A DNA stretch of 62,571 nucleotides, filler included. It is 6 parts of 6 records of this genome, joined end to end, with 100 filler letters (N's around TTAATTAATTAA, not from the genome) between each part and the next. Parts side by side here need not be neighbours in the genome. Positions count along the whole stretch, not along the records: positions 42,936 to 56,870 come from DRR723986_20381; 5 more parts are not named here. One strand, written 5' to 3'. Below, piece by piece: positions 1-62,571 of this stretch. Position 1 is the first letter of the stretch. Each line of letters opens with the position of its first letter. The translations under genes and the position numbers were made by a program. The notes under the pieces are model-generated. The model was given only the letters and a program-made list of their open reading frames with translations. It searched no databases and was not told where the DNA came from.

Positions 1-40
1 ACGCCGGAGGTCGCGGGTTCGAGTCCCGTCCGGTCCGCCA
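1..40 (+). tRNA. tRNA 3' portion (truncated by window start), probably tRNA-Asp
   Basis: GGAGGTCGCGGGTTCGAGTCCCGTCCGGTCCGCCA shows a T-arm (GCGGG-TTCGAGT-CCCGT) and an encoded CCA. It closely matches bacterial tRNA-Asp(GTC) 3' halves, but the anticodon is not in the window. Confidence 0.85.
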
Positions 41-210
41 ACTTTAACACGCTAAAGCCTCTCTTTAGCGCCATGTAAAAGACCTCCTTTCTTCTATACC
101 TATCTTCTTTTTCAAGTTGTAAACTCCGCAATCTGTTGTGTCACAATTCTATGTCGTGTGCCCTTTGTGTCGCCGATTTAGCGCTATATTACTGCTAGTG
201 AAGATTTGTT

Positions 211-1569
211 GTGGAGAGTTCTGTGTCGGCACTTACCGAAGCCATTATGTTTATTCGCGACGGCGAGGTTGTGAAGGAGATGTTCTTCGCCGAGTTCGAA
301 GCGGTGCTGGACGACGTTGTCGGTGTGCCAGATTTTGCCGGCCAGCAATTGCAGGCGGTGTTCGTACAAATCAACACAGAAATGAAAATTACCGGAGCGG
401 TTTTTTTTGTCATCAGCTTTGACAAGCGCGGCCGTATCACCGGAAATTGGAATATCCCGCTTCGCCACTTACTTGATCATGCCAGTTTCGGCCCCGACCT
501 GGGTGGGGGTGTAACGAAAGTTGCTTGTCACAGCGCTTGCCCGGTGTCTTGGTATCGCAATCAACTCTGGGATCCAGTAATGGAAGGGCACCAGACCTTT
601 TCGGCTCTGGTCGCCGCGGTGCAGCGCAACCGCTTGGGTATTGTCAGCGATGCCCTGAGCACCGGGCCCGAGCAAACAACAGTATCGGATTTTTTTCGCC
701 GTCATGTATCACCGCAGCGGGGCGATGCGGAGCCGTCGGTTTCCGCGGCGGCTGACTCGGCTACCCCCATCTTCCATCGTCGCTACCGGGAGCGACTCAA
801 GGCCTTAAAGAGCGCGGAGCAGTTGCGCCTGGCAACAGTGCAGCAAAAGCATCAGTCACGTTTTGAGGCCGCTGAAGAGGAGTTCAGTCGCCAACTTGCG
901 GAAAAAAATGACGAGCTTGCGGCGTTAAAAGAGACGCTATCGGGCGAGGTGGCGCAGCGGCGTCAACTTGAGGCCAGTCTAAATAAGCAGCAACAGCTGC
1001 TCGATGAGCAAAAAACCGAATATGAAGGTTTACTGGAGTCGGCAGGCAGCCAGGGTGCTTATTCCGAAGAATTAGAAAAATTGCGCAAGAGCTATGAGAA
1101 GGAGCTAAAGCTTAAACTGCAGCAGCAGGCGGTGGAATTTGAAGAGCGCTTGAATCGCCGTGAAAATGAGCTCTATCAGCGCTCCACGGAGATTGTGGAG
1201 TTGCGCAGTGAGCTGAGCCGATTGCGAGAGCAGAATCGAGAGCTGTTGCTCAATGACGACAGCAAAATGCTGCAAGATATGGCTGAGAAAGGCGTTGTGT
1301 TTGTTGCCTATCACCCGGGTATTGAGCACCTGGTGATCGACCGAGAAGAAATGCCATCGTATTTGCGCGACCCGCAGTCATTTGCCGCCCACCGCTGCGA
1401 GGTGAGTGTGGAGCGCTATCAGCGTTGGTTGCAGCATTACCGGCTGCCGATTTGTCGCCACCAAAATCCCGCCGGCGAATACTGTGGGCAACCGCTGATT
1501 AAAGTAATGCGCCCCAAGTTATTCCGCGAAGGGGAGAGCGACCGCTGCAAAGATCATCGCGGTGGCTGA
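211..1569 (+). CDS. Conserved hypothetical protein: N-terminal globular domain, long coiled coil, C-terminal Cys/His cluster
   Basis: 452-aa ORF with an E/Q/K/L-rich heptad region and a C-terminal C-x-H...C-G...C-x-x-H. It resembles a gammaproteobacterial family often loosely labelled 'DNA repair' or 'ParA', but has no Walker A. Confidence 0.75.
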   Translation: MESSVSALTEAIMFIRDGEVVKEMFFAEFEAVLDDVVGVPDFAGQQLQAVFVQINTEMKITGAVFFVISFDKRGRITGNWNIPLRHLLDHASFGPDLGGGVTKVACHSACPVSWYRNQLWDPVMEGHQTFSALVAAVQRNRLGIVSDALSTGPEQTTVSDFFRRHVSPQRGDAEPSVSAAADSATPIFHRRYRERLKALKSAEQLRLATVQQKHQSRFEAAEEEFSRQLAEKNDELAALKETLSGEVAQRRQLEASLNKQQQLLDEQKTEYEGLLESAGSQGAYSEELEKLRKSYEKELKLKLQQQAVEFEERLNRRENELYQRSTEIVELRSELSRLREQNRELLLNDDSKMLQDMAEKGVVFVAYHPGIEHLVIDREEMPSYLRDPQSFAAHRCEVSVERYQRWLQHYRLPICRHQNPAGEYCGQPLIKVMRPKLFREGESDRCKDHRGG

Positions 1570-2506
1570 GCCCCTGATTCAACCGCTTGACGCTTATAAC
1601 TCTCCCAAAGTGGATATGCTGCGTCTGGATTGCTTTGATGCGCTGGCCCCTGGGAATAAGTGGTTCAAGCTGCGCGAAAATCTTGCCGTAGCCCGTAAGC
1701 AGGGCGCGCGGTGTCTGGTGAGCCTGGGTGGCGCGTATTCCAATCATTTGCATGCCCTGGCGGCATGGGGGCACCACAATCGCTGGCCGACGGCGGCATT
1801 TATTCGCGCGGATGAGGCTCAAGTGACGCCCTGCATGGCAGACCTTCGGCGCTGGGGCATGCGCCTGGTTCATCTGAGTCGCAGTGACTACCGCCGACGG
1901 CATGATCCCGAATATATCGCCGGTCTCCTGCGCGGCTTTGATCGTCCGTATTTTATTCCCGAGGGCGGTGCCAATGTGCTTGGCGCATCGGGTTGCGCGG
2001 ATATCGCGGCGCTGCTGCCAGACTGTGGTGCTGACTATTCATTGATTGTTACGGCCTGTGGAACGGGCGCAACGCTTGCGGGATTGGCGTCGGCGGTTGC
2101 TGGCTCGACACGTGTATTGGGTATACCCGTTCTCAAGGCCGAGGCCTTTATGGCGCGCGATATTGCGCAAATACTTGACGACTTAGGTTCGCCGCGAAAA
2201 AACTGGCATCTGGACCATCGTTTTGCGGGTAAGGGCTTTGGTCGTGTCAGTGATGAGCTGAGCGAGTTTATTCTGCGCTTTGAAGCACAGCAGCGCGTGC
2301 CCCTTGATCCGGTTTATACCGCAAAGCTTTGCTTTGCCGTCGACGCGATGCATAAGCGCGGTGAGTTAGCGGGGGAGTCCCGGGTGCTGGTTATTCACTC
2401 GGGGGGCTTGCAGGGGAGAAGTGGCCACCCAGCACTCTTTAATCAATCTGTGTTGGGGATTAGCGGCCAATGCTCGGGGACAACGAAGCAGCGCTCTAAC
2501 TTTTGA
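1562..2506 (+). CDS. PLP-dependent ACC deaminase / D-cysteine desulfhydrase family protein
   Basis: GNKWFKL (PLP Lys), GGAYSNH, IPEGG, ACGTGAT, LDPVYTAK and IHSGGLQG motifs. Confidence 0.9.
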   Translation: MAEPLIQPLDAYNSPKVDMLRLDCFDALAPGNKWFKLRENLAVARKQGARCLVSLGGAYSNHLHALAAWGHHNRWPTAAFIRADEAQVTPCMADLRRWGMRLVHLSRSDYRRRHDPEYIAGLLRGFDRPYFIPEGGANVLGASGCADIAALLPDCGADYSLIVTACGTGATLAGLASAVAGSTRVLGIPVLKAEAFMARDIAQILDDLGSPRKNWHLDHRFAGKGFGRVSDELSEFILRFEAQQRVPLDPVYTAKLCFAVDAMHKRGELAGESRVLVIHSGGLQGRSGHPALFNQSVLGISGQCSGTTKQRSNF

Positions 2507-3336
2507 TTTATCAACATTTGCGGGCGCTTGGTCGCCAGCGCGAGCGCTTTCTCGATGCCCTGGGTTTGCTGGTAGTCTGCCGATAGCCAGTGAGGCTTTT
2601 CTAATAGGCGCCATGTTGCCTGCTCTTTTTCGGTTTTCTGCGTGGTGAATTGCTGAACCGAAAACCACGTTCCCTTGGGGTGGTCGTTATTGAGACAGGC
2701 GCTTGTAGCGCGTTTCCCTTGTGGATAAAACAGGACGCCAGCCACCCTCAGTTGCGCTTTGCAGTGCTCGATACCGACATTTGACATGGCTAACGCCCCC
2801 TCCGGGCTGTTAGCTAGCGGTAGCTGGTGAGTTTGCAGTCTCTCGAGCTTGCGGTCGAGGCGATCTGCGCTATTGGGCCCCAGCCACGCCGATAGCGGAA
2901 TGTCACCCGGGCGCGTGGCGAGAAAGAACTTAACCGCCAGCTCCAGGTGGAAGCTCTGCTGCAGAGTGTGGTCGTGATAGAGGATATCGAACTCGCCCAG
3001 GGTTCGGCCGCGGGCATTTCGGACGGGTAAGTTGTGAGCGATCAGTTCGGTGCTGCGATCCTGTTCGAGAAAAAAGTGCCACAAGGACTCGAAGACTAGC
3101 CCTAAGCGTGGGCTCTTGCAGCGCTCTTGTAGGTGTTTTCGCAGTGGTTGGTCGTCGTTGTCCAGCGACTGCAGCCATGCCATTCGCTCGGGGGTGAGCA
3201 CAAGCGCTGGGTGGTCGCCGATGTTGACCAGCGGCGCTGAAAAACAAGCCCATGCCAGGGCGCGAGTATAGGGCGAGACGAAGTGCTGTAGGTCTAATGG
3301 CTTGATAGATCGGTATCCTGGTTTGCTCAGACGCAC
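2443..3336 (-). CDS. DUF1853 family protein
   Basis: RLGLVFESLW, TLGEFD, HLELAVKFFL and WLGPN...DRLDRK motifs. It is divergent from nadK, as is common. Start uncertain. Confidence 0.8.
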   Translation of the reverse strand: MRLSKPGYRSIKPLDLQHFVSPYTRALAWACFSAPLVNIGDHPALVLTPERMAWLQSLDNDDQPLRKHLQERCKSPRLGLVFESLWHFFLEQDRSTELIAHNLPVRNARGRTLGEFDILYHDHTLQQSFHLELAVKFFLATRPGDIPLSAWLGPNSADRLDRKLERLQTHQLPLANSPEGALAMSNVGIEHCKAQLRVAGVLFYPQGKRATSACLNNDHPKGTWFSVQQFTTQKTEKEQATWRLLEKPHWLSADYQQTQGIEKALALATKRPQMLINQKLERCFVVPEHWPLIPNTD

Positions 3337-3402
3337 ACAAGGTTTGCATTGTATTCACGTGGGCTGGTTATAATGGCGGCCCCGCGCATGGCAGCAGTAA
3401 TT

Positions 3403-4296
3403 ATGGAACAGTTCCGCAATATAGGGGTCATCGGCCGAGAAGGCAACGGTGTCGCCGTCACGCTTAAACGCCTGTTGGACTATCTCCAGCAGAGAGAGCT
3501 CAGCGCCGTACTCGACGAGCAAATCGCCGGTTTAATGTCTGGTCATGGCCTCCGGGTTTGCAGTCGCCGGATGATCGGTGAAATTTGCGACTTGATCATT
3601 GTGGTGGGCGGCGACGGTAGCTTGTTGGGCGCCGCGCGGACCTTGGCGCGACACAATGCCCCGGTGCTTGGCGTGAACCGCGGCCGCTTGGGGTTTCTCA
3701 CCGACATTTCACCCGATGAAATAGAGAGCCAAGTTGGCGCGGTATTGGATGGCCATTACCGCCTGGAAAAGCGCTTCCTGTTGGACGTGGAACTGATGCG
3801 CGGTGGTGAGCGCGTAGGTAAAGGCGACGCCCTCAACGATGTGGTGCTCAACTCGGGCACCAGCGGCCATATGATGGAGTTCGAGCTATTTGTCGACGGC
3901 GAGTTTGTCTACCGCCAGCGATCCGATGGTTTAATTATCTCAACACCCACGGGTTCTACCGCGTACTCGCTGTCTGCCGGCGGCCCCATTATGCACCCGC
4001 GTTTGGATGCTATCGTCATCGTGCCAATGTTCCCGCACACCCTGAGCAGTCGCCCTATCGTCATTGATGGCAAAAGCGAAATAAGCATGGTGGTGTGCGA
4101 CTGCAACACCGCGCAGCCACCGGTGACGTGCGACGGCCAGTTGCGCATGACCAGCCAGCCGGGCGATGTGATTACGGTGCGTAAAAAGCCGCACCGTATG
4201 AAGCTCATCCACCCCCTTGATCACAGCTTTTATGCCAGTTGTCGCGATAAATTGGGCTGGGGGGCGCATCTGCCTGCCGGGGATGACGATGACTGA
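3403..4296 (+). CDS. nadK: NAD(+) kinase
   Basis: GGDGS, GVNRGRLGFL, LND and DGLIISTPTGSTAYSLSAGGP motifs. Start set at MEQFRNIG. Confidence 0.97.
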   Translation: MEQFRNIGVIGREGNGVAVTLKRLLDYLQQRELSAVLDEQIAGLMSGHGLRVCSRRMIGEICDLIIVVGGDGSLLGAARTLARHNAPVLGVNRGRLGFLTDISPDEIESQVGAVLDGHYRLEKRFLLDVELMRGGERVGKGDALNDVVLNSGTSGHMMEFELFVDGEFVYRQRSDGLIISTPTGSTAYSLSAGGPIMHPRLDAIVIVPMFPHTLSSRPIVIDGKSEISMVVCDCNTAQPPVTCDGQLRMTSQPGDVITVRKKPHRMKLIHPLDHSFYASCRDKLGWGAHLPAGDDDD

Positions 4297-5131
4297 GTAC
4301 TATATCGCGCTACGCCTTCCTCTCGATGAGAATTTAGCCGACTTTTCTGCTTTGCTGTGGCAACAGGGTGTTGCTCACCACATTGCTGAAGAGGGAGGGA
4401 GTCAAATTCTTCGCGTCGGTGATGAGGAACAGGTTGCCGTTGTGGCAGAGCTCTACCAAAAGTTGCGCAGTGGCGAGCTGCACATTACTCGCCACTCAGT
4501 GGCAGCGCCTCAGCCAGTGCAGTCGCGCTCACTTCGCCAGCGGCCTGCGGTGGCGGTGTTGTTGTTACTCAGTATTCTGGGGGCGCTGTTACCGGTTGTG
4601 GATAGCAGCTTTCGTGCGGTGTCTTCGCTGAGCTTTTACCCCTTGGATCTCGGCGCGGGTAAGATTGTCGCCGACTGGCCAGTTGGGCAGTGGTGGCGGC
4701 TGTTAACCCCGATGTTTCTTCATTTCGGCCTGCTGCATATTGCTTTTAATGGCCTGTGGTTATGGGAATTGGGCGGGATGATTGAGCAGCGGCAGGGCAG
4801 TGTGACGCTGCTGGCGATAGTGATACTTATTGCAGCGGCTTCAAACATGGCGCAGGCGATGATGTCGGTGTCGCTATTTGGCGGTATGTCGGGCGTTATC
4901 TACGGCTTGCTTGGCTATATCATTGTTTGGAATCGACTGCGGCCAGCCGAGTCACTGCCACTGGTAAAGGGCGTTGCCGTGGTCATGCTGGTGTGGCTTG
5001 TGGTGTGTATGGCAGGCTTTACCCGCCTGCTCGGGCTGGGGGAGATCGCCAACACTGCTCACTTTTCCGGCCTGATTATGGGCGTATTGCTCGGCATTGG
5101 CGCATCGTTTTTGCGGCGCAAAAGCGTATAA
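4289..5131 (+). CDS. Rhomboid family intramembrane serine protease (GlpG-like)
   Basis: WRLLTPMFLHFGLLHIAFN, GMSG catalytic Ser motif and AHFSG His, with several TM helices. The ATG overlaps the end of nadK. Confidence 0.92.
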   Translation: MTEYYIALRLPLDENLADFSALLWQQGVAHHIAEEGGSQILRVGDEEQVAVVAELYQKLRSGELHITRHSVAAPQPVQSRSLRQRPAVAVLLLLSILGALLPVVDSSFRAVSSLSFYPLDLGAGKIVADWPVGQWWRLLTPMFLHFGLLHIAFNGLWLWELGGMIEQRQGSVTLLAIVILIAAASNMAQAMMSVSLFGGMSGVIYGLLGYIIVWNRLRPAESLPLVKGVAVVMLVWLVVCMAGFTRLLGLGEIANTAHFSGLIMGVLLGIGASFLRRKSV

Positions 5132-5148
5132 GCCAGCACTACTCACTC

Positions 5149-5157
5149 TGTTATAAT
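5149..5157 (+). promoter_or_regulatory. Extended -10 sigma70 promoter element (TGnTATAAT)
   Basis: TGTTATAAT in the short intergenic region about 35 nt upstream of the yeaC-like ATG. Confidence 0.5.
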
Positions 5158-5191
5158 TCTCGTCTTTCACGAGCGGCCTGTGGAGGGCGCT

Positions 5192-5464
5192 ATGGATTTT
5201 GAAAAACTCATCGATAACTTGGATCCGGCAATTTATGCCTCGCTTAAGCGCGCGCTGGAAATTGGCAAATGGCCGGATGGCCGCGTGTTAACCGACGAGC
5301 AGCGAGCGCATTGTATGGATGCGGTTATCGCCTACGACCACCGCCGCAAGCCCGAAGAGCAGCGGGTGGGGTACATTGATAAAGGCAGTAAATCCGAGGG
5401 GGATAGCTGCGACGGACACGGCGATAACGGCGCTGAAAAGCCGATAAAGTGGGCCGACTCCTGA
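5192..5464 (+). CDS. yeaC: YeaC / DUF1315 family protein
   Basis: IYASLKRALEIGKWPDGRVLT.EQR motif, with a GGAGG RBS upstream of ATG 5192. Confidence 0.85.
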   Translation: MDFEKLIDNLDPAIYASLKRALEIGKWPDGRVLTDEQRAHCMDAVIAYDHRRKPEEQRVGYIDKGSKSEGDSCDGHGDNGAEKPIKWADS

Positions 5465-6306
5465 TGGCTTTATCGAATGTAGCCGGGGCCGCATCGAAAA
5501 TGCGTACCGCTCTGGAAGATAACGAAGCCCAGTACACGCTGACGCTGGGGCAGCAGTCGGTGCCAATGAATCCGCTGATTGGCAGTCGTGTGACGCTGGC
5601 CTACCAACAGCAAATTCACTGTGTGCACTGCGGTCGCTTGTCTAAGAAAAGTTTCAGTCAGGGGTACTGCTATCCCTGTTTTCAGCGACTGGCGCAGTGC
5701 GACAGCTGTATTGTCAGCCCCGAAAAGTGCCACTATTTTGAAGGCAGTTGCCGAGAGCCTGAGTGGGGCGAGGCACACTGCATGATCGACCATATCGTGT
5801 ACTTGGCGAATTCGTCGGGGGTGAAGGTGGGAATCACCCGTGGTACTCAGCTACCGACGCGCTGGATCGATCAAGGTGCAGTGGCGGCGCTGCCGATTTT
5901 TCGGGTGAGCAATCGATTGCAGTCCGGCCTGGTCGAAAGCGCTTACAAGGCGCATGTGGCCGATAAAACCAGCTGGCAGGCGATGCTGAAGGGCACCCCT
6001 CCTGAACAGGATCTGTACGCGCGCCGCGACCAGCTCGCGGAAGTCTGTGGCGACGAGATCGACGCACTGCAGAAGCGCTTCGGTCTGCAGGCTATCCAAA
6101 CTATCGATGATGCGGACGTTCAGCATATTCGCTATCCCGTGGTGGAATATCCCACCAAGGTGAAGTCATTTAATCTCGACAAAGTCCCCCTTGCAGAAGG
6201 CACCTTAATGGGAATTAAAGGTCAGTATCTGATCTTTGATACCGGTGTGATTAATATTCGTAAATACGGCGGTTACCAGCTGGAGTTGAGCAGTCCGGCT
6301 CTGTAG
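5464..6306 (+). CDS. DUF2797 domain protein
   Basis: CVHCG...QGYCYPC...CDSC, HIVYLANSSGVKVGITR, RWIDQGA and GIKGQYL motifs. Coupled to yeaC by a TGATG overlap. Confidence 0.88.
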   Translation: MALSNVAGAASKMRTALEDNEAQYTLTLGQQSVPMNPLIGSRVTLAYQQQIHCVHCGRLSKKSFSQGYCYPCFQRLAQCDSCIVSPEKCHYFEGSCREPEWGEAHCMIDHIVYLANSSGVKVGITRGTQLPTRWIDQGAVAALPIFRVSNRLQSGLVESAYKAHVADKTSWQAMLKGTPPEQDLYARRDQLAEVCGDEIDALQKRFGLQAIQTIDDADVQHIRYPVVEYPTKVKSFNLDKVPLAEGTLMGIKGQYLIFDTGVINIRKYGGYQLELSSPAL

Positions 6307-6331
6307 ATCATCCGCCTTTGAGGAGAGCAGT

Positions 6332-8983
6332 ATGCGCGACGCGCAGCCCAGTACGATTTACCTGAAAGACTATCGCGTTCCCGACTATTTGATCGACAAA
6401 ACGTCCCTCAGTTTTCATCTGGGTGAACGCTCTACCGAGGTAACATCGCGCCTGACAATGCGGCGCAACCCCGCCGCGCAGACGGCTTCGCAGAGCCTGG
6501 AGTTGCACGGTGCTGAGCTGGAGTTATTGTCGCTGGCGATTAATGGGGATGTTTTACCCGAGGGCGACTGGGAGCAACAGGGCGAGCTGCTTTGTATCCA
6601 TCGTGTGCCCGAGGCCTTTGAGCTGGAGTGCAAAACGCGAATATATCCCCAAAAAAATACCTCGCTGGAGGGGCTGTATAAATCCAGCGGTATGTTTTGC
6701 ACACAGTGTGAGGCAGAGGGCTTTCGCAAAATTACCTATTATCTGGATCGACCCGATGTGATGTCGGTGTTCGATGTAGAAATTATTGCTGACGCGGATG
6801 CCTACCCCGTGCTGCTGTCCAACGGCAACTGCACCGCTACCGAAACACTCGACAACGGCCTTCACCGCAGTGTGTGGCACGACCCGTTTCCGAAACCCGC
6901 CTATTTATTTGCCCTGGTGGCTGGAAAGCTGTCGCGTATCAGCGACAGTTTCACCACCATGAGTGGTCGTGATGTTGCCCTGCACATTTATGTAGAAGAG
7001 AAAGACCTCGATAAGTGCGATCACGCCATGCAGTCGCTGAAAAATGCGATGCGTTGGGACGAGGAGGTCTATGGCCGGGAGTACGATCTCGAGCTGTTTA
7101 ATATCGTCGCCGTCGATGACTTCAATATGGGCGCGATGGAAAACAAGAGCCTGAATATCTTCAACACTTCCTGCGTGTTGGCAAAGCCGGAAACGACGAC
7201 CGACGCAGGCTTTCAGCGTGTGGAAGGGGTTGTTGCCCACGAGTATTTCCACAATTGGTCTGGGAATCGCGTGACGTGCCGGGATTGGTTTCAGCTTAGT
7301 TTGAAGGAAGGCTTCACCGTTTTCCGGGATGCAGAATTTTCCGCTGACATGGGATCGCCGACCGTAAAACGCGTCGAAGACGTTACGCTGCTGCGTACCG
7401 CCCAGTTTGCCGAGGATGCGGGCCCGATGGCCCACCCCGTGCGCCCCGACTCCTTTATTGAAATCTCCAATTTCTACACGGTCACCGTCTACGAGAAGGG
7501 TGCCGAAGTCGTTCGCATGATTCATACCTTGCTGGGACCTGAGCGCTTCCGCGCGGGTAGTGATTTGTATTTTGCGCGCCACGACGGCCAGGCGGTTACC
7601 TGCGAAGACTTTGTTAAGGCAATGGAAGATGCCAGTGGCGTGGACCTAAGCCAATTCCGCCTTTGGTATTCCCAGGCGGGTACTCCCCAGCTTTCAGTGC
7701 AGGGCGACTATGATGCGCAGGCCCAACGCTACACGCTCAGCGTTACGCAGTCCTGCCCTGCCACGCCCGGGCAGGCGGAAAAGGCGCCTTTTCATATCCC
7801 TCTTAAAGTGGCCTTACTCGGCGAAGCGGGGCAGCTTCCTCTGCAGCTTAAGGGGCAGCCACAAGATACTGAGACGGCGGACAACACCGAGATGGTGCTC
7901 GATGTTACCGAGGCCAAACAGCAGTTTGTCTTTGAGAATGTCATCGAGTCGCCGGTTGCCAGTTTATTGCGCGGTTTCTCGGCGCCAGTGAAGTTAAGCA
8001 TGAATTATCAGCGTGCTGACCTGTTGCGTATCATGCAGAGCGACAGCGATGGTTTTTGTCGTTGGGACGCCAGCCAGCAGCTCGGGTTGGCGGAAATTCG
8101 CAATGCCCTTGCGGCGCAAGCTGCTGGAGAGGCCGCTGAGGTTGCGCAAGATTACCTGGATGCCTGCCAGCAACTTTTAGAGGACGCACAGCTCGACCCC
8201 GCAATGGTAGCGCTGATGTTGCAGTTGCCCTCGGAAGCGTACTTGGCAGAGTTGATTTCGCCGGTCGATGTGCATGCTATCCACCAGGCCCGTGAAGCCT
8301 TGCGCAAGGGTATTGCTACCGCGCTTGTTGAACCGCTGCAGGCGGCCTATCGCCGTTGTGCAAGTGATGAGGCCTATCGACCAAGTGCTGAGCAAATTGC
8401 TCGCCGAAGCCTGAAAAATGCAGCGCTGTCCTATTTGATGTATACCTCGCATGGGCCAGAAATGGCGCGCGAGCAATTTGAAACCAGTCGTAATATGACC
8501 GACCGAAGTGCGGCATTAAATGCGATTGTAAACAGCGATATGCCCTACAAGTCAGACGCCTTGCAGCGCTTTTATCAAGACTGGCAGCACGAGCCCTTGG
8601 TGATTAATCAGTGGTTCCAGGTACAGGCGATGTGCCGCCTGCCCGGCACCCTTGAGCGGGTAGTCGAATTGATGTCACACCCCGCCTACGATGCCGCCAA
8701 TCCCAATAAAGTGCGGGCATTGGTGGGGGCGTTCTGTGGTCAAAATGCGGTGAATTTCCACAGCGAAGATGGCGCAGGCTATGCCTTTCTCGCCGACAGA
8801 GTCATCGAGCTCAATCAACGTAACCCACAGATCGCCTCGCGGTTATTGGGGCCACTGAGCAAGTGGCGGAAATATACGCCTGAGGTACAACAACGTATGA
8901 GGGGCCAGCTGGAGCGTATTCTGGCGGAGCCGGAACTGAGCAGCGATGTCTATGAGGTTGTGTCTAAAAGCCTGAAAGACTAG
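6332..8983 (+). CDS. pepN: Aminopeptidase N (M1 family)
   Basis: GAMENK, HEYFH...E (HEXXH-X18-E), YEKGAEV and C-terminal NPNKVRAL motifs. Confidence 0.98.
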   Translation: MRDAQPSTIYLKDYRVPDYLIDKTSLSFHLGERSTEVTSRLTMRRNPAAQTASQSLELHGAELELLSLAINGDVLPEGDWEQQGELLCIHRVPEAFELECKTRIYPQKNTSLEGLYKSSGMFCTQCEAEGFRKITYYLDRPDVMSVFDVEIIADADAYPVLLSNGNCTATETLDNGLHRSVWHDPFPKPAYLFALVAGKLSRISDSFTTMSGRDVALHIYVEEKDLDKCDHAMQSLKNAMRWDEEVYGREYDLELFNIVAVDDFNMGAMENKSLNIFNTSCVLAKPETTTDAGFQRVEGVVAHEYFHNWSGNRVTCRDWFQLSLKEGFTVFRDAEFSADMGSPTVKRVEDVTLLRTAQFAEDAGPMAHPVRPDSFIEISNFYTVTVYEKGAEVVRMIHTLLGPERFRAGSDLYFARHDGQAVTCEDFVKAMEDASGVDLSQFRLWYSQAGTPQLSVQGDYDAQAQRYTLSVTQSCPATPGQAEKAPFHIPLKVALLGEAGQLPLQLKGQPQDTETADNTEMVLDVTEAKQQFVFENVIESPVASLLRGFSAPVKLSMNYQRADLLRIMQSDSDGFCRWDASQQLGLAEIRNALAAQAAGEAAEVAQDYLDACQQLLEDAQLDPAMVALMLQLPSEAYLAELISPVDVHAIHQAREALRKGIATALVEPLQAAYRRCASDEAYRPSAEQIARRSLKNAALSYLMYTSHGPEMAREQFETSRNMTDRSAALNAIVNSDMPYKSDALQRFYQDWQHEPLVINQWFQVQAMCRLPGTLERVVELMSHPAYDAANPNKVRALVGAFCGQNAVNFHSEDGAGYAFLADRVIELNQRNPQIASRLLGPLSKWRKYTPEVQQRMRGQLERILAEPELSSDVYEVVSKSLKD

Positions 8984-9002
8984 TGCGCTATAAAAATTGA
9001 TT

Positions 9003-9033
9003 TTGTTATAACAATATTCGCATTTGTTATAAC
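9003..9033. promoter_or_regulatory. Putative transcription-factor site upstream of cysH (TTGTTATAAC x2)
   Basis: Perfect palindrome TTGTTATAACAA at 9003-9014 and a second TTGTTATAAC at 9024-9033 (21-bp period), in an AT-rich intergenic region. Confidence 0.45.
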
Positions 9034-9116
9034 TGACTGATTTTTATAGCTTTTTATTGTTTTTCTGCAATCATGTGGTAAAGTTGCCAACCGTAATATT
9101 GGCAGTGAAGACGATC

Positions 9117-9746
9117 ATGGACATTGATATAGACACATTGAATGCAGAGCTGCGCGACAGGCCCGCGGAAGAGATTATCCGCTGGGCGGTATCGCTGGGG
9201 CAGCCGGCGATGTCGTCTACGAGCTTCTCGCCGAATGCCGCTGTGATGCTGAAGCTGATCACTGATGTGGATCCGAGTATGCCGATTGTGTGGGCCGACA
9301 GTGGCTACAACGTGCCGGACACCTACCGCGTGGCGGAAAAATTGATCAAGCTGCTAAAGCCCAACTTGAAGGTGTATATCCCTGAAATGACGGCAGAGCG
9401 TCGCAACGCCTTGATGGGGGGCATTCCACACCCGGACGATAACCCCGAGCTACATCGCGAATTTACGCGACAGGTGAAGCTTGAACCGTTTAATCGTGCT
9501 TTCGAAGAGATTAAACCGAAAATTTGGCTCACCGGAATTCGAAAAGAAGAGACGGCGTTTCGTCAAAGTTTGGACGTTTTGTCCTGGGACGGGCGGGGCA
9601 TCTTGAAAGTGGCGCCAATTTTTTATTGGACAGAAGACGACGTTCAGGCCTATATGGCCGAGCACCAGCTGCCCAGCTGCAAGCATTATTTTGACCCCAC
9701 CAAGGTCGCGGAAAACCGCGAGTGTGGTCTGCATACCTCGGCGTGA
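9117..9746 (+). CDS. cysH: Phosphoadenosine phosphosulfate (PAPS/APS) reductase family protein
   Basis: SSTSF, DSGY, WLTGIR and C-terminal RECGLH motifs. Confidence 0.9.
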   Translation: MDIDIDTLNAELRDRPAEEIIRWAVSLGQPAMSSTSFSPNAAVMLKLITDVDPSMPIVWADSGYNVPDTYRVAEKLIKLLKPNLKVYIPEMTAERRNALMGGIPHPDDNPELHREFTRQVKLEPFNRAFEEIKPKIWLTGIRKEETAFRQSLDVLSWDGRGILKVAPIFYWTEDDVQAYMAEHQLPSCKHYFDPTKVAENRECGLHTSA

Positions 9747-9815
9747 TCGAGGCTCGGGCTTTTTCCCGGCGCCGCATTTCGCTATGCTGGCGCCAAATTT
9801 TATAAGGGCCCCCAC

Positions 9816-10844
9816 ATGTATTCGTTGATTCGCCCCCTGTTGTTCCGCCTGTCAGCGGAGACTGCCCACAATTTTTCCCTAAAGTCGTTAGACCTTGCCC
9901 ACCGCCTGGGTCTTACCGCGGTGCTGAGCGCTAAGCCGGAGTCGTGTCCTGTTGAGGTTATGGGTATTCGCTTCCCCAACCCGGTTGGCCTTGCGGCGGG
10001 TCTCGATAAAAATGCTCGCCATATCGACGCACTGGCGGCACTGGGCTTTGGTTTTATTGAAGTGGGTACGGTCACCCCGCGTGCCCAGCCCGGTAACCCC
10101 TTGCCGAGGTTATTTCGTTTGCCCGCCGCCCAGGCCATTATCAATCGTATGGGCTTTAATAACGACGGTGTCGATGCGCTGGTTAACGCCGTCGAGGCCA
10201 GCCGTTATGACGGTGTGCTCGGTATTAATATTGGGAAGAACAAAGATACGCCTGCCGAGCAAGCGGTAGATGACTATTTGCATTGCCTGCGCAAAGTCTA
10301 TCCATTGGCCAGTTATGTAACGGTGAACTTGTCGTCCCCGAATACACCCGGGCTGCGAGACCTTCAATTTGGTGAACCCCTGCGCGAGCTGTTGAAGGCG
10401 CTAAAGAGTGCGCAAGCTGAGCTGGCAGCAGAGCACGGTCGCTATGTGCCGATCGCGGTGAAGATCGCACCGGATATGGCTGAGGGTGATGTTCGAGATG
10501 TTGCCAAGGCGTTTGTTGAAGCGGGCATCGACGCGGTGATCGCCACAAACACCACGATCGCCCGTGAGCGTGTGGCTGGGCTGCCCCACGGTGATGAGGC
10601 GGGTGGTTTGAGTGGCGCACCCGTGCGTGAGGCATCCACCGCGGTGGTGAGAATATTAAGCGACGAGTTGGCCGGACGTCTGCCCATCATCGGGGTAGGC
10701 GGTATTAGTGACGATGCGTCGGCGGCCGAAAAAGTGGCGGCGGGTGCGTCCCTGCTGCAAGTGTATACCGGGTTTATCTACCGCGGCCCCGCATTGATTC
10801 GCGATGCGGTGAGCGGCGCCAAGCGAGCGATCACTCGTGCCTAG
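9816..10844 (+). CDS. pyrD: Dihydroorotate dehydrogenase (quinone), class 2
   Basis: [32 protein letters not shown] and GGLSG motifs. Confidence 0.98.
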
Positions 10845-11508
10845 TGGTGTGTTAGAAGCATTCAGTGTTGCGTTTACCACCTTTTTCGCAACGATCGGCC
10901 CCATTGATGTCGCGGCGATGTTCGCCATTTTCTCTGGGGATCTGGATGCGAAAGAACGCCGCCTGACGGCCATGCGAGGCGTGTTAGTGGCCTCGGTCAT
11001 TTTGTTTCTTTTCGCGCTGCTCGGTGAGTGGATTCTGAGTATTCTCGGCATATCTCTTGCCGCGCTGCGGGCTGCCGGTGGTGTGCTATTGCTGCTGATT
11101 GGTATTGATATGGTGGCGGCAAATGGCAGCGGCGCCACCACAACAACGCGAGAAGAGCGGAAAGAGGCGGAAGCGAAGGCAGATATTGCCGTGTTCCCCC
11201 TGGCAACACCATTAATTGCCGGACCTGGAGCAATTGGCGCGGTGATTCTGCTAATGGCCCACGCCGAGGGAGATTATCTCCAGCAGGGGGCGGTGGCGCT
11301 CGCGCTACTATTGGTGTTACTGGTGACGCTGGCGGCGCTATTGCTGGCGAGCCGTTTGCAAACACTGCTTGGCGTCACCGGTATGCACATGGTGAGCCGT
11401 GTGTTTGGGGTTTTGTTGTGTGCCTTGGCAATGCAGTTTCTATTTGACGGCATTGCCCAAAGTGGTCTGTTGGGCGCTGTGTCAGCGCCCCAGCAGATTA
11501 GCGGCTGA
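10837..11508 (+). CDS. MarC family inner-membrane protein
   Basis: Six hydrophobic segments and the [17 protein letters not shown] signature. Confidence 0.93.
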
Positions 11509-12328
11509 AAGGCTGGCCGATCGCCACTGCCTCAGGGCCCTCAAAGCGAAGTTTGGCGCGTGCCATCGACACACTACACAGCGGTTTTTTCGGTAAGCCC
11601 AGCGCGCGCAAAGTCTTCGCCAATGAGTGCTCTTCGCCAATTCTAGGCGGGTTTCCCCCCATGCTGAATCGCAGGCCTTCGCCTTCGGTAATGCCCACGG
11701 TCTTCCAGGCTTTGCCGTTGCGCACGGCTAGCGATGGCGCTTCTTGTGCCGGCGCTTTGCTCTTTCCACCGGCTTTTGCACTGATTTCGAAGACCAGTTG
11801 ATCGTCGTCGTTAAAGCGCGCGCGTGCCTCGTGCTCATTGAAGTGCACATCAACATCGGTAACCCATTTGGGAAAGCCCCAAATATAGCGCCCGGCATGG
11901 GTGGTAAAGCCTTGGTTTACCGGCATTCTGTAGACGTAGTTGGCGAGTTTGCCGCGCATAACGCGCCACATTGCGCCGAAAACCGGCAACGGCTGCGATT
12001 CGCCTGGCGTTAGCACCGGGAAGACAATGGCCGCCTCGTTGTAGTCCCCCAGATCGTTTTCCCGATAATCCACGGCAAGAAGCTGCATGAGTGCTTTGCC
12101 AGGCCAGAGCTCCACCACTTTGAAACCGGTATCTGCTATCAATGCCTGCGCTTTTTGGCTGTCTACGGTATAGATGTTCATCAACATAGCGGCGTCGTTA
12201 ACCAGCACAGGCAGGTCGACCTGCTTACCGTCAATGTCGTAGCAGCCGTCGCTAATGTGCTTGCATACATCGTCGGTGTGTTTGCCCTCAACCTCTTGTT
12301 CGGTTGCGTGGATAGCGGTGTCTTGCAT
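11498..12328 (-). CDS. Acetoacetate decarboxylase-like family protein
   Basis: DLGDYNEA and GRYIWGFPK (Schiff-base Lys) motifs. Start set at MQDTAIH. Confidence 0.8.
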   Translation of the reverse strand: MQDTAIHATEQEVEGKHTDDVCKHISDGCYDIDGKQVDLPVLVNDAAMLMNIYTVDSQKAQALIADTGFKVVELWPGKALMQLLAVDYRENDLGDYNEAAIVFPVLTPGESQPLPVFGAMWRVMRGKLANYVYRMPVNQGFTTHAGRYIWGFPKWVTDVDVHFNEHEARARFNDDDQLVFEISAKAGGKSKAPAQEAPSLAVRNGKAWKTVGITEGEGLRFSMGGNPPRIGEEHSLAKTLRALGLPKKPLCSVSMARAKLRFEGPEAVAIGQPFSR

Positions 12329-12504
12329 GTCTGAGCCCAGTTTATTGTTATTTCGATGGCTAGATTGTAGCCAGTCGATGAGTGTTACGACATTACAGTG
12401 CTGTAATGGCACATTGTCGGAGGCTGTTCGCTATGCCGCAGCAGTGCAATAGGCGATAATAGTGCCGAGAGTCCTGTGCTCACACAGGTAGAGAGGATGC
12501 ATTG

Positions 12505-13827
12505 ATGGCTACAATTCCACGGTTTAAACCACTGATTCCCGAGCTTTCCGCTGGCCGCAATATCGGTATCGCGGAATTGGGGCTTCGCGGATCACTGCGT
12601 TTTGCGCAAACGGTCGCTACCGTGTGCCCTCAGGCGCTGAAATGGTTGCTTCAGTGGCGCCAGCCGAAACCGGCGGAGTTGCGCGAGCTGTTCGAAGCGC
12701 TGGGCGCTACGTACATAAAGTTTGGTCAGTTCATTGCGAGTTCACCGTCCATTTTCCCGAAAGATTATGTCGATGAGTTCCAGGCCTGCCTGGATCAAAC
12801 CCCGGCGATCCCATTCACGAAGATCAGACAGATCGTTGAACAGGAGCTGGGTTGCCCGCTGGAGGAGGTTTATCAGCGTTTTGATGAAACAGCGCTGGCG
12901 TCTGCGTCCATTGCGCAGGTCCATGCGGCAACCCTGAAAACAGGTGAGGATGTCGTTGTTAAAGTGCAAAAGCCAGGCGTTCGGGCTGTACTGACGACTG
13001 ACATGAATACGGTATATGTGCTCACGCGGGTACTCGAACTGATTGTTCCCAATACAGATCGCGATGCGGTGGCGGGGCTGGTTGCAGAGATGTACCAGTC
13101 GATGATCGATGAATGTGATTTCGTCAAGGAAGCGGAGAACCTTAACGTTTTTCGGCGTTTTCTAGTAGAAACAGGCAATGACCGGGTGACTGCGCCCAAA
13201 CCCTATCCGAAGGCATCTTCTGCGCGCGTGCTGACCATGGAACGGCTTTATGGTTGTGCGCTAACCGATCAAGGCCTTCTGGGCGGGAGAGACCCCAGTG
13301 AAGGGCTATTTAATGCCCTCAATACCTGGTTTGCCAGTTTGACTCAGTGTTCATTCTTCCACGCCGATCTGCACAGTGGAAATTTACTGCTGCTTGACGA
13401 CGGCCGTGTCGGCTTCATTGATTTTGGTATGGTGGGCCGTATCCAGCCGGAGGCATGGCAGGCGATGTTTGCGCTATTTAACGGTGTAAGCTCGCAGAAC
13501 TACCGAATGATGGCCGAGGCGATGGTGGCCGTTGGTATCACACGCGACGAGGTGGATGTAGAGGCGCTCACGCAGGATATTACCGCGCTATTTACCAACC
13601 TGAATGCGCTGGACCCCGTGCGGGTATTGGAGAACAACACGGGCGATGGTGTGAACGCGTTGTTGAGTGACTTAGGTGGTATCGCCAGAAACTACGGAAT
13701 TCGTTTCCCGCGTTCATTCACGATGCTATTAAAGCAGTTCCTGTATTTTGATCGATATATGGAGTTGTTGGCACCCGGTGTTGATTTATTTCGCGATGAA
13801 CGCGTGGATATGATGTTCAACATGTAG
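12505..13827 (+). CDS. ABC1/UbiB (AarF) family atypical kinase
   Basis: LGATYIKFGQ, ASASIAQVH, VVVKVQKP, FFHADLHSGN and IDFG motifs. Confidence 0.93.
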   Translation: MATIPRFKPLIPELSAGRNIGIAELGLRGSLRFAQTVATVCPQALKWLLQWRQPKPAELRELFEALGATYIKFGQFIASSPSIFPKDYVDEFQACLDQTPAIPFTKIRQIVEQELGCPLEEVYQRFDETALASASIAQVHAATLKTGEDVVVKVQKPGVRAVLTTDMNTVYVLTRVLELIVPNTDRDAVAGLVAEMYQSMIDECDFVKEAENLNVFRRFLVETGNDRVTAPKPYPKASSARVLTMERLYGCALTDQGLLGGRDPSEGLFNALNTWFASLTQCSFFHADLHSGNLLLLDDGRVGFIDFGMVGRIQPEAWQAMFALFNGVSSQNYRMMAEAMVAVGITRDEVDVEALTQDITALFTNLNALDPVRVLENNTGDGVNALLSDLGGIARNYGIRFPRSFTMLLKQFLYFDRYMELLAPGVDLFRDERVDMMFNM

Positions 13828-13976
13828 CGCCGCTAGCTAACGGTAAGGCTATTATCGGGTAGGTAGTACACACGATATTTTTTGCGCTGCCGCCGCTGTT
13901 AACTACGTCACATAAAAGGCCGAAGCAGATAGGCTTTGCGGGCAGTCATACGAGTTAACGGAAGGGAGGATGTGGA

Positions 13977-15194
13977 TTGAGTCGCGGCTATCCAGTCCTC
14001 ACGTTGAGAGCATCGGCATTAATCGCTCTGCTTGTCACTGTCGCCGTGCTATCGATTTTGCTCGTGTTAGCAAAGCAGCATGTCGATCCGGCGCAAATCA
14101 CCGTTTTTTCCCTTCTTTCTTTGGCTCTCGGTTACGCCACTTTTTACGTTTTGAGTCGTCCCCATTTCTCTGCGTTGCTGCGTTTGGCCAACACCTTGCG
14201 AAATATTGAGCAGGAAAATGGCGTGGCACCTAGCTTGGAGGTCCCGAAGGGCGAGTTAAAGGAGCTGGGTGAGGGGCTGGGCGCGATGCTTGCCGCAATG
14301 GCCTCCAGAGAAGCCAAATTTGTTGCTGCGCAGCGTGAGCTCGAACTAAAGGTGAGTGAGGTTGCGGTAAGTAATGCTGAACTGGCGGCGACGCTGCGGC
14401 GTTTAAAGGCGGCGCAGGAGCAGCTGGTAACAACGGAGAAAATGGCGTCCTTGGGTGGACTGGTTGCGGGCGTTGCGCATGAGATCAATACGCCGGTAGG
14501 TGTTGGTGTTACGGCAGTATCCAGTATGAGTAGCCGAATCATCGACGTGCGAAATAAATACCAGGCCGGCGAGCTGGGACACCGGGAGCTGAATGACTTT
14601 CTCGACAATACCCAGCAGCACTGTGAATTGCTGCTCAGTAATCTCAGTCGCGCGGCGGAACTCGTCAGCAGCTTTAAACAGGTTGCTGTTGATCAGAGTG
14701 CGGATGATCTGCGTGAATTTGATTTGGGGGTGTATTTGTCTGAGGTTTGGCGCAGTTTGAGCCCCCAGCTTAAGGGCACCTCGCTGCGCTACGACATGTC
14801 AGTTAATGATGATATCCGGGTGTTTAATTATCCGGGCGCCTTGTCTCAGGTACTGACTAACTTAGTGATGAACTCCATTACCCATGGCTATGAAAGAGGG
14901 GAGGAGGGTCACCTGCAGCTGGATGTTCGCCACGATGGCGGGGAGGTCGAGTTGGTCTATCGCGATGATGGACGGGGAATCGCTCCAGAGCACTTGGGGC
15001 AGGTCTTTGAACCATTTTTTACCACCCGGCGAGGCAGGGGCGGAAGCGGCTTAGGCATGCATATCGTCTACAATTTGGTAACTGGGCAATTGCTAGGCAG
15101 CATTGAATTGCACAGCGAGCCTGGTTGTGGTGTGGAGGTGAGAATCCGTTTCCCAGCGAATATCCACCCGGGAGCGCAAACTGAAAATGGATAA
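13977..15194 (+). CDS. Membrane sensor histidine kinase (2 TM, HAMP-like, HisKA, HATPase)
   Basis: EKMASLGGLVAGVAHEINTP, N-box NLVMNS, DDGRGI, FEPFFTT and GGSGLG motifs. Confidence 0.93.
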   Translation: MSRGYPVLTLRASALIALLVTVAVLSILLVLAKQHVDPAQITVFSLLSLALGYATFYVLSRPHFSALLRLANTLRNIEQENGVAPSLEVPKGELKELGEGLGAMLAAMASREAKFVAAQRELELKVSEVAVSNAELAATLRRLKAAQEQLVTTEKMASLGGLVAGVAHEINTPVGVGVTAVSSMSSRIIDVRNKYQAGELGHRELNDFLDNTQQHCELLLSNLSRAAELVSSFKQVAVDQSADDLREFDLGVYLSEVWRSLSPQLKGTSLRYDMSVNDDIRVFNYPGALSQVLTNLVMNSITHGYERGEEGHLQLDVRHDGGEVELVYRDDGRGIAPEHLGQVFEPFFTTRRGRGGSGLGMHIVYNLVTGQLLGSIELHSEPGCGVEVRIRFPANIHPGAQTENG

Positions 15195-16182
15195 AAGCGT
15201 GTCGCAAGAAAACGATAAATTACAACTGGCGGCCGATAGTCCTGCGGCTAGCAGCAGACATAGTGACCCCTGGAAGTTGCTGGTAGTGGACGATGAAAAA
15301 GTCGTGCACTCAGTCACGCGGCTCGCCCTGGAAGATTTTGAGCTAGGCGGGCGCGGTTTGCAGATGATCAGCGCGTATTCGGCTGCCGAAGCGCAGACGC
15401 TACTTCAACAACACGACGATATCGCCGTGATCTTGTTGGATGTGGTCATGGAAACTGATCATGCCGGGCTGGAGCTGGCGCGCTATATTCGTGAAGAGCT
15501 CGGCAATAACTTAGTGCGAATCATCCTGCGTACGGGGCAAGCGGGGCAGGCGCCTGAGCACGAGGTGATTACGCGCTACGACATCAATGATTACAAGGAA
15601 AAAACCGAACTCACCCGCCAGAAATTATTTTCCACCGTCTATACCGCCCTGCGCTCCTTCAGGGACCTCAGCGCGTTAGATAATAATCGACGCGGACTAC
15701 TACGGGTCATTGAGGCATCTGCGGCAATTTTTGAGCGCAGGCAAATGCATGCCTTTTACGACGGTGTGCTTGAGCAGATGATCGCTTTGTTATACCTAAA
15801 TCGTGATGCGATGCTGATTCGTGCGTCGGGAATCGTAGCCGAAGCCAATGCACGTAAACTGCAGATACTGGCCTCGGCAGGTAAATTCACAGATTTTGAA
15901 GGCGAAGTGAGCTGCACTGAATTTGATGAGGTGACTCGTGAGCGCTTGCGTGCAGCGTTTGAGAAAAAGTCCAATAACTATGGCGACAATTACTGGGTGA
16001 GTTATTACCAAACACAGGCAGGAACCGAACAATTATTGTACGTTTCCGCGCGAGATAATTTTTCGGTTCCCGATATCCAAATGATTGAATTATTTGTAAG
16101 GAACGTCGCTATCGCGCACGATAACGTGGAATTAATAGACAGCCTGCGAGATGGAAAGGGCGATGACGGGAGTGGGAGATAA
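15187..16182 (+). CDS. Response regulator: receiver + DUF3369-like domain, no output domain
   Basis: VVDDE, LLDVVME, RIILRTGQ and YDINDYKEKTEL are typical of the DUF3369-associated receiver. The ORF ends just after the DUF3369-like region. Confidence 0.85.
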   Translation: MDKSVSQENDKLQLAADSPAASSRHSDPWKLLVVDDEKVVHSVTRLALEDFELGGRGLQMISAYSAAEAQTLLQQHDDIAVILLDVVMETDHAGLELARYIREELGNNLVRIILRTGQAGQAPEHEVITRYDINDYKEKTELTRQKLFSTVYTALRSFRDLSALDNNRRGLLRVIEASAAIFERRQMHAFYDGVLEQMIALLYLNRDAMLIRASGIVAEANARKLQILASAGKFTDFEGEVSCTEFDEVTRERLRAAFEKKSNNYGDNYWVSYYQTQAGTEQLLYVSARDNFSVPDIQMIELFVRNVAIAHDNVELIDSLRDGKGDDGSGR

Positions 16183-16184
16183 CA

Positions 16185-17378
16185 GTGGCTATCGATGACC
16201 CCCTAATGCTGGCGGCAGACACCGCGATACAGGGTGAGAACCAGACGCCCAATCAGGCATCAAAAACGTGGAAGATCCTGATTGTCGACGATGAAGAAGA
16301 AATCCATGTGGTGACGCGTTTGGCATTGCATGACTTTACCTTCGGCGGTCGGCAATTGGAGTTTATCAGCGCCTATTCGGGTGCTGAAGCGAAGACCATG
16401 GTTCGCGACAATCCCGATGTGGCAATTATTTTGCTGGACGTTGTGATGGAGACGGACAGTGCCGGTTTGGATGTGGCGCAATATATTCGCCAGGACCTTG
16501 GCAATCATTTTGTTCGCATTGTACTGCGAACCGGGCAGCCCGGCCTGGCTCCGGAAAGGCGGGTGCTGAAAGTCTATGATATCAATGACTACCGCGCGAA
16601 AACCGAGCTCACTCAAGACCGTTTGTTCTCGGTCATTTACACGGCGTTGTCATCCTATCGCGACCTGGTTTCCCTGGCGCGAAGTCGTCACCAGCTTATC
16701 GGCTTAGTCAATGAAATCGAGCAGTTGTCTCACTTGGCTGCAAGAGACCTGCAGGTGCCGTTAAACGAAGTAGTCGGTACGATTCGTCGCCTGTCCTCGC
16801 AAAAACAGGAGGCATTGCCTGCTGCGATTGCCGAGGATGTCATGGATATGCGGGAAAATATTTATGCGATGCAATCGGCGTTGAATAAGCTCGTTGCCCT
16901 GACGTCGGTTGGGCGTTTCAACGAGAGCCGCGAAACCGTAGACTGCAATGCGGTGATCCACGAGGTGTTGGTGAATCTCGATGCTGAGTTTCGCGCTAGC
17001 AGCGCCAATCTCCACTGTGAAACATTGCCCACGATTCACGCCTGCCACCGGCAAATGGTTCAGCTATTCCAGAACCTGATCAGCAATGCCATTCGCTTCA
17101 CAGAAGGTCATGCACCGGACATTTATATCAATGCCGTTACCCACGAGCGGAACTGGTTGTTTTCGGTGACGGATACCGGTCGAGGTATCAGCCCTGAGCA
17201 GCACAGTAGCTTGTTTAACCTGTTCCATCGCGATAGCACCGAGGGTGTCTCCAGGGAATCTGGTGTGGGGCTGGCGATATGCGAAAAAATCGTGCGCTGG
17301 CACGGTGGGAAAATCTGGTTGGAGTCTGAGGTCGGCAAGGGGTCGACATTTTACTTCACCATCCCTCTGAGCGAGTAA
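16185..17378 (+). CDS. Hybrid receiver / histidine-kinase-like protein (phospho-His replaced by Arg)
   Basis: The receiver is paralogous to the upstream gene. The HisKA-like segment reads EQLSHLAARDLQVPL, and HATPase boxes are QLFQNLISNA, DTGRGI, SGVGLAIC and GSTFYF. Confidence 0.88.
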   Translation: MAIDDPLMLAADTAIQGENQTPNQASKTWKILIVDDEEEIHVVTRLALHDFTFGGRQLEFISAYSGAEAKTMVRDNPDVAIILLDVVMETDSAGLDVAQYIRQDLGNHFVRIVLRTGQPGLAPERRVLKVYDINDYRAKTELTQDRLFSVIYTALSSYRDLVSLARSRHQLIGLVNEIEQLSHLAARDLQVPLNEVVGTIRRLSSQKQEALPAAIAEDVMDMRENIYAMQSALNKLVALTSVGRFNESRETVDCNAVIHEVLVNLDAEFRASSANLHCETLPTIHACHRQMVQLFQNLISNAIRFTEGHAPDIYINAVTHERNWLFSVTDTGRGISPEQHSSLFNLFHRDSTEGVSRESGVGLAICEKIVRWHGGKIWLESEVGKGSTFYFTIPLSE

Positions 17379-17388
17379 GGGGCGAGCG

Positions 17389-17666
17389 ATGCGTGCTGAC
17401 TGGATCGTTTCGGGCCTCTCACAGGCGATACTGTGCACGGATAGCGAGGTGAATATCTGTTATCTCAACCCCGCTGCTGAGCAGCTATTGGCGGTAAAGA
17501 GTGGCGATGTGTGTGGCAAGCCGGTCAGCGAAGCGCTCGGGTTAAAGGATGAGGCCGGCGGCATGTTAACGGCGGCCTCGCTGAAAGACCTGTGCTCGCA
17601 GAATCATGAGGCGAGACTGCGTTTATTGGCAGATGGCGGTGCGCACGAAGCCGAGCTAGCGGCGGG
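17389..17666 (+). CDS. PAS-domain signalling protein, 5' fragment (truncated at contig end)
   Basis: PAS pattern AILCTD...ICYLNPAAEQLL...G.P; runs into the N spacer. Confidence 0.75.
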
Positions 17667-17766
17667 NNNNNNNNNNNNNNNNNNNNNNNNNNNNNNNNNN
17701 NNNNNNNNNNTTAATTAATTAANNNNNNNNNNNNNNNNNNNNNNNNNNNNNNNNNNNNNNNNNNNN
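17667..17766. other. Artificial contig spacer (44 N + TTAATTAATTAA + 44 N)
   Basis: Linker with stops in all six frames. Identical spacers occur at 25220-25319, 33711-33810, 42836-42935 and 56871-56970. Confidence 0.99.
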
Positions 17767-18227
17767 CGCCCATGAATGCAATGAATACAGCGGCAAGTCG
17801 CGTCGAGAGAAGAATCGATTTGTTCGAGAGTAGGCTGCGATTATGCAGAATTACTGACCGTTTGTACACGAATTCCGTCACTTTGACTTGAATGCGGTGG
17901 GAAAAACAGAAAAGGCGACTTAAACTTGTGATGAATCTGCGCGAGCATGCAGCGCTTTATTCCGTGATCTTCACTCAAGAAAACATCTGTTGAAATACAA
18001 CAGGGTGGGAGGAGTGTATCTGAATACGGAGGGTTCAAACCGTGGCGGCGGCGGGGAGGCCCCCTGAATCTCGCAGAAGTACGCCTAAGAGTGACTTATC
18101 CAAAAGCCAAAATCCTGTAAGTTGTTGCAAGTCAACACTTTAGGCTGAATAGCAAGTCCAGCAAATCCCACAGCAAAACTCACAACTGCCAATTATTTTC
18201 AAGCTGCAATTCCAACAACTTAAACAC

Positions 18228-19325
18228 CTACAGCAGGCCATCAATTTGATAGACCTGGATTTCTTCGGATTTACCGCGGACGTTAACCGGATCCCAGGCG
18301 TGGGCTTTGATCTTGTCCTTGGTTTTGTTGTACACGGATTCGCTGACGAGAATGGTGTTGTTCTGATTCTTTGTTAATGTCTCAATGCGTTTGCCCGTGT
18401 TAACAGTGTCACCGGTAATAGAGAATTCAATTCTGTCTTCGGAGCCAAGATTGCCGGCGACGACTTCACCGGAGTTGATGCCGATGCCGATTGCAAATCC
18501 GCGATCAAAAACTTCACCGTAAATTTTTTGCAGTTCCTCACAGCTTTCGAGCATGTCAATAGCGCAGAGGATAGCCTTAAGTTCATTGTCAATCGTGGGC
18601 ATAAGCGCGCCAAATGAGGCAAACACTTCGTCGCCAACGAACTGGTTGACGGTGCCGTCGTGGCGTTTGATGCATTCGCCCATAAGTCTGTAATAGTGAT
18701 TCAGACAGGCCACGACGTCCTTTGGTGTAGACTGCTCGCTGAATCGCGTAAAACCGCGAATGTCACAAAACAGGACAGCAACGTCGCGCAGCTCACCTTC
18801 AAAGATTGAATCTTCGCTGTTGGCAAGTGCTTTTTGGACCACTTCCTGTGGCACGTAACGCTCAAACAGACGCAGGGTTTTTTCCTGTTCCTCAACCTTC
18901 TGCTGAAGTTCGCGCAGAAGCTGTTTGTTGCGCTGCTGAAGGCCATAGAGATGAAAAGCGTTATCAATGGTCATGCGCAGTTCGTTTTCGTTCCAGGGCT
19001 TGGTAACGTAGCGAAAAACGCGGCCGGTATTGATGGCGTTGATGATAGCTTCTACATCGCTGAATCCCGTCAGTACCATGCGTACCGTGTCGGGATAAAC
19101 GGGAATGATTTGTTCCAGGAATTGGACACCCGTCATTTCAGGCATGCGCTGATCGGTGATAATCAGAGCGATGTCGTTATTCTTGAGGAGTTCAATGCCT
19201 TCCTTGGCGCTTTCGGCGGTCAGGATGTTGTAATCACGACGGAATGCTGCGCGGAAGGAGACAAGATTTTGACGTTCATCATCTACGTACAAAATCGCCG
19301 GCATTTGTTTTTGTTCTGACTTCAT
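18228..19325 (-). CDS. Receiver + class III nucleotide cyclase
   Basis: Receiver motifs YVDDE, ITDQRMP and KPW, then a coiled coil, then cyclase motifs VLFCDIRGFT, FVGD, GIGINSG and GDTVN...R. Confidence 0.92.
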   Translation of the reverse strand: MKSEQKQMPAILYVDDERQNLVSFRAAFRRDYNILTAESAKEGIELLKNNDIALIITDQRMPEMTGVQFLEQIIPVYPDTVRMVLTGFSDVEAIINAINTGRVFRYVTKPWNENELRMTIDNAFHLYGLQQRNKQLLRELQQKVEEQEKTLRLFERYVPQEVVQKALANSEDSIFEGELRDVAVLFCDIRGFTRFSEQSTPKDVVACLNHYYRLMGECIKRHDGTVNQFVGDEVFASFGALMPTIDNELKAILCAIDMLESCEELQKIYGEVFDRGFAIGIGINSGEVVAGNLGSEDRIEFSITGDTVNTGKRIETLTKNQNNTILVSESVYNKTKDKIKAHAWDPVNVRGKSEEIQVYQIDGLL

Positions 19326-19368
19326 AGAGCGGGTCCGCAAGATTCGTCGGGAATATTAGATCGGCCGT

Positions 19369-21372
19369 TCAATCGGCTTTCTGGTCGGCAAAGAGAGTGG
19401 ACACCATTGTAATTGCGTCGGGGCTGCCCATCACAACTGCGACGTCGTTACCACGTAGTTTAGCGTATGGATCCGGCGTTGTTGAAACATTTTCACCGTG
19501 TTTTATCGCCAAGACAGTGGCGCCAAAGCGGCCGCGCACGTCCAACTGTACCAGCGAGTGTCCGGCAGCTTCTGAGGCTGAGCCTATCCGCAGGGCACGA
19601 ATTTCCATCCCTGGAAGCACAGCGTGAAGTGAGCTATCATTTCCGGCGCCGGTAGATTTTCCGCGCAACATGCTATAGCGGTCAGCGCGTATGTGATCCG
19701 CAAACTGATGAATTTCATCTGTTGGGATCAGATAGTGCGTAAGCACACGGGAGAAAATCTCAACGGCAGTTTCAAATTCGGCCGGGATGACTTCCTCGGC
19801 GCCAATCGACGCGAGTCTATCAACTTCGGCAACAAAACGGGTCCGTACGATTAAGTGGACGCCGGGGTTCATTGTTTTTACCTGACGGACGATTCTTTGT
19901 GTCGCTTCGGAATCAGAGATTGCGACTACAACTACACGTGCCTTGTCAATATGTGCATGGTGCAATACTTCACTCTTGGAGGCATCGCCATATTGAATTG
20001 GCTCTCCGCGTTCCTGTTCGCGTTTAACGGTATCGGGATTCATTTCGATAATGGTATAACGAATATGAGCCGACTTCGCGGCGCGAACGAGCAAGTCACC
20101 ACTTACACCAAAGCCAATAATAATGATATGATCGTTGAGCTCATTTTTCTCGGCGACTTCTTCGGTTGCCGACATCTGATCAAAGCGCCGTTGCAGGCGT
20201 CCGAGTAGTGGCAGGCGATCGTGTTTTTCGGCGGCCTGCGGAGCTGCGGCAATCAGGAATGGCGTCGCAGCCATTGTAATCACGGATACTGCCAGAAATA
20301 TCTGGTAGTGATCGGCGCTCAGAATGTTTACATCCAGTCCGGTTTTTGAGAGGATAAACGAGAACTCACCAATCTGACTCAGTGAAAAACCAACCATAAT
20401 TGCGGTGCGCAGTTGCCAGCCAAGAATCCGCGCCACCCCAATAATGACTCCCAGTTTAACGAGGACCACGCCTACAACAAGGCCGGCGATCAGCAGGGGT
20501 TCCTTTAATAGAAGTGAGACGTCAAACAACATGCCGATGGACACGAAGAAGAATGAGCTGAAGACATCGCGAAAGGGGAGCAGGCCGCCCAGAGCATCAA
20601 CGCTATAGTCGGATTCGGAGATAATGAGTCCGGCCAGGAAGGCTCCGAGTCCGAGTGACAATCCCGCAACTGAAGTGCCCCATGCAACACCGATTCCAAT
20701 CGCCACGACCAAGAGCAGGAACAATTCCTGCCGGCGCGTACGCACCACGCGTTCCAGTACAAAGGGAACAACCGTACGCGCACCGATCACAACGGCGACT
20801 ACAATTATTATGCCTTTGAGCAGAAGCATAAGTAAAGCTTCGCCAACATTAGTTGCCGCACCGGCCAGAATCGGAGTAAGCAGCATCATGGGCACAATCG
20901 CGATATCTTGAAATATTAATATTCCAAGAGTACCCTGCCCATGCGGTGCTTCGATTTCACCACGATTCTGTAAGAGTGAAAGCACGATAGCTGTGGAAGA
21001 GAGTGCTACCAGAAATCCAAAGAAGACTGAAGTGTTTAAACCAAAGCCGGCCGCCGTGCTGAAACCGACGGTTATCGCGGCGGTTATGACCACTTGTAAA
21101 CTACCGCCCAGAAGCACGGTCTTTTTGATGCGCGCCAGTTCTTTGAATGAGAATTCGATCCCGATGGTAAACAAGAGTAAAACCACACCAACTTCGGCGA
21201 GAATTTCTACGCTGTGTTCATCGTGGACCAGACCCAGGCCAAATGGACCAATCAGAACACCAGTCATCAGATACCCAATGATCGTAGGGACTTTGATTTT
21301 GGTGGTCAGGTATAGAACTACAATTGACAGCCCAAAAATTAGGGCTACATCACGTAGAAGTGGGATTTCCAT
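19369..21372 (-). CDS. CPA2 cation:proton antiporter (KefB/KefC-like) with TrkA-N and TrkA-C domains
   Basis: LLFTIGIEFS, ALSSTAIV, ILIFQD, SQIGEFSF, GFG, YGDA and a C-terminal RCK-C. Start set at MEIPLL. Confidence 0.92.
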   Translation of the reverse strand: MEIPLLRDVALIFGLSIVVLYLTTKIKVPTIIGYLMTGVLIGPFGLGLVHDEHSVEILAEVGVVLLLFTIGIEFSFKELARIKKTVLLGGSLQVVITAAITVGFSTAAGFGLNTSVFFGFLVALSSTAIVLSLLQNRGEIEAPHGQGTLGILIFQDIAIVPMMLLTPILAGAATNVGEALLMLLLKGIIIVVAVVIGARTVVPFVLERVVRTRRQELFLLLVVAIGIGVAWGTSVAGLSLGLGAFLAGLIISESDYSVDALGGLLPFRDVFSSFFFVSIGMLFDVSLLLKEPLLIAGLVVGVVLVKLGVIIGVARILGWQLRTAIMVGFSLSQIGEFSFILSKTGLDVNILSADHYQIFLAVSVITMAATPFLIAAAPQAAEKHDRLPLLGRLQRRFDQMSATEEVAEKNELNDHIIIIGFGVSGDLLVRAAKSAHIRYTIIEMNPDTVKREQERGEPIQYGDASKSEVLHHAHIDKARVVVVAISDSEATQRIVRQVKTMNPGVHLIVRTRFVAEVDRLASIGAEEVIPAEFETAVEIFSRVLTHYLIPTDEIHQFADHIRADRYSMLRGKSTGAGNDSSLHAVLPGMEIRALRIGSASEAAGHSLVQLDVRGRFGATVLAIKHGENVSTTPDPYAKLRGNDVAVVMGSPDAITMVSTLFADQKAD

Positions 21373-21523
21373 CTGGGGGATCTTTCCGCATGTCGATCGG
21401 GTGTTTACAAATAAGGCACTCCGCAAATTACACAATTTGGACTTGCCTGCGTGTGCTTTAAAGTTTAGCCGTATTTGAAGCCGAACGTCTCAAATGATTT
21501 CTCACGGTCGGAGATGCGAGACG

Positions 21524-22834
21524 CTACTTTCGAGGAATTTTCAACAGCTGGCCGACGTAAATCTTGTTTGCGCGGCGAATCTTGTTGAAGCTCATGATTT
21601 TTCTGACGGATGACCCATGGCGTGCAGCGATGCCGGAAAGAGTGTCTCCACGCCGGACGCGATACTTCACTACAGGCGGTGCGCTTAATTTGTCGGCCGC
21701 TGGAATTTTTTCCAGCGCGATCTGGATACCTTCGGCTGTTAATTCACTGGGCACGCGCACACGCGTCTTTTTGGGAATCATTACATCTTGTTCAAAAACA
21801 TGAGCGCGAATCGAAGGGTTGATTGTGCGCATGTATGCAATTGACATACCCAGGTGTTTGGCGAGTACGGAAGGTTTAATCCAGTGGGTCAGTCGGATTT
21901 CGCGGAAGTTGCCTTTCTCGTGATACTCAACTTCATCAAAATAGTCTTCCACGTTTTCGGCGATATCTGAGGCTGCGATAAAACAGGCATAGAAGTTACG
22001 GGATGAAAACTTGAAGGTACGGCTGGAGTGTTTGGTCAGAACAGTTTCAAAATCATTGCTGCCCAATTTGTCGACTGCGCGGCGGATTCCATTAATACCA
22101 TAGTTGTAGCCTGTAATGGCCAGGGGCCATGAATCCACCTTATTAAAGTTGCTCGATAGGAGCTCTGCCGCTGCATAAGTTGAATAGATGGGATCTAAAC
22201 GTTCATCCACATATTCGTTAATCGTCATGTATTCGCGGCCGGTGCCACGCATAAACTGCCACATTCCGGCTGCGCCGGCATGTGAATATGCTGCAGGCAG
22301 GAATGAGGATTCAACATGTGGCAGGTAGGCTAACTTCTTGGGGACTTCATACTTTTTGAGAATGGCGCGAATTGTATCCAGGTAAATTCCACTGCGTTGC
22401 AGTCCCTGCATGAAACGTTCTTTCTGGCCATTTTGAAAACGGATGCGACTGATCGCGTCGGAGAGCGCACCTTCTTCAGCATGGTCTTCAAAGAGTTTGG
22501 CGATGTGCTGGTCCTGTTTATTCCACTTGGACTCGGGCAGGGTTTTAATTCGTTTCAGTGATGCTTCGATTGGTTTGCGAATGCTGCGGATATACGTTTT
22601 GCGCTCTTTGCCTTCACGTTTACCAATTTCATATTCACCATAAATTACAAGCGGGTATTCGTGATCGTGCAGTAAACCCTTGGTCAGAGGAACCTCTGAA
22701 TAAATCTTTTTCCAGAAGTCCACATTGTCTGAAATTAACGTTGGCTCAACAAATACGTTGGCTTGGGCGCTAAGACTGAACCCAAAAATCAAACAGGCGA
22801 TCGTAGCTAGTTTACTGAATTGTATATGCTGCAT
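21524..22834 (-). CDS. Secreted lytic transglycosylase (SLT) with C-terminal LysM (MltD-like)
   Basis: Signal peptide, VESSF catalytic Glu, AAGMWQFM, VDERLDP, YNYG and LysM YRVRRGDTLSGIA. AGGAAGG RBS before MQHIQF. Confidence 0.9.
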   Translation of the reverse strand: MQHIQFSKLATIACLIFGFSLSAQANVFVEPTLISDNVDFWKKIYSEVPLTKGLLHDHEYPLVIYGEYEIGKREGKERKTYIRSIRKPIEASLKRIKTLPESKWNKQDQHIAKLFEDHAEEGALSDAISRIRFQNGQKERFMQGLQRSGIYLDTIRAILKKYEVPKKLAYLPHVESSFLPAAYSHAGAAGMWQFMRGTGREYMTINEYVDERLDPIYSTYAAAELLSSNFNKVDSWPLAITGYNYGINGIRRAVDKLGSNDFETVLTKHSSRTFKFSSRNFYACFIAASDIAENVEDYFDEVEYHEKGNFREIRLTHWIKPSVLAKHLGMSIAYMRTINPSIRAHVFEQDVMIPKKTRVRVPSELTAEGIQIALEKIPAADKLSAPPVVKYRVRRGDTLSGIAARHGSSVRKIMSFNKIRRANKIYVGQLLKIPRK

Positions 22835-23409
22835 TGTTCTTCCTTCCTGGCACACTGTGTTCCAAACTGCTATCAGGTTGACCTTCCACAACACCTGACT
22901 GAGGGAATTAATAAAAATTCCGGGAAACTCCAATGGCTGACGGGCCCGGATCAATTCTGTTGTGTTCATTCAACTTCCGCAAAGCGCGATTGTGTGCACC
23001 GGTCACCTGTTCGACTACGTGATTGACTGGTTCCGTGTCTTTTATTCGGTCCCGTGGTTGTTTGCATTATCAATAGTATTTCACCGGGTAGGATTGGCTT
23101 GTTGAAGACGACGCAGCAAGTTCAATGACAGCGGAGGTGGTCAGGCACGCGACAAAACAAAAAGTGCCAGACGCGAAGAAGTATGACTTTTGCGCTTAAG
23201 TGAACAGTGTTGAATGGATGTGAAGGTCTGGGTGCAGTGCAGCATGTAGTCGGAAGCGTTTAACGGCATTCGTGTTTCGGTTTGATGGCAAGACAGAAGT
23301 GAAAAGCCGCTATGGGCTAAACATCTCCGCAGTTCACTCTGTTTTATGATGTACAAGCAAGAGCTGCTTGCTGGGTGGAACTCTGGCCGTCACTTCACCG
23401 TTTGCGAAT

Positions 23410-23785
23410 TGTGAATCTGGCGGCTGTGCTTATTGAGGCAATTTTGCGTTTGGGCGATGTTTGCTGTTGTCAATCTTTGCTGAAGTAAACAGTGGTGATT
23501 CTATTTTACCTGATTCACAAGCCGAGTTGAACATCCATTGGGCTGATTCTGTGAATAAACACTTGGGGCCAACAGCGGACTGCAAGCCTTTCTGAGTCAA
23601 AAGTTGAAGTTCTGGCATTGTGGCTTTGCGTAGCGTAAAACGACTTGCGAATGCGAGGACTAAACACAAGAGTGAAGTGTGAATATTATCGCTTAAAGTG
23701 AAACAAGTGTGGTGTGAATTAACCATGAGACCAGTCTGAGAATGTGAATAAACATTCATATACACATTGCAGCGCTTGTGAATGT
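23410..23785. repeat. Dispersed array of TGTGAAT motifs (DnaA-box-like / operator array)
   Basis: TGTGAAT at 23410, 23550, 23678, 23713, 23743 and 23777, plus inverted ATTCACA at 23513. TGTGAATAAACA is exact at 23550 and 23743. Confidence 0.6.
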
Positions 23786-24016
23786 CGTGAATTTGATGCG
23801 TTAATCGGCAGGTTAAACCCAAAAATGTTCACTTTTTACACGTGAACCAGCAAAATTATGCACTATTTCTGCTTAATTAACGGATTAACTGTTGCATGCG
23901 CTTGTTTAATGTTGTAGATTTGTTTTGGAATTTTAGGTTAAGTCTTAACAGCAGCAGCAAAATCTGTCTTATATATCAGTATCTCTTTTCATTAACGATT
24001 GATTTGGTAGTATCCT

Positions 24017-24835
24017 ATGGATTCGAACACAATTGCAGACCGACTGAGAGAGTTCGGTCAAGAGAAGTACGGCAACATGACCCAGTTTGCCGGAGCTCTC
24101 GGAATGTCCCCTCAAGCTCTTTCCCCATATCTTAACGGACGCCGTAACCCAGGCAAACGCATGCTCGCTAAACTTGAGCAGCTTGGCGCAAACCCAGGTT
24201 ACATTTCAGGCGAAGGTGGATCTGGTGATTCAGCTCCTAAAGCAAAACCAGCCGCAAAAGCTGCTGCTCCTAAAGCAGAAAAAACTGCTACAGCCGCTCC
24301 TAAGCGTCGTGGCCGTAAGCCAAAAGCAAAACCAGCTGCTAAAGCTGCCGCTCCTAAAGCCGCAAAAGCTGCCGCTCCTAAAGTAGAAAAAGCTGCAAAA
24401 GCTGCTGCCCCTAAAAAAGGCAAACCAGGCCGTCCAAAAGGTTCTGCCAAAACTGCTAAAGCCGCTGCCCCTAAAGCCGCTGCCAAAACTGCAGCTCCAA
24501 AAGCAGCCGCCAAAACCGCAGCTCCAAAAGCAGCCGCTCCAAAAGCCGCAGCTCCTAAAAAAGGTAAACCAGGTCGTCCAAAAGGTTCCGGTAAAGCGAA
24601 AGCTGCAGCTCCTAAAGCTGCTCCAGCTAAACGTCGCGGCCGCGCTCCTAAAGCAGAAAAGGCTGTAGACACAGGCGTTTCACGCGCTGAAATGCAGCTG
24701 CTCGAATACCTGCGTAAAATTGGCCTGGCCAACGTTGAAGCCGTAGTTAATCTGCTTGAAGCAATTAAAACGGTATCCGATGAAGACTATATGAAGAAAT
24801 TCCGTCGCGCAAAGCCACGTAAAATCGTCAAGTAA
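24017..24835 (+). CDS. XRE/Cro-type HTH protein fused to histone-H1-like Ala/Lys/Pro repeats with AT-hook-like motifs
   Basis: N-terminal HTH pattern RLREF...MTQFAGALGMSPQALSPYLNGRRNP; 13 APK units; KPGRPKGS x2, KRRGRKPK and KRRGRAPK; helical C-terminus; terminator downstream. Confidence 0.85.
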   Translation: MDSNTIADRLREFGQEKYGNMTQFAGALGMSPQALSPYLNGRRNPGKRMLAKLEQLGANPGYISGEGGSGDSAPKAKPAAKAAAPKAEKTATAAPKRRGRKPKAKPAAKAAAPKAAKAAAPKVEKAAKAAAPKKGKPGRPKGSAKTAKAAAPKAAAKTAAPKAAAKTAAPKAAAPKAAAPKKGKPGRPKGSGKAKAAAPKAAPAKRRGRAPKAEKAVDTGVSRAEMQLLEYLRKIGLANVEAVVNLLEAIKTVSDEDYMKKFRRAKPRKIVK

Positions 24836-24863
24836 GTCGGATTCGATTCAACTCGAACGAATT

Positions 24864-24909
24864 AACATCAATGCACCGTCTGGATTTTCAGGCGGTGCAT
24901 TGTTGTTTT
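24864..24909 (+). terminator. Intrinsic terminator after the HTH/H1-like gene
   Basis: Stem CAATGCACCGTCTG / CAGGCGGTGCATTG followed by TTGTTTT. Confidence 0.8.
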
Positions 24910-25170
24910 AAAGCCACATGAGAGCGTCAACATTCCTGGGTTTACTTCTGCGCCATTCTGTCTATTCAGTATAAGTAATGGCATCGGGCAGGGAGCGCTA
25001 CAAGGCGGGCAGCACTCGCTCACAAGTCATTAAGCACTCCCTGCGCCACGTAGTAATCGAAGTTGACAAAGTCCCTATTGCAACAATGCTCGGACGCACA
25101 CATCCTGCAGGGAAGCCCCTGCTTTCAATCGTTAAACCTTGGAGCAACACCAGGCCTGGAGAATGCAATT

Positions 25171-25219
25171 TGATCTAAGAGTTTGATCTGAGAAAGTGAT
25201 CTAAGAGTTTGATCCGAGA
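25171..25219. repeat. 13-bp-period GATC-containing tandem repeat at contig end
   Basis: TGATCTAAGAGTT-TGATCTGAGAAAG-TGATCTAAGAGTT-TGATCCGAGA, cut by the spacer. Confidence 0.7.
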
Positions 25220-25319
25220 NNNNNNNNNNNNNNNNNNNNNNNNNNNNNNNNNNNNNNNNNNNNTTAATTAATTAANNNNNNNNNNNNNNNNNNNNNNNNN
25301 NNNNNNNNNNNNNNNNNNN

Positions 25320-25871
25320 GAGATCGAAGTCCTCGGCTATCGCGGCATGAAAGAATACGAACTGGGCTTTGACGGCTTCAAAGTCAAAGGCGAGAACCTG
25401 CTGGGTGGCGAAGAGGGCAAAGGCTTTAAACAGCTGATGGAGACCTTTGAATCCGCTCGCATCCAGACCGCTGCCCGCGCCATTGGTGTCGCACAGTGTG
25501 CCTTGGATATCGGCATGCAGTATGCGCAGGACCGTAAACAGTTTGGCAAATCCCTGATCAACTTCCCCCGCGTTTCCAGCAAGCTGGCAATGATGGCCGT
25601 TGAAATCATGATTGCCCGTCAGTTGACCTATTTCTCTGCTTGGGAAAAAGACAACGGCCACCGGTGTGATCTAGAGGCGGGTATGGCAAAACTGCTGGGT
25701 GCCCGCGTGGCTTGGGCCGCCGCAGACAATGCGCTTCAAATCCACGGCGGCAACGGTTTTGCCTTGGAATACAAGATTTCGCGCGTTCTGTGTGATGCCC
25801 GGATCCTCAACATCTTTGAAGGTGCTGGTGAAATTCAGGCGCAGGTTATCGCACGTCGCCTGCTGGGTTAA
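25320..25871 (+). CDS. Acyl-CoA dehydrogenase, 3' fragment
   Basis: Frame open from the contig start ([13 protein letters not shown]...), with [14 protein letters not shown] and IFEGAGEIQ motifs. Confidence 0.92.
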
Positions 25872-25898
25872 TACGCACCCTAACAAAGTTGACCAACG

Positions 25899-25929
25899 GA
25901 CCCGGCCATTGTGCCGGGTCTTTTGTTTT
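25899..25929 (+). terminator. Intrinsic terminator
   Basis: GACCCGGC-cattgt-GCCGGGTC followed by TTTTGTTTT, between convergent genes. Confidence 0.8.
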
Positions 25930-25953
25930 CACCCCGACGCCATTTGCGGTCGT

Positions 25954-26949
25954 TCAGTGGGATAGGGACAGGCTTGGGGATTGGCCATACGCCTCTTTGT
26001 AGGCGATTGAAAACCGACCCAAATGCGTAAAGCCGGTATCATAGGCCACTGTGCTCACCAATGTGCCCGGCGGTGCAGTTTGAAGCATATAGTGCGCGAA
26101 CTTTAATCGTTGGCGGTTCAGGTATTGTTTTGGAGTACAACCCAGGCTGGATTGAAACCCCATCTGCAGGCTGCGCACGGAACACCCCGCCTGCCTTGCA
26201 ATGTCCCGCATTGTGAGCGGATCAGACAGGTTTGCCCGGATGTATTCTACTGCTGTCCGCACCGCACGCGCAGGCAACTTGACCGGTGTATCTATTAGAA
26301 AATGCGTAATGGCATTGGGCTGGCTCTGCAGCAAAGAGGTCATCAAATCCTCTTCGATAACAGATTGAAATCGATATGCGCTGTTCCCAAAAGCAGCCCC
26401 ATTCTGCGCCGCCTGCACACAGGCCCACACTTGAACCAACCAGTGTTGTGATGCGGCAGATTGCAACGGCATCTCTGGATTAAAGACCAGCGCGTGCGGC
26501 AGATGATGCCCGGTCAGCGTTTCTGCCAACTCGTGCAACGACTCCCGGTCGATCTGCACCAATAGCTTTTCGCACCCGGCCTGCCATGTCATGCGCGTTG
26601 CTTCGGTTGGATTCAGAATACTGGCCGTTTGGCTCGACGCCTCAACCTCGAACGCGCCATGTTTAACCACAGCGTGCCCCCGCAGCGGGATCTGAACCAA
26701 ATAGAAATCTGTCAGCTCACCGGGATCAATCGCAACCTCTGAACTGTAGCGCAAAAAATTCAACGACAATGCCCGCCCAGAGGCCCGGTTGTGACAAGTT
26801 TCGAACGCTTCGGGCGTTTCACCGGGAATCAGCGTGTGATCGCAAAACTTGGCCGACACAACATGGCGCGCCTCATCAATATCGCGCGTGCGAAACAAAT
26901 GATGCGTGCTAAGCGGGTCCACCGAAATATTATGGTTCTGGCAAGCCAT
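25954..26949 (-). CDS. AraC family transcriptional regulator (AraC_binding_2 N-terminus)
   Basis: C-terminal IARQAGCSVRSLQ...GFTHLGRFSIAYKEAYGQSPS. Divergent from the cupin-FMO operon. Confidence 0.92.
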   Translation of the reverse strand: MACQNHNISVDPLSTHHLFRTRDIDEARHVVSAKFCDHTLIPGETPEAFETCHNRASGRALSLNFLRYSSEVAIDPGELTDFYLVQIPLRGHAVVKHGAFEVEASSQTASILNPTEATRMTWQAGCEKLLVQIDRESLHELAETLTGHHLPHALVFNPEMPLQSAASQHWLVQVWACVQAAQNGAAFGNSAYRFQSVIEEDLMTSLLQSQPNAITHFLIDTPVKLPARAVRTAVEYIRANLSDPLTMRDIARQAGCSVRSLQMGFQSSLGCTPKQYLNRQRLKFAHYMLQTAPPGTLVSTVAYDTGFTHLGRFSIAYKEAYGQSPSLSLSH

Positions 26950-27082
26950 TGGAACTAATTACATTATTTTAAGCTTAAACAAAAGAGAGATGTGCCCTTA
27001 CGATTTCTGCGCTTTTTGGACAAAGCTTAGCGCGACTTCCGGCTAGCGTTTTCAGGACACATTGTCGAACAGGGAGGAAATC

Positions 27083-27544
27083 ATGAAAGAAACGCTTGGT
27101 ATCACCAGCGCGCCGGACGGAATCAACGCCGCCGCATGGAACGTGGTTGGGCATACTTACACGCCCAAATTGCACAGCGATAACGCCTTTATATGGCATG
27201 CCGACATCCCGGCGGAAACCTTTGTGCCACCGCATATCCACCCCACTCAAGACGAGTGGATCTATATGCTCGAGGGTAACCTTGAGATCGAATTCGGCCA
27301 TGACCAAGGCCCCCCAAGCGTTCACAAGGCGGGTCCCGGCGATACCGTCAGGATGCCAATGGGCGTAGCGCACGGCATTTTCAATCGCTCAGGAGCCACT
27401 GCAAAATGCGTCTTTGGTGTCGCGCCTGCGCGCAAGCTCTATGATCTATTTGTTGCACTCGACGGGGTGACCGATCCCGAAGAGCTGGTGCGCCTGTCCG
27501 CCCAGCACGAGGTTGATTTCTTGCCGCCCCCACCCGAAGCGTGA
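27083..27544 (+). CDS. Cupin domain protein
   Basis: PPHIHPTQDEWIY and GDTVRMPMGVAH cupin metal motifs, with a GGGAGG RBS. Confidence 0.9.
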   Translation: MKETLGITSAPDGINAAAWNVVGHTYTPKLHSDNAFIWHADIPAETFVPPHIHPTQDEWIYMLEGNLEIEFGHDQGPPSVHKAGPGDTVRMPMGVAHGIFNRSGATAKCVFGVAPARKLYDLFVALDGVTDPEELVRLSAQHEVDFLPPPPEA

Positions 27545-27554
27545 GGGCATCCAA

Positions 27555-29034
27555 ATGGTAGAACGTAAAACGGTCGCCGTTATCGGCGGCGGGGTCAGCG
27601 GGCTGGCCGCAGCTAAGGCATTTGATGAAAAGGGTCATCGGGTTCGAACGCAGTCATGACTTTGGCGGCGTGTGGGAGCTATCCCGCTCTTACCCCGATG
27701 TGCAAACCCAGTCGCCCAAGGATCTGTATTGCTACACCGACCATCCAATGCCGACCGACTATCCCGAATGGCCAAAAGGACCACAGGTCCATGCCTATCT
27801 GCATTCCTATGCAGAGAAACATAACCTGAGCCGTTTGTTCCGTCTGAACACCAATATCTTGTCAATGGATCGTCGTGCGGATGGGAAACCCGGTTGGACC
27901 CTAACCATCGAAGAGGCCGGTCAAACCCGAACCGAAGATTTCGATTTCGTTTCGGTTTGTACTGGGCAATTCTCGGATAAGAACATCATCTCACATCCCG
28001 GTCAGGACGAATTCATCGCTCAGGGTGGCGAAGTTATCCACTCTTCGGATTACACTGACCCCTCTATGATGCAGGGAAAGCGTGTGGTTGTTCTAGGTGG
28101 CTCCAAGTCCGCAACCGACATCGCCGTGAATGCCGCCAAGAACGGCGCGGCCCAAGTCACGATGGTCTACCGTGAAAACGTTTGGCGCGTGCCCTACTTT
28201 GTCGGCGGGATCAACTTCAAGCGACTGCTTTACATGCGGGCGCAAGAACAGCAGTTCAATCAGTGGGGCAAAAACGGACTTCAGCGCGCGGTGGCTGCGG
28301 TTCTGAAACCCCTAGTCTGGGCAAATTTCCGGGGTTTAGAAACCTTGCTCAAGTTTCAGCTGGGTCTGAAAAAGTGGAACATGGTGCCGGATTCCCCTAT
28401 CGAAAAGGAAGCCTCCTGCTCGCTGCCCATCGTGACCCCGGGGTTGTTCGAAAGCTTTAACGCCGGAACCGTGAAGCCAATCCAAGGCACCATTGACCAC
28501 TACGACGGGAACGAAGTCATCTTAACCACAGGTGACCGGGTTGGATGTGATGTTGTAGTACTCGCGGTTGGTTGGAAATTGGGTATCCCCTATCTGTCAC
28601 AGGAATATCGGGACAAACTGATCGAGTCTGACGGCCAATACCGCACCTTCCGGCTGTCAGTGAATCCAGATCTGCCAGACATGGGGTTTGTTGGCTTTAA
28701 CTCGAGCTTTTGCACAATTCTGTCTGCTGAAATGATCGCCAATTGGTTGGTGCGTTTTGCCGATGGTCAGTTGGCGCAGCAACCCAGCCGCGATGATATG
28801 AACCGCAACATCGAAATGATGCTGGATTGGCGGCGCAAGGAACGCCCTGCTGCACAAGTGTATGGCGGATTGTGTTCGGCCCCGTTCCACTTCAAGCATT
28901 TTGACGAACTGCTTGCAGACATGGGGGCAACAACAGCCAAACGCAGCAACCCGATTGCGGAACAGTTCTCATACCCCAACGCCCCGGCGTATGGCTCCTA
29001 CCTTGCCTCAGCCCCACAATACCAAGCGCAATAG
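27555..29034 (+). pseudogene. Flavin-containing monooxygenase with a frameshift near the 5' end (pseudogene or assembly collapse)
   Basis: ATG 27555 gives MVERKTVAVIGGGVSGLAAAKAFDEKGHR (FAD GxGxxG) and then stops at 27657-27659. The rest (VIGFERSHDFGGVW, CTG, IHSSDY, GGSKSATD) is in another frame and runs to 29034. Confidence 0.82.
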
Positions 29035-29063
29035 CGCCACCAAAAACACAGGAGATTGCTGTC

Positions 29064-29867
29064 ATGCGAGATTGGGATGACGCCTTTGCCAATATGGCGC
29101 ATGTTGCAGGATCTGACGCGCTGCCCGGATTCTGGGCAGCGCGCGCCGCTGACTATCGCGCCTCTGCTGCACGCATTGAAACCGATATCGCCTATGGCGG
29201 TGCCGAACGGGAAAGTCTTGATATCATCTGGCCAGACGCTCCGCCCAAAGGGTTGGCAGTCTTTGTGCACGGGGGGTACTGGATGCGGCTCGACAAATCC
29301 TATTGGAGCGATCTGGCTGAAGGGGCGCGTGCGCGCGGCTGGGCGGTCTGTATCCCCAGCTATACGCTCACACCTCAAGCCCGAATAAGCGACATAACGC
29401 GCCAAATTGGTGCCGCCATAACAAAGGCCGCTACTCTCATTGACGGGCCTATCCACCTGTCAGGTCATTCCGCAGGGGGCCACCTTGTGACCCGTATGCT
29501 GTGCGAAAATGCGCCGCTTGGCCACGCTGTGAAAGATCGGATTGCCCATACCCTTGCCATAAGCGGTTTATTTGACCTCCGCCCGCTCATGCACACAGCG
29601 ATGAACGACACGTTGCATCTGGACGCCGCCGAAGCCGCCGCAGAAAGTCCCGCACTTCTCCCCGCCCAAACCCAATCCACACTGACTCTCTGGGTTGGCG
29701 ACAACGAGCGGCCAGAGTTCATTCGCCAATCCCGCCTGATGGCATTAATGTGGGAAAGCTTTGAAATCGCCACCAAGGTTCAATTGGATCAGGGGCACAA
29801 CCACTTCACCATTTTAGAAGGGTTGAAATCTCCCGATTCAGCGATCACACAGGCTTGGGTCGGATAG
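29064..29867 (+). CDS. Alpha/beta hydrolase (arylformamidase / esterase-like)
   Basis: HGGYW oxyanion motif, GHSAGGH nucleophile and HNHF catalytic His, with an AGGAG RBS. Confidence 0.9.
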   Translation: MRDWDDAFANMAHVAGSDALPGFWAARAADYRASAARIETDIAYGGAERESLDIIWPDAPPKGLAVFVHGGYWMRLDKSYWSDLAEGARARGWAVCIPSYTLTPQARISDITRQIGAAITKAATLIDGPIHLSGHSAGGHLVTRMLCENAPLGHAVKDRIAHTLAISGLFDLRPLMHTAMNDTLHLDAAEAAAESPALLPAQTQSTLTLWVGDNERPEFIRQSRLMALMWESFEIATKVQLDQGHNHFTILEGLKSPDSAITQAWVG

Positions 29868-29922
29868 CGCGTACGCTTTCGCGCATCAGTGACCCAGACG
29901 ATGTCACCAATCGGAGCCTTTC

Positions 29923-30315
29923 ATGCTGCGTCTTACACTTGCCCTCGCGCTCTTTTCCCTGCCGCACTGTGGCAAGGATGAAACCCTTGCGTCTTACGGG
30001 GCCGCAGGGGCGACATGGCAATTACAGAGCCTCAACGACCAACCTCTTGGCGCGCCAGTGACACTGCAGATCGCAGAAGACGGCAAAATCAGCGGCGTTG
30101 CTCCGTGTAATTCATACACGGCAACAGTCAGCGTGCCCTACCCGTGGTTTGAAATCAAAGACCTGACCGCGACCCGAGCGAGCTGCGCATTGTTAGAGGC
30201 CGAAGGCACCTATTTCGCCGCCCTTATCGCCATGACCCAATCCGAAGTGTCAGGGGACACGCTAGTCCTACGCACGGATGCAGGGAACGAAATGGTTTTC
30301 AAAGCTGCCGAGTAA
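29923..30315 (+). CDS. META domain (HslJ-like) exported protein
   Basis: Signal peptide ending in Cys, plus W.L.SL, G.APCNSY and T.ASC motifs. Confidence 0.85.
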
Positions 30316-31024
30316 ACGTTTCGATAAATCGGGCGCGTGCCGTGGGCAATGGCTTGTGCCCCAATGCCGGAGCCAGACGGTTTTCTAAGAAAAACCCGGT
30401 CGTATTCAACGCTAATGCAATTTCGTCATCGGGGGCGTCCCCCTCTCCACGCAGGCATGGCGGCAAGGGCAGCATTCGATCAGCCCACTCTCCAGCCCCC
30501 GGTTTTGACACAGCACGCCCAGATTTCGGCGACACAAAAACCAACCCTTTGGTCGCGCCGGTGACTGCACAACACGACAAATCCAAACCAAAGCCAAGCT
30601 CTTCGAGCAGCGCCATTTCCCAATTGAGATAAGCCAGCGGCCAGATCATGTCTTGTCCCAACAAATCCATGAGTTGTTCGGTTTGTTTATACAGGGCAGG
30701 ATATACCTCACGCTCTGGCAAGCCAAAGCTCACCAAACTGGTGACCGCGTTCAAACCAGCCAAAGCCAATCGCCCCGAAAATGCGGCAACTGTGCGCGAC
30801 CGAATGGGTTCGACCTGATAGCTGCCCAACTGGCCTTCCAATCGGGCGCGCCACACCAGATCCAACTGGGAACCGGGCTGCAGGATCGGGGCAATCTTTC
30901 GGCTAACGCCGCCACGAACAACCCCTGAGTGACGTCCATGCTCCTGCGTGAACACATCAATGATGACTGATGTTTCCCCGTGGCGCCGTGCCGATAACAA
31001 AACCCCTTGGTCTCGCCACTCCAA
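30299..31024 (-). CDS. recO: DNA repair protein RecO
   Basis: [26 protein letters not shown] and [10 protein letters not shown] motifs; lies in the rnc-era-recO context. Confidence 0.96.
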
Positions 31025-31117
31025 TTCGCTCTCTCCCGTGCTGCCCCTTTGACAAAGCTTAATTTTGCCAAACGCGCAACATCATAGCCCAACCTGAACT
31101 GGCGGATTGGAACAGCG

Positions 31118-31447
31118 TTATTCCAATCCTTCTTCACCTAACAAATGACGCCCTTGGCGATCTTCGACCTCGATCACCCAAAGGTCGGGGTCAAAACCGC
31201 GCTGCCGTTGAATAGCATCATCCACAGTACGTTCTTCGCCTGAGGCAAGATCAGCCCACGTTCGATCCCCGCTCATCAGGTCATAGCTGCGATGAAAGGC
31301 AGTGGCCTTCCCATCAAGCGTGTTCAGTTTAACCAAAACAGCACCGGCCGTGTCGTCCCCATGGGCGACGACAAAAGCCGGAATTTCCTGAAACCTAAGA
31401 CGTGCCAGATAGGCTTGAACCCAAAATTCAGCCGTGAGCCGGGTCAT
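31118..31447 (-). CDS. DUF1491 family protein
   Basis: RL.AEFWV.AY, GDDTAGAVLVK and FDPDLWVIEVED motifs; lies between era and recO. Confidence 0.9.
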   Translation of the reverse strand: MTRLTAEFWVQAYLARLRFQEIPAFVVAHGDDTAGAVLVKLNTLDGKATAFHRSYDLMSGDRTWADLASGEERTVDDAIQRQRGFDPDLWVIEVEDRQGRHLLGEEGLE

Positions 31448-32352
31448 GCGTTCCCGTCTTTGAATTCCAATCCCATTTCGGAATACCGCTCGGCCTCATC
31501 CAGCCAGTTTGGCCGCACTTTGACCTGCAAGAACAGATGCACCTTGCGGCCCAAAAATTCCTCAAGCTCGGCGCGGGCCGCTTGACCAACAGCCTTGATA
31601 GTCTCGCCCTTTTTGCCCAGCAGGATACCCTTGTGGCCATCCCGCACGACATAGACGATCTGATCAATCTTGGCCGACCCGTCTTTGCGATCTTCCCAGT
31701 TCTCAGTTTCCACCGTCAACTGATAGGGAAGCTCCTGATGCAAACGCAGGGTCAATTTTTCACGTGTCATTTCGGCTGCAATCATCCGCATCGGAAGATC
31801 GGCAATCTGATCCTCGGGATAGAGCCAAGGGCCTTCTGGGACTTTCTCAGCCAGCCAAGTCCGCAGGTCATCAACCCCGTGCCCCCGCTCTGCTGAAATC
31901 ATAAAGGTTTCTGCAAAATTGTAGCGCGTGTTCAGGTCTTGGGTCAGGCTCAGCAAAACTTCGCTTTGCACCCGATCAATCTTGTTGATGGCCAACGCAA
32001 CTGTGCGCCCTTCGCCAATCTCTGCCAGACCTTCAAGGATGCGTTCAACACCTTCGGTGATGCCGCGGTGGGCTTCGATCATCAACACGACGACGTCCGC
32101 ATCCGCAGCGCCGCCCCAAGCCGCAGCAACCATCGCACGATCCAACCGACGACGCGGCTGGAACAGACCCGGCGTGTCAACAAAGACCAACTGTGCGTCA
32201 CCCTCCATCGCAACACCGCGAATACGTGCGCGTGTCGTTTGCACTTTGTGCGTTACGATTGATACCTTTGCCCCAACCATACGGTTCAACAAGGTTGATT
32301 TTCCTGCGTTGGGTTCGCCAATCAAGGCGATAAATCCGGCGCGCGTGTTCAT
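31444..32352 (-). CDS. era: GTPase Era
   Basis: [19 protein letters not shown] and NKID motifs plus a KH domain. Confidence 0.98.
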
Positions 32353-33035
32353 GCGTTTTGCTCCAATTGGGCTAGCAGAGCAGCAGCAGCGGCTTGTTCA
32401 GCCTGCCGTTTCGCCCCAGCGGTAGATTGCGCTTCGGTCCCGTCCTGCAAACGCGCGGCGATGGTAAACACCGGCGCGTGATCAGGGCCGCTACGCGACA
32501 GTTGTACATAAGTTGGTGGTTTTTGGCCACGGGCCTGCGCCCATTCCTGCAACGCGGTCTTGGCATCGCGTGCATCATCTTCGACGGTGGTCACCCGGTC
32601 CCCCCACAGACGCAGGATCATCGCCTGAGCGACTGCAAACCCTCCGTCCCGGTACACAGCAGCTATGACCGCCTCCATCGCATCGCCCAGCAGGGCTTGT
32701 TTGCGCCGCCCGCCGGACATCATTTCCGACCGGCCAAGTTTCAACACAGCGCCCAGATCAATCTGGCGCGCCACATCGGCACAGGCTTCTTTGCGCACCA
32801 ACGCATTGAACCGAGGCGCCAATAGCCCCTCAGACGCGCCTTTGTCATGATCTAGCAATGCTTCGGCCATCACGAGCCCAAGCACACGATCACCCAAGAA
32901 CTCCAGCCGCTGATTGTCGCCCCGTGTTGGCGAGGAAATTGAACCATGCGTCAGGGCACGAACCAACAAATCGGGCTGAGAAAACTCATACCCGATCCGT
33001 GTTTGGAACGCTTTTAGATCTGCGGAAACTTTCAC
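32349..33035 (-). CDS. rnc: Ribonuclease III
   Basis: [13 protein letters not shown] signature and a dsRBD (KTALQEWAQ...GPDHAP). Confidence 0.98.
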
Positions 33036-33709
33036 TAGACCCCCTTAAAGAAACGGTCGCTGCGCCATGTCCAGAAGAACAGCATGGACCGCCCTGCAGA
33101 CGAGAACATAACACGATCCGCACGGCCAATCAGATTTTCAAACGGAACAAACCCAACACCACCCGCGGACTGCGGCAAGCGGCTGTCGCTCGAATTGTCA
33201 CGGTTGTCACCCATAAAGAAGTAGTGCCCGGCCGGCACAGAATAGATCCCAGTATGATCCGACGACTGGTTTCCGATATTCAAAATGCTGTGCGACACGC
33301 CGTTTGGCAGAGTTTCGATTTGGCGGGATTTCTCGCAGATGCCGCCCAGCCCAACAGGGCCGTTTTCACAGCGCGGGGGCGAGCCTTGCGGACCCTGCGG
33401 CTCAGCAATTTCTTCGAACACACCGTCTGGTTTCAGTTCGACCGGTGTTCCATTGATGATGACCACCCCATTTTTGACCTGAATCTTATCACCGGGAAGG
33501 CCAATCAAGCGCTTGATGTAGTCGCGCCCTGAAACGGGGTGCCGAAAGACAACCACATCGCCGCGCTCAGGGTCACCGCCCCAAATGCGTTCGTTGTCAC
33601 CTTTGGCCCAGCCACACACATCCTCGGCATCCACGTTGATTCCGATACCCGGCAAATTCAGACTGGGACAGGACGCGTAGGAATAGCCATAGGCCATCTT
33701 GTTGACGAA
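33035..33709 (-). CDS. lepB: Signal peptidase I, 3' part (5' truncated by contig edge)
   Basis: [26 protein letters not shown] and [12 protein letters not shown] motifs. Confidence 0.95.
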
Positions 33710-34328
33710 CNNNNNNNNNNNNNNNNNNNNNNNNNNNNNNNNNNNNNNNNNNNNTTAATTAATTAANNNNNNNNNNNNNNNNNNNNNNNNNNNNNNNNNN
33801 NNNNNNNNNNAATATACACATTAGTGTTAACACGCCCTAATTATCGACCTATTAAGTGTTAGGCATTTTGAGTTAAACAAGCCTGTTACATACGCGCCAC
33901 CTTCATGGAAGCGTAAAAGTTCTTTTTGCCGAAGTCTGGAATGAGAACCTATTAGTCAACTATGCCGCACCGGGCGTTTATGTTTGTGTCTGGAAAGAGG
34001 GGCGCAAACTTAGTCTATATTCTAAAATGAAATGATGATGTTTTGTCGCGTTAGTTAGAGCGTTTTCGTTTGTCGTTAATCCACCGGGGCTCTACTTCTT
34101 ACGAGTCTCTTCGCCAAATCGTTTTACTGTTTGAAATGTCTTGTTACAGCGTCAAACTGCTGTTGATGCCGAATATCCGCCTGCAGGCACAAACCGGCAG
34201 GCGGACTGACTTTTAACGTGAGTGTTTGGCGGTGATGCTTGGAGTGGCGCATTAGCCGGCAGAACTTTGCCATGGCAACGTTGAGCTGGGGAATAGCGGC
34301 AATCGGGCAACGGTTAGCTCGCTGCCTG

Positions 34329-35186
34329 TCACATTCTCAGAAACTCTGCTTTAACTCGTGCCTGCAGTTTTTTACCGTCTGGGTCAAGGCCTGTTTTTAG
34401 GGAAGAAAAGTCTTCACTCCATTCTGATGTGCGCGTGCGGATCGGTGGTTCGGGATTGTTTAAACATTTCATCACAACTTCGGCGACTTCATCGGCTGTT
34501 TGAAAAAGTCCGTCACCTGCGCGGCTTTGTGCACTTTGAATGTAATTCTGCAAGATTGGCAGATATTCGTCTTCGAGCATGCCGCCGGTCTCGGCGACGT
34601 TTTTCATCACATTATTGGCGAATTCGGACTGGATGCCACCGGGTTCAACCGTTGTGAAGTGTAAACCAAATGCTGGGCCGACGTAGGAAGCCAGCGACTC
34701 CATGTAACCTTCGACGGCGAATTTGGCCGCACAGTAGATTTCGTTAAACGGTTGACCAACCAGACCACCTACGGATGAAATGGTGATGACATGTCCTTTG
34801 CGATTCTGACGCATCGATGGCAGCGCGGCTTTGGTACAGCGCACAACTCCCATGAAGTTAACATCCATGACCCAATTGATTTCGTCCTCGCCGGCTTGTT
34901 CGGTGGAACGTACAAATCCGGCACCGGCATTGTTGATTAACACATCCAGATGGCCTTCGCGTTCAATCACGTGGGCAACTGCGGCTTCTACGCTTGCCGT
35001 GTCCTGGACATCGAGCTGCAACACTTCCAGCGATACTCCGGCATCTGCGGCGGCTTTGTCGAGCATCTCGCGTTTTTGCAGGTTGCGCATTGTAGCATAA
35101 ACGCGATTGTTCTGTTTGGCCGCCTGGACTGCAATGCTGATGCCAAGGCCGCTCGACGTGCCGGTTATGAGGATGGATTTTGACAT
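34329..35186 (-). CDS. Short-chain dehydrogenase/reductase
   Basis: TGTSSGLG, NNAG and YCAAK motifs. Confidence 0.95.
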   Translation of the reverse strand: MSKSILITGTSSGLGISIAVQAAKQNNRVYATMRNLQKREMLDKAAADAGVSLEVLQLDVQDTASVEAAVAHVIEREGHLDVLINNAGAGFVRSTEQAGEDEINWVMDVNFMGVVRCTKAALPSMRQNRKGHVITISSVGGLVGQPFNEIYCAAKFAVEGYMESLASYVGPAFGLHFTTVEPGGIQSEFANNVMKNVAETGGMLEDEYLPILQNYIQSAQSRAGDGLFQTADEVAEVVMKCLNNPEPPIRTRTSEWSEDFSSLKTGLDPDGKKLQARVKAEFLRM

Positions 35187-35207
35187 GATGATTCCTTCAA
35201 ATTAAAC

Positions 35208-35227
35208 ATGACTGACTAATCAGTCAT
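35208..35227. promoter_or_regulatory. Putative TetR operator
   Basis: Perfect inverted repeat ATGACTGA-ctaa-TCAGTCAT, 21 bp upstream of the SDR start and just after the TetR gene. Confidence 0.7.
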
Positions 35228-35244
35228 AAATATACGAAAAAAAA

Positions 35245-35808
35245 TTATGCCCTGATGCCGTCCCAGAAAATTCTAAAGCTGGTATGGATGTGCTTGTTCA
35301 ATTTTGCGCCTTTTAACTTGTTTTCCTCGGTATACATTATGGTTGCGAGCAGCTGGGCAGCAAAGACGCGATTTAAGTAGTCAGTAGGCACATTTTTGAC
35401 CAGGCCTTGGGAAATGGCAGCGTGCAGAGTGGAGTGTATCAGACTGAAGAGTTCATCCGCTGTTTTGGCAGCGGCTTCCGTGATCAGGTTTGACATTTTT
35501 AAGAGTGTACCAACGCGCTGGCTGAGGGGATTTTTGACGGCCCAGTGAGTGTAGCTTTTCCAGAGGTGGAGCAGAAGTGTTTCAAGCTCAATGTCTGCAT
35601 CAACACCATCAAGAACGTGGAGCGCAATTTCGTTTTTTATCGAGAGGTAAACTGCGTCGATCAGGTCTTGTTTGGTGGGGAAGTGGTTAAACAGGGTGCC
35701 GTTGGAACACTCAGCTTCTTTGGCGACTTTAGCTGTCGGCACAGCCAGACCGTCTTTGGCAAACAGGCGAATTGCAGCTGCAACAATTTGGTCTTTACGG
35801 TCTGGCAT
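35245..35808 (-). CDS. TetR/AcrR family regulator
   Basis: HTH pattern IVAAAIRLF...TAKVAKEAECSNGTLFNHFPTKQDL. Confidence 0.93.
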   Translation of the reverse strand: MPDRKDQIVAAAIRLFAKDGLAVPTAKVAKEAECSNGTLFNHFPTKQDLIDAVYLSIKNEIALHVLDGVDADIELETLLLHLWKSYTHWAVKNPLSQRVGTLLKMSNLITEAAAKTADELFSLIHSTLHAAISQGLVKNVPTDYLNRVFAAQLLATIMYTEENKLKGAKLNKHIHTSFRIFWDGIRA

Positions 35809-35953
35809 GAATCAATTAATTGTGTCTAAAAGTTCAGAGAAAGTTGGTTGAGCAACAATGTAAGAAATTCAAATAATCTCACACACACTTGTTAAATGTT
35901 GTCCACTGCGCAAGAGTGCAAGTACATGACCGATCTGCGAAGCAAGTTTTGTA

Positions 35954-37207
35954 TTAGGGCGTTTTATACCGAATACTAATCTCAGAATTGTCAACGCAAT
36001 GATTAGAAAGAAAAGTCTGCTCAACAAATTGAGCATTCGGCTCTTTGGATTCACGCTGCCGGCCTGAAAACTCCGTCCGTGCATTTTGGCAGAGTTCATC
36101 ATCTTCAATAATAAGCCTGTCCCCAGACTGTGACATCGCATTCGGATCAATCGTTACTTTAAGAAAATATGAAGCGTACTCAACAGGTGCTTCCCCAGTA
36201 GAATATTCAATAGTTGTATTAGTGTTATTCTCGTAAACAATTGAACTGAGCTGGTTTTCCGTACCTTCAAACACAAAATGTACATTTACATTATGCTTGT
36301 CGGTCAGTCCGTCTTGGCGAGGTTGCTCAAAGGAGTCGCTAATTGTGACGGTGTTGATTTCTGGCCGGTACACAAATTCTCCATTGCCACTGCGAGGGTT
36401 GACACCAAAAGTCCCTTGCTGCCAGACTTTAGCTGGATTTGCATTCTGCTCGGGATTCTCACTGATATTGATGGCGAAATTATATATCACAAAGTAGAAG
36501 TTATCTCCACAAGCATTTTTAGGGCTGAGTGGTTCGGGGAAAGTGTGTAAGTGTACTCGCGGCAGTAAAGGGTCAGTGGGGCTGTCTGAGACCCTGATTA
36601 CTCCGTCTCCAATTGGTCTGGTATGCACAAAAACTATCTCAGTAGGAGACACCTCCAATGTAATTTGAATGCTGGATCCTATTGCAATTGTGGGCCAACC
36701 GAGGACATCAAAATTTTGGCCCTTAATGGTAATCGGTTCATTACGACAGGCATCCAGCGGCTCAATCGACTCAAAAATTACCTTGCTGTATTTGTCTTCT
36801 TCATCGTCGCACTCTGTGTCAAACTCATATACTAAAACTCCTGTATTTAAGGCTTTAGAATGTGTGACTTCGACGGTGCCGTTAGTAAGTTCATCTGGAA
36901 TAATCGCAGTCAAAAGATTTTCAGTCGCCGTTAACACCTCAGTTGTATGACCGGAAATTTTCAAGTTGATTTCGGATGGTACAGTCGTGAAGTTACGACC
37001 ATAGATAGTAATTGGTTGGCCACCACAGAGAATGGGTTGGTCAATTGAATCAAGTACGATTTCTACTTTTGGATCTTCTGATTCCTGTGGCACCTCGGTT
37101 GGCTTAACACTATCGTCATCTTCGCATGCTGAGATGGTGCAAATAAAAATCATTGCGGCTAACGCAATCGAATATTTCTTGCTCAATTGTACATTTTGAC
37201 CAACCAT
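35954..37207 (-). CDS. Lipoprotein with two IPT/TIG-like domains
   Basis: Lipobox ISA-C(EDDD), with repeats 'SIDQP...ITIYGRNF' and 'SIEP...ITIKGQNF'. Confidence 0.75.
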   Translation of the reverse strand: MVGQNVQLSKKYSIALAAMIFICTISACEDDDSVKPTEVPQESEDPKVEIVLDSIDQPILCGGQPITIYGRNFTTVPSEINLKISGHTTEVLTATENLLTAIIPDELTNGTVEVTHSKALNTGVLVYEFDTECDDEEDKYSKVIFESIEPLDACRNEPITIKGQNFDVLGWPTIAIGSSIQITLEVSPTEIVFVHTRPIGDGVIRVSDSPTDPLLPRVHLHTFPEPLSPKNACGDNFYFVIYNFAINISENPEQNANPAKVWQQGTFGVNPRSGNGEFVYRPEINTVTISDSFEQPRQDGLTDKHNVNVHFVFEGTENQLSSIVYENNTNTTIEYSTGEAPVEYASYFLKVTIDPNAMSQSGDRLIIEDDELCQNARTEFSGRQRESKEPNAQFVEQTFLSNHCVDNSEISIRYKTP

Positions 37208-37244
37208 AAAATTCGGCCCATATTATGCTGATTCTGACTAGAGC

Positions 37245-39581
37245 TTAGCGCTTGCCGCGTCCCTTGGACTTGCCTTTTTTGCGGCCACCGGAATGGCGTT
37301 TACTGCCGCCGCTACCACCGCGACCATAGCGTTTACTACCTGCACTGCCGCCACCGCTTCCGCCGCTTTTACGGCCTTCGCGTTTTTCCACCTGCGCCAG
37401 CAGTTTGCGGGCTTCATCCATATCTACTTCGGCTTCGGCATCAGCAGGAATACCTTTGTATGTGAAGTCGATTTCGCGCTTTTCAACGTTAACACGTGCT
37501 ATTTGAATCCGCATGCGCGTACCGATGCGGTAGATGCGGCCGCGACGTTTGCCAATCAGTGAAAAACGGCGTTCATCAAAGAAGTAGAAGTCGTCGTCCA
37601 GATCGCGAACGCGCAGCAGGCCTTCGGCGTAAATGTCATCGATCATCACAAACAGGCCAAAGTTTGTGACGCCGGTGACCGTGCCATCAAAGACTTCACC
37701 AATTCGGCTCTGTGCGATTGCCACCTGCGTTAACTTTATCGAAGCACGCTCGGCCAGAACAGCCGTTTGCTCGCGGGCACTGCACTGGTCTGAGACCAGG
37801 TCCATGACTTCATACAGCCGGCCCAGTCGGTCGTTATCCGGAATGCCGACGGCATACTCTTTTAACAGCCGGTGCGCAATCAAATCAGCGTAGCGCCGAA
37901 TCGGCGACGTGAAGTGCGAATAGTCAGAAAAACCTAGACCGTAGTGACCAATATTATAATCGGAATAGATGGCTTTGGCCATCGAACGCAACATGATCTG
38001 GTTAATCGCGCTGTACTCGCGGCGGTCTTTACAGGAGCGTATGATCTTGTTAATGTCGCGCGAGTTTAACTTGCCGTTTTGAACGTCTACGCCAAGCGAA
38101 CGGACTAACTCCATCGCATCATTCATTTTTGCAGTATCCGGCTCGTCGTGGACCCTATAGATAAAGGGCAGCAGCCGTGGCTTACGCACCGGGCCGGGGG
38201 ATATCTTCTTCACATGTGTCGCCACTGTCTGATTAGCCAGTAGCATACACTCTTCAACCAGGGAAGTAGCGTCGGTACGACTTTTCAGTTTAGCGGAGAC
38301 GGGCTGCTTGTTTTCGTCCAGGCTAAACTTGATTTCTTTGGTGTCGAAATCGATTCCACCTTTGGCGTAGCGTTTTTTGCGGAGTGTCTCTGCCAGGCCA
38401 TGCAAGCGCTGAATTAACTCAGCGTATTTGTGTTCTTTTTTGCCTTCAATTAACTCTTGCGCCTCTTCATAGCTGAAGCGTTTTTTGCTGCGAATAACCG
38501 TTTCGCGAATCTCGTAGTTTTTGAGTGCGCCGCGCGGCGAAAGGTCCATAAAGACCGAGTAGGCCAGGCGGTTGCGATTGGGCATCAAAGAGCAAATATT
38601 GTTCGAGAGTGTTTCCGGCAGCATCGGAATGACACCGTCTACCAGGTACACGCTGTTGCCGCGTTTAAGGGCTTCCAGATCCAGCTGCGAGTTTTCTTTA
38701 ACGTAATGGCTTACATCGGCGATGTGCACGCCCAGGCGCACAATATTATCGTCCAGCTGCTCCAGCGAAAGCGCGTCATCAAAGTCGCGCGCATCAACCG
38801 GGTCGATCGTAATGATGTCCAGCTCGCGCAAATCAAGCCTGCGCGCTACTTCTTTGGGTGATACGCGCTTGGCGACGACATCGGCTTCAGCAGACACTTC
38901 CGGCGCAAAATTCGGGTTTAGATGAAATTCGCGGGCGATGGACGCAAATTCAACTCCGGCATGACCGGCACGGCCCAGAACTTCCACGATTTCAGCTTCG
39001 GGGCTTTTGAAGGGATCGTCCCAGCGAATTAAACGGCCAACAACTTTATCACCATCACGCGCGTTTTTGAGGCGCTTGGGATGGATCAGGAAGTCGACGT
39101 GGACGTTTTCATCGTCGGGTATCAGAAAGTTAAAATCACTGTTGCAGTCGAGTTTGCCAACGTAGTTGGTGTGGTTGCGTTTGTTAACACGTATAATCTC
39201 GCCGTTGGCTTTGTCATCGCGGTCAAAGGCCTGCAACTTAACGCGAACTTCGTCGCCATGCATGGCCGTCCACAGGTAGGGACGTTTAACATGTACTTTG
39301 GGAAAGTTAACTGAGCTGGTATAAACAACGCCGTTAAAACCATGAATCTCAAGACGCCCGTCAAATGTCGTTTCTGTCTGGCCGGAGAGGCCATAGCGTC
39401 GTCGCGTCGATCGATAAATCAGGCCTTCCTCAACCATCACGTTGAGTGTCTCACGCAGCTGCTGGTATTCTTCGCTGTCTGAAGGCAGGTTTAAGAAGCG
39501 TGAGAGTTCGTTAAGTCGCATTGTTTCAGGGAAACGCTGCTTTAGTTGGGACAGAATGTCCTCGCGCATGCTAGCGCTCAT
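37245..39581 (-). CDS. rnr: Ribonuclease R
   Basis: TIDPVDARDFDDA, HIADV and HFTSPIRRYAD motifs, an S1 domain and a basic C-terminal tail. Confidence 0.96.
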   Translation of the reverse strand: MSASMREDILSQLKQRFPETMRLNELSRFLNLPSDSEEYQQLRETLNVMVEEGLIYRSTRRRYGLSGQTETTFDGRLEIHGFNGVVYTSSVNFPKVHVKRPYLWTAMHGDEVRVKLQAFDRDDKANGEIIRVNKRNHTNYVGKLDCNSDFNFLIPDDENVHVDFLIHPKRLKNARDGDKVVGRLIRWDDPFKSPEAEIVEVLGRAGHAGVEFASIAREFHLNPNFAPEVSAEADVVAKRVSPKEVARRLDLRELDIITIDPVDARDFDDALSLEQLDDNIVRLGVHIADVSHYVKENSQLDLEALKRGNSVYLVDGVIPMLPETLSNNICSLMPNRNRLAYSVFMDLSPRGALKNYEIRETVIRSKKRFSYEEAQELIEGKKEHKYAELIQRLHGLAETLRKKRYAKGGIDFDTKEIKFSLDENKQPVSAKLKSRTDATSLVEECMLLANQTVATHVKKISPGPVRKPRLLPFIYRVHDEPDTAKMNDAMELVRSLGVDVQNGKLNSRDINKIIRSCKDRREYSAINQIMLRSMAKAIYSDYNIGHYGLGFSDYSHFTSPIRRYADLIAHRLLKEYAVGIPDNDRLGRLYEVMDLVSDQCSAREQTAVLAERASIKLTQVAIAQSRIGEVFDGTVTGVTNFGLFVMIDDIYAEGLLRVRDLDDDFYFFDERRFSLIGKRRGRIYRIGTRMRIQIARVNVEKREIDFTYKGIPADAEAEVDMDEARKLLAQVEKREGRKSGGSGGGSAGSKRYGRGGSGGSKRHSGGRKKGKSKGRGKR

Positions 39582-39695
39582 ATAGTAATCCTTTTTTAGG
39601 CAAAAGCGACGGCTGCTGGCTCCCACACGGTTGTACCGTGCTTGTGGTGTCGGGCCGCATGGACATCCGTCGCATCAGTGTATTATGCACAGTCA

Positions 39696-42467
39696 TCAAG
39701 AGTAAACCACAACGCTATTGCTGCGTTCGGCCGCGAGCGTCAAAACACTTTCAGCTTCTTCAAGGAAGGCATCGAGAGACTCATGCCCGGCATATTCAAC
39801 CAGGCCAACACTGACTGTAACAGAAAATTGTTGATCGCCACGCTCCAAAATTGTGCTGGCGATTTTGTTGCGGATACGCTCGGCCCACAGTTCCGTGGTG
39901 CGCGAATCCGCGTCGATCATTCCAATGCCGATCGTGTCGTCATTCACACGTCCAATCAGGTCATAGGGGCGGATTTCCCGGCTGAGCATCTCAAGGACGT
40001 GATGCATGCAGCTTTCGGCGAATTCTGTGTTAATGCGCGCCGCAAAATTGCGATACTGATCCATGGAAAGCAGGCAAAGCGTCAGGTGCAGCTTTTGATC
40101 ACGGGCACGCACAAATTCTGCGTACAAGCGATTCTGGAAGGCTGTAAAGTTTGGAATACCTGTCGATTCGTCAATCAAAGCGTTGCTTTGCAGAACGCTG
40201 CTGACGTCTATCTGTTCCAGTACCGAACCGGCATACTCTGCCAGCAGTTCGATGATTTGAATGTCGCCACGCGTCAGTTCATTGCTGCGTGGAGTTTCGA
40301 TGAACACAGCACCAAAACAACTTTGCAGCGATTTAATCGGGACGAAGGTGTACGTTGAATTTTCAAGCGGCATTTCCTGCGGACTTACGCGAATGATATT
40401 CGGATCAATATCGCTGTGAGCGCGCGTTTCGCCGGCCAGAATTGCCTGACCGATCAGAGAATTGTGCAGGTCTACCGGTTCGCCGCTCAGGTTGGCGTGG
40501 CCGCTGTTGCGCATGCGCAATTCGGCAATCACCCAGGACTGGCGCTCCTGTTCATAAATACAGACACCCAGAATTGAGTGCGGAATCAGCGGAGCCAGTT
40601 TATCGACCAATGCAAAACAGATGTCGTGCCGCGTATTATTGGGATCGTTAATCAGACGGCGGAATCCATCAATCGATTCCATCGTCCGCGCCGATTGCAG
40701 CAGGTCGTATTTTTCGCCATAACCCTGGATCAGGCCACCGATCAGTTTGGTAAAGTGCCCCAGGAAGCCAACCGTTTGTGTGTCGTAGGCGTCTTCTTCA
40801 GTTGTATCAGCCGTCAGCACACCCCAGACCATGCCGTTGTAGTAAACCGGCACACCCACAAAGGAGCGTGTGCGCGCGGCGCTGGAGTAGTAGGGCAGCA
40901 GGTCCAGCTCCGCACTTGGATTGATTTCCGTCAGGATTTCCGGCGAGCCATTTGCCGCAATCTGGCTAACGACGTCACTGCCGAAGGCCAGTTTGCGTTT
41001 GTCGATCAGCGCATCTGGATCATCGGAGATTTTACTCTCGATCACAAATTCGGCTTTGTCGATGTTGACCCACAGGAACATCGTCGTGCGTGCGCTGATC
41101 ACTGAGCGAATGACCATCAGCACGCGTTTGATCAGGTAGTCAAATTCTTTGCGCGGTTCGTTGCGCAGGCTGTCGAGGTGTTCCTCAAAAATTTCTTCCA
41201 GCTGGATATTCAGCTTTTTGCGCTTGTGGCCGACGCTGAACTGTTCGTGCTGCTCTTCGCTATCTGCAGCTGCAGGCGCCTCAAGGGGTGCGTTTGCAGC
41301 AGGGCCGGTTTCCGGCGCTTGTGTTTGCGGGGCCGGGGCTACGGGTTTGGCCGGCGCCGGTTTAGCGGCTGCAGCTTGTTTGGCTGCCGTCTCTCTGGCT
41401 GCAGACTCTCTGGCTGCTGCTGATTCTCTAGCTGCTGCTGACTCTTTGGCTGCGGCGCGTTTTTCAGCGCGTTGTTTTTTGCGTTTGGCCTTGGAGCCTG
41501 TCTCTTTGGGCTGTTTGCCGGCCGCGTCCTGGGCTTGTTGTTGTTCGGCTTGCGGCTGGGGTTTAGCGGCTTGAGTCGCGGGGGCTTGGGGCTGGTTTTC
41601 CGCTGGTTTTTCGGATTTTGCTTCCGCAGGCTCCGCTTGAGCTTGTTTTGGCGCGGCAGGCGCGGCTTGAGCACTTTTAGCTGGATTCGTTGGAACTTCG
41701 GGCTGCGTTGCTTCAGGCTGTGGCACTTCTTTGGAGGCTATCTTTTTAGCTGAATCACCAGTGCTGCGTCGTGCTTTCGCAGGTTCTTGATGTGTCTGGG
41801 CCGGCGTTTTTGGCTGTGCCTGCTGTTGTGTTTTGGGCTCGGCCTGAGGTTCTGCTTGAGGTTCTGCTTGAGTTTTCTTGTTTGTCTCCGGGAGAGAAGC
41901 CTCAGCTTGAGTCCCACTGCCGATGATGCGAAAACCTTCGACGCTGTCATCGAGTTCGCTATCATCAGCGCGGTAGGCAGCGCCAATGATTGATCCGGAC
42001 GCTGCGTCAGGTTGCGGCGTCGGCGGAGCTACGGGCACGGTCTTGCGACTTGGGGCCGGCGGCGGCGTTGTGGAACCCGCCTGTTCAGCGGCCTGCTCGT
42101 GCTCAGGTGAGTTTTGGGCGGCACCGTCTTCATCTGGCGGACGGTTGGGAAATTCGTCGTTGCCAAAAGAAGCGGCATAGTCATCAAAGATGAGCCGTTT
42201 AGTGGTTGGGTCTTGCTTGACGGTCGTCTTAAACGCTGTGGTTTCGGAGACCGGTTTAGTGGCGTGCATTGATATGTCTTTCGTTCGCTGCGAGAAGAGC
42301 AGGAACAGAGCGACGACGCCCAGGATGGAAACGCAGGCGCCGATCAGCTTGATGGCTGCCTGGTCTAGAAACAGTGCAATACCCAGGCCCAGCAGGATCG
42401 CCAGAACAGCTGGAAAATCCGTGACCGGATTGATAAGGCGCCAAAACTCTTGACTGCGATTTGTCAT
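39696..42467 (-). CDS. Membrane-anchored protein: 2 TM, long P/Q/A/K-rich linker, two GAF domains, degenerate GGDEF
   Basis: N-terminal hydrophobic pair; GAF (RSFVGVPV...GVLTAD); C-terminal D..TGIPN...TVSVG fold with the signature read as RVNDDT. Confidence 0.8.
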   Translation of the reverse strand: MTNRSQEFWRLINPVTDFPAVLAILLGLGIALFLDQAAIKLIGACVSILGVVALFLLFSQRTKDISMHATKPVSETTAFKTTVKQDPTTKRLIFDDYAASFGNDEFPNRPPDEDGAAQNSPEHEQAAEQAGSTTPPPAPSRKTVPVAPPTPQPDAASGSIIGAAYRADDSELDDSVEGFRIIGSGTQAEASLPETNKKTQAEPQAEPQAEPKTQQQAQPKTPAQTHQEPAKARRSTGDSAKKIASKEVPQPEATQPEVPTNPAKSAQAAPAAPKQAQAEPAEAKSEKPAENQPQAPATQAAKPQPQAEQQQAQDAAGKQPKETGSKAKRKKQRAEKRAAAKESAAARESAAARESAARETAAKQAAAAKPAPAKPVAPAPQTQAPETGPAANAPLEAPAAADSEEQHEQFSVGHKRKKLNIQLEEIFEEHLDSLRNEPRKEFDYLIKRVLMVIRSVISARTTMFLWVNIDKAEFVIESKISDDPDALIDKRKLAFGSDVVSQIAANGSPEILTEINPSAELDLLPYYSSAARTRSFVGVPVYYNGMVWGVLTADTTEEDAYDTQTVGFLGHFTKLIGGLIQGYGEKYDLLQSARTMESIDGFRRLINDPNNTRHDICFALVDKLAPLIPHSILGVCIYEQERQSWVIAELRMRNSGHANLSGEPVDLHNSLIGQAILAGETRAHSDIDPNIIRVSPQEMPLENSTYTFVPIKSLQSCFGAVFIETPRSNELTRGDIQIIELLAEYAGSVLEQIDVSSVLQSNALIDESTGIPNFTAFQNRLYAEFVRARDQKLHLTLCLLSMDQYRNFAARINTEFAESCMHHVLEMLSREIRPYDLIGRVNDDTIGIGMIDADSRTTELWAERIRNKIASTILERGDQQFSVTVSVGLVEYAGHESLDAFLEEAESVLTLAAERSNSVVVYS

Positions 42468-42935
42468 GCGGGGAGACTTTGAGAAAACACACAGAACAGA
42501 AAATGTGTGTTCGCGGACAAATGCCGACAGACGTCAAACATTTGGGCGGTGCGGCGCTGAGGGCAGGCACAAAAACATCATTGTCAAACAGGTCGCGGTA
42601 CGATGTACCGTGAGTCCATTAAAGTTCGCAATTGATTGAAGATGTAAGCTGCTGCAAGGAAAACTTCGCCACCGCCGGGACATCCTGTGAACAGGAGTAT
42701 TCCGCGAATAAGCAATAAATTACACAAATCCGCGAACATGCTCAAATCGGGGATTTGAGGTGGTTGGCGGAGCTGTGGGATGGGGGATATTTTTTGAGCC
42801 TCAATAAAGTAATCCAGAGCAGCTGCTCTGGATTANNNNNNNNNNNNNNNNNNNNNNNNNNNNNNNNNNNNNNNNNNNNTTAATTAATTAANNNNNNNNN
42901 NNNNNNNNNNNNNNNNNNNNNNNNNNNNNNNNNNN

Positions 42936-42965
42936 CTTGAGTCAATGTGGTCGTTCGAAGCCTGA
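42936..42965 (+). CDS. Precursor peptide copy 1, C-terminal fragment (...LESMWSFEA*)
   Basis: CTT GAG TCA ATG TGG TCG TTC GAA GCC TGA gives the same peptide end as the gene at 43011-43184. Truncated by the contig start. Confidence 0.8.
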   Translation, partial: LESMWSFEA

Positions 42966-43010
42966 GAACATTAGTATTTGGTCACCATTTCTTGACGTAG
43001 AGACAGCACT

Positions 43011-43184
43011 ATGCAAAATTCAACCGTTCAGACACTGACATTAGATGAAATGACCCAATTGGATGCTGGTGCTACCGTGCACGGCGCCGATTTCTCGCAA
43101 CTATCAGACATCCACAGCTCCACCAGCAGTGATACAATCAATGGCAGCTACAGCCTAGAGTCAATGTGGTCCTTTGAAGCCTGA
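43011..43184 (+). CDS. Double-glycine-type leader precursor peptide (57 aa), copy 2
   Basis: MQNSTVQTLTLDEMTQLDAG-ATVHGADFSQLSDIHSSTSSDTINGSYSLESMWSFEA. The leader fits L(-12), E(-8), M(-7), L(-4), A-G(-2,-1). It lies directly upstream of a C39 ABC transporter and is absent from the ORF track (under 60 aa). Confidence 0.85.
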   Translation: MQNSTVQTLTLDEMTQLDAGATVHGADFSQLSDIHSSTSSDTINGSYSLESMWSFEA

Positions 43185-43217
43185 TTAACCATTCGGCCTT
43201 TAAGTTTTAAAATTTCT

Positions 43218-43257
43218 AAGTCCGCGAATAAAGTATTCGAGGGCTTTTTTTGTTTTT
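43218..43257 (+). terminator. Intrinsic terminator after the precursor genes
   Basis: Stem AAGTCCGCGAATA-aag-TATTCGAGGGCTT followed by TTTTTGTTTTT. Confidence 0.7.
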
Positions 43258-43360
43258 GGCATGATAATAGTGTATTTGTTCCGTGAATTAGTGATTGATG
43301 GTTTATTGTAGGCAAGCGGAGTCTCACGACTGCCTGGTTAGACTAATTCAGTGGAATCGA

Positions 43361-45547
43361 ATGTTTGAATCTTACAAAGTTGTTCAGCAACAAGCACAGC
43401 GGGATTGTGGTGCGGCATGCCTTGCGACCGTCGCCCTTTTCCACGGCTTAACCCTGCCATTTGCCCGCGTACGCGAATATGCAGCGACCGATACCGGTGG
43501 AACGACCGTTCTGGGGATGGTGACAGCTGCCGAGAAACTCGGCTTCAATGCAAAGGGTGTCAGAGCAACAGACGAATCCCTTGAGGAACTCCCACTTCCC
43601 TTCGTCGCCAGAATCGAAAAGCCTGGTGTGGGACCACACTACGTCGTCGTCTTTAAATTCAATAAGTCCAAGGTCGTAATTGGTGATCCAGCTGTTGGGC
43701 TTTGCAAGATTTCGCGGTCGGAGTTCCTTGACCAATGGACAAATATCGCCATTCTGTTGAGTCCAGGTGAGGAATTCGAGAGAGGTAATCTAACGCAGAG
43801 TAATATGCAGCGTTTTATGGACCTCGTCAAACCCCATAAAGTTCTGGCAATGGAAGCCTTCATTGCCGCTCTTTTTTACACAGTTCTGGGTGTTGCCACA
43901 GCTTTCTACGTTGGCCTCTTGCTGGATGAAGTCTTCCCGAATCACGATGAGCGGCTGCTGCATGTATTGTCGGCAGGTATGCTGCTCATCATTGTATTCC
44001 GCGCATTTTTCGGCTGGCTCAGGCGCCTATTACTATTGCTGATTGCACAAAAAATTGATGCGCGTCTCATTCTGGGCTATTACAAACACATACTGCGCCT
44101 GCCGCAATCGTTCTTCGATGCACGCCGCGTGGGCGAAATCATAGCACGTGTCAATGATGCTGTAAAAATTCGCAATGCCGTCGGGGGCACAACTCTTACG
44201 GTAGTGATTGACTCCCTGATGATTGTGTTTGCCTTTGCTGTTCTGGTTTTGTATTCCTGGAAACTGGCGCTGCTGGCAGCCGCGGTGTTCCCCGGTTTTG
44301 TAATGCTCTACCTGTTCCTGCGAAACCCGATTCGGACAACGCAGCGCAAGCTTATGGAAAGTTCTGCGGAGCTGCAGGCACAATACACTTCGAGTATCAA
44401 TGGCATTGACACAATCAAGGCCGTCTCTGCCGAACGATCATCCAACCTGAAGACCGAGCTGATATTCACACGTATCCTGCGTTTGATGGAACGTGCCACA
44501 AAACAAAGCATGGTCAATGGCACTGCCGCCGAAACCTTGAGCGGACTCGCAGTCCTGGGCTTGTTCTGGTACGGGGGCACACTCGTTTTTGCCGGAGAAG
44601 TCACACTAGGAGAGCTGGTAGCATCTTACACTCTGGTTGGGTATTTAACTGCACCGCTGGCGCGACTCATCAACGTTCATCAGTCAGTGCAGGATGCCCT
44701 TATCGCCGCCGATCGACTCTATGAAATCCTTGCAATTGAAACCGAAGATGCGCCGAATGAACTGAAGATCAGTCTTCAGCCAGATTCGGTTGAAGGCGCC
44801 ATCTCTCTTCACGATTGCAACTTTCGCTATGGTGCACGCGCCTGGACGCTTAAAAATGTCAACCTTGAGATTCCCGCCGGTAAGATAACGGCGATTGTTG
44901 GTGAATCCGGCTCCGGCAAGACTTCCCTGCTCAAGCTGCTGCAAAAACTCTACACAGTCAATGAAGGCAAGATTTTGCTGGATGGTGTTGACCTGCGCGA
45001 CATTGACATGGCGTCCCTGAGACGCATCATGGGAATTGTTCCCCAGTCAATCGAGCTGTTTCACGGCAGCGTTCTGGAAAATGTAGCCCTGGGAGACTTC
45101 AATCCGCGTGTGGAAAAAGTAATGGAAGTCTGTGCTCTGGTTGGTGCAGACTCATTCATAAACGACCTGCCTTCGCGTTACAATACTCTACTTGGTGAAC
45201 ACGGAGCAACTATTTCGGGCGGCCAGCGGCAGCGCCTGGCGATTGCCAGGGCCTTATATAATGATCCAAAATTACTCTTGCTGGATGAAGCGACCAGTAA
45301 TTTGGATAGTGAAGCCGAAGCCGCGATTCAAACATTACTTGGCCTGCTTAAGTATCAGCATATGACGATTGTTATGGTCGCACATCGCCTCTCAACAGTC
45401 ATGCGGGCGGACCAGATCGTTGTTCTGGAGGCCGGGCAAATCGTAGAGTCAGGCAATCACAAAGAACTAATTGAACGTCGCGGTAAGTACTTCCAGCTCT
45501 GGAATCGGCAATTACCGCTTGATGCTCTTAATGATCTATTTTCATAG
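43361..45547 (+). CDS. Peptidase-containing ABC transporter (PCAT; C39 peptidase + TMD + NBD, SunT/LanT-like)
   Basis: QQQAQRDCGAACL (catalytic Cys), PHYVVV (His), IGDP (Asp), Walker A GESGSGKT, ISGGQRQR, LLDEATS and AHRL. Start set at MFESYKVV. Confidence 0.95.
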   Translation: MFESYKVVQQQAQRDCGAACLATVALFHGLTLPFARVREYAATDTGGTTVLGMVTAAEKLGFNAKGVRATDESLEELPLPFVARIEKPGVGPHYVVVFKFNKSKVVIGDPAVGLCKISRSEFLDQWTNIAILLSPGEEFERGNLTQSNMQRFMDLVKPHKVLAMEAFIAALFYTVLGVATAFYVGLLLDEVFPNHDERLLHVLSAGMLLIIVFRAFFGWLRRLLLLLIAQKIDARLILGYYKHILRLPQSFFDARRVGEIIARVNDAVKIRNAVGGTTLTVVIDSLMIVFAFAVLVLYSWKLALLAAAVFPGFVMLYLFLRNPIRTTQRKLMESSAELQAQYTSSINGIDTIKAVSAERSSNLKTELIFTRILRLMERATKQSMVNGTAAETLSGLAVLGLFWYGGTLVFAGEVTLGELVASYTLVGYLTAPLARLINVHQSVQDALIAADRLYEILAIETEDAPNELKISLQPDSVEGAISLHDCNFRYGARAWTLKNVNLEIPAGKITAIVGESGSGKTSLLKLLQKLYTVNEGKILLDGVDLRDIDMASLRRIMGIVPQSIELFHGSVLENVALGDFNPRVEKVMEVCALVGADSFINDLPSRYNTLLGEHGATISGGQRQRLAIARALYNDPKLLLLDEATSNLDSEAEAAIQTLLGLLKYQHMTIVMVAHRLSTVMRADQIVVLEAGQIVESGNHKELIERRGKYFQLWNRQLPLDALNDLFS

Positions 45548-45702
45548 TCATTTCGTTACATCTTCAATTCCTTGGTTAAGGAAACTGTAACGAAGCTCTA
45601 TATTATGCTGAATTCTTGTAATTTCCGCATGCCTTATAAGCTGCGGTGGATACGCAATTCAGAGGGTAGAGAGCGTTTTTTCCGGAACGACATTATCTCT
45701 AT

Positions 45703-47001
45703 ATGAGCGGTAACGAAGACATAAAGGGTGGACCAATTTTAACGCGGCCAACGAAACAACGTGGCAGCGACAAGGAAGAGCGCGCTGTAGATGCTCTGCC
45801 TGACGAGGTTTTATTGCGGAAGGAATTGCTTCCCAACACCCTGGAAGTTTATCTGGCGCGCCCCAGCTATGCGCTGCGCATCGGCTTTTGGTTGCTGGCT
45901 TTGCTACTGACCGGCCTGGTAATATGGGCATCATTTGCTACAATTGATGTCATGGTGAAAGCGCGCGGCAGCATCCGCCCGGCAACGGACGTACAGCAAT
46001 TTATAAGCCCTTTTGATGGAGAAGTTGATCAAATCTTCGTTAAAGAAAATTCAACTGTGGCAGCCGGTGATACATTGATGGTTTTTGACGTCAGTGAGTG
46101 GCAAGAGCAGTTGCAAATCAATGACGTTCAGCTCTCAATGATCGCCAGTGAAAAAACAGATCTCAGGGCTATGCTGGCGGCAACGCCTCTGAGTTTTAAC
46201 GGAGATGCATATCAAAGTCTCCTTCCCTCACCACCGGCACTGGTTATCCCCAAGTACATTTCGCGCTACAATGCTTTTACCCGGGACGTACAACTCTTGA
46301 TCCAGCAGTACGAAGTCTACCGCAAACGCGCAGACCGGGCAGATGAGTTATTTGCCAAAAGTGTCATAAGTGTTGAAGAACATGAGGCAAGCCTGGGAAC
46401 CGCAAGACTCCAGGAATTGCAGATAACACAGTACTTAAACAATACATACAAAGACCTGCGCGAGACTGTTTTCAACCTGGAGCAGGAAGTTAATTCGCTA
46501 CAACGCTCAGCTGCAACACTTAACGAAAATATCAACAAAGCACATGTCATCTCCAATGTGAGTGGTACCGTGACGGCACTGCAGGTCGAAATGGCAGGAG
46601 TATTTAGGTCGCGCGGCAGTGAACTTTGCCTGATTACACCTGACGAGGACCTACATGCCGAGATTCAGATTCTGCCACGTGATATCGGTTTACTGCGCGA
46701 AGACCTTAAAGTTAACTTTCTCGTAGATGCATATAGCTTCTCCGAGTGGGGAATTGCCACCGGTTACATCAGCGTCATCCCAGCTGATGTCACCCAGGAC
46801 AACAAAAGCGCACAGCCCTATTTCAAAGTGCAGGCAGAATTTGACTCTGTGACCCTGGACTACAAACGCCCATCCAACCGCAAGCTGCAAGTGAGCCTGC
46901 GCAAAGGTCTCGATTTCCAGGCAAATATTATTGTGGGCGAGAAACGTTTGATTGAATCACTGATCGACAAAACAGTCGATTACTTCTACTTCACAGATTA
47001 A
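45703..47001 (+). CDS. HlyD family membrane-fusion / periplasmic adaptor protein
   Basis: Single N-terminal TM, lipoyl-like halves (SPFDGEV..IFVKEN..V.AGD and SNVSGTV), coiled coil, and DIG...V...DAY...G C-terminal beta domain. Confidence 0.92.
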   Translation: MSGNEDIKGGPILTRPTKQRGSDKEERAVDALPDEVLLRKELLPNTLEVYLARPSYALRIGFWLLALLLTGLVIWASFATIDVMVKARGSIRPATDVQQFISPFDGEVDQIFVKENSTVAAGDTLMVFDVSEWQEQLQINDVQLSMIASEKTDLRAMLAATPLSFNGDAYQSLLPSPPALVIPKYISRYNAFTRDVQLLIQQYEVYRKRADRADELFAKSVISVEEHEASLGTARLQELQITQYLNNTYKDLRETVFNLEQEVNSLQRSAATLNENINKAHVISNVSGTVTALQVEMAGVFRSRGSELCLITPDEDLHAEIQILPRDIGLLREDLKVNFLVDAYSFSEWGIATGYISVIPADVTQDNKSAQPYFKVQAEFDSVTLDYKRPSNRKLQVSLRKGLDFQANIIVGEKRLIESLIDKTVDYFYFTD

Positions 47002-47092
47002 CAGAGCAGCCTCTTCCCTACCGGGAAGCAAGTTCTGTTTAACGATTTGTGGTATTCAAAGAATTAACAGGCCAGACAGGCAAACCCAAATA

Positions 47093-49234
47093 TCATTCAG
47101 CTGAGTGGTGATCTGCATCTATAGTTTTCATGCCGGCTTCTTCAGACATCACCGGAAGCTCAATACCAAATGTAGCGCCTTCACCCAAGACACTCTTACA
47201 CCAGATTGTTCCGTTCATACGCTCGATGAAGTTTTTAGCGATTGCAAGCCCCAAACCGGAAGAACTTTCCCCACCAGTGGGACGCGCATTCAGGCGGACA
47301 AACTTTTGATACAGTTTGCCTTGTTCTTCTTCTGAAAGGCCTGGGCCCTCATCTTTAACCTGCACTGAAATCTTACCTTCGATTTCCTCTACCGCGACCC
47401 ACACTCTACGTGACTTTGGAGAATACTTAATTGCATTGGAGATGAGATTTTCAAGAATCTCGTGAATCCGTTCCTCGTCCCCAACTACAAAGGCCGCAGT
47501 TTCCATTGCCTGGTGAATCAATGTAATGTTTTTGCGACGGGCACGCTGTTTGTACACACCTACAATTTTATCGACGGCACGCGACATTGAAACGCGATTC
47601 ATTTCAAAGCGCATGACTCCGTCTTCGAGCATCCGAACGTCAAGTAGATTTGAAATCAAATCCATCATCGAATCCGAGCAGGTCTGGATATTATCCAGAT
47701 ACTGCAAGATATCGCGTTTATTCAAGATGTTTAAGTACTGGCGCATGGAGTCACTGGCCAGCACAACACCCGTCAGCGGGTTCTTGAGGTCATGAGCCAC
47801 AATGCTCATAATCTCATTTTTCTCTTTGTCTACGACCAGCAGCTTCTCGTTGGAGACTTTAAGGCGCAGGTTGGTTTTCTCCAGCTCATTGTTAACACGC
47901 ATAATCTGATGCTGACGCGCTTCCAACTCCAGCTTGGCTTCTTCCAGTGAGGTAGACTTCTCTTCAAGCGCTGCATTTGCTTGCTCAATCTGCTGCAGGG
48001 CATTTGCCAGCTCAACGTTTTTGAGGCGATAAATCTCTTTCTCACGCTCAATCCGTTCCATGTCATAGCGAAATTCAATCGCAGTGATCGCTTTGTGTTT
48101 TTCGATATTACGCACTTCATTGCGCGTTTCGGAAAACATCTGGTAATACTCAAGTCCCTTTTTGAAGTCACCATTGGCAACGTGTACCTTGTACAGCACT
48201 TCGTACAGGCGGAACATCAAATCTTTATTTTTTGACTGACGCACAACGTCCAAACCGGAAAGGCATGCGCTAATAGCGTCGTCAAATCGCTTTTCGCTTA
48301 AATACACTTTACCAAGGTTAACATATACGTCAGTTAAACCGTTGGCATCCGGCATTTCAGAGTAAATCTTCATCGCCTTGAGCAGATACTGGATACAGCG
48401 ATCGGTATCTTTCAACTGCAAGTAGACGTTGCCAAGGTGTTTAAGTGAAAACGCAATACCAGTCTTGTCACCGGCGGATGTACGAATTTCCAGTGAAAGT
48501 GTTAAGTATTTGAGCGCTTCGTCAGTCTTGCTCAGGAAGCTGTAAATCAGGCCCATGTTGCCATAGGTGTGGGCCAAACCGCGCAAGTTTTTGGTCTTCT
48601 TAAATATTGGGAACGAACGCAAAAGGTACTTAAGCGCCGTTTCAAAGTTGTCCATTGAGAAGTAAATCGTGCTTACATTATTTAGAGTCGTAGCCAGGGT
48701 GCTTTCATCGCCAATTTCTTCACAAAGGCGCAGAGCACGCAAGTGATATTCCAGTGCGGTGTCAAACTGCGTCAGTTCTTTGTAGACAGTCCCGATATTT
48801 GTCAAGGTCGAAGCAACAATGCGCTTGTCACCCACCTTTTCATAGTGCGCCAAAACTTTGTGCTGATACTTGAGCGCCACACTATACTTGTTTAAGCGGG
48901 AATAGACGGCACCAAGCAAGTTAAATACACTGACTTTACCTTTTTCAAAGTCGGCCTTCTCATAGTATTCCAGTGCTTTCTGCGCGTCTGCCAGCGCACT
49001 GGGAAATTCTCCCAAAAGGCACTTACTAACGCCCAGGTTCTTCAGGCTTTCCGCCATACCGATCAGGTAGGCTTGGGGGTTGGCCATCTTAAGCGCCATT
49101 TGCGCCAGATTGCGCGCCTGGATCGGATTGAAGTTGCGCAGTTCCCAGGACTTCTGATTCAGAATGTCCACACGCTCACGATCATCGCTCGCTTCGTTGA
49201 GTTGGCTCTGTATGTCTGGGATCTTATCGACCAT
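47093..49234 (-). CDS. Soluble TPR-repeat histidine kinase
   Basis: Tandem TPRs (NLG/NIG...Y...ALEY..AL), long coiled coil, AHDLKNP, NLISNAIKYS, DEGPG and SSGLGL. No signal peptide or TM segment is visible. Confidence 0.92.
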   Translation of the reverse strand: MVDKIPDIQSQLNEASDDRERVDILNQKSWELRNFNPIQARNLAQMALKMANPQAYLIGMAESLKNLGVSKCLLGEFPSALADAQKALEYYEKADFEKGKVSVFNLLGAVYSRLNKYSVALKYQHKVLAHYEKVGDKRIVASTLTNIGTVYKELTQFDTALEYHLRALRLCEEIGDESTLATTLNNVSTIYFSMDNFETALKYLLRSFPIFKKTKNLRGLAHTYGNMGLIYSFLSKTDEALKYLTLSLEIRTSAGDKTGIAFSLKHLGNVYLQLKDTDRCIQYLLKAMKIYSEMPDANGLTDVYVNLGKVYLSEKRFDDAISACLSGLDVVRQSKNKDLMFRLYEVLYKVHVANGDFKKGLEYYQMFSETRNEVRNIEKHKAITAIEFRYDMERIEREKEIYRLKNVELANALQQIEQANAALEEKSTSLEEAKLELEARQHQIMRVNNELEKTNLRLKVSNEKLLVVDKEKNEIMSIVAHDLKNPLTGVVLASDSMRQYLNILNKRDILQYLDNIQTCSDSMMDLISNLLDVRMLEDGVMRFEMNRVSMSRAVDKIVGVYKQRARRKNITLIHQAMETAAFVVGDEERIHEILENLISNAIKYSPKSRRVWVAVEEIEGKISVQVKDEGPGLSEEEQGKLYQKFVRLNARPTGGESSSGLGLAIAKNFIERMNGTIWCKSVLGEGATFGIELPVMSEEAGMKTIDADHHSAE

Positions 49235-49340
49235 TGGATCTATGTTGCGGTCAGCTCAATGATTGACTCGCTCATCACCTATAGAGAATTGAATGTTTAA
49301 GCCTTGTAGTTTGCATGCTCCGGGCCACAAACTCTCACTC

Positions 49341-52300
49341 TTAGCCTTGCTCAGTCTGATCAAACTGTCCGTTTGCTTGCCGCCGTGGCAACAAGACAAT
49401 AAAGGTTGACCCACGGTCTACCTGACTCTCAACATCAATCGATCCGCCATGTAAATCGACAAATTCTTTTACCAGGGATAGCCCGATTCCGGTTCCAGGA
49501 CGTTGCAAGACATTCGAGGCACGAAAGAACGGCGAAAAAAGACGCACTTGCTCGTCTGCGGGAATGCCTATGCCACTATCGGAAACGCGAAGCTCAACTA
49601 ATCCTCCCTTTTCCGAGAGGCCGACTACAATTGGGCTGGCCGCACCGGAATATTTGACGGCATTGGACAAGAGATTCTTCACAACCTGACGCAACAATCG
49701 CGCGTCGCCAACAATTTTTGCATTCAATTCGGGGCCACATTCCAAACTGATGGCTGAGGCCGCCAGGTCCGCTGACTTAAGCTTTTCAATGACTTCGCTA
49801 CAGAGAGCTGCCAAATCCACATCGCCATATGACAAACGCTCACCAGCTGCAGGTAACGAACTCTGCAACAAAAAATCGTCCATCAGGTGCGTCAGTTCAG
49901 TGACGCGATGCTTGATTTTTCCAATTTCTTCCTGCCGTCTGCTGGCTTCCAATCTATCGGTGTATCGTTCCAATAGCTCCGCTGAAGAGAGAATCCCAGC
50001 CAAAGGTGTCCGGAACTCGTGCGAAACTGTGGAGACAAATCGTGTTTTGAGTGCGTTCAACTCACGCTCTGTTGTCAGAGCGCGTCGAAGTTGGCGTTCC
50101 GCCTGTTTCTGCTCTGTTATAATATGGCAAAAGATTCGCAGAATTTCTCCTTCCGGCAAATAACTTACTGAAAGATCATATACAACCCGCTCATTCTCAA
50201 ACTCATGACGAATGATTTTTCCTTCAGATTCAGCCAAGCCATCAATCTGCGGTCGCAACCAGGCCAGTAGTGGATGATCCAGTCCCTGTTCCTTTAGAGT
50301 CGGGAAGTGTTTTAGCGCTACGCGGTTCTGATAGGTAATTTCGCCGCCAAGCGATACTTCCAGAATTGGATTCGCATTCTGCTCCGGAAACGTTGCCAGC
50401 ATCTTCAAACGATTTTCCGCCAGCTTCTTCTCCGTCACATCCATCGCAGCCTGAATAAAATAACGCTCGCCGCTCTCTGCCCTAAATCGTGTGGCATACA
50501 TCTCCATGTAGCGGTAAGCACCAGACTTGTGCCTGAAACGGTACAGATCATGCGCCACACTTGGGCTGCCCTCACTAAACCAGCGCGTCCATAGCTGGTT
50601 CACGCGCTGGCTGTCATCGGGGTGATAAATATTCTCCGCCTCGTCATTAGACATGCGCACGAATTCTTTGACGCTATAACCCGTCTGTGCTTCAAAAGCG
50701 CGATTGGCGATATAACTCACCTGACCGTTACTATTGATCACTATTTGCATAATTCCAAGCGGCACAGCATCAATCAACCTTCGATTGCGCGCCTCTGAGT
50801 CACGCAGGCGCAGCTCTACTTTTTTCTGCTCAGTGATGTCCACCGCAGATCCAACGACTTCCTGAACGACATCTCCATCAAAAACCGGTTCCAGCACGTA
50901 GAAAAGCCATTGCCCTTCGAACTCCATTTCAAACCGTACGGAGTTGCCGGCAAATGCATCGCGTATGTGCGGCCCAACTCTATCGCGGTGCATGGAACCG
51001 AATATCTCATCCGGCGAGCGCTCAAATACCACTTCGGAAGTAATATCCCCGGCCAGTTTACCCTCACGCAAACGATACACAAAGGTGTCATCAGCACGCC
51101 GCACGAGTTTAAAGACCAGATTCTGCAAATTCTCGACTGTGCGCCGGAAGTCCTGCCGCAACGCATTTTCCAAGGCAGTCTGTGCTGTTCGCAGACGCGT
51201 GACATCTACGCAAATCTGATTGATAATCTCAACCTTGCCTTCGTCGTTCAGCTCAGCGAAGAGATAGGTGTCCAGCCAAACAAGGTCACCATGCCGGTTG
51301 ACAATCCGGTATTGCACATTCTGGCGCCCCGGAAAACCATCTTCATTCCAGCGCTTGTAAAAACCAAAGATGCGCTCGCGATCCTCAGGATGGATCATTT
51401 TGACCAGATCGTCGTCTGAAATCTGTTCAAATTCTGCCAGAGCATAACCAGACTGACGCTGGAATTCTTCGTTCACAAACTCGTAGCGCGACTCCTGCAC
51501 GTTAAAACTAGTGATCGCCACAGGCATATAATGCACTAACTTGCGTAGTTTCTCACTGCTGCGTTGTGCCGCCAGTTCAGCGCGCATACGCGCTGTTACG
51601 TTGGATATGATTCCCAGGCGCACGCCTTGCTGCTCGATAATCGAGTCCATTGAGGACATTCCGACTTCAACCCACAGACGCTCACCGGTGGCACTCAACA
51701 AGGTATTGAGATAACGTCCACGGAAATCCGGTTCATGTTCACTCGTATCTGCAAGTAAGCTGCCTTCGTCAAAACTGGCGTCAAACAATGAGTTTAGCCC
51801 GCGGCCTATCAACTCTGTACTGTCCAGGCCCATCAAACCACAGAAGCGATGATTGGCGTACAAGAGCGAGTCCTGCTCATCCACAATGAAAACGGCTTCA
51901 GAAAGTGCATCAATAAACTGGTGCGCATGTTTGAAGATATCATCCACAACCGCCGGCGCGTACTCAAATTTCCACACCCAGGCATTAACTTTGTCACCGT
52001 CATCCGCAAAAATCGGGCAGACGACGTCGCTAAACCGAAAGCGCAAGGCGCCAATTGAGATTGTTGCTTCTTCAGCCCGTCTGACTGCGACCTGGAATAG
52101 CTCATCATTCGGTAGCGCCGGCAAGTGATCTTCCCCGGCAAAACCAATCTCAACAAAATCCAGAATCGGCTGATTGTACAGTTTGGCCGGCGTAGCCGTC
52201 CCCAGGAGTTCAGTGGCGGTTGAATTGAAATGCTGAATCTTACCCGTAGCCGAGCACACGATCATGCACTCGGTCAGTGTATCACCATCCGCAGCACCGC

Positions 52301-52352
52301 CGGAATGTGCTGAGCTTCCTAGTGTATGATCCAGAACTCGTGATTTATCCAT
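49341..52352 (-). CDS. Soluble multi-PAS histidine kinase
   Basis: Several PAS/PAC units (IHPED, YHPDD, DITE.K), plus SHEFRTP, NLLSNAVKYS, DSGIGI and GTGIGL. Confidence 0.93.
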   Translation of the reverse strand: MDKSRVLDHTLGSSAHSGGAADGDTLTECMIVCSATGKIQHFNSTATELLGTATPAKLYNQPILDFVEIGFAGEDHLPALPNDELFQVAVRRAEEATISIGALRFRFSDVVCPIFADDGDKVNAWVWKFEYAPAVVDDIFKHAHQFIDALSEAVFIVDEQDSLLYANHRFCGLMGLDSTELIGRGLNSLFDASFDEGSLLADTSEHEPDFRGRYLNTLLSATGERLWVEVGMSSMDSIIEQQGVRLGIISNVTARMRAELAAQRSSEKLRKLVHYMPVAITSFNVQESRYEFVNEEFQRQSGYALAEFEQISDDDLVKMIHPEDRERIFGFYKRWNEDGFPGRQNVQYRIVNRHGDLVWLDTYLFAELNDEGKVEIINQICVDVTRLRTAQTALENALRQDFRRTVENLQNLVFKLVRRADDTFVYRLREGKLAGDITSEVVFERSPDEIFGSMHRDRVGPHIRDAFAGNSVRFEMEFEGQWLFYVLEPVFDGDVVQEVVGSAVDITEQKKVELRLRDSEARNRRLIDAVPLGIMQIVINSNGQVSYIANRAFEAQTGYSVKEFVRMSNDEAENIYHPDDSQRVNQLWTRWFSEGSPSVAHDLYRFRHKSGAYRYMEMYATRFRAESGERYFIQAAMDVTEKKLAENRLKMLATFPEQNANPILEVSLGGEITYQNRVALKHFPTLKEQGLDHPLLAWLRPQIDGLAESEGKIIRHEFENERVVYDLSVSYLPEGEILRIFCHIITEQKQAERQLRRALTTERELNALKTRFVSTVSHEFRTPLAGILSSAELLERYTDRLEASRRQEEIGKIKHRVTELTHLMDDFLLQSSLPAAGERLSYGDVDLAALCSEVIEKLKSADLAASAISLECGPELNAKIVGDARLLRQVVKNLLSNAVKYSGAASPIVVGLSEKGGLVELRVSDSGIGIPADEQVRLFSPFFRASNVLQRPGTGIGLSLVKEFVDLHGGSIDVESQVDRGSTFIVLLPRRQANGQFDQTEQG

Positions 52353-52839
52353 ACAACGTCAACTACGAGAAAACCAGTCTACAGACTGGTATGGACTTTG
52401 GCGCCCGCAACACACCGCTCTTTGGCAACGCAGCGATTCGTTCAGCCGACCTCGGCAGCTTGCCTGGCCGCACCAATGTAATGCAAAACAAGACTGGAAT
52501 CGACAGTATTGACAGTGGTTTCCACCCACTCATAGGCAAACCAAAGTGCTGTAATTTTCTTTCGTTGATTGCTCAATTGCACTCTTTGCCTAAACGGCGA
52601 ATATAAGCATTCGCCCGAAACTGCAACGCATTCATTGTGGACGAAGCCCTTCAAACTAAAAACTTCGGGTAAGATTGTAATAAAATCCGGGCTTAGACGG
52701 CTCTATCAGCCGCTTGTAATGAAGCCGCCCGGTGATTATTTTCTTATATTCGCCAAGGCGGAACAGCAGACGGCCGCCGCTTTGCAACACAATTCCTGCC
52801 CGTCGCTTCCTCAAACCTCAGTCATTCCTTTTGCACTGT

Positions 52840-53637
52840 ATGCTTGCAGCATTTACCTGGTCCATTTCGCCTGAAATTTTTGACTTTGGTTTCATTAGCG
52901 TCCGATGGTACGGCATACTATTTGCCCTGCCCTTCATTCTCGGATACTATCTGGTTGCACCAATGTTCCAGGGAGAAGGTCGCAAACGCGAAGACCTCGA
53001 CGCCCTCGTCCTCTACATGATTTTTTCGACTGTCATCGGCGCACGAATCGGGCATTGTTTATTCTACGACTTCGAACGTACGCTTGCCGATCCACTTTCG
53101 ATACTACGCGTCTGGGAAGGCGGGCTGGCCAGCCATGGTGCCGCCCTCGGTATTCTAACTGGAATGTTTCTGTTTGCTCGCAAGTATACAGCGTATTCAT
53201 TTTGGTGGCTGGCCGACAGGGTCGTGATGGTAGTCGCTTTGGCCGGCATCACCATTCGCGTCGGTAACTTCTTCAACTCAGAGATTTATGGCGTGCCAAC
53301 CGACCTGCCCTGGGGCGTCATTTTCACACAAGTTGGGCAAACGATACCACATCATCCCACGCAGCTGTACGAGGCGCTGGCGTATGCGCTTATATTCCTC
53401 GTGCTTTGGTTACGCCACAAAAAATTTAAGGGCAAACCCGCGGCCTCAACGCAGTTTGCCATCTTCCTGATTTTAACATTTACAGCCCGCTTCTTTATCG
53501 AATTCGTTAAAGTTGAACAGGGCGGTGTCGACTCAGACCTACCGCTAAAAATGGGCCAAATGCTCAGCGTGCCCTTTGTGTTAATCGGTCTTTTCCTGAT
53601 GTGGCGCAGTTCATCAACATCTGGAAAAAATGCCTGA
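52840..53637 (+). CDS. lgt: Prolipoprotein diacylglyceryl transferase
   Basis: VRWYG, GARIGHCLFY, WEGGLASHG, RVGNFFNSEIYG, HPTQLYE and RFFIEF motifs. Confidence 0.96.
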   Translation: MLAAFTWSISPEIFDFGFISVRWYGILFALPFILGYYLVAPMFQGEGRKREDLDALVLYMIFSTVIGARIGHCLFYDFERTLADPLSILRVWEGGLASHGAALGILTGMFLFARKYTAYSFWWLADRVVMVVALAGITIRVGNFFNSEIYGVPTDLPWGVIFTQVGQTIPHHPTQLYEALAYALIFLVLWLRHKKFKGKPAASTQFAIFLILTFTARFFIEFVKVEQGGVDSDLPLKMGQMLSVPFVLIGLFLMWRSSSTSGKNA

Positions 53638-53675
53638 GTTCTCCTCAACCCGAAACCCAATTAGTCTAAAATTCT

Positions 53676-55517
53676 ATGCCAACTTCAGCCAACAGTAATA
53701 TCCCACTCACAGACTTCTTCCGTAATCCGGCGGCCAACAACCTCAAAATTTCACCCGGTGGCCAGCTGCTCGGTGTGCTGAAACCACACAAACAACGCAT
53801 GAACATATTTGTGCGGGACCTGCAAACGCAGGCTGAACATCAGGTGACATTCAGCACCGCACGCAACATTGCCGGCTATTTCTGGAAGACCGACAAGCAT
53901 ATTATTTTTGCGCGCGATCATGGCGGCGACGAAAATTATCACGTCTACCGCACAAATATTGATGGCACAGGTGAAGTTGACCTTACACCTTTTGACGGCG
54001 TCCGCGCCTTGATTATGGACGACCTGCGTGACGAACCCGACTATCTTCTGGTTGCTATGAATCAGCGCCAACCGGACTTGTTTGATATCTACCGCGTGAA
54101 CATTCACAGCGGCGAAATGAGTATGGTGGCGCAAAACAACGGCAAGATTACTGCCTGGTCTACGGATCATTCCGGTGCCGTGCGCCTGGCCGAAGCTACA
54201 GATGGACTGGAGTCCACGCTCCTGATTCGCGATAAGGAAAGTGACGAGTTCCGCGAAATTGCCAAGACCGACTTCAAATCATCATTGCAACCGCTCTTTT
54301 TCACCGAAGACAATCGCAATTTCTACGCCATCTCCAACCGCGGACGTAACACCAAGTCGATCGTCATAATCGATGGTTCAAATGGTGAAGAAATCGACTG
54401 TGTATTCGAACACGAAGAATATGACGTCGGCGGCCTGTCTTATTCCGACAAACATCACAAACTTGAGTTCGTGGTCTATACAAACTGGAAGCGGCAATAC
54501 CACTACCTGGATGACGATGTAAAAGCTATGCATGCGCGCCTGGCAAACAAACTGCCGGACGTTGAAATTGTTATCGCCGATCGCGACCTGGCCGAAGAAC
54601 GTTTTCTTGTCCGCACGCACAGCGACCGCTCACTTGGGGCGTATTATTTGTATGACAAAAATTCCGACGAGTTAACTCTTCTCGACGAAGTTAGTCCCTG
54701 GATTAACGAATCCGACATGAGCCGGATGCAACCGATTGAGTACAAATCGCGCGACGGCCTCAATATTCACGGCTACTTAACAGTTCCCAACGGCGCCGAG
54801 GCCAGAAATCTGCCAACTGTGCTGGTAGTCCACGGCGGTCCGTGGTTGCGCGACACCTGGGGCTATCGTGCCGAAGTGCAGTTTCTGGCAAGTCGCGGTT
54901 ACGCCGTGCTTCAGATAAATTTCCGCGGTAGCACGGGTTACGGTCGTGACTTCTGGGAGGCTTCATTTAAGGAATGGGGCGGAGCCATGCAGGACGACTT
55001 AACGGACGGCGTGCAGCACCTGATTAATGAGGGCATCGCCGATCCGGAGCGCATTGCGATTTATGGCGGCAGTTATGGTGGTTACGCAGTCCTGGCGGGG
55101 CTGTGTTTTACACCCGACCTCTACGCTTGTGGCATAGACTTTGTGGGTGTCTCCAACCTGTTAACATTCATGGATTCGATTCCACCATACTGGCGCCCGG
55201 TACGAACTAAAATGCACAAAATGATTGGGGACCCGGAGACTGAAACCGAGTTCCTGCGTTCGCGCTCGCCCGTCTTCCACGTTGATGCTATCAAATCTCC
55301 ACTTCTCGTGGCGCAGGGTGCCAAAGATCCGCGTGTTAACATCAACGAGTCCAATCAAATTGTAGAGGCGCTCCGCAATCGCGGCATCGATGTTCCGTAT
55401 ATCGTAAAAGAAAACGAAGGCCACGGTTTTCACAACGAAGAAAATCGACTGGAGTTTTACAAGGCCATGGAACAGTTCCTGCATAAACACATCGGACAAG
55501 CGTCCGGCCAGGCATAA
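53676..55517 (+). CDS. S9 family serine peptidase (acylaminoacyl-peptidase-like)
   Basis: Beta-propeller N-terminus, HGGP, GGSYGG, DPRV and EGHGF catalytic motifs. Confidence 0.94.
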   Translation: MPTSANSNIPLTDFFRNPAANNLKISPGGQLLGVLKPHKQRMNIFVRDLQTQAEHQVTFSTARNIAGYFWKTDKHIIFARDHGGDENYHVYRTNIDGTGEVDLTPFDGVRALIMDDLRDEPDYLLVAMNQRQPDLFDIYRVNIHSGEMSMVAQNNGKITAWSTDHSGAVRLAEATDGLESTLLIRDKESDEFREIAKTDFKSSLQPLFFTEDNRNFYAISNRGRNTKSIVIIDGSNGEEIDCVFEHEEYDVGGLSYSDKHHKLEFVVYTNWKRQYHYLDDDVKAMHARLANKLPDVEIVIADRDLAEERFLVRTHSDRSLGAYYLYDKNSDELTLLDEVSPWINESDMSRMQPIEYKSRDGLNIHGYLTVPNGAEARNLPTVLVVHGGPWLRDTWGYRAEVQFLASRGYAVLQINFRGSTGYGRDFWEASFKEWGGAMQDDLTDGVQHLINEGIADPERIAIYGGSYGGYAVLAGLCFTPDLYACGIDFVGVSNLLTFMDSIPPYWRPVRTKMHKMIGDPETETEFLRSRSPVFHVDAIKSPLLVAQGAKDPRVNINESNQIVEALRNRGIDVPYIVKENEGHGFHNEENRLEFYKAMEQFLHKHIGQASGQA

Positions 55518-55577
55518 ACGCAGCACATCAATGTCACAGTCCAGAATTACGCCAGCTAGAATACAAGGTTAAACAAT

Positions 55578-56045
55578 ATGAACGCAGATCAGCCTACTAC
55601 TTCAGGGCCCGAGCCCGCCGAGGCTCCCAAAACCTCAAAAAAATCTGCTCCTGAACGTATTGAGCGTGACTTCGAACGTCGCGCGGCCAAAGTTCGCCCG
55701 GAAGACGAAGAACGCGTTGCCTATTCGATTCAGGATAAAATCGCACGTTATACGCAGTCGGCCGAGAAACACCGTCCATTTGCGCTGCGCCTGCTTGGCA
55801 ATGTTAAACTTCTGTGGGCCATGCTGCGTGAGAGCAACTTCCAACTGGAATGGACAACACGTGGAACAATCATTGCCGCACTGCTTTACTTCATCTCTCC
55901 GTTCGACGTCTTTCCAGATGTGCTTCCAATCGTAGGCATGATTGACGATGCCTTTGTGTTAAGTCTCGTAATGGCGCAATTAAGCGGTGAAATCGAGCGC
56001 TTTAAACAATATTTGCGTTCAATTATCGAGCAGTCAGAAGCTTAA
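55578..56045 (+). CDS. DUF1232 / YkvA family protein
   Basis: ALLYFISPFDVFPD.LPIVGMIDD signature. Confidence 0.9.
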   Translation: MNADQPTTSGPEPAEAPKTSKKSAPERIERDFERRAAKVRPEDEERVAYSIQDKIARYTQSAEKHRPFALRLLGNVKLLWAMLRESNFQLEWTTRGTIIAALLYFISPFDVFPDVLPIVGMIDDAFVLSLVMAQLSGEIERFKQYLRSIIEQSEA

Positions 56046-56392
56046 ACAGCAGATAAAATTGAGCGTGTGTGGTGATTCGGTTGCGCAAGTTTTCAGCACA
56101 ACACTGCTGACTGACAGACTATTCAGGTGTTAACTCGTCACAATTAATTGACACGTGCGGCTGTAATCATTACATGCGCCCGCTACCGCCATGAGCAGAG
56201 CATGAGTGCTGCGCCTTTTAACAAAGGCTGGCTTTTTCTTTTTGTTAATCACCGTTGCGGCAGCCTCAAATTTTTGAACCTGTCCACTCAACGCCAAACA
56301 TAAAAATCAAGAGAGCCTGAGCCGAACGCCAGAGAGAGCTCAAAGCGATCAGCCCAGACAATTTAGACTCCAACATCTCAGTCAGTAGAAGT

Positions 56393-56869
56393 CTAGCCTT
56401 CATCAGCCGAAGATGAGGCTCCACCCGTGTCGCCGGTGTCATTTGCTGGAGTGTCAGCTTTTGGCGCATTATAGTCCGGAGTATTCGACGGCGCACTATC
56501 CGAACGTGGCACATCCGTCGTCGAATCCTTGTTCACCGCAGAATCCGGCGTGTTAACATTTTGGTCCGGCGTGGATCCATGCCGTTTAAAGCGAACTTCT
56601 TTGGGCCCGTCGTCATCCTCAATGTTAAAGTTCTCGCGTTGCGGGCGATCGTGGCCACCCTGAAAGTCGCTGCGCCGCGGGCGATCATGCCCACGTCCAT
56701 ACGAAGGCCGCTCTTCGCGATGGTCATCTCGGCGATCCTCATTATCGCGGCGACTCCAACGTTTGCCTTCGTCATCACGATGGTCATCTCGGCGATCATT
56801 ACGACGTCCCCACGAACGGTCACCATCCCTGCGGTCATCGCGACGATCATCTCGGCGCTCCCACGAACG
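56393..56869 (-). CDS. C-terminal 158 aa of a protein with an Arg/Asp-rich low-complexity tail (5' truncated)
   Basis: Frame open from the contig edge to TAG at 56393-56395: RSWERRDDRRDDRRDGDRSWGRRNDRRDDHRDD...SSSADEG*. Not in the ORF track. Confidence 0.75.
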   Translation of the reverse strand, partial: RSWERRDDRRDDRRDGDRSWGRRNDRRDDHRDDEGKRWSRRDNEDRRDDHREERPSYGRGHDRPRRSDFQGGHDRPQRENFNIEDDDGPKEVRFKRHGSTPDQNVNTPDSAVNKDSTTDVPRSDSAPSNTPDYNAPKADTPANDTGDTGGASSSADEG

Positions 56870-56970
56870 TNNNNNNNNNNNNNNNNNNNNNNNNNNNNNN
56901 NNNNNNNNNNNNNNTTAATTAATTAANNNNNNNNNNNNNNNNNNNNNNNNNNNNNNNNNNNNNNNNNNNN

Positions 56971-58171
56971 CCGCCAGAGCGGCTGCCGAGCCACAGGAGT
57001 GGGTCCAGCCCAGGGTACCATGACCGGTGTTGAGGTACAGATTGCTGAAGTGGCTTTTACCGATGTAGGGCACATTGGATGGCGTTGCTGGCCGCAAGCC
57101 GGTCCAGAATTCGGCTTGATCCCAATAGCCAGCCTCGGGCATGACTTCCGCAGCCCGACGGACAATCGCCCGACAACGGTTAAAGTTCAGGTCGCGACGG
57201 TAACCATTCAGTTCTGCTGTGCCAGCGACACGCATTCGGTCGCCCAGGCGCGAGTAAACCAGCTTGTATTCATCGTCGGTCAGGCTGACGTTAAAGGCCG
57301 CTTCTTCGTTTTTCACCGGCACGGTAATAGAGTAGCCCTTGGCCGGATAGATATTCAGGAACATCCCGAGCTGGCGGGCAAGTACCGCACTGAAACTGCC
57401 CAGGCTCAACACATAGCTGTCCGCCCGAAGGGTGTGGTGTTTGCCGTCCTTGAGCGCCAGCACTCCAAGGATCCGGTCACCCGCGCGACCAAAACCCAGC
57501 ACTTCGGTGCCGTATTCAAAAGCCACCCCGGCTTCTTTACATTTCTCAGCCAGAGCCTGGGTAAACTTTCGGGCATCGCCGCTTTCGTCATCGGCGGTGT
57601 AAGTCGCGCCGGCAATACGATGACGGATCGGTTCAAGGGCCGGCTCCAGCTCAACCGCACGACCAGCATCGATAACCTGACGGTCACAGCCCAGATCACG
57701 CATGATGCGGGAAGGTTCCAGAGCCGCATCGAATTCGGCAGGGTTGGTGTAGAAATGCAGAATGCCCTTGGCTAACTGGTCATAATCGAGATTCAGTTCG
57801 TCTCGCAGTGACTGCAGGCATGTACGGCTGTAAGTGCCAAGATTGACCATCTGGCGGATATTATGGGCGGCTTTGGCAGAGGTACACTGAGCCAGGAACG
57901 ACAGCGCCCAGCGCCACTGGTAAAGATCTATCCGCGGCCGGAACAACAGTGGGGCATCCGGCTGGAAAAGCCATTTTGCGACTTTCAGGGGCGCCGAAGG
58001 ATTGGCCCACGGCTCGGCATGGGACACCGATACCTGCCCGCCATTGGCGTAGCTGGTTTCCAGCCCTGACTGGTTCTGTCGGTCGACCACGGTTACCTGG
58101 TGCCCCTGTTTCTGCAGGTACCACGCGGTGGTGATACCAACGACGCCTGCCCCAAGTACCGCTATGTGCAT
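56971..58171 (-). CDS. dadA: D-amino acid dehydrogenase (3' truncated)
   Basis: GAGVVG, ETSYANGG, YPAKGYS, GLRPATP and NTGHGTLGWT motifs. Confidence 0.92.
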
Positions 58172-58213
58172 GCCTGCCTCCCCTGATTGATCAACTGTGG
58201 TAGTTTCAGAACG

Positions 58214-58573
58214 TTAGCCGCCCGCGCGCTTGACGGTCCAGCCTTTCTGCTCCAGTAACGGCACCAGAATATCTCGCTGGTCGCCCTGTATCTCCACCAC
58301 GCCGTCTTTTACTGTACCACCTGTACCGCATTTGGCCTTTAGCTGTTTGGCGTAGGCTTTCAGTTCTTTGTCGTCGAGCGGAATACCGGTCACCAGGGTC
58401 ACGCCCTTGCCTTTGCGCCCCTTTGTCTCCCGGCTGACGCGCACAACACCGTCTCCGGCCGGCCTCGGCGCTCCCCGGCAGGTGCAGTCATCCACCGGGT
58501 TACGGCACTCCGGGCACATCCGCCCCTGGTCCGTGGAGAACACAAGGCCGCCCTTGCGCTTGTTCATACCCAT
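58214..58573 (-). CDS. yciH: Translation initiation factor SUI1 family protein
   Basis: RETKGRKGKGVT and LKAKCGTGGTVKDG.VEIQGD motifs. Confidence 0.95.
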   Translation of the reverse strand: MGMNKRKGGLVFSTDQGRMCPECRNPVDDCTCRGAPRPAGDGVVRVSRETKGRKGKGVTLVTGIPLDDKELKAYAKQLKAKCGTGGTVKDGVVEIQGDQRDILVPLLEQKGWTVKRAGG

Positions 58574-58593
58574 GATTACGCCTTTATCTGCAA

Positions 58594-59121
58594 TCAGTTC
58601 AGGCCCGGAGGGTATTTGGAAAACATTTCCGAGACAACCTCGTCAATCAGTTTCCGACGGGTTTCCGGCGACTGGTTTTCATTGAGATAGCGTCGACTCG
58701 CGGCTTGCCAGACCACTTCCTCGGTGGTCCGATCAACCATTCTCACCACCAGTTTGCCCTCGGTTACCTCTCGCACTGGTGGCGGCGATGAGAGGCCCCA
58801 GCCGAAGTTGCCATGGCCGAACCCGAACCCCAGGCCAACGCCTACCTGCTCAAGCCGTTCCTCGGCCACAATCTGCCAGCTGATCAGAAGAGCAGCTTCA
58901 GTTTCCGTCACTTTTTTCATGGCCTTCCGGTTCAGCTCGCGCTCTACCGCGTCCCGAACCCGGGCGTCATCCAGCGAGGTGAAACCAGAGTCCTGGGCGT
59001 TGCTGGCAAAGGCCCAACTGCTGTAATTGCCAAAAACGGTGGCTGGATTGTAGTCGGTCACCACATTGCTGGCACAGCCGGTTATGGCCAACGCCAAAGC
59101 AGCGATCATGATAATACGCAT
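58594..59121 (-). CDS. DUF4136 family lipoprotein
   Basis: Lipobox ITG-C, DY...F..Y, G-rich GVGLGFGFG and EG.LVV.MVD....VVWQ motifs. Confidence 0.85.
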   Translation of the reverse strand: MRIIMIAALALAITGCASNVVTDYNPATVFGNYSSWAFASNAQDSGFTSLDDARVRDAVERELNRKAMKKVTETEAALLISWQIVAEERLEQVGVGLGFGFGHGNFGWGLSSPPPVREVTEGKLVVRMVDRTTEEVVWQAASRRYLNENQSPETRRKLIDEVVSEMFSKYPPGLN

Positions 59122-59192
59122 AGGCTTAACTCCGTTGTTCCCATATGTCTCCAGTATACGCGTGCCCAGGGCTACCGGCCTGCCTCAGTCAG

Positions 59193-59798
59193 TCAGGTTT
59201 CAAAACGGTAATCCATCTTCTGGGACTCACAAAAAGCGCTGAAGTCCTGTTGCTGAGCCACAGGCAAGGAAACGCTGGCTGTCACCCGCGTAGTATAGGA
59301 AATCGCGTCGATACGCCCTTCATGCCCGTCGCACCAGTGCCGCAGCGGTTGCTCATCGGCAAACCCGAACTGCACCGTTGCCTGCACACGTGCCTGCTGC
59401 ACCACGCGATCAACGGCGGACAAGACACTTTCAGCGGCGCCGGCATAGGCCCGAACCAGGCCACCGGCTCCAAGCTTGATACCACCAAAATAGCGGATAA
59501 CGATCACCAGTACGTCGCCCATATCCTTGTGCTGAATCACGCCCAGAATGGGTTTGCCGGCGGTTCCGGAAGGCTCACCATCATCATTCATGGCAGCCTC
59601 GGCCGCAGAGCCGGGCCGGCCGATCTGATACCCCCAGCAGACATGACGGGCATCGGGGTAGTCGCGGTGGGCCTGGTCAACGTATGTTCGTACGTCGTCC
59701 CGGTCACTGACGGGATACACTCGGGCAATAAAACGGCTTTTCTTCACTTCCGTTTCCCGCTCAAGGTATCCTGCAGGAATCGGGTAATCCTTACTCAT
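59193..59798 (-). CDS. yigZ: IMPACT family protein YigZ
   Basis: EVKKSRFIA, ARHVCW, DDGEPSGTAG and RYFGGIKLGAGGLVRAY motifs. Start set at MSKDYP. Confidence 0.95.
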   Translation of the reverse strand: MSKDYPIPAGYLERETEVKKSRFIARVYPVSDRDDVRTYVDQAHRDYPDARHVCWGYQIGRPGSAAEAAMNDDGEPSGTAGKPILGVIQHKDMGDVLVIVIRYFGGIKLGAGGLVRAYAGAAESVLSAVDRVVQQARVQATVQFGFADEQPLRHWCDGHEGRIDAISYTTRVTASVSLPVAQQQDFSAFCESQKMDYRFET

Positions 59799-59808
59799 GG
59801 GCGATCCT

Positions 59809-60015
59809 ATGACGACCGAAGATAACGAACAGACCCAACCCGGGACCGCGGCCCCTGCACGGATACGCAAGGCCGCCTGCGGCATCCGGTTTGATGAGGA
59901 CGAGCTGCAGGAAGGCATTGATTTTTCTGCCGCCAGCAAGCTGAAACCGGACAGTGACAACGCACCGGATCAAAGCCCGAGCGCCGATTCCTCAGCCTCC
60001 GACAAAGACCGGTAG
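59809..60015 (+). CDS. Small acidic hypothetical protein (68 aa)
   Basis: Fills the gap between yigZ and the kinase, with GC3-rich codons like its neighbours and the core KAACGIRFDEDEL. Confidence 0.45.
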   Translation: MTTEDNEQTQPGTAAPARIRKAACGIRFDEDELQEGIDFSAASKLKPDSDNAPDQSPSADSSASDKDR

Positions 60016-61311
60016 CTCAAGGGTCACCTCCAGGCCACCCTCGTCCCGGTTGCGGGCACTGATGTGCCCGTCGTGGGCCTGAATGATATCACGGGCAATA
60101 GCGAGCCCCAGCCCCCAACCTTTGCCACCACGGGATTTGTCAGCCCGGAAAAACGGCTCAAACAAGTGTTGTAGCAGGTCTTCAGGAGCACCCGGTCCCT
60201 CATCAGCGATGATCAAACGGATTCTCTCATTGCCCGTGGACAGCGAGAGCTTCACCGATTTGCCCGGCGGCGTGTGGTCCAGGGCGTTTTGCAGCACGTT
60301 ATCAAACGCACGCTGCAATAAACTGCTGTCACCGAGCACAGACACCGCTTTGCTCTCCTCCGAGGCCACCAGTTTGCAGTCCACGCGCTGGTGCTCAGCA
60401 TAATCGGCGGCATCCTGAAGCACGTGATTGACCAGGACCATCGGCTTGACCGGCTCACGCGCCATATCACCGCCGTTCTCGGACACCCGGTACAGGGTCA
60501 GAATCTGGCCGGTCATGGTTTCCAGCCGCTCGTTCTGGCGCAGAATACTGGTCATCAATGCCTCATCGGCGCCGCTGTCCGAAGCCAGCTCAATCGCCAC
60601 CCGCTGCCGTGCCAGCGGAGTACGAAGATCGTGGGAGATATCCCGCAACAGCTGGTTCTGACGGTCCAGCAGCTGGCACAGCCGGTCTGTCATACCGTTA
60701 AATGCCGTCGCCAACTGGCCCACTTCATCACGGCGCCGGGCAATGCGACCAGCAACCCGCAGCCCAGTATCCCCCCCGGCAATCGCCCGGGCGGTTCCCT
60801 CCATGTGTCTCAACGGCCGCGAGACCATTCGCGCAATCCACCAACAGGCCAGGGAGATCAACAGGAACGCCAGCCCCATCTCCACAAACCGGAACATTCT
60901 CGGGTCCAGCCAACCATCGCCGCCCATCCGGGGCCAGGCAACTAGCTGATAGCCCTCCTGCAGATCCAGAACAGCTGGCTTGTGGGGGTACCAACCGGAC
61001 TGGATGCGTTCCCGAATCGCCCGGGGCAGTCGATGCTGGCCCTGCTCCTTTTCGATCAGCATCAGGTGCAAATCCAGACGTTCACCTTCCGAACGCAAAA
61101 AACGCCAGGCATCCCCCCGACCCCGCTGTTCACGAATGACTAGAGCTTCGCGAGCCAGTTCCTGTAAACCCACCTGGCGTTCAATCGCCTGCCGTTCCCG
61201 GTCCAACAGATAACGCGAGGCAAGGTGGCTGGCCACCACGGTTACCGCCATGGCCAGCCAGATGGATAGAAAAATCCGCCAGAACAGAGGAAACATGAAA
61301 CGCTTCATCAT
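59992..61311 (-). CDS. CpxA-like sensor histidine kinase
   Basis: LFWRIF N-terminus, 2 TM, HAMP, ISHDLRTPL, FEPFFR and GWGLGL motifs. Confidence 0.9.
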   Translation of the reverse strand: MMKRFMFPLFWRIFLSIWLAMAVTVVASHLASRYLLDRERQAIERQVGLQELAREALVIREQRGRGDAWRFLRSEGERLDLHLMLIEKEQGQHRLPRAIRERIQSGWYPHKPAVLDLQEGYQLVAWPRMGGDGWLDPRMFRFVEMGLAFLLISLACWWIARMVSRPLRHMEGTARAIAGGDTGLRVAGRIARRRDEVGQLATAFNGMTDRLCQLLDRQNQLLRDISHDLRTPLARQRVAIELASDSGADEALMTSILRQNERLETMTGQILTLYRVSENGGDMAREPVKPMVLVNHVLQDAADYAEHQRVDCKLVASEESKAVSVLGDSSLLQRAFDNVLQNALDHTPPGKSVKLSLSTGNERIRLIIADEGPGAPEDLLQHLFEPFFRADKSRGGKGWGLGLAIARDIIQAHDGHISARNRDEGGLEVTLELPVFVGG

Positions 61312-61994
61312 GTGGGTATCCGGTAGCTGTATCCCAGTCCTCGCACCGTCTCGATGCGGGGTGGGTCATCATTGCCCAGTTTCTTGCGAAGATTGCTGAT
61401 GTGCATATCCAGAGTGCGGTCGTAGGCCTCAAGGCGGCGCCCCAGCGCCCACTGCATGAGATCGGTCTTGCGGACCACGCTGCCGGCATGGGCCAGCAAC
61501 ACCTGAAGCACTTCATACTCGGTGCCCGTCAGTTCCAGGGGCGCGTCATTCTGGTAGATGCGGCGCTGACCGGGCTCCACCCGCAAGTCACCATAAGTCC
61601 GGCTGGCGTCCACCTCGGTTTTCTGATCCCAGGCGATACGACGAAGCAGGGCCTGAAGCCGCGCCACCAGCTCTCTGGGATTGCAGGGCTTGGGAATGTA
61701 ATCATCGGCGCCCACTTCAAAACCGACGATTCGGTCGGTTTCATCGCCACGGGCCGTCAACAGGATCACGGGTAGGTGCGTCTTGCCCCGAAGTTCCCTC
61801 AGAACATCCAGACCATTGATATCAGGCAGCATGATATCGAGCACCACAATGTCACAATCCTGGCCCAGAGCGAGAGCCAGTCCATCACGACCATTGGCGG
61901 CCTCACGCACACTGAAGCCCTGGCTGGCAAGGTAGCGGGCCAGCAGCTCCCGTAACTCATCGTCATCTTCAATCAACAGTATCCGGTTCTGCAT
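61308..61994 (-). CDS. CpxR-like OmpR family response regulator
   Basis: LDIMLP, GADDYIPKP, DRTLDMHISNLRKKL and TVRGLGY motifs. Confidence 0.93.
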   Translation of the reverse strand: MQNRILLIEDDDELRELLARYLASQGFSVREAANGRDGLALALGQDCDIVVLDIMLPDINGLDVLRELRGKTHLPVILLTARGDETDRIVGFEVGADDYIPKPCNPRELVARLQALLRRIAWDQKTEVDASRTYGDLRVEPGQRRIYQNDAPLELTGTEYEVLQVLLAHAGSVVRKTDLMQWALGRRLEAYDRTLDMHISNLRKKLGNDDPPRIETVRGLGYSYRIPT

Positions 61995-62065
61995 CGTCTT
62001 CTCTCTGGGATGTGCCGGTCACAGTCTAGCATGGCCATCCTGCAGCGCTGCGGGCGGTCTCCCGG

Positions 62066-62083
62066 CCTTTACCGAACCTTTAC
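62066..62083. promoter_or_regulatory. Putative CpxR box
   Basis: CCTTTAC direct repeat with an 11-bp period (GTAAA-N6-GTAAA on the minus strand), between the divergent cpxR-like and cpxP-like genes. Confidence 0.6.
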
Positions 62084-62160
62084 GTAGCCCTGACACCATC
62101 TGACGTTGCGCCGGCGTAGCATGGCCATCATCCATTGTGAACAACGACGAGGAAAGACCC

Positions 62161-62520
62161 ATGAAAGCAAAAACCACCCTGTTAACCGCCGGTGTACTGA
62201 TGGCAAGTCTGATGGCCGCCAGCCCGGCTGTTCTCGCGGAACGGCACGGCAAACACCACCAGAACGGCAAGTGGGACAAACAGGAACTGTGCGAGAACTT
62301 CCGTGAAGGCAAAGGCCCCTTTAACCGTGAAGAGCGCCAGACCGAGAGGGAAACGTACCGGGCAGAAATGGCCGATCGCCTGAAACTGAATGAGGAGCAG
62401 CGCCAGATCTGGGCGGAGATCCACCAGGAAAGACAGATCAAACAGGAAAAACGCATGAATCAGTGGCAGGAAAAAATGCAGCAACGCTGTAGCAACAGTG
62501 GGAAGCAAGACAAGGAGTGA
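62161..62520 (+). CDS. CpxP/Spy-like periplasmic protein
   Basis: Signal peptide (..PAVLA), LKLNEEQRQ (LTxxQ-like), and divergence from the cpxRA-like pair. Confidence 0.8.
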   Translation: MKAKTTLLTAGVLMASLMAASPAVLAERHGKHHQNGKWDKQELCENFREGKGPFNREERQTERETYRAEMADRLKLNEEQRQIWAEIHQERQIKQEKRMNQWQEKMQQRCSNSGKQDKE

Positions 62521-62571
62521 TCAAATGGCGGGTTCTGGCGTATGGTAGAAGGTATTCGTCAACGACCTGAA

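Follow-up and report, generated by a model that had tools for sequence, protein, structure and literature searches.

We found that a contig from a Bacteroidota genome probably carries a small operon for a ribosomally made, leader-dependent secreted peptide that is likely to be left unmodified. The novelty lies in the cargo family, which is cargo of a known PCAT secretion system. The window, by which we mean the whole stretch of DNA analysed (62,571 nt), is made up of six contigs, with N runs and a stop-codon linker between them, and the contig with the precursor and exporter genes spans positions 42936-56870. The nearest named relative is a Candidatus Kapaibacterium MAG from the phylum Bacteroidota, in agreement with an earlier reading of the same DNA (hereafter the sequence-only reading) that had proposed an FCB-group bacterium. 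The same reading had put forward a candidate undescribed export system; the machinery proved to be a standard PCAT/HlyD type I system, and the cargo alone is new. Features of the locus are collected in Table 1.

Table 1. Features of the peptide locus and the adjoining kinase gene, in window coordinates.
Feature	Position	Strand	Basis or remark
Upstream tandem copy of the precursor gene, 3' end (nine codons and stop)	42936..42965	+	Truncated by contig edge; tail peptide identical
Precursor peptide gene, 57 aa	43011..43184	+	ATG ORF; homologues at the equivalent site in loci L001, L002 and L003
Leader, residues 1-20	43011-43070	+	Within precursor gene
Predicted mature core, residues 21-57	43071-43181	+	Within precursor gene
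Hairpin (43218-43246) and U-run; intrinsic, probably partial terminator	43218..43257	+	Homologous to the L001/L002 hairpin
PCAT, 728 aa: C39 peptidase, six-helix membrane domain, nucleotide-binding domain	43361..45547	+	TIGR01193, Pfam, orthologues
HlyD-family membrane-fusion (periplasmic adaptor) protein, 432 aa	45703..47001	+	HlyD_3
TPR-coiled-coil cytoplasmic histidine kinase, 713 aa	47093..49234	-	TPR, HisKA, HATPase_c; convergent with the cassette

A tandem precursor gene detected in one clade

The 57-codon open reading frame is a real gene under purifying selection. Its paralogous copies have cores that differ at synonymous sites only: the partial copy upstream is separated from the complete one by 3 synonymous and 0 non-synonymous differences, with similarity ending at the stop codon, and in genome G003 the cores of the three copies differ at 9 and 5 synonymous sites and at 0 non-synonymous ones. 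The leader has stayed conserved between the window and locus L001 despite eight synonymous changes. A loose leader pattern was applied to the 301 ORFs in the window that start with ATG and encode 30-120 aa, and this ORF alone fits it. A chance open frame next to a PCAT serving other cargo would sit well with a precursor that belongs to no Pfam or NCBIfam family and has hardly any relatives in databases, but the codon-level comparison already contradicts it and, with orthologues at the equivalent position in four other genomes, it is scarcely credible. Homologues at orthologous loci and the synonymous-only differences among paralogues thus bear out the proposal of a true leader-peptide gene with two or more copies in tandem.

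The family is narrowly distributed. A search of 1.84 billion representative proteins returned one true match to the precursor, full-length matches were found in 3 of the 254 genomes of the order, and no relatives were detectable outside one clade of uncultured Kapaibacterium-like bacteria. Each of the genomes with the three closest PCAT orthologues (G001-G003) carries one to three homologous small genes directly upstream of the PCAT. Genome G571 encodes a leader homologue with a true Gly-Gly pair, and in G403 the peptide tail is found at a contig edge. The closest PCAT orthologues therefore do not lack similar small ORFs, a point on which the sequence-only reading had staked its proposal.

The 20-residue leader is of the double-glycine type. 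Its residues at -12, -8, -7 and -4, counted back from Gly20, are Leu, Glu, Met and Leu, and the pair at -2/-1 is Ala-Gly; these positions, with Leu or Ile at -4, are invariant in all family members (5/5). Invariant leader columns are Leu9, Leu11, Asp12, Glu13, Met14, Asp18, Ala19 and Gly20. As described in the available portion of one source (PMC6363468), leaders of PCAT substrates are ~15-30 residues long, end in a pair of small residues and are hydrophobic at positions -4, -7 and -12 and acidic at -8; the recognition positions given there for ComA and LahT substrates coincide with the register of this leader. The precursor agrees with this description, with Ala-Gly as a variant pair. Gly-Gly, Gly-Ala and Gly-Ser are the pairs described at -2/-1 in the accessible parts of the literature, Ala-Gly not being among them, and the peptide of the sister lineage G571 has a true Gly-Gly aligned to the Ala-Gly. 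Cleavage of the leader is predicted to occur after Gly20.

Predicted cores are 35-37 aa long (3.7-4.0 kDa), have a charge of -4.6 to -6.6, contain no Lys, Arg or Cys and show no hydrophobic stretch. The core in the window is hydrophilic, with 37 residues, ~4.0 kDa (~3966 Da unmodified) and a net charge of about -5. Even between near-identical genomes the middle of the core is hypervariable, whereas conservation is seen in one Tyr and in the C-terminal Trp-Ser-Phe tail, the latter being invariant. No family was assigned to the precursor peptide by the Pfam and NCBIfam profile search.

A PCAT exporter and adaptor behind a probable partial terminator

The exporter gene begins 177 nt past the precursor stop. 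Comparison with orthologues, which also encode 728 aa, makes the ATG at 43361 the more likely start over the TTG at 43295. The protein scored 546.2 bits against NCBIfam TIGR01193 (cut-off 523.85), in an alignment from residue 34 to residue 737 of the 750-aa frame, and matched Pfam Peptidase_C39 (E 9.6e-36), ABC_membrane and ABC_tran. Six orthologues all retain Gln10, Cys16, His93 and Asp109. The earlier claim of a PCAT with intact catalytic residues accordingly holds, and the enzyme is predicted to be competent. Its closest solved relative is PCAT1 from Clostridium thermocellum (4RY2 and later cryo-EM entries), which aligned over residues 4-716 (E 5.5e-163) and shares the Cys motif, His and Asp. 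PCAT1, however, is of monoderm origin, works without an adaptor and has unrelated cargo. ComA is another solved relative (E 3e-122). Genomes G001-G003 contain one PCAT match each (E<=1e-100), so the pump appears to be dedicated.

Two other exporter assignments were rejected. Against the model of HlyB-type ABC proteins (TIGR01846), in which the C39-like domain is non-catalytic, the exporter reached 509.5 bits, below the 725.55 cut-off, and the catalytic Cys is present here. Models of NHLP/Nif11-type RiPP export gave 474 bits against a cut-off of 853.3 (TIGR03796) for the exporter and 43 bits against 156.2 (TIGR03794) for the adaptor, and the precursor had no NHLP or Nif11 match.

The gene directly after the PCAT encodes the adaptor, an arrangement repeated in G001, G002, G003, G403, G571 and G568. 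The adaptor scored above cut-off against HlyD_3 (35.7 bits) and matched TIGR01843 with E 2.6e-39, yet under the curated cut-off; one N-terminal membrane helix is predicted at residues 55-85. A membrane-fusion protein following the PCAT, as originally proposed, is consistent with these features. TolC-family (OEP) genes were found elsewhere in the G001-G003 genomes.

A terminator had also been proposed between precursor and exporter. A simple terminator scan from 43184 to 43361 flagged nothing, and taken alone the fold of the window hairpin is unremarkable (z -0.7). Loci L001 and L002 nevertheless contain a perfect hairpin followed by a U-run (z -5.1 and -4.3) that is homologous to the window hairpin, and the window copy has one compensatory pair, in support of the proposed terminator. 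Further upstream, a repeated palindromic hexamer is conserved ahead of the promoter in L001-L003.

Taken together, the following scheme can be proposed. A promoter ahead of the array would drive at least two tandem precursor genes; it would lie in a region that is conserved in relatives and absent from the window contig. The hairpin after the last copy would let part of the transcripts reach the exporter genes, and such partial read-through may cause the precursor to outnumber the pump. The C39 domain would bind the leader via Leu-12, Glu-8, Met-7 and Leu/Ile-4 and cut after Gly20, with Ala-Gly in place of the double-glycine pair. Passage of the core across both membranes would then fall to the ABC dimer together with the HlyD adaptor and a TolC-family channel whose gene lies elsewhere. 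We infer from sequence that the core is exported and that it is not modified.

Candidate roles: signal, microcin, modified peptide or kinase ligand

The product would act as a lineage-specific extracellular peptide. A diffusible signal, at somewhat less than an even chance, is favoured over a microcin-like antagonist. We lean toward a signal because no immunity gene accompanies the peptide, which is small and hydrophilic, a hypervariable middle is combined with an invariant tail, and the palindromic hexamer upstream is conserved. Neither a membrane sensor kinase nor a response regulator adjoins the peptide genes, which speaks against a signal role, as the missing immunity gene and the lack of a hydrophobic segment speak against a toxin.

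Streptococcal ComC/BlpC peptides with their ComAB/BlpAB exporters share with this locus the leader positions Leu-12, Glu-8 and hydrophobic -7 and -4, cutting and export by a PCAT (predicted here) and short, unmodified, lineage-specific peptides. They differ in that the present system belongs to a diderm envelope with an adaptor protein, and in that its peptide gene has no neighbouring membrane sensor kinase/response-regulator pair of the kind found in ComCDE/BlpCHR circuits. The core is acidic here, whereas CSPs are cationic. As a weak lead, a protein-atlas feature search also listed a cluster of ComC (0.82). RaxX of Xanthomonas (RaxA/RaxB/RaxST), from a Gram-negative host, also has a double-glycine leader, leaves the cell through a PCAT and adaptor, is signal-like and has a Tyr that is essential for function. 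RaxX requires the sulfotransferase from its own operon, and no sulfotransferase gene is present in this locus or the orthologous loci.

A class II microcin-like bacteriocin, unmodified, exported through PCAT, adaptor and TolC and killing close relatives after receptor-mediated uptake, is a possible, though less probable, alternative. The locus follows the same five-part logic minus immunity. In the available parts of PMC10233263 and PMC12219008, class IIa microcins, exemplified by microcin V (CvaC, CvaB, CvaA, TolC), are small unmodified precursors with an N-terminal double-glycine-type signal, a C39-ABC exporter, an adjoining HlyD-type adaptor and a channel encoded in trans, and most microcins are neutral or anionic, as is the product here. 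Bacteroides double-glycine bacteriocins (bacteroidetocins), compared by description only, come from the same phylum, share the double-glycine motif and are said in the accessible part of PMC10233263 to have no immunity protein. Furthermore, the 53%-identical PCAT of genome G568 adjoins two peptides with double-glycine leaders, of which one has a hydrophobic core, and the fast divergence of cores between species would fit an arms race. On the other hand, no conserved small membrane, immunity-like ORF was found beside the peptide genes among the window, L001, L002, L003 and L030 loci, unlike the gene described next to the pre-microcin in the consulted portion of PMC10233263. The core of 3.7-4.0 kDa is hydrophilic and free of hydrophobic stretches, whereas class II microcins are put at ~5-10 kDa, with Gly-Gly or Gly-Ala rather than Ala-Gly, in the parts of the literature available. 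The hosts are Enterobacterales there and Bacteroidota here, and the sequence resembles no known family.

The sequence-only reading had proposed a new RiPP or peptide-signal family, with any maturase upstream, beyond the contig edge. The upstream flank does lie beyond that edge, as the contig starts at 42936. Under a RiPP reading, an enzyme encoded elsewhere in the genome would act on the Tyr and the Trp-Ser-Phe tail before export (e.g. by cross-linking, sulfation or prenylation). This is unlikely. In its favour, the conserved positions of an otherwise variable core cluster in a few aromatic and hydroxyl residues close to the C-terminus, many PCATs belong to RiPP clusters, NHLP-type relatives of this PCAT were found at E 7e-142, and the contig ends inside the array with its upstream flank absent. 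However, orthologous loci have the gene order HslV, RimO, GWxTD, peptides, PCAT, MFP, kinases, and the upstream position claimed for a maturase is taken by a GWxTD-domain protein and RimO (in G001, G002, G003 and G571), followed by HslV. RimO scored as the ribosomal S12 methylthiotransferase equivalog (466.7 bits, cut-off 356.95). Downstream lie two histidine kinases, Lgt and an S9 peptidase. No maturase, immunity, RRE, radical-SAM/SPASM, YcaO, LanM or ATP-grasp gene was found within ~6 kb on either side in orthologous loci; as the window contig begins inside the precursor array, the upstream neighbours are known from those loci and are indirect for the window organism. The core is also devoid of Cys, and the PCAT falls under the cut-offs of the NHLP exporter models. 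An unmodified peptide is thus retained as the preferred reading.

Finally, the peptide could be a pheromone that re-enters the cell and is detected there by the cytoplasmic TPR histidine kinase encoded next to the cassette, forming a quorum-sensing circuit, which we consider improbable. Orthologues of this kinase (82-83%, 52% and 41% identity) are limited to the cassette-bearing genomes G001, G002, G003 and G403, always adjoining the adaptor gene and convergent with it. It is precisely these lineages that retain the Ile/Met-Trp-Ser tail, and the TPR part of the kinase diverges at the pace of the peptide. Both neighbouring kinases are convergent and have no hydrophobic segment (maximum 19-residue hydropathy 1.10 and 1.27). 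The conserved block, however, extends in the same order to the PAS kinase, Lgt and S9 peptidase, so that adjacency is explained by vertical inheritance. A homologous kinase was present within 4 kb in 0 of 80 more distant PCAT loci, paralogues of such TPR kinases occur in 72 of the 254 genomes of the order, the locus includes no importer, and no response regulator was found in the contig (42936-56870). A functional link between the cassette and the TPR kinase is speculative. The stronger form of the idea, in which the exported peptide, or a fragment with the Tyr and Trp-Ser-Phe, is a cell-to-cell signal that is re-imported and bound by the TPR domain, is less probable still. If true, it would mean that a cytoplasmic peptide receptor resembling those of the RRNPP group is fused to a two-component kinase, and that quorum sensing by peptides exists in Bacteroidota.

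The precursor gene, its exporter and its adaptor

At the start of the fifth contig (42936-56870) of the 62.5-kb window, a 57-codon ORF is followed by a gene for a C39 peptidase-containing ABC exporter (PCAT) and by an adaptor gene. Coordinates are collected in the table below. The sequence-only reading had placed a small ORF beside the exporter, and this ORF does exist; when a loose leader pattern was run over the small ORFs of the window as a check on chance, it was the single match among 301. Judged by its homologues and by codon-level comparison (below), it is a real gene. The reading had also placed a second copy just upstream, and a nine-residue tail with its stop codon is indeed found at the contig start: the peptide is identical to that of the complete copy, the two genes differ by three synonymous and no non-synonymous changes, and similarity stops at the stop codon. 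The hairpin 3' of the precursor escaped a simple terminator scan, and in the window its folding energy does not stand out. Two related genomes nevertheless have a homologous, perfect hairpin followed by a U-run (z -5.1 and -4.3), with a compensatory change of one base pair between it and theirs, and the terminator proposed between precursor and exporter holds.

The exporter most likely starts at the ATG at 43361, as judged from its orthologues. It passes the NCBIfam model TIGR01193 'peptide cleavage/export ABC transporter' (546.2 bits versus a cut-off of 523.85) and carries the Pfam C39 domain (E 9.6e-36). Among proteins of solved structure, PCAT1 matches it best (E 5.5e-163) and shares its Cys motif; Gln10, Cys16, His93 and Asp109 are invariant across six PCAT orthologues, in line with the earlier claim of intact catalytic residues. 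The membrane-fusion protein claimed beside it is the product of the next gene, a HlyD-family adaptor with one N-terminal membrane helix.

The joins of the window are runs of 44 Ns flanking a 12-base linker with stops in all six frames. Since the window consists of six separate contigs, genes across the joins are not neighbours. On the previous contig, 39696-42467 (-) encodes a 923-aa protein with an N-terminal membrane segment, two GAF domains, a GGDEF domain and a Pro/Ala/Gln/Glu-rich low-complexity region of ~350 residues.

Features of the locus, of its closest orthologous loci (L001-L003) and of the window
Feature	Position	Remark
Precursor gene, 57 codons	43011-43184	ORF present in sequence
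Second precursor copy, 3' end	first 30 bases of contig	encodes last nine residues and stop codon
Hairpin and U-run	43218-43246 (hairpin)	3' of complete precursor copy
PCAT	43361-45547 (+)	
HlyD-type adaptor	45703-47001 (+)	
TPR kinase	47093-49234 (-)	convergent, downstream of adaptor
Shared upstream promoter region	L001:5450-5700, L002:5453-5703, L003:4637-4887	
Contig joins	17667-17766, 25220-25319, 33711-33810, 42836-42935, 56871-56970	N runs and linker

Orthologous loci and the conserved leader

With one genome scanned per species, three close PCAT orthologues were detected, in two MAGs (G001 and G002, 80-81% identity; loci L001 and L002) and in a Candidatus Kapaibacterium MAG (G003, 71-72%; L003). 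The neighbourhoods of PCAT orthologues had been proposed as a check on the peptide, and all three of these closest ones carry homologous small ORFs immediately upstream, in one, one and three copies respectively. A tree of 19 PCATs from the order places the window beside G001 and G002, with G003 joining next (support 99/97) and a sister lineage (G571) and a further genome (G403) after that. The L002 record, CAYULF010000007.1, is labelled 'uncultured Hyphomicrobiales'; this label looks wrong, as its RimO, GWxTD and HslV genes share 94-97% identity with those of L001 and its genome falls in the GTDB order of the Kapaibacterium MAG.

Alignment of five peptide sequences revealed invariant positions in the leader (Leu9, Leu11, Asp12, Glu13, Met14, Asp18, Ala19, Gly20) and in the core (Ser29, Tyr47, Trp53-Ser54-Phe55). 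Counted back from Gly20, the leader register reads Leu-12, Glu-8, Met-7 and Leu/Ile-4; passages of PMC6363468 describe these positions as recognised by ComA and LahT, and the double-glycine leader spacing noted earlier agrees with them to that extent. In the sister lineage (PCAT 54% identical), the corresponding position holds a 48-codon ORF with a different core; its leader is homologous and ends in a genuine Gly-Gly, by which the register is set and the cut predicted after Gly20. Comparison of the window's leader with that of L001 shows eight synonymous and four non-synonymous changes; the non-synonymous ones avoid the recognition positions except for Leu/Ile at -4. The cores of the three G003 copies are identical despite 9 and 5 synonymous differences.

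In G403 (PCAT 54%), the contig breaks inside the peptide gene just upstream of the PCAT (L038:13600-13724), as it does in the window; the peptide tail lies ~100 nt 5' of the PCAT and its last residues contain Ile-Trp-Ser. This suggests that near-identical tandem copies regularly break short-read assemblies at the peptide array, and copy numbers would therefore be underestimated.

Gene order in G001 and G002 is HslV, RimO, a secreted GWxTD-domain protein, peptide gene(s), PCAT and adaptor, followed by a TPR histidine kinase and a PAS histidine kinase, both convergent. G003 has the same order from RimO onward, the stretch compared starting short of HslV, and the downstream order in G403 is that of the window, including Lgt and an S9 peptidase. 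These neighbours leave no candidate for a maturase, RRE protein or immunity gene: no maturase or RRE protein was found in the orthologous loci, and no conserved small membrane ORF that might confer immunity in the loci scanned. The suggestion that a maturase might lie upstream, beyond the contig edge, is thus not borne out, the orthologous loci having the GWxTD gene and RimO there. RimO itself was considered as a peptide-modifying radical-SAM enzyme and rejected on its score, which is that of the ribosomal S12 methylthiotransferase equivalog.

A shared sigma-70-like promoter precedes the first peptide gene in L001-L003; it has a consensus -35 hexamer, a 17-nt spacer and an AT-rich -10. About 100 nt above it, these loci have a palindromic hexamer repeated at ten-base spacing behind a T-run, a possible binding site for a regulator. 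The contig of the window is cut short of this region, and the repeated hexamer occurs nowhere in the window. In L003, ~1.8 kb separate the GWxTD gene from the first peptide gene (L003:3097-4885), with no convincing ORF and no Rfam match.

Breadth of the peptide family

The peptide family is very narrow. When 1.84 billion representatives were searched exhaustively with phmmer, two matches reached E<=0.001, one being the L002 peptide and the other (P0002) a 621-aa repetitive protein judged spurious, and a profile search of a 5.8-billion-protein index returned four proteins, all members of the same clade. Full-length matches were found in 3/254 genomes of the order and in one of 401 genomes sampled from the class (G003); two marginal matches in the class sample (E about 0.009-0.01) lie inside unrelated frames. 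Nothing was found by a word-index search with the single peptide, and longer or fused forms were sought and none found, which is weak evidence. In metagenomes, none of 214 pattern matches to the peptide profile was confirmed; the PCAT profile yielded 80 loci (best identity 46%), with no family member by tblastn or by an HMM over their 2642 small ORFs. The peptide has no match in Pfam or NCBIfam, and Rfam has none in 42936-47100, L001 or L003. In a protein atlas, the best scores (unnamed clusters 0.86, ComC 0.82, type-A lantibiotic 0.81) all fall under the level that counts. Three weak profile matches in G001 (E 0.19-0.25) are tandem repeat DNA and not peptides: contigs C80 and C34 (L013, L011) contain ~338-base tandem repeats with long open frames on both strands, which gave these false matches.

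Literature searches turned up nothing on the family or on PCAT cargo in Kapaibacteria, and the family is probably undescribed; the candidate microcins tabulated in File S1 of PMC12219008 may bear on this.

In another genome (G568), a 53%-identical PCAT is preceded by two unrelated peptides with Gly-Gly leaders (L019:733-1276), one of which has a hydrophobic core like that of a bacteriocin; members of this PCAT orthogroup have therefore changed cargo.

Predicted export and role of the peptide

Cleavage after Gly20, as predicted, would release a core of 35-37 residues (3.7-4.0 kDa) with a predicted net charge of -4.6 to -6.6, no Lys, Arg or Cys and no hydrophobic stretch. From one species to the next, almost nothing of the middle of the core is retained, even where the rest of the peptide gene has changed little; the Tyr and the C-terminal tail stay fixed. 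The export part of the mechanism is well supported by homology. The leader would be recognised by the C39 domain, which would cleave behind the small-residue pair, and the ATP-driven PCAT would move the core out via the adaptor and a TolC-family channel; OEP genes occur elsewhere in the G001-G003 genomes. The terminator would keep the precursor-to-pump ratio high.

By analogy, the locus would operate like a class II microcin or ComC-type export system. It has the defining features of a double-glycine-leader/PCAT pair and differs from other families in the features tested: unlike class IIa microcins, it has no immunity gene and its predicted core is too small; unlike ComCDE-type circuits, it has no membrane kinase or response regulator; and it scores under the cut-offs for NHLP systems. 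The peptides therefore form a new family of cargo for a system of known kind. Of the "undescribed peptide export system" proposed earlier, the novelty stands for the cargo and not for the system.

As to role, we lean toward a diffusible, lineage-specific signal, a tentative reading favored by the lack of an immunity gene, the small size, the hydrophilicity and the variable middle with a fixed tail. We rank second a microcin-like antagonist, which is somewhat less probable; passages of PMC10233263 describe most microcins as neutral or anionic and Bacteroides double-glycine bacteriocins as lacking immunity proteins. A RiPP modified by a distant maturase is unlikely; unlike RiPP clusters, the orthologous loci show no tailoring enzyme. 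That the neighboring TPR kinase is a cytoplasmic receptor sensing the exported peptide is very improbable: it has no membrane segment and its orthologues occur only in genomes carrying the peptide/PCAT cassette beside the kinase gene, but the conserved block around it also includes housekeeping genes, paralogous TPR kinases are common in the order and no kinase of this type lies near the PCAT gene at any of 80 distant loci.

Unmodified bacteriocins and peptide pheromones leave bacteria mainly as double-glycine-leader peptides exported by PCATs. To our knowledge, very few such cargoes have been characterized in diderms other than Enterobacterales, and we know of hardly any peptide signaling systems in Bacteroidota. 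Practical value is modest, the family being very rare and the organisms uncultured. What the locus contributes is a clear-cut cargo family under selective constraint, found in an uncultured lineage of Bacteroidota and unusual in its chemistry: it is very acidic, with zero basic residues and an aromatic C-terminal tail, and is accompanied by neither immunity gene nor maturase. If a toxin, the peptide would be an unusually small, hydrophilic microcin; if a signal, it would give Bacteroidota one of their few examples of peptide signaling.

Follow-up and report, generated by a model that had tools for sequence, protein, structure and literature searches.

Tandem genes for a rare peptide with a double-glycine-type leader beside a PCAT exporter in a Kapaibacterium-related lineage

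What is encoded by adjacent genes whose products end in the same nonapeptide, LESMWSFEA, and whose shared codons differ only silently, and why does the contig that carries them begin inside the first copy? The question is raised by a stretch of 62,571 nucleotides, here called the window, which is not a continuous piece of genome. It consists of six contigs (1-17666, 17767-25219, 25320-33710, 33811-42835, 42936-56870 and 56971-62571), separated by an artificial 100-base spacer (44 N, TTAATTAATTAA, 44 N) that occurs five times in identical form, against an expectation of zero. The G+C content of the contigs spans 0.483 to 0.587. Given that six contigs of differing composition are joined by spacers, adjacency across the spacers is meaningless and the bin may be mixed. 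A GGDEF/GAF gene at 39696-42467, considered as a neighbour of the first peptide copy, was rejected because it sits on another contig. It encodes, on the minus strand, a 923-residue GAF-GAF-GGDEF protein, in which an N-terminal hydrophobic stretch is followed by a low-complexity linker of about 350 residues rich in Pro, Gln, Ala, Glu and Lys. The five other contigs contain neither a second peptide copy nor the conserved upstream block of the relatives described below, and the MiaB-type and GWxTD genes that lie upstream of the peptide in those relatives are absent from them as well. The partner contig is therefore not in the window.

Relatives were found by a transporter scan with one genome per species. 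In three of the loci obtained, the PCAT, an ABC exporter with a C39 peptidase domain, is 81% (L001 and L002) or 71% (L003) identical to that of the window, and homologous peptide genes occupy the same place, with a single copy each in L001 and L002 and three in tandem in L003. All four loci share the order peptide gene(s), PCAT, HlyD. The full order in the relatives is a radical SAM enzyme of the MiaB/RimO type (UPF0004 and TRAM domains), a GWxTD protein, the peptide gene(s), PCAT, HlyD and then two histidine kinases on the opposite strand. L003 is labelled Candidatus Kapaibacterium, phylum Bacteroidota. L002 is labelled Hyphomicrobiales, although a single order-level sample supplied its genome, G002, together with G001 and with G003, the one labelled Kapaibacterium. 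L002 also matches L001 at 81% PCAT identity and in its entire gene order, and the label looks wrong. Two more distant genomes, G013 and G029, carry PCATs that are 54% identical to that of the window. In G029, the PCAT lies downstream of a 48-residue peptide with a similar leader, and in G013, an orthologue of the TPR kinase is encoded on the same contig. Neither genome yielded a further peptide copy at E <=10, apart from the known G029 leader. The features of the window contig are collected in Table 1.

Table 1. Coordinates of the peptide-exporter locus and of the artificial joins in the window
Feature	Position	Strand	Basis or remark
Artificial spacers	17667-17766, 25220-25319, 33711-33810, 42836-42935, 56871-56970	.	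Joins between contigs
Peptide gene copy 1, 3' end: last 9 codons and stop	42936..42965	+	Truncated by contig start
Inter-copy spacer, 45 bases	42966..43010	+	Folding energy -4.4 kcal/mol, z 0.40
Peptide gene copy 2, complete, 57 aa, MQNSTVQTLTLDEMTQLDAGATVHGADFSQLSDIHSSTSSDTINGSYSLESMWSFEA	43011..43184	+	ORF, tblastn, alignment
Leader, residues 1-20, double-glycine type, Ala-Gly end	43011..43070	+	Alignment
Predicted mature peptide, 37 aa; conserved tail encoded by 43155-43181	43071..43181	+	Alignment, composition
Hairpin (11-position stem, 3-base loop) followed by seven T	43220..43251	+	Terminator- or attenuator-like, between peptide and exporter genes
PCAT, 728 aa: C39 peptidase, ABC membrane domain, ABC ATPase	43361..45547	+	Pfam
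HlyD-family membrane fusion protein; one N-terminal hydrophobic segment, residues 55-85	45703..47001	+	Pfam, hydropathy
TPR-repeat histidine kinase, convergent	47093..49234	-	No predicted membrane segment; syntenic in relatives
PAS-domain histidine kinase, convergent	49341..52352	-	No predicted membrane segment; syntenic in relatives

Peptide genes at the contig start

The first gene is seen only by its 3' end (CTTGAGTCAATGTGGTCGTTCGAAGCCTGA), the second in full, with the corresponding 30 bases at 43155-43184 (CTAGAGTCAATGTGGTCCTTTGAAGCCTGA). Both segments translate to LESMWSFEA and a stop. The initial annotation had described them as tails that differ by synonymous changes only and are followed by diverged DNA, and both observations are confirmed: three of the 30 bases differ (CTT/CTA, TCG/TCC, TTC/TTT), all at silent third positions, and over the 100 bases past each stop the two sequences show no relationship (22 of 100 positions identical). 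Exact matches to the 14-mer GAGTCAATGTGGTC are confined to two places in the window, 42939 and 43158; two further matches with three mismatches each are at chance level, 4.51 such matches being expected at up to three mismatches. Likewise, a tblastn search of the whole window with the peptide returned the full copy and the nine-residue fragment only. Position 42936 is the first base of its contig, so copy 1 is truncated, and its start and leader lie out of sight. As read from the sequence, the array in the window thus comprises at least two copies. The spacer between them contains no terminator-like fold (for its folding energy, see Table 1) and aligns loosely to the sequence 5' of the lone peptide gene in L001 and L002.

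The silence of the differences is informative. In a simulation, three random changes within the 27 coding bases were all silent in just 0.47% of 200,000 trials. The relative with three copies gives the same picture over a greater length: its tandem genes differ at 10 of 111 core bases, all of them third positions and all synonymous, an outcome that none of 200,000 random trials reproduced. All three copies in L003 encode the same 37-residue mature peptide, and the start of the leader has diverged in the first of them. These results support the earlier proposal of a real coding duplication under purifying selection (P ~0.005 in the window, 10 of 10 differences synonymous in L003). The silent-only differences further indicate that the duplicates are old enough for silent sites to have drifted, but are held to one product. 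Judging from the aligned copies, purifying selection covers the whole mature peptide and extends beyond its tail.

The proposal that the repeated tail is no assembly echo is borne out as well, since the sequences that follow the two copies are unrelated. Nevertheless, a related explanation has to be weighed, namely that an assembly error or a mixture of strains produced the 30-base fragment at the contig end and that the organism has a single copy. The closest relatives, L001 and L002, do have a single copy, and the ends of contigs in metagenome bins are error-prone. However, 45 bases unlike the 3' flank of copy 2 separate the fragment from the start of copy 2. With such a flank, it is neither the end of copy 2 duplicated together with its surroundings nor a strain variant of copy 2. 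It also differs from copy 2 by silent changes only, and in L003 three true tandem copies lie within a 212-kb contig. We therefore regard an artefact as very improbable.

The initial annotation had also suggested that the contig may break at this point because the array has more copies. The contig starts two bases ahead of the first difference between the copies, and if the copies were identical further upstream, this is where a repeat-collapse break would fall. A similar case is found in G013, where the contig of locus L020 (G013:C27) starts 28 bases before the stop of a peptide-type ORF ending in ATIIWSQIP, with the PCAT gene about 120 bases downstream; the rest of this ORF is on no other contig of G013. 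A contig start inside a peptide gene is thus seen in two of five assemblies of the clade, and it is plausible that the break in the window is due to the repeat array. By the same reasoning, it is plausible that tandem peptide genes break short-read assemblies and that their copy numbers are underestimated in metagenome bins.

Precursor, exporter and neighbouring genes

The precursor was analysed in an alignment of six sequences from four genomes (the window, L001, L002 and L003). Eight leader positions are invariant in it: L9, L11, D12, E13, M14, D18, A19 and G20. Double-glycine leaders are about 15-25 residues long and carry Glu at -8 and hydrophobic residues at -4, -7, -12 and -15 relative to the cleavage site. 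When G20 is taken as -1, the window peptide has L17 at -4, M14 at -7, E13 at -8, L9 at -12 and V6 at -15, in full agreement with this consensus, and L9, E13 and M14 are invariant in all six sequences. The end of the leader is different: the cleavage-site pairs given in the part of PMC12219008 used here are Gly-Gly, Gly-Ala or Gly-Ser, none of which matches the invariant A19-G20, with Ala in place of Gly at -2. In the G029 relative, a Gly-Gly stands exactly opposite the Ala-Gly, which makes cleavage after G20 likely, and we predict the processing site there on the basis of the alignment. Alternatively, the cut may fall one residue later, after Gly-Ala in the window, Gly-Ser in L003 and Gly-Thr in L001 and L002.

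The predicted mature peptide of the window has five Asp and Glu residues, no Lys, Arg or Cys, a calculated pI of about 4.1 and an unmodified mass of about 3966 Da. Its counterparts share this composition: in each of the four genomes, the mature form contains five to six acidic residues, is free of Lys, Arg and Cys, and has a calculated pI near 4.1. Beyond the leader, S29, Y47, W53, S54 and F55 are invariant in the six sequences. The middle is variable, contains indels and is rich in Ser, Thr, Gly and Asp; between the window and L001, the residue is changed in 18 of 25 ungapped middle codons, versus 4 of 20 leader codons. The tail, by contrast, has the conserved form [IM]-W-S-F-[ED]-[AV]. With W53, S54 and F55 invariant and the last residues conserved across six sequences from four genomes next to a variable middle, the C-terminal constraint postulated earlier for the nonapeptide is upheld. 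An AlphaFold model of the peptide is of low confidence (pLDDT 53.5), and a helix at residues 11-20 is its only informative part.

Between the peptide and exporter genes lies a hairpin followed by a T-run. Its counterpart in L001 has a folding energy of -28.2 kcal/mol (z -5.66), and the element is kept in L001 and L002, where one A-T pair of the window is a G-C pair, with both sides changed. A simple terminator scan left the hairpin in the window unflagged, and in L003 the element was not found. The PCAT that follows matches the Pfam families PF03412 (1.1e-35), PF00664 (5e-45) and PF00005 (4.5e-34) and has several hydrophobic segments. The best solved relative of its peptidase domain is PCAT1, to which residues 4-149 align with an E-value of 7.6e-32 (PDB); the C39 domain also aligns to the peptidase domain of ComA (PDB, E 1.4e-24). 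The Gln, Cys (in DCGAAC), His and Asp positions, which we take to be the catalytic ones, are all retained in the C39 alignment.

The highest 19-residue hydropathy values of the two kinases are 1.1 and 1.27, and no response-regulator or receiver-domain gene is adjacent to the locus. Further downstream, the window contig encodes Lgt, an S9 peptidase and a DUF1232 protein. It contains no gene for an outer-membrane channel, and the conserved neighbourhood of the four loci contains no modifying enzyme or maturase; the radical SAM gene two genes upstream of the peptide in L001 and L003 is of the MiaB/RimO type. Lastly, we searched for immunity genes among ORFs of 30-250 residues with a hydrophobic 19-residue stretch, bearing in mind that the upstream side is cut off in the window. 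No immunity-like ORF for a small membrane protein was found beside the peptide genes in the window contig, L001, L002 or L003: the small hydrophobic ORFs near the peptide genes either overlap them in other frames or are unconserved.

Other loci and the rarity of the family

Several observations in the relatives touch on the regions that the window lacks. Upstream of the first peptide copy, L001 (5566-5619) and L003 (4800-4853) share a 54-base block with 81% identity, which contains TTGACA and TAATTT separated by 17 bases. It is missing from the window, where the contig is truncated on that side; judging from its motifs, the block is likely a promoter region in L001 and L003. In L003, about 1.8 kb separate the GWxTD gene from the first peptide copy (3094-4882). 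This interval holds one 109-residue ORF without family, and no ORF with a Pfam match and no Rfam match was found in it. A different repeat is found in loci L013/L014 (G001:C80, ~38326-41433), where at least three tandem units of about 338 bases carry near-identical ORFs of 60 and 113-116 residues on opposite strands; it surfaced only as a weak leader-like match (E 0.24).

Among 14 distant PCAT loci (L020-L033) inspected with a simple double-glycine pattern, plausible ORFs were present in L021, L022 and L031 only, and none of these double-glycine-like ORFs has the W-S-F tail. In L022 (G053:C69), two unrelated ORFs of the double-glycine type, with 59 and 63 residues, lie upstream of a PCAT with 53% identity, and the second of them has a hydrophobic, Gly/Ala-rich core. 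The presence of such unrelated ORFs suggests that the PCATs of this clade serve different cargo families.

The peptide family itself is very rare. When a profile of the six peptides was compared with 1.84 billion cluster representatives, four proteins were retrieved at E <=0.001; two of them are peptides identical to the L002 and L003 forms, and the other two are partial matches within proteins of 1240 and 834 residues. In six-frame searches, 3 of the 201 genomes sampled from the order had full-length members, and of 401 sampled from the class a member was found in 1, the centre genome itself. No Pfam or NCBIfam model matches the peptide, Rfam has nothing at gathering score in L001 and L003, and a word-based protein search with a single peptide gave no match. 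A scan of metagenome contigs with the peptide alignment produced 214 pattern matches, of which none was confirmed, and the same kind of scan with the PCAT yielded five loci, all with just 25-33% matches to the ATPase part. The top score in the ESM Atlas, 0.86, falls short of the level that counts as a match. No published description of the peptide family was found in the literature searched, and when Kapabacteria or Kapaibacterium was combined with bacteriocin or peptidase C39, neither taxon appeared in the papers among the matches listed. Likewise, no other such peptides surfaced in searches of the Kapaibacterium-related lineage. The kind of system is thus well known, whereas the peptide family is new to the libraries searched. 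For this kind of system, the Ala-Gly cleavage pair, the acidic composition without Cys or basic residues and a conserved C-terminal tail kept identical across paralogues purely by selection are all unusual.

Possible functions and comparison with known systems

With moderate confidence, we lean towards the view that the tandem genes encode precursors of an unmodified, microcin-like peptide that is secreted by a type I route, with the copies being dosage duplicates and the role antagonistic. The C39 domain of the adjacent PCAT would cut the 20-residue leader after the Gly of the Ala-Gly pair, and the PCAT, its HlyD-type partner and an outer-membrane channel encoded elsewhere would export the peptide of about 37 residues across both membranes. 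The exported peptide would be linear, acidic and probably unmodified, and its conserved tail may be the part that contacts the target. Since the duplicates specify the same product, they would serve dosage, and the hairpin and T-run past the last copy could keep peptide transcripts above exporter transcripts. As to the role, a microcin-like antagonistic peptide seems most likely from the gene content. Counting against it are the Ala-Gly end of the leader, the lack of an immunity-like ORF beside the peptide genes and the lack of a channel gene in the locus. Furthermore, a signal would account equally well for paralogues with one mature sequence and for the lack of basic residues.

That the exported peptide is a cell-to-cell signal, its tail sensed directly or after re-uptake by a neighbouring histidine kinase, is the main rival reading; we consider it unlikely on balance, but it has several observations in its favour. 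The same mature peptide from all paralogues suggests dosage and not diversification, no immunity-like ORF was found in the window contig, L001, L002 or L003, and the TPR and PAS kinases stand convergent beside the exporter in all four of these loci, with a TPR-kinase orthologue also on the PCAT-bearing contig of G013. There is also precedent in streptococci, in which double-glycine peptides with PCATs serve as pheromones, as stated in the portions of PMC7018657 and PMC7595303 drawn on here. Of the two kinases, the TPR protein would be the likelier sensor, as TPR modules commonly bind peptide tails. Yet neither kinase has a hydrophobic segment, which makes a direct view of an external peptide impossible, and there is no adjacent response-regulator gene. 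The conserved adjacency may simply reflect vertical inheritance, because the synteny reaches the housekeeping-type MiaB/RimO gene in L001 and L003. Moreover, TPR kinases are hugely paralogous in the order, with matches in 137 of 201 genomes, often nine or more in each, and G029 has a related peptide and PCAT, but a best TPR match of only E 7.9e-23 and no orthologue of the kinase. A special form of signalling, which we hold to be quite improbable, would be a Bacteroidota-type pheromone whose re-imported tail binds the neighbouring TPR kinase in an RRNPP-like circuit built on a two-component kinase; if true, the kinase would replace the transcription factor or phosphatase of RRNPP circuits. Equally improbable is a bold reading by analogy, in which the W- and F-faced tail would act as a beta-strand mimic on an outer-membrane machine.

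It is likewise improbable that the genes encode RiPP precursors with a maturase elsewhere in the genome that would act on the conserved tail and at the invariant Tyr and Ser residues. A conserved leader, a variable middle and a conserved tail with S29, Y47, W53, S54 and F55 are typical of enzyme-read precursors, and the upstream side of the locus is missing in the window. Against this, the conserved neighbourhood of the four loci has no maturase-type gene, the only nearby radical SAM gene of the relatives combines UPF0004 and TRAM domains as do tRNA and ribosomal-protein methylthiotransferases, and the peptide has no Cys. The alternatives differ in what they would imply: a toxin would be a small, synthesisable lead against Bacteroidota, and a signal would provide a rare example of peptide signalling among diderm bacteria.

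Returning to the microcin-like, type I-secreted peptide that we favour, four known systems offer themselves for comparison. The exporter resembles PCAT1 of Clostridium thermocellum in its peptidase domain, with the active-site positions retained. However, PCAT1 belongs to a Gram-positive bacterium and is not known to work with a HlyD partner, and its cargo is unrelated to the peptide described here. The ComC/CSP pheromones, exported via ComA, share with it a double-glycine-type leader and a peptidase-containing ABC exporter. ComC peptides are paired with a histidine kinase in the membrane and with a response regulator, whereas the kinases beside the present locus have no membrane segment and no regulator is adjacent. 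The Pfam family of ComC does not match the peptide, and in the ESM Atlas a ComC cluster appeared only at rank 17 with a score of 0.82, a lead only.

The bacteroidetocins are the PCAT peptides already known from the same phylum. According to the sections of PMC6671954 considered here, they combine a GG leader with a PCAT, carry four Cys residues, and are encoded in regions with genes for a thiol oxidoreductase and a five-TM protein but without an immunity gene. Shared features, as far as those sections describe them, are the phylum Bacteroidota, a short leader for removal by a PCAT and a region in which no immunity gene was found. By contrast, the four Cys, the thiol oxidoreductase gene and the five-TM gene named there are all absent here, and we therefore rejected membership in this group.

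The closest parallel is provided by the class II microcins, which the part of PMC12219008 used here defines by a double-glycine signal, a PCAT, an MFP and TolC, and for which it describes a small membrane immunity protein encoded beside the peptide. A cargo with a leader, a PCAT and a fusion protein, with no maturase, suggest that the present system works like a class II microcin system. The likeness to the CvaB/CvaA-type PCAT-MFP-TolC systems lies in a linear peptide and a locus without maturase. The differences are several: the leader ends in Ala-Gly instead of the Gly-Gly, Gly-Ala or Gly-Ser of that description, the mature part is shorter at about 37 residues, no adjacent immunity gene was found beside the peptide, as opposed to the arrangement described there, no sequence family matches, and the host is an uncultured member of the Bacteroidota instead of the Enterobacteriaceae. 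In the present locus, PCAT and HlyD are adjacent, and no channel gene lies in the contig. On this comparison, a very rare peptide family joins the double-glycine/PCAT systems, in an uncultured lineage of Kapaibacterium relatives within the Bacteroidota.
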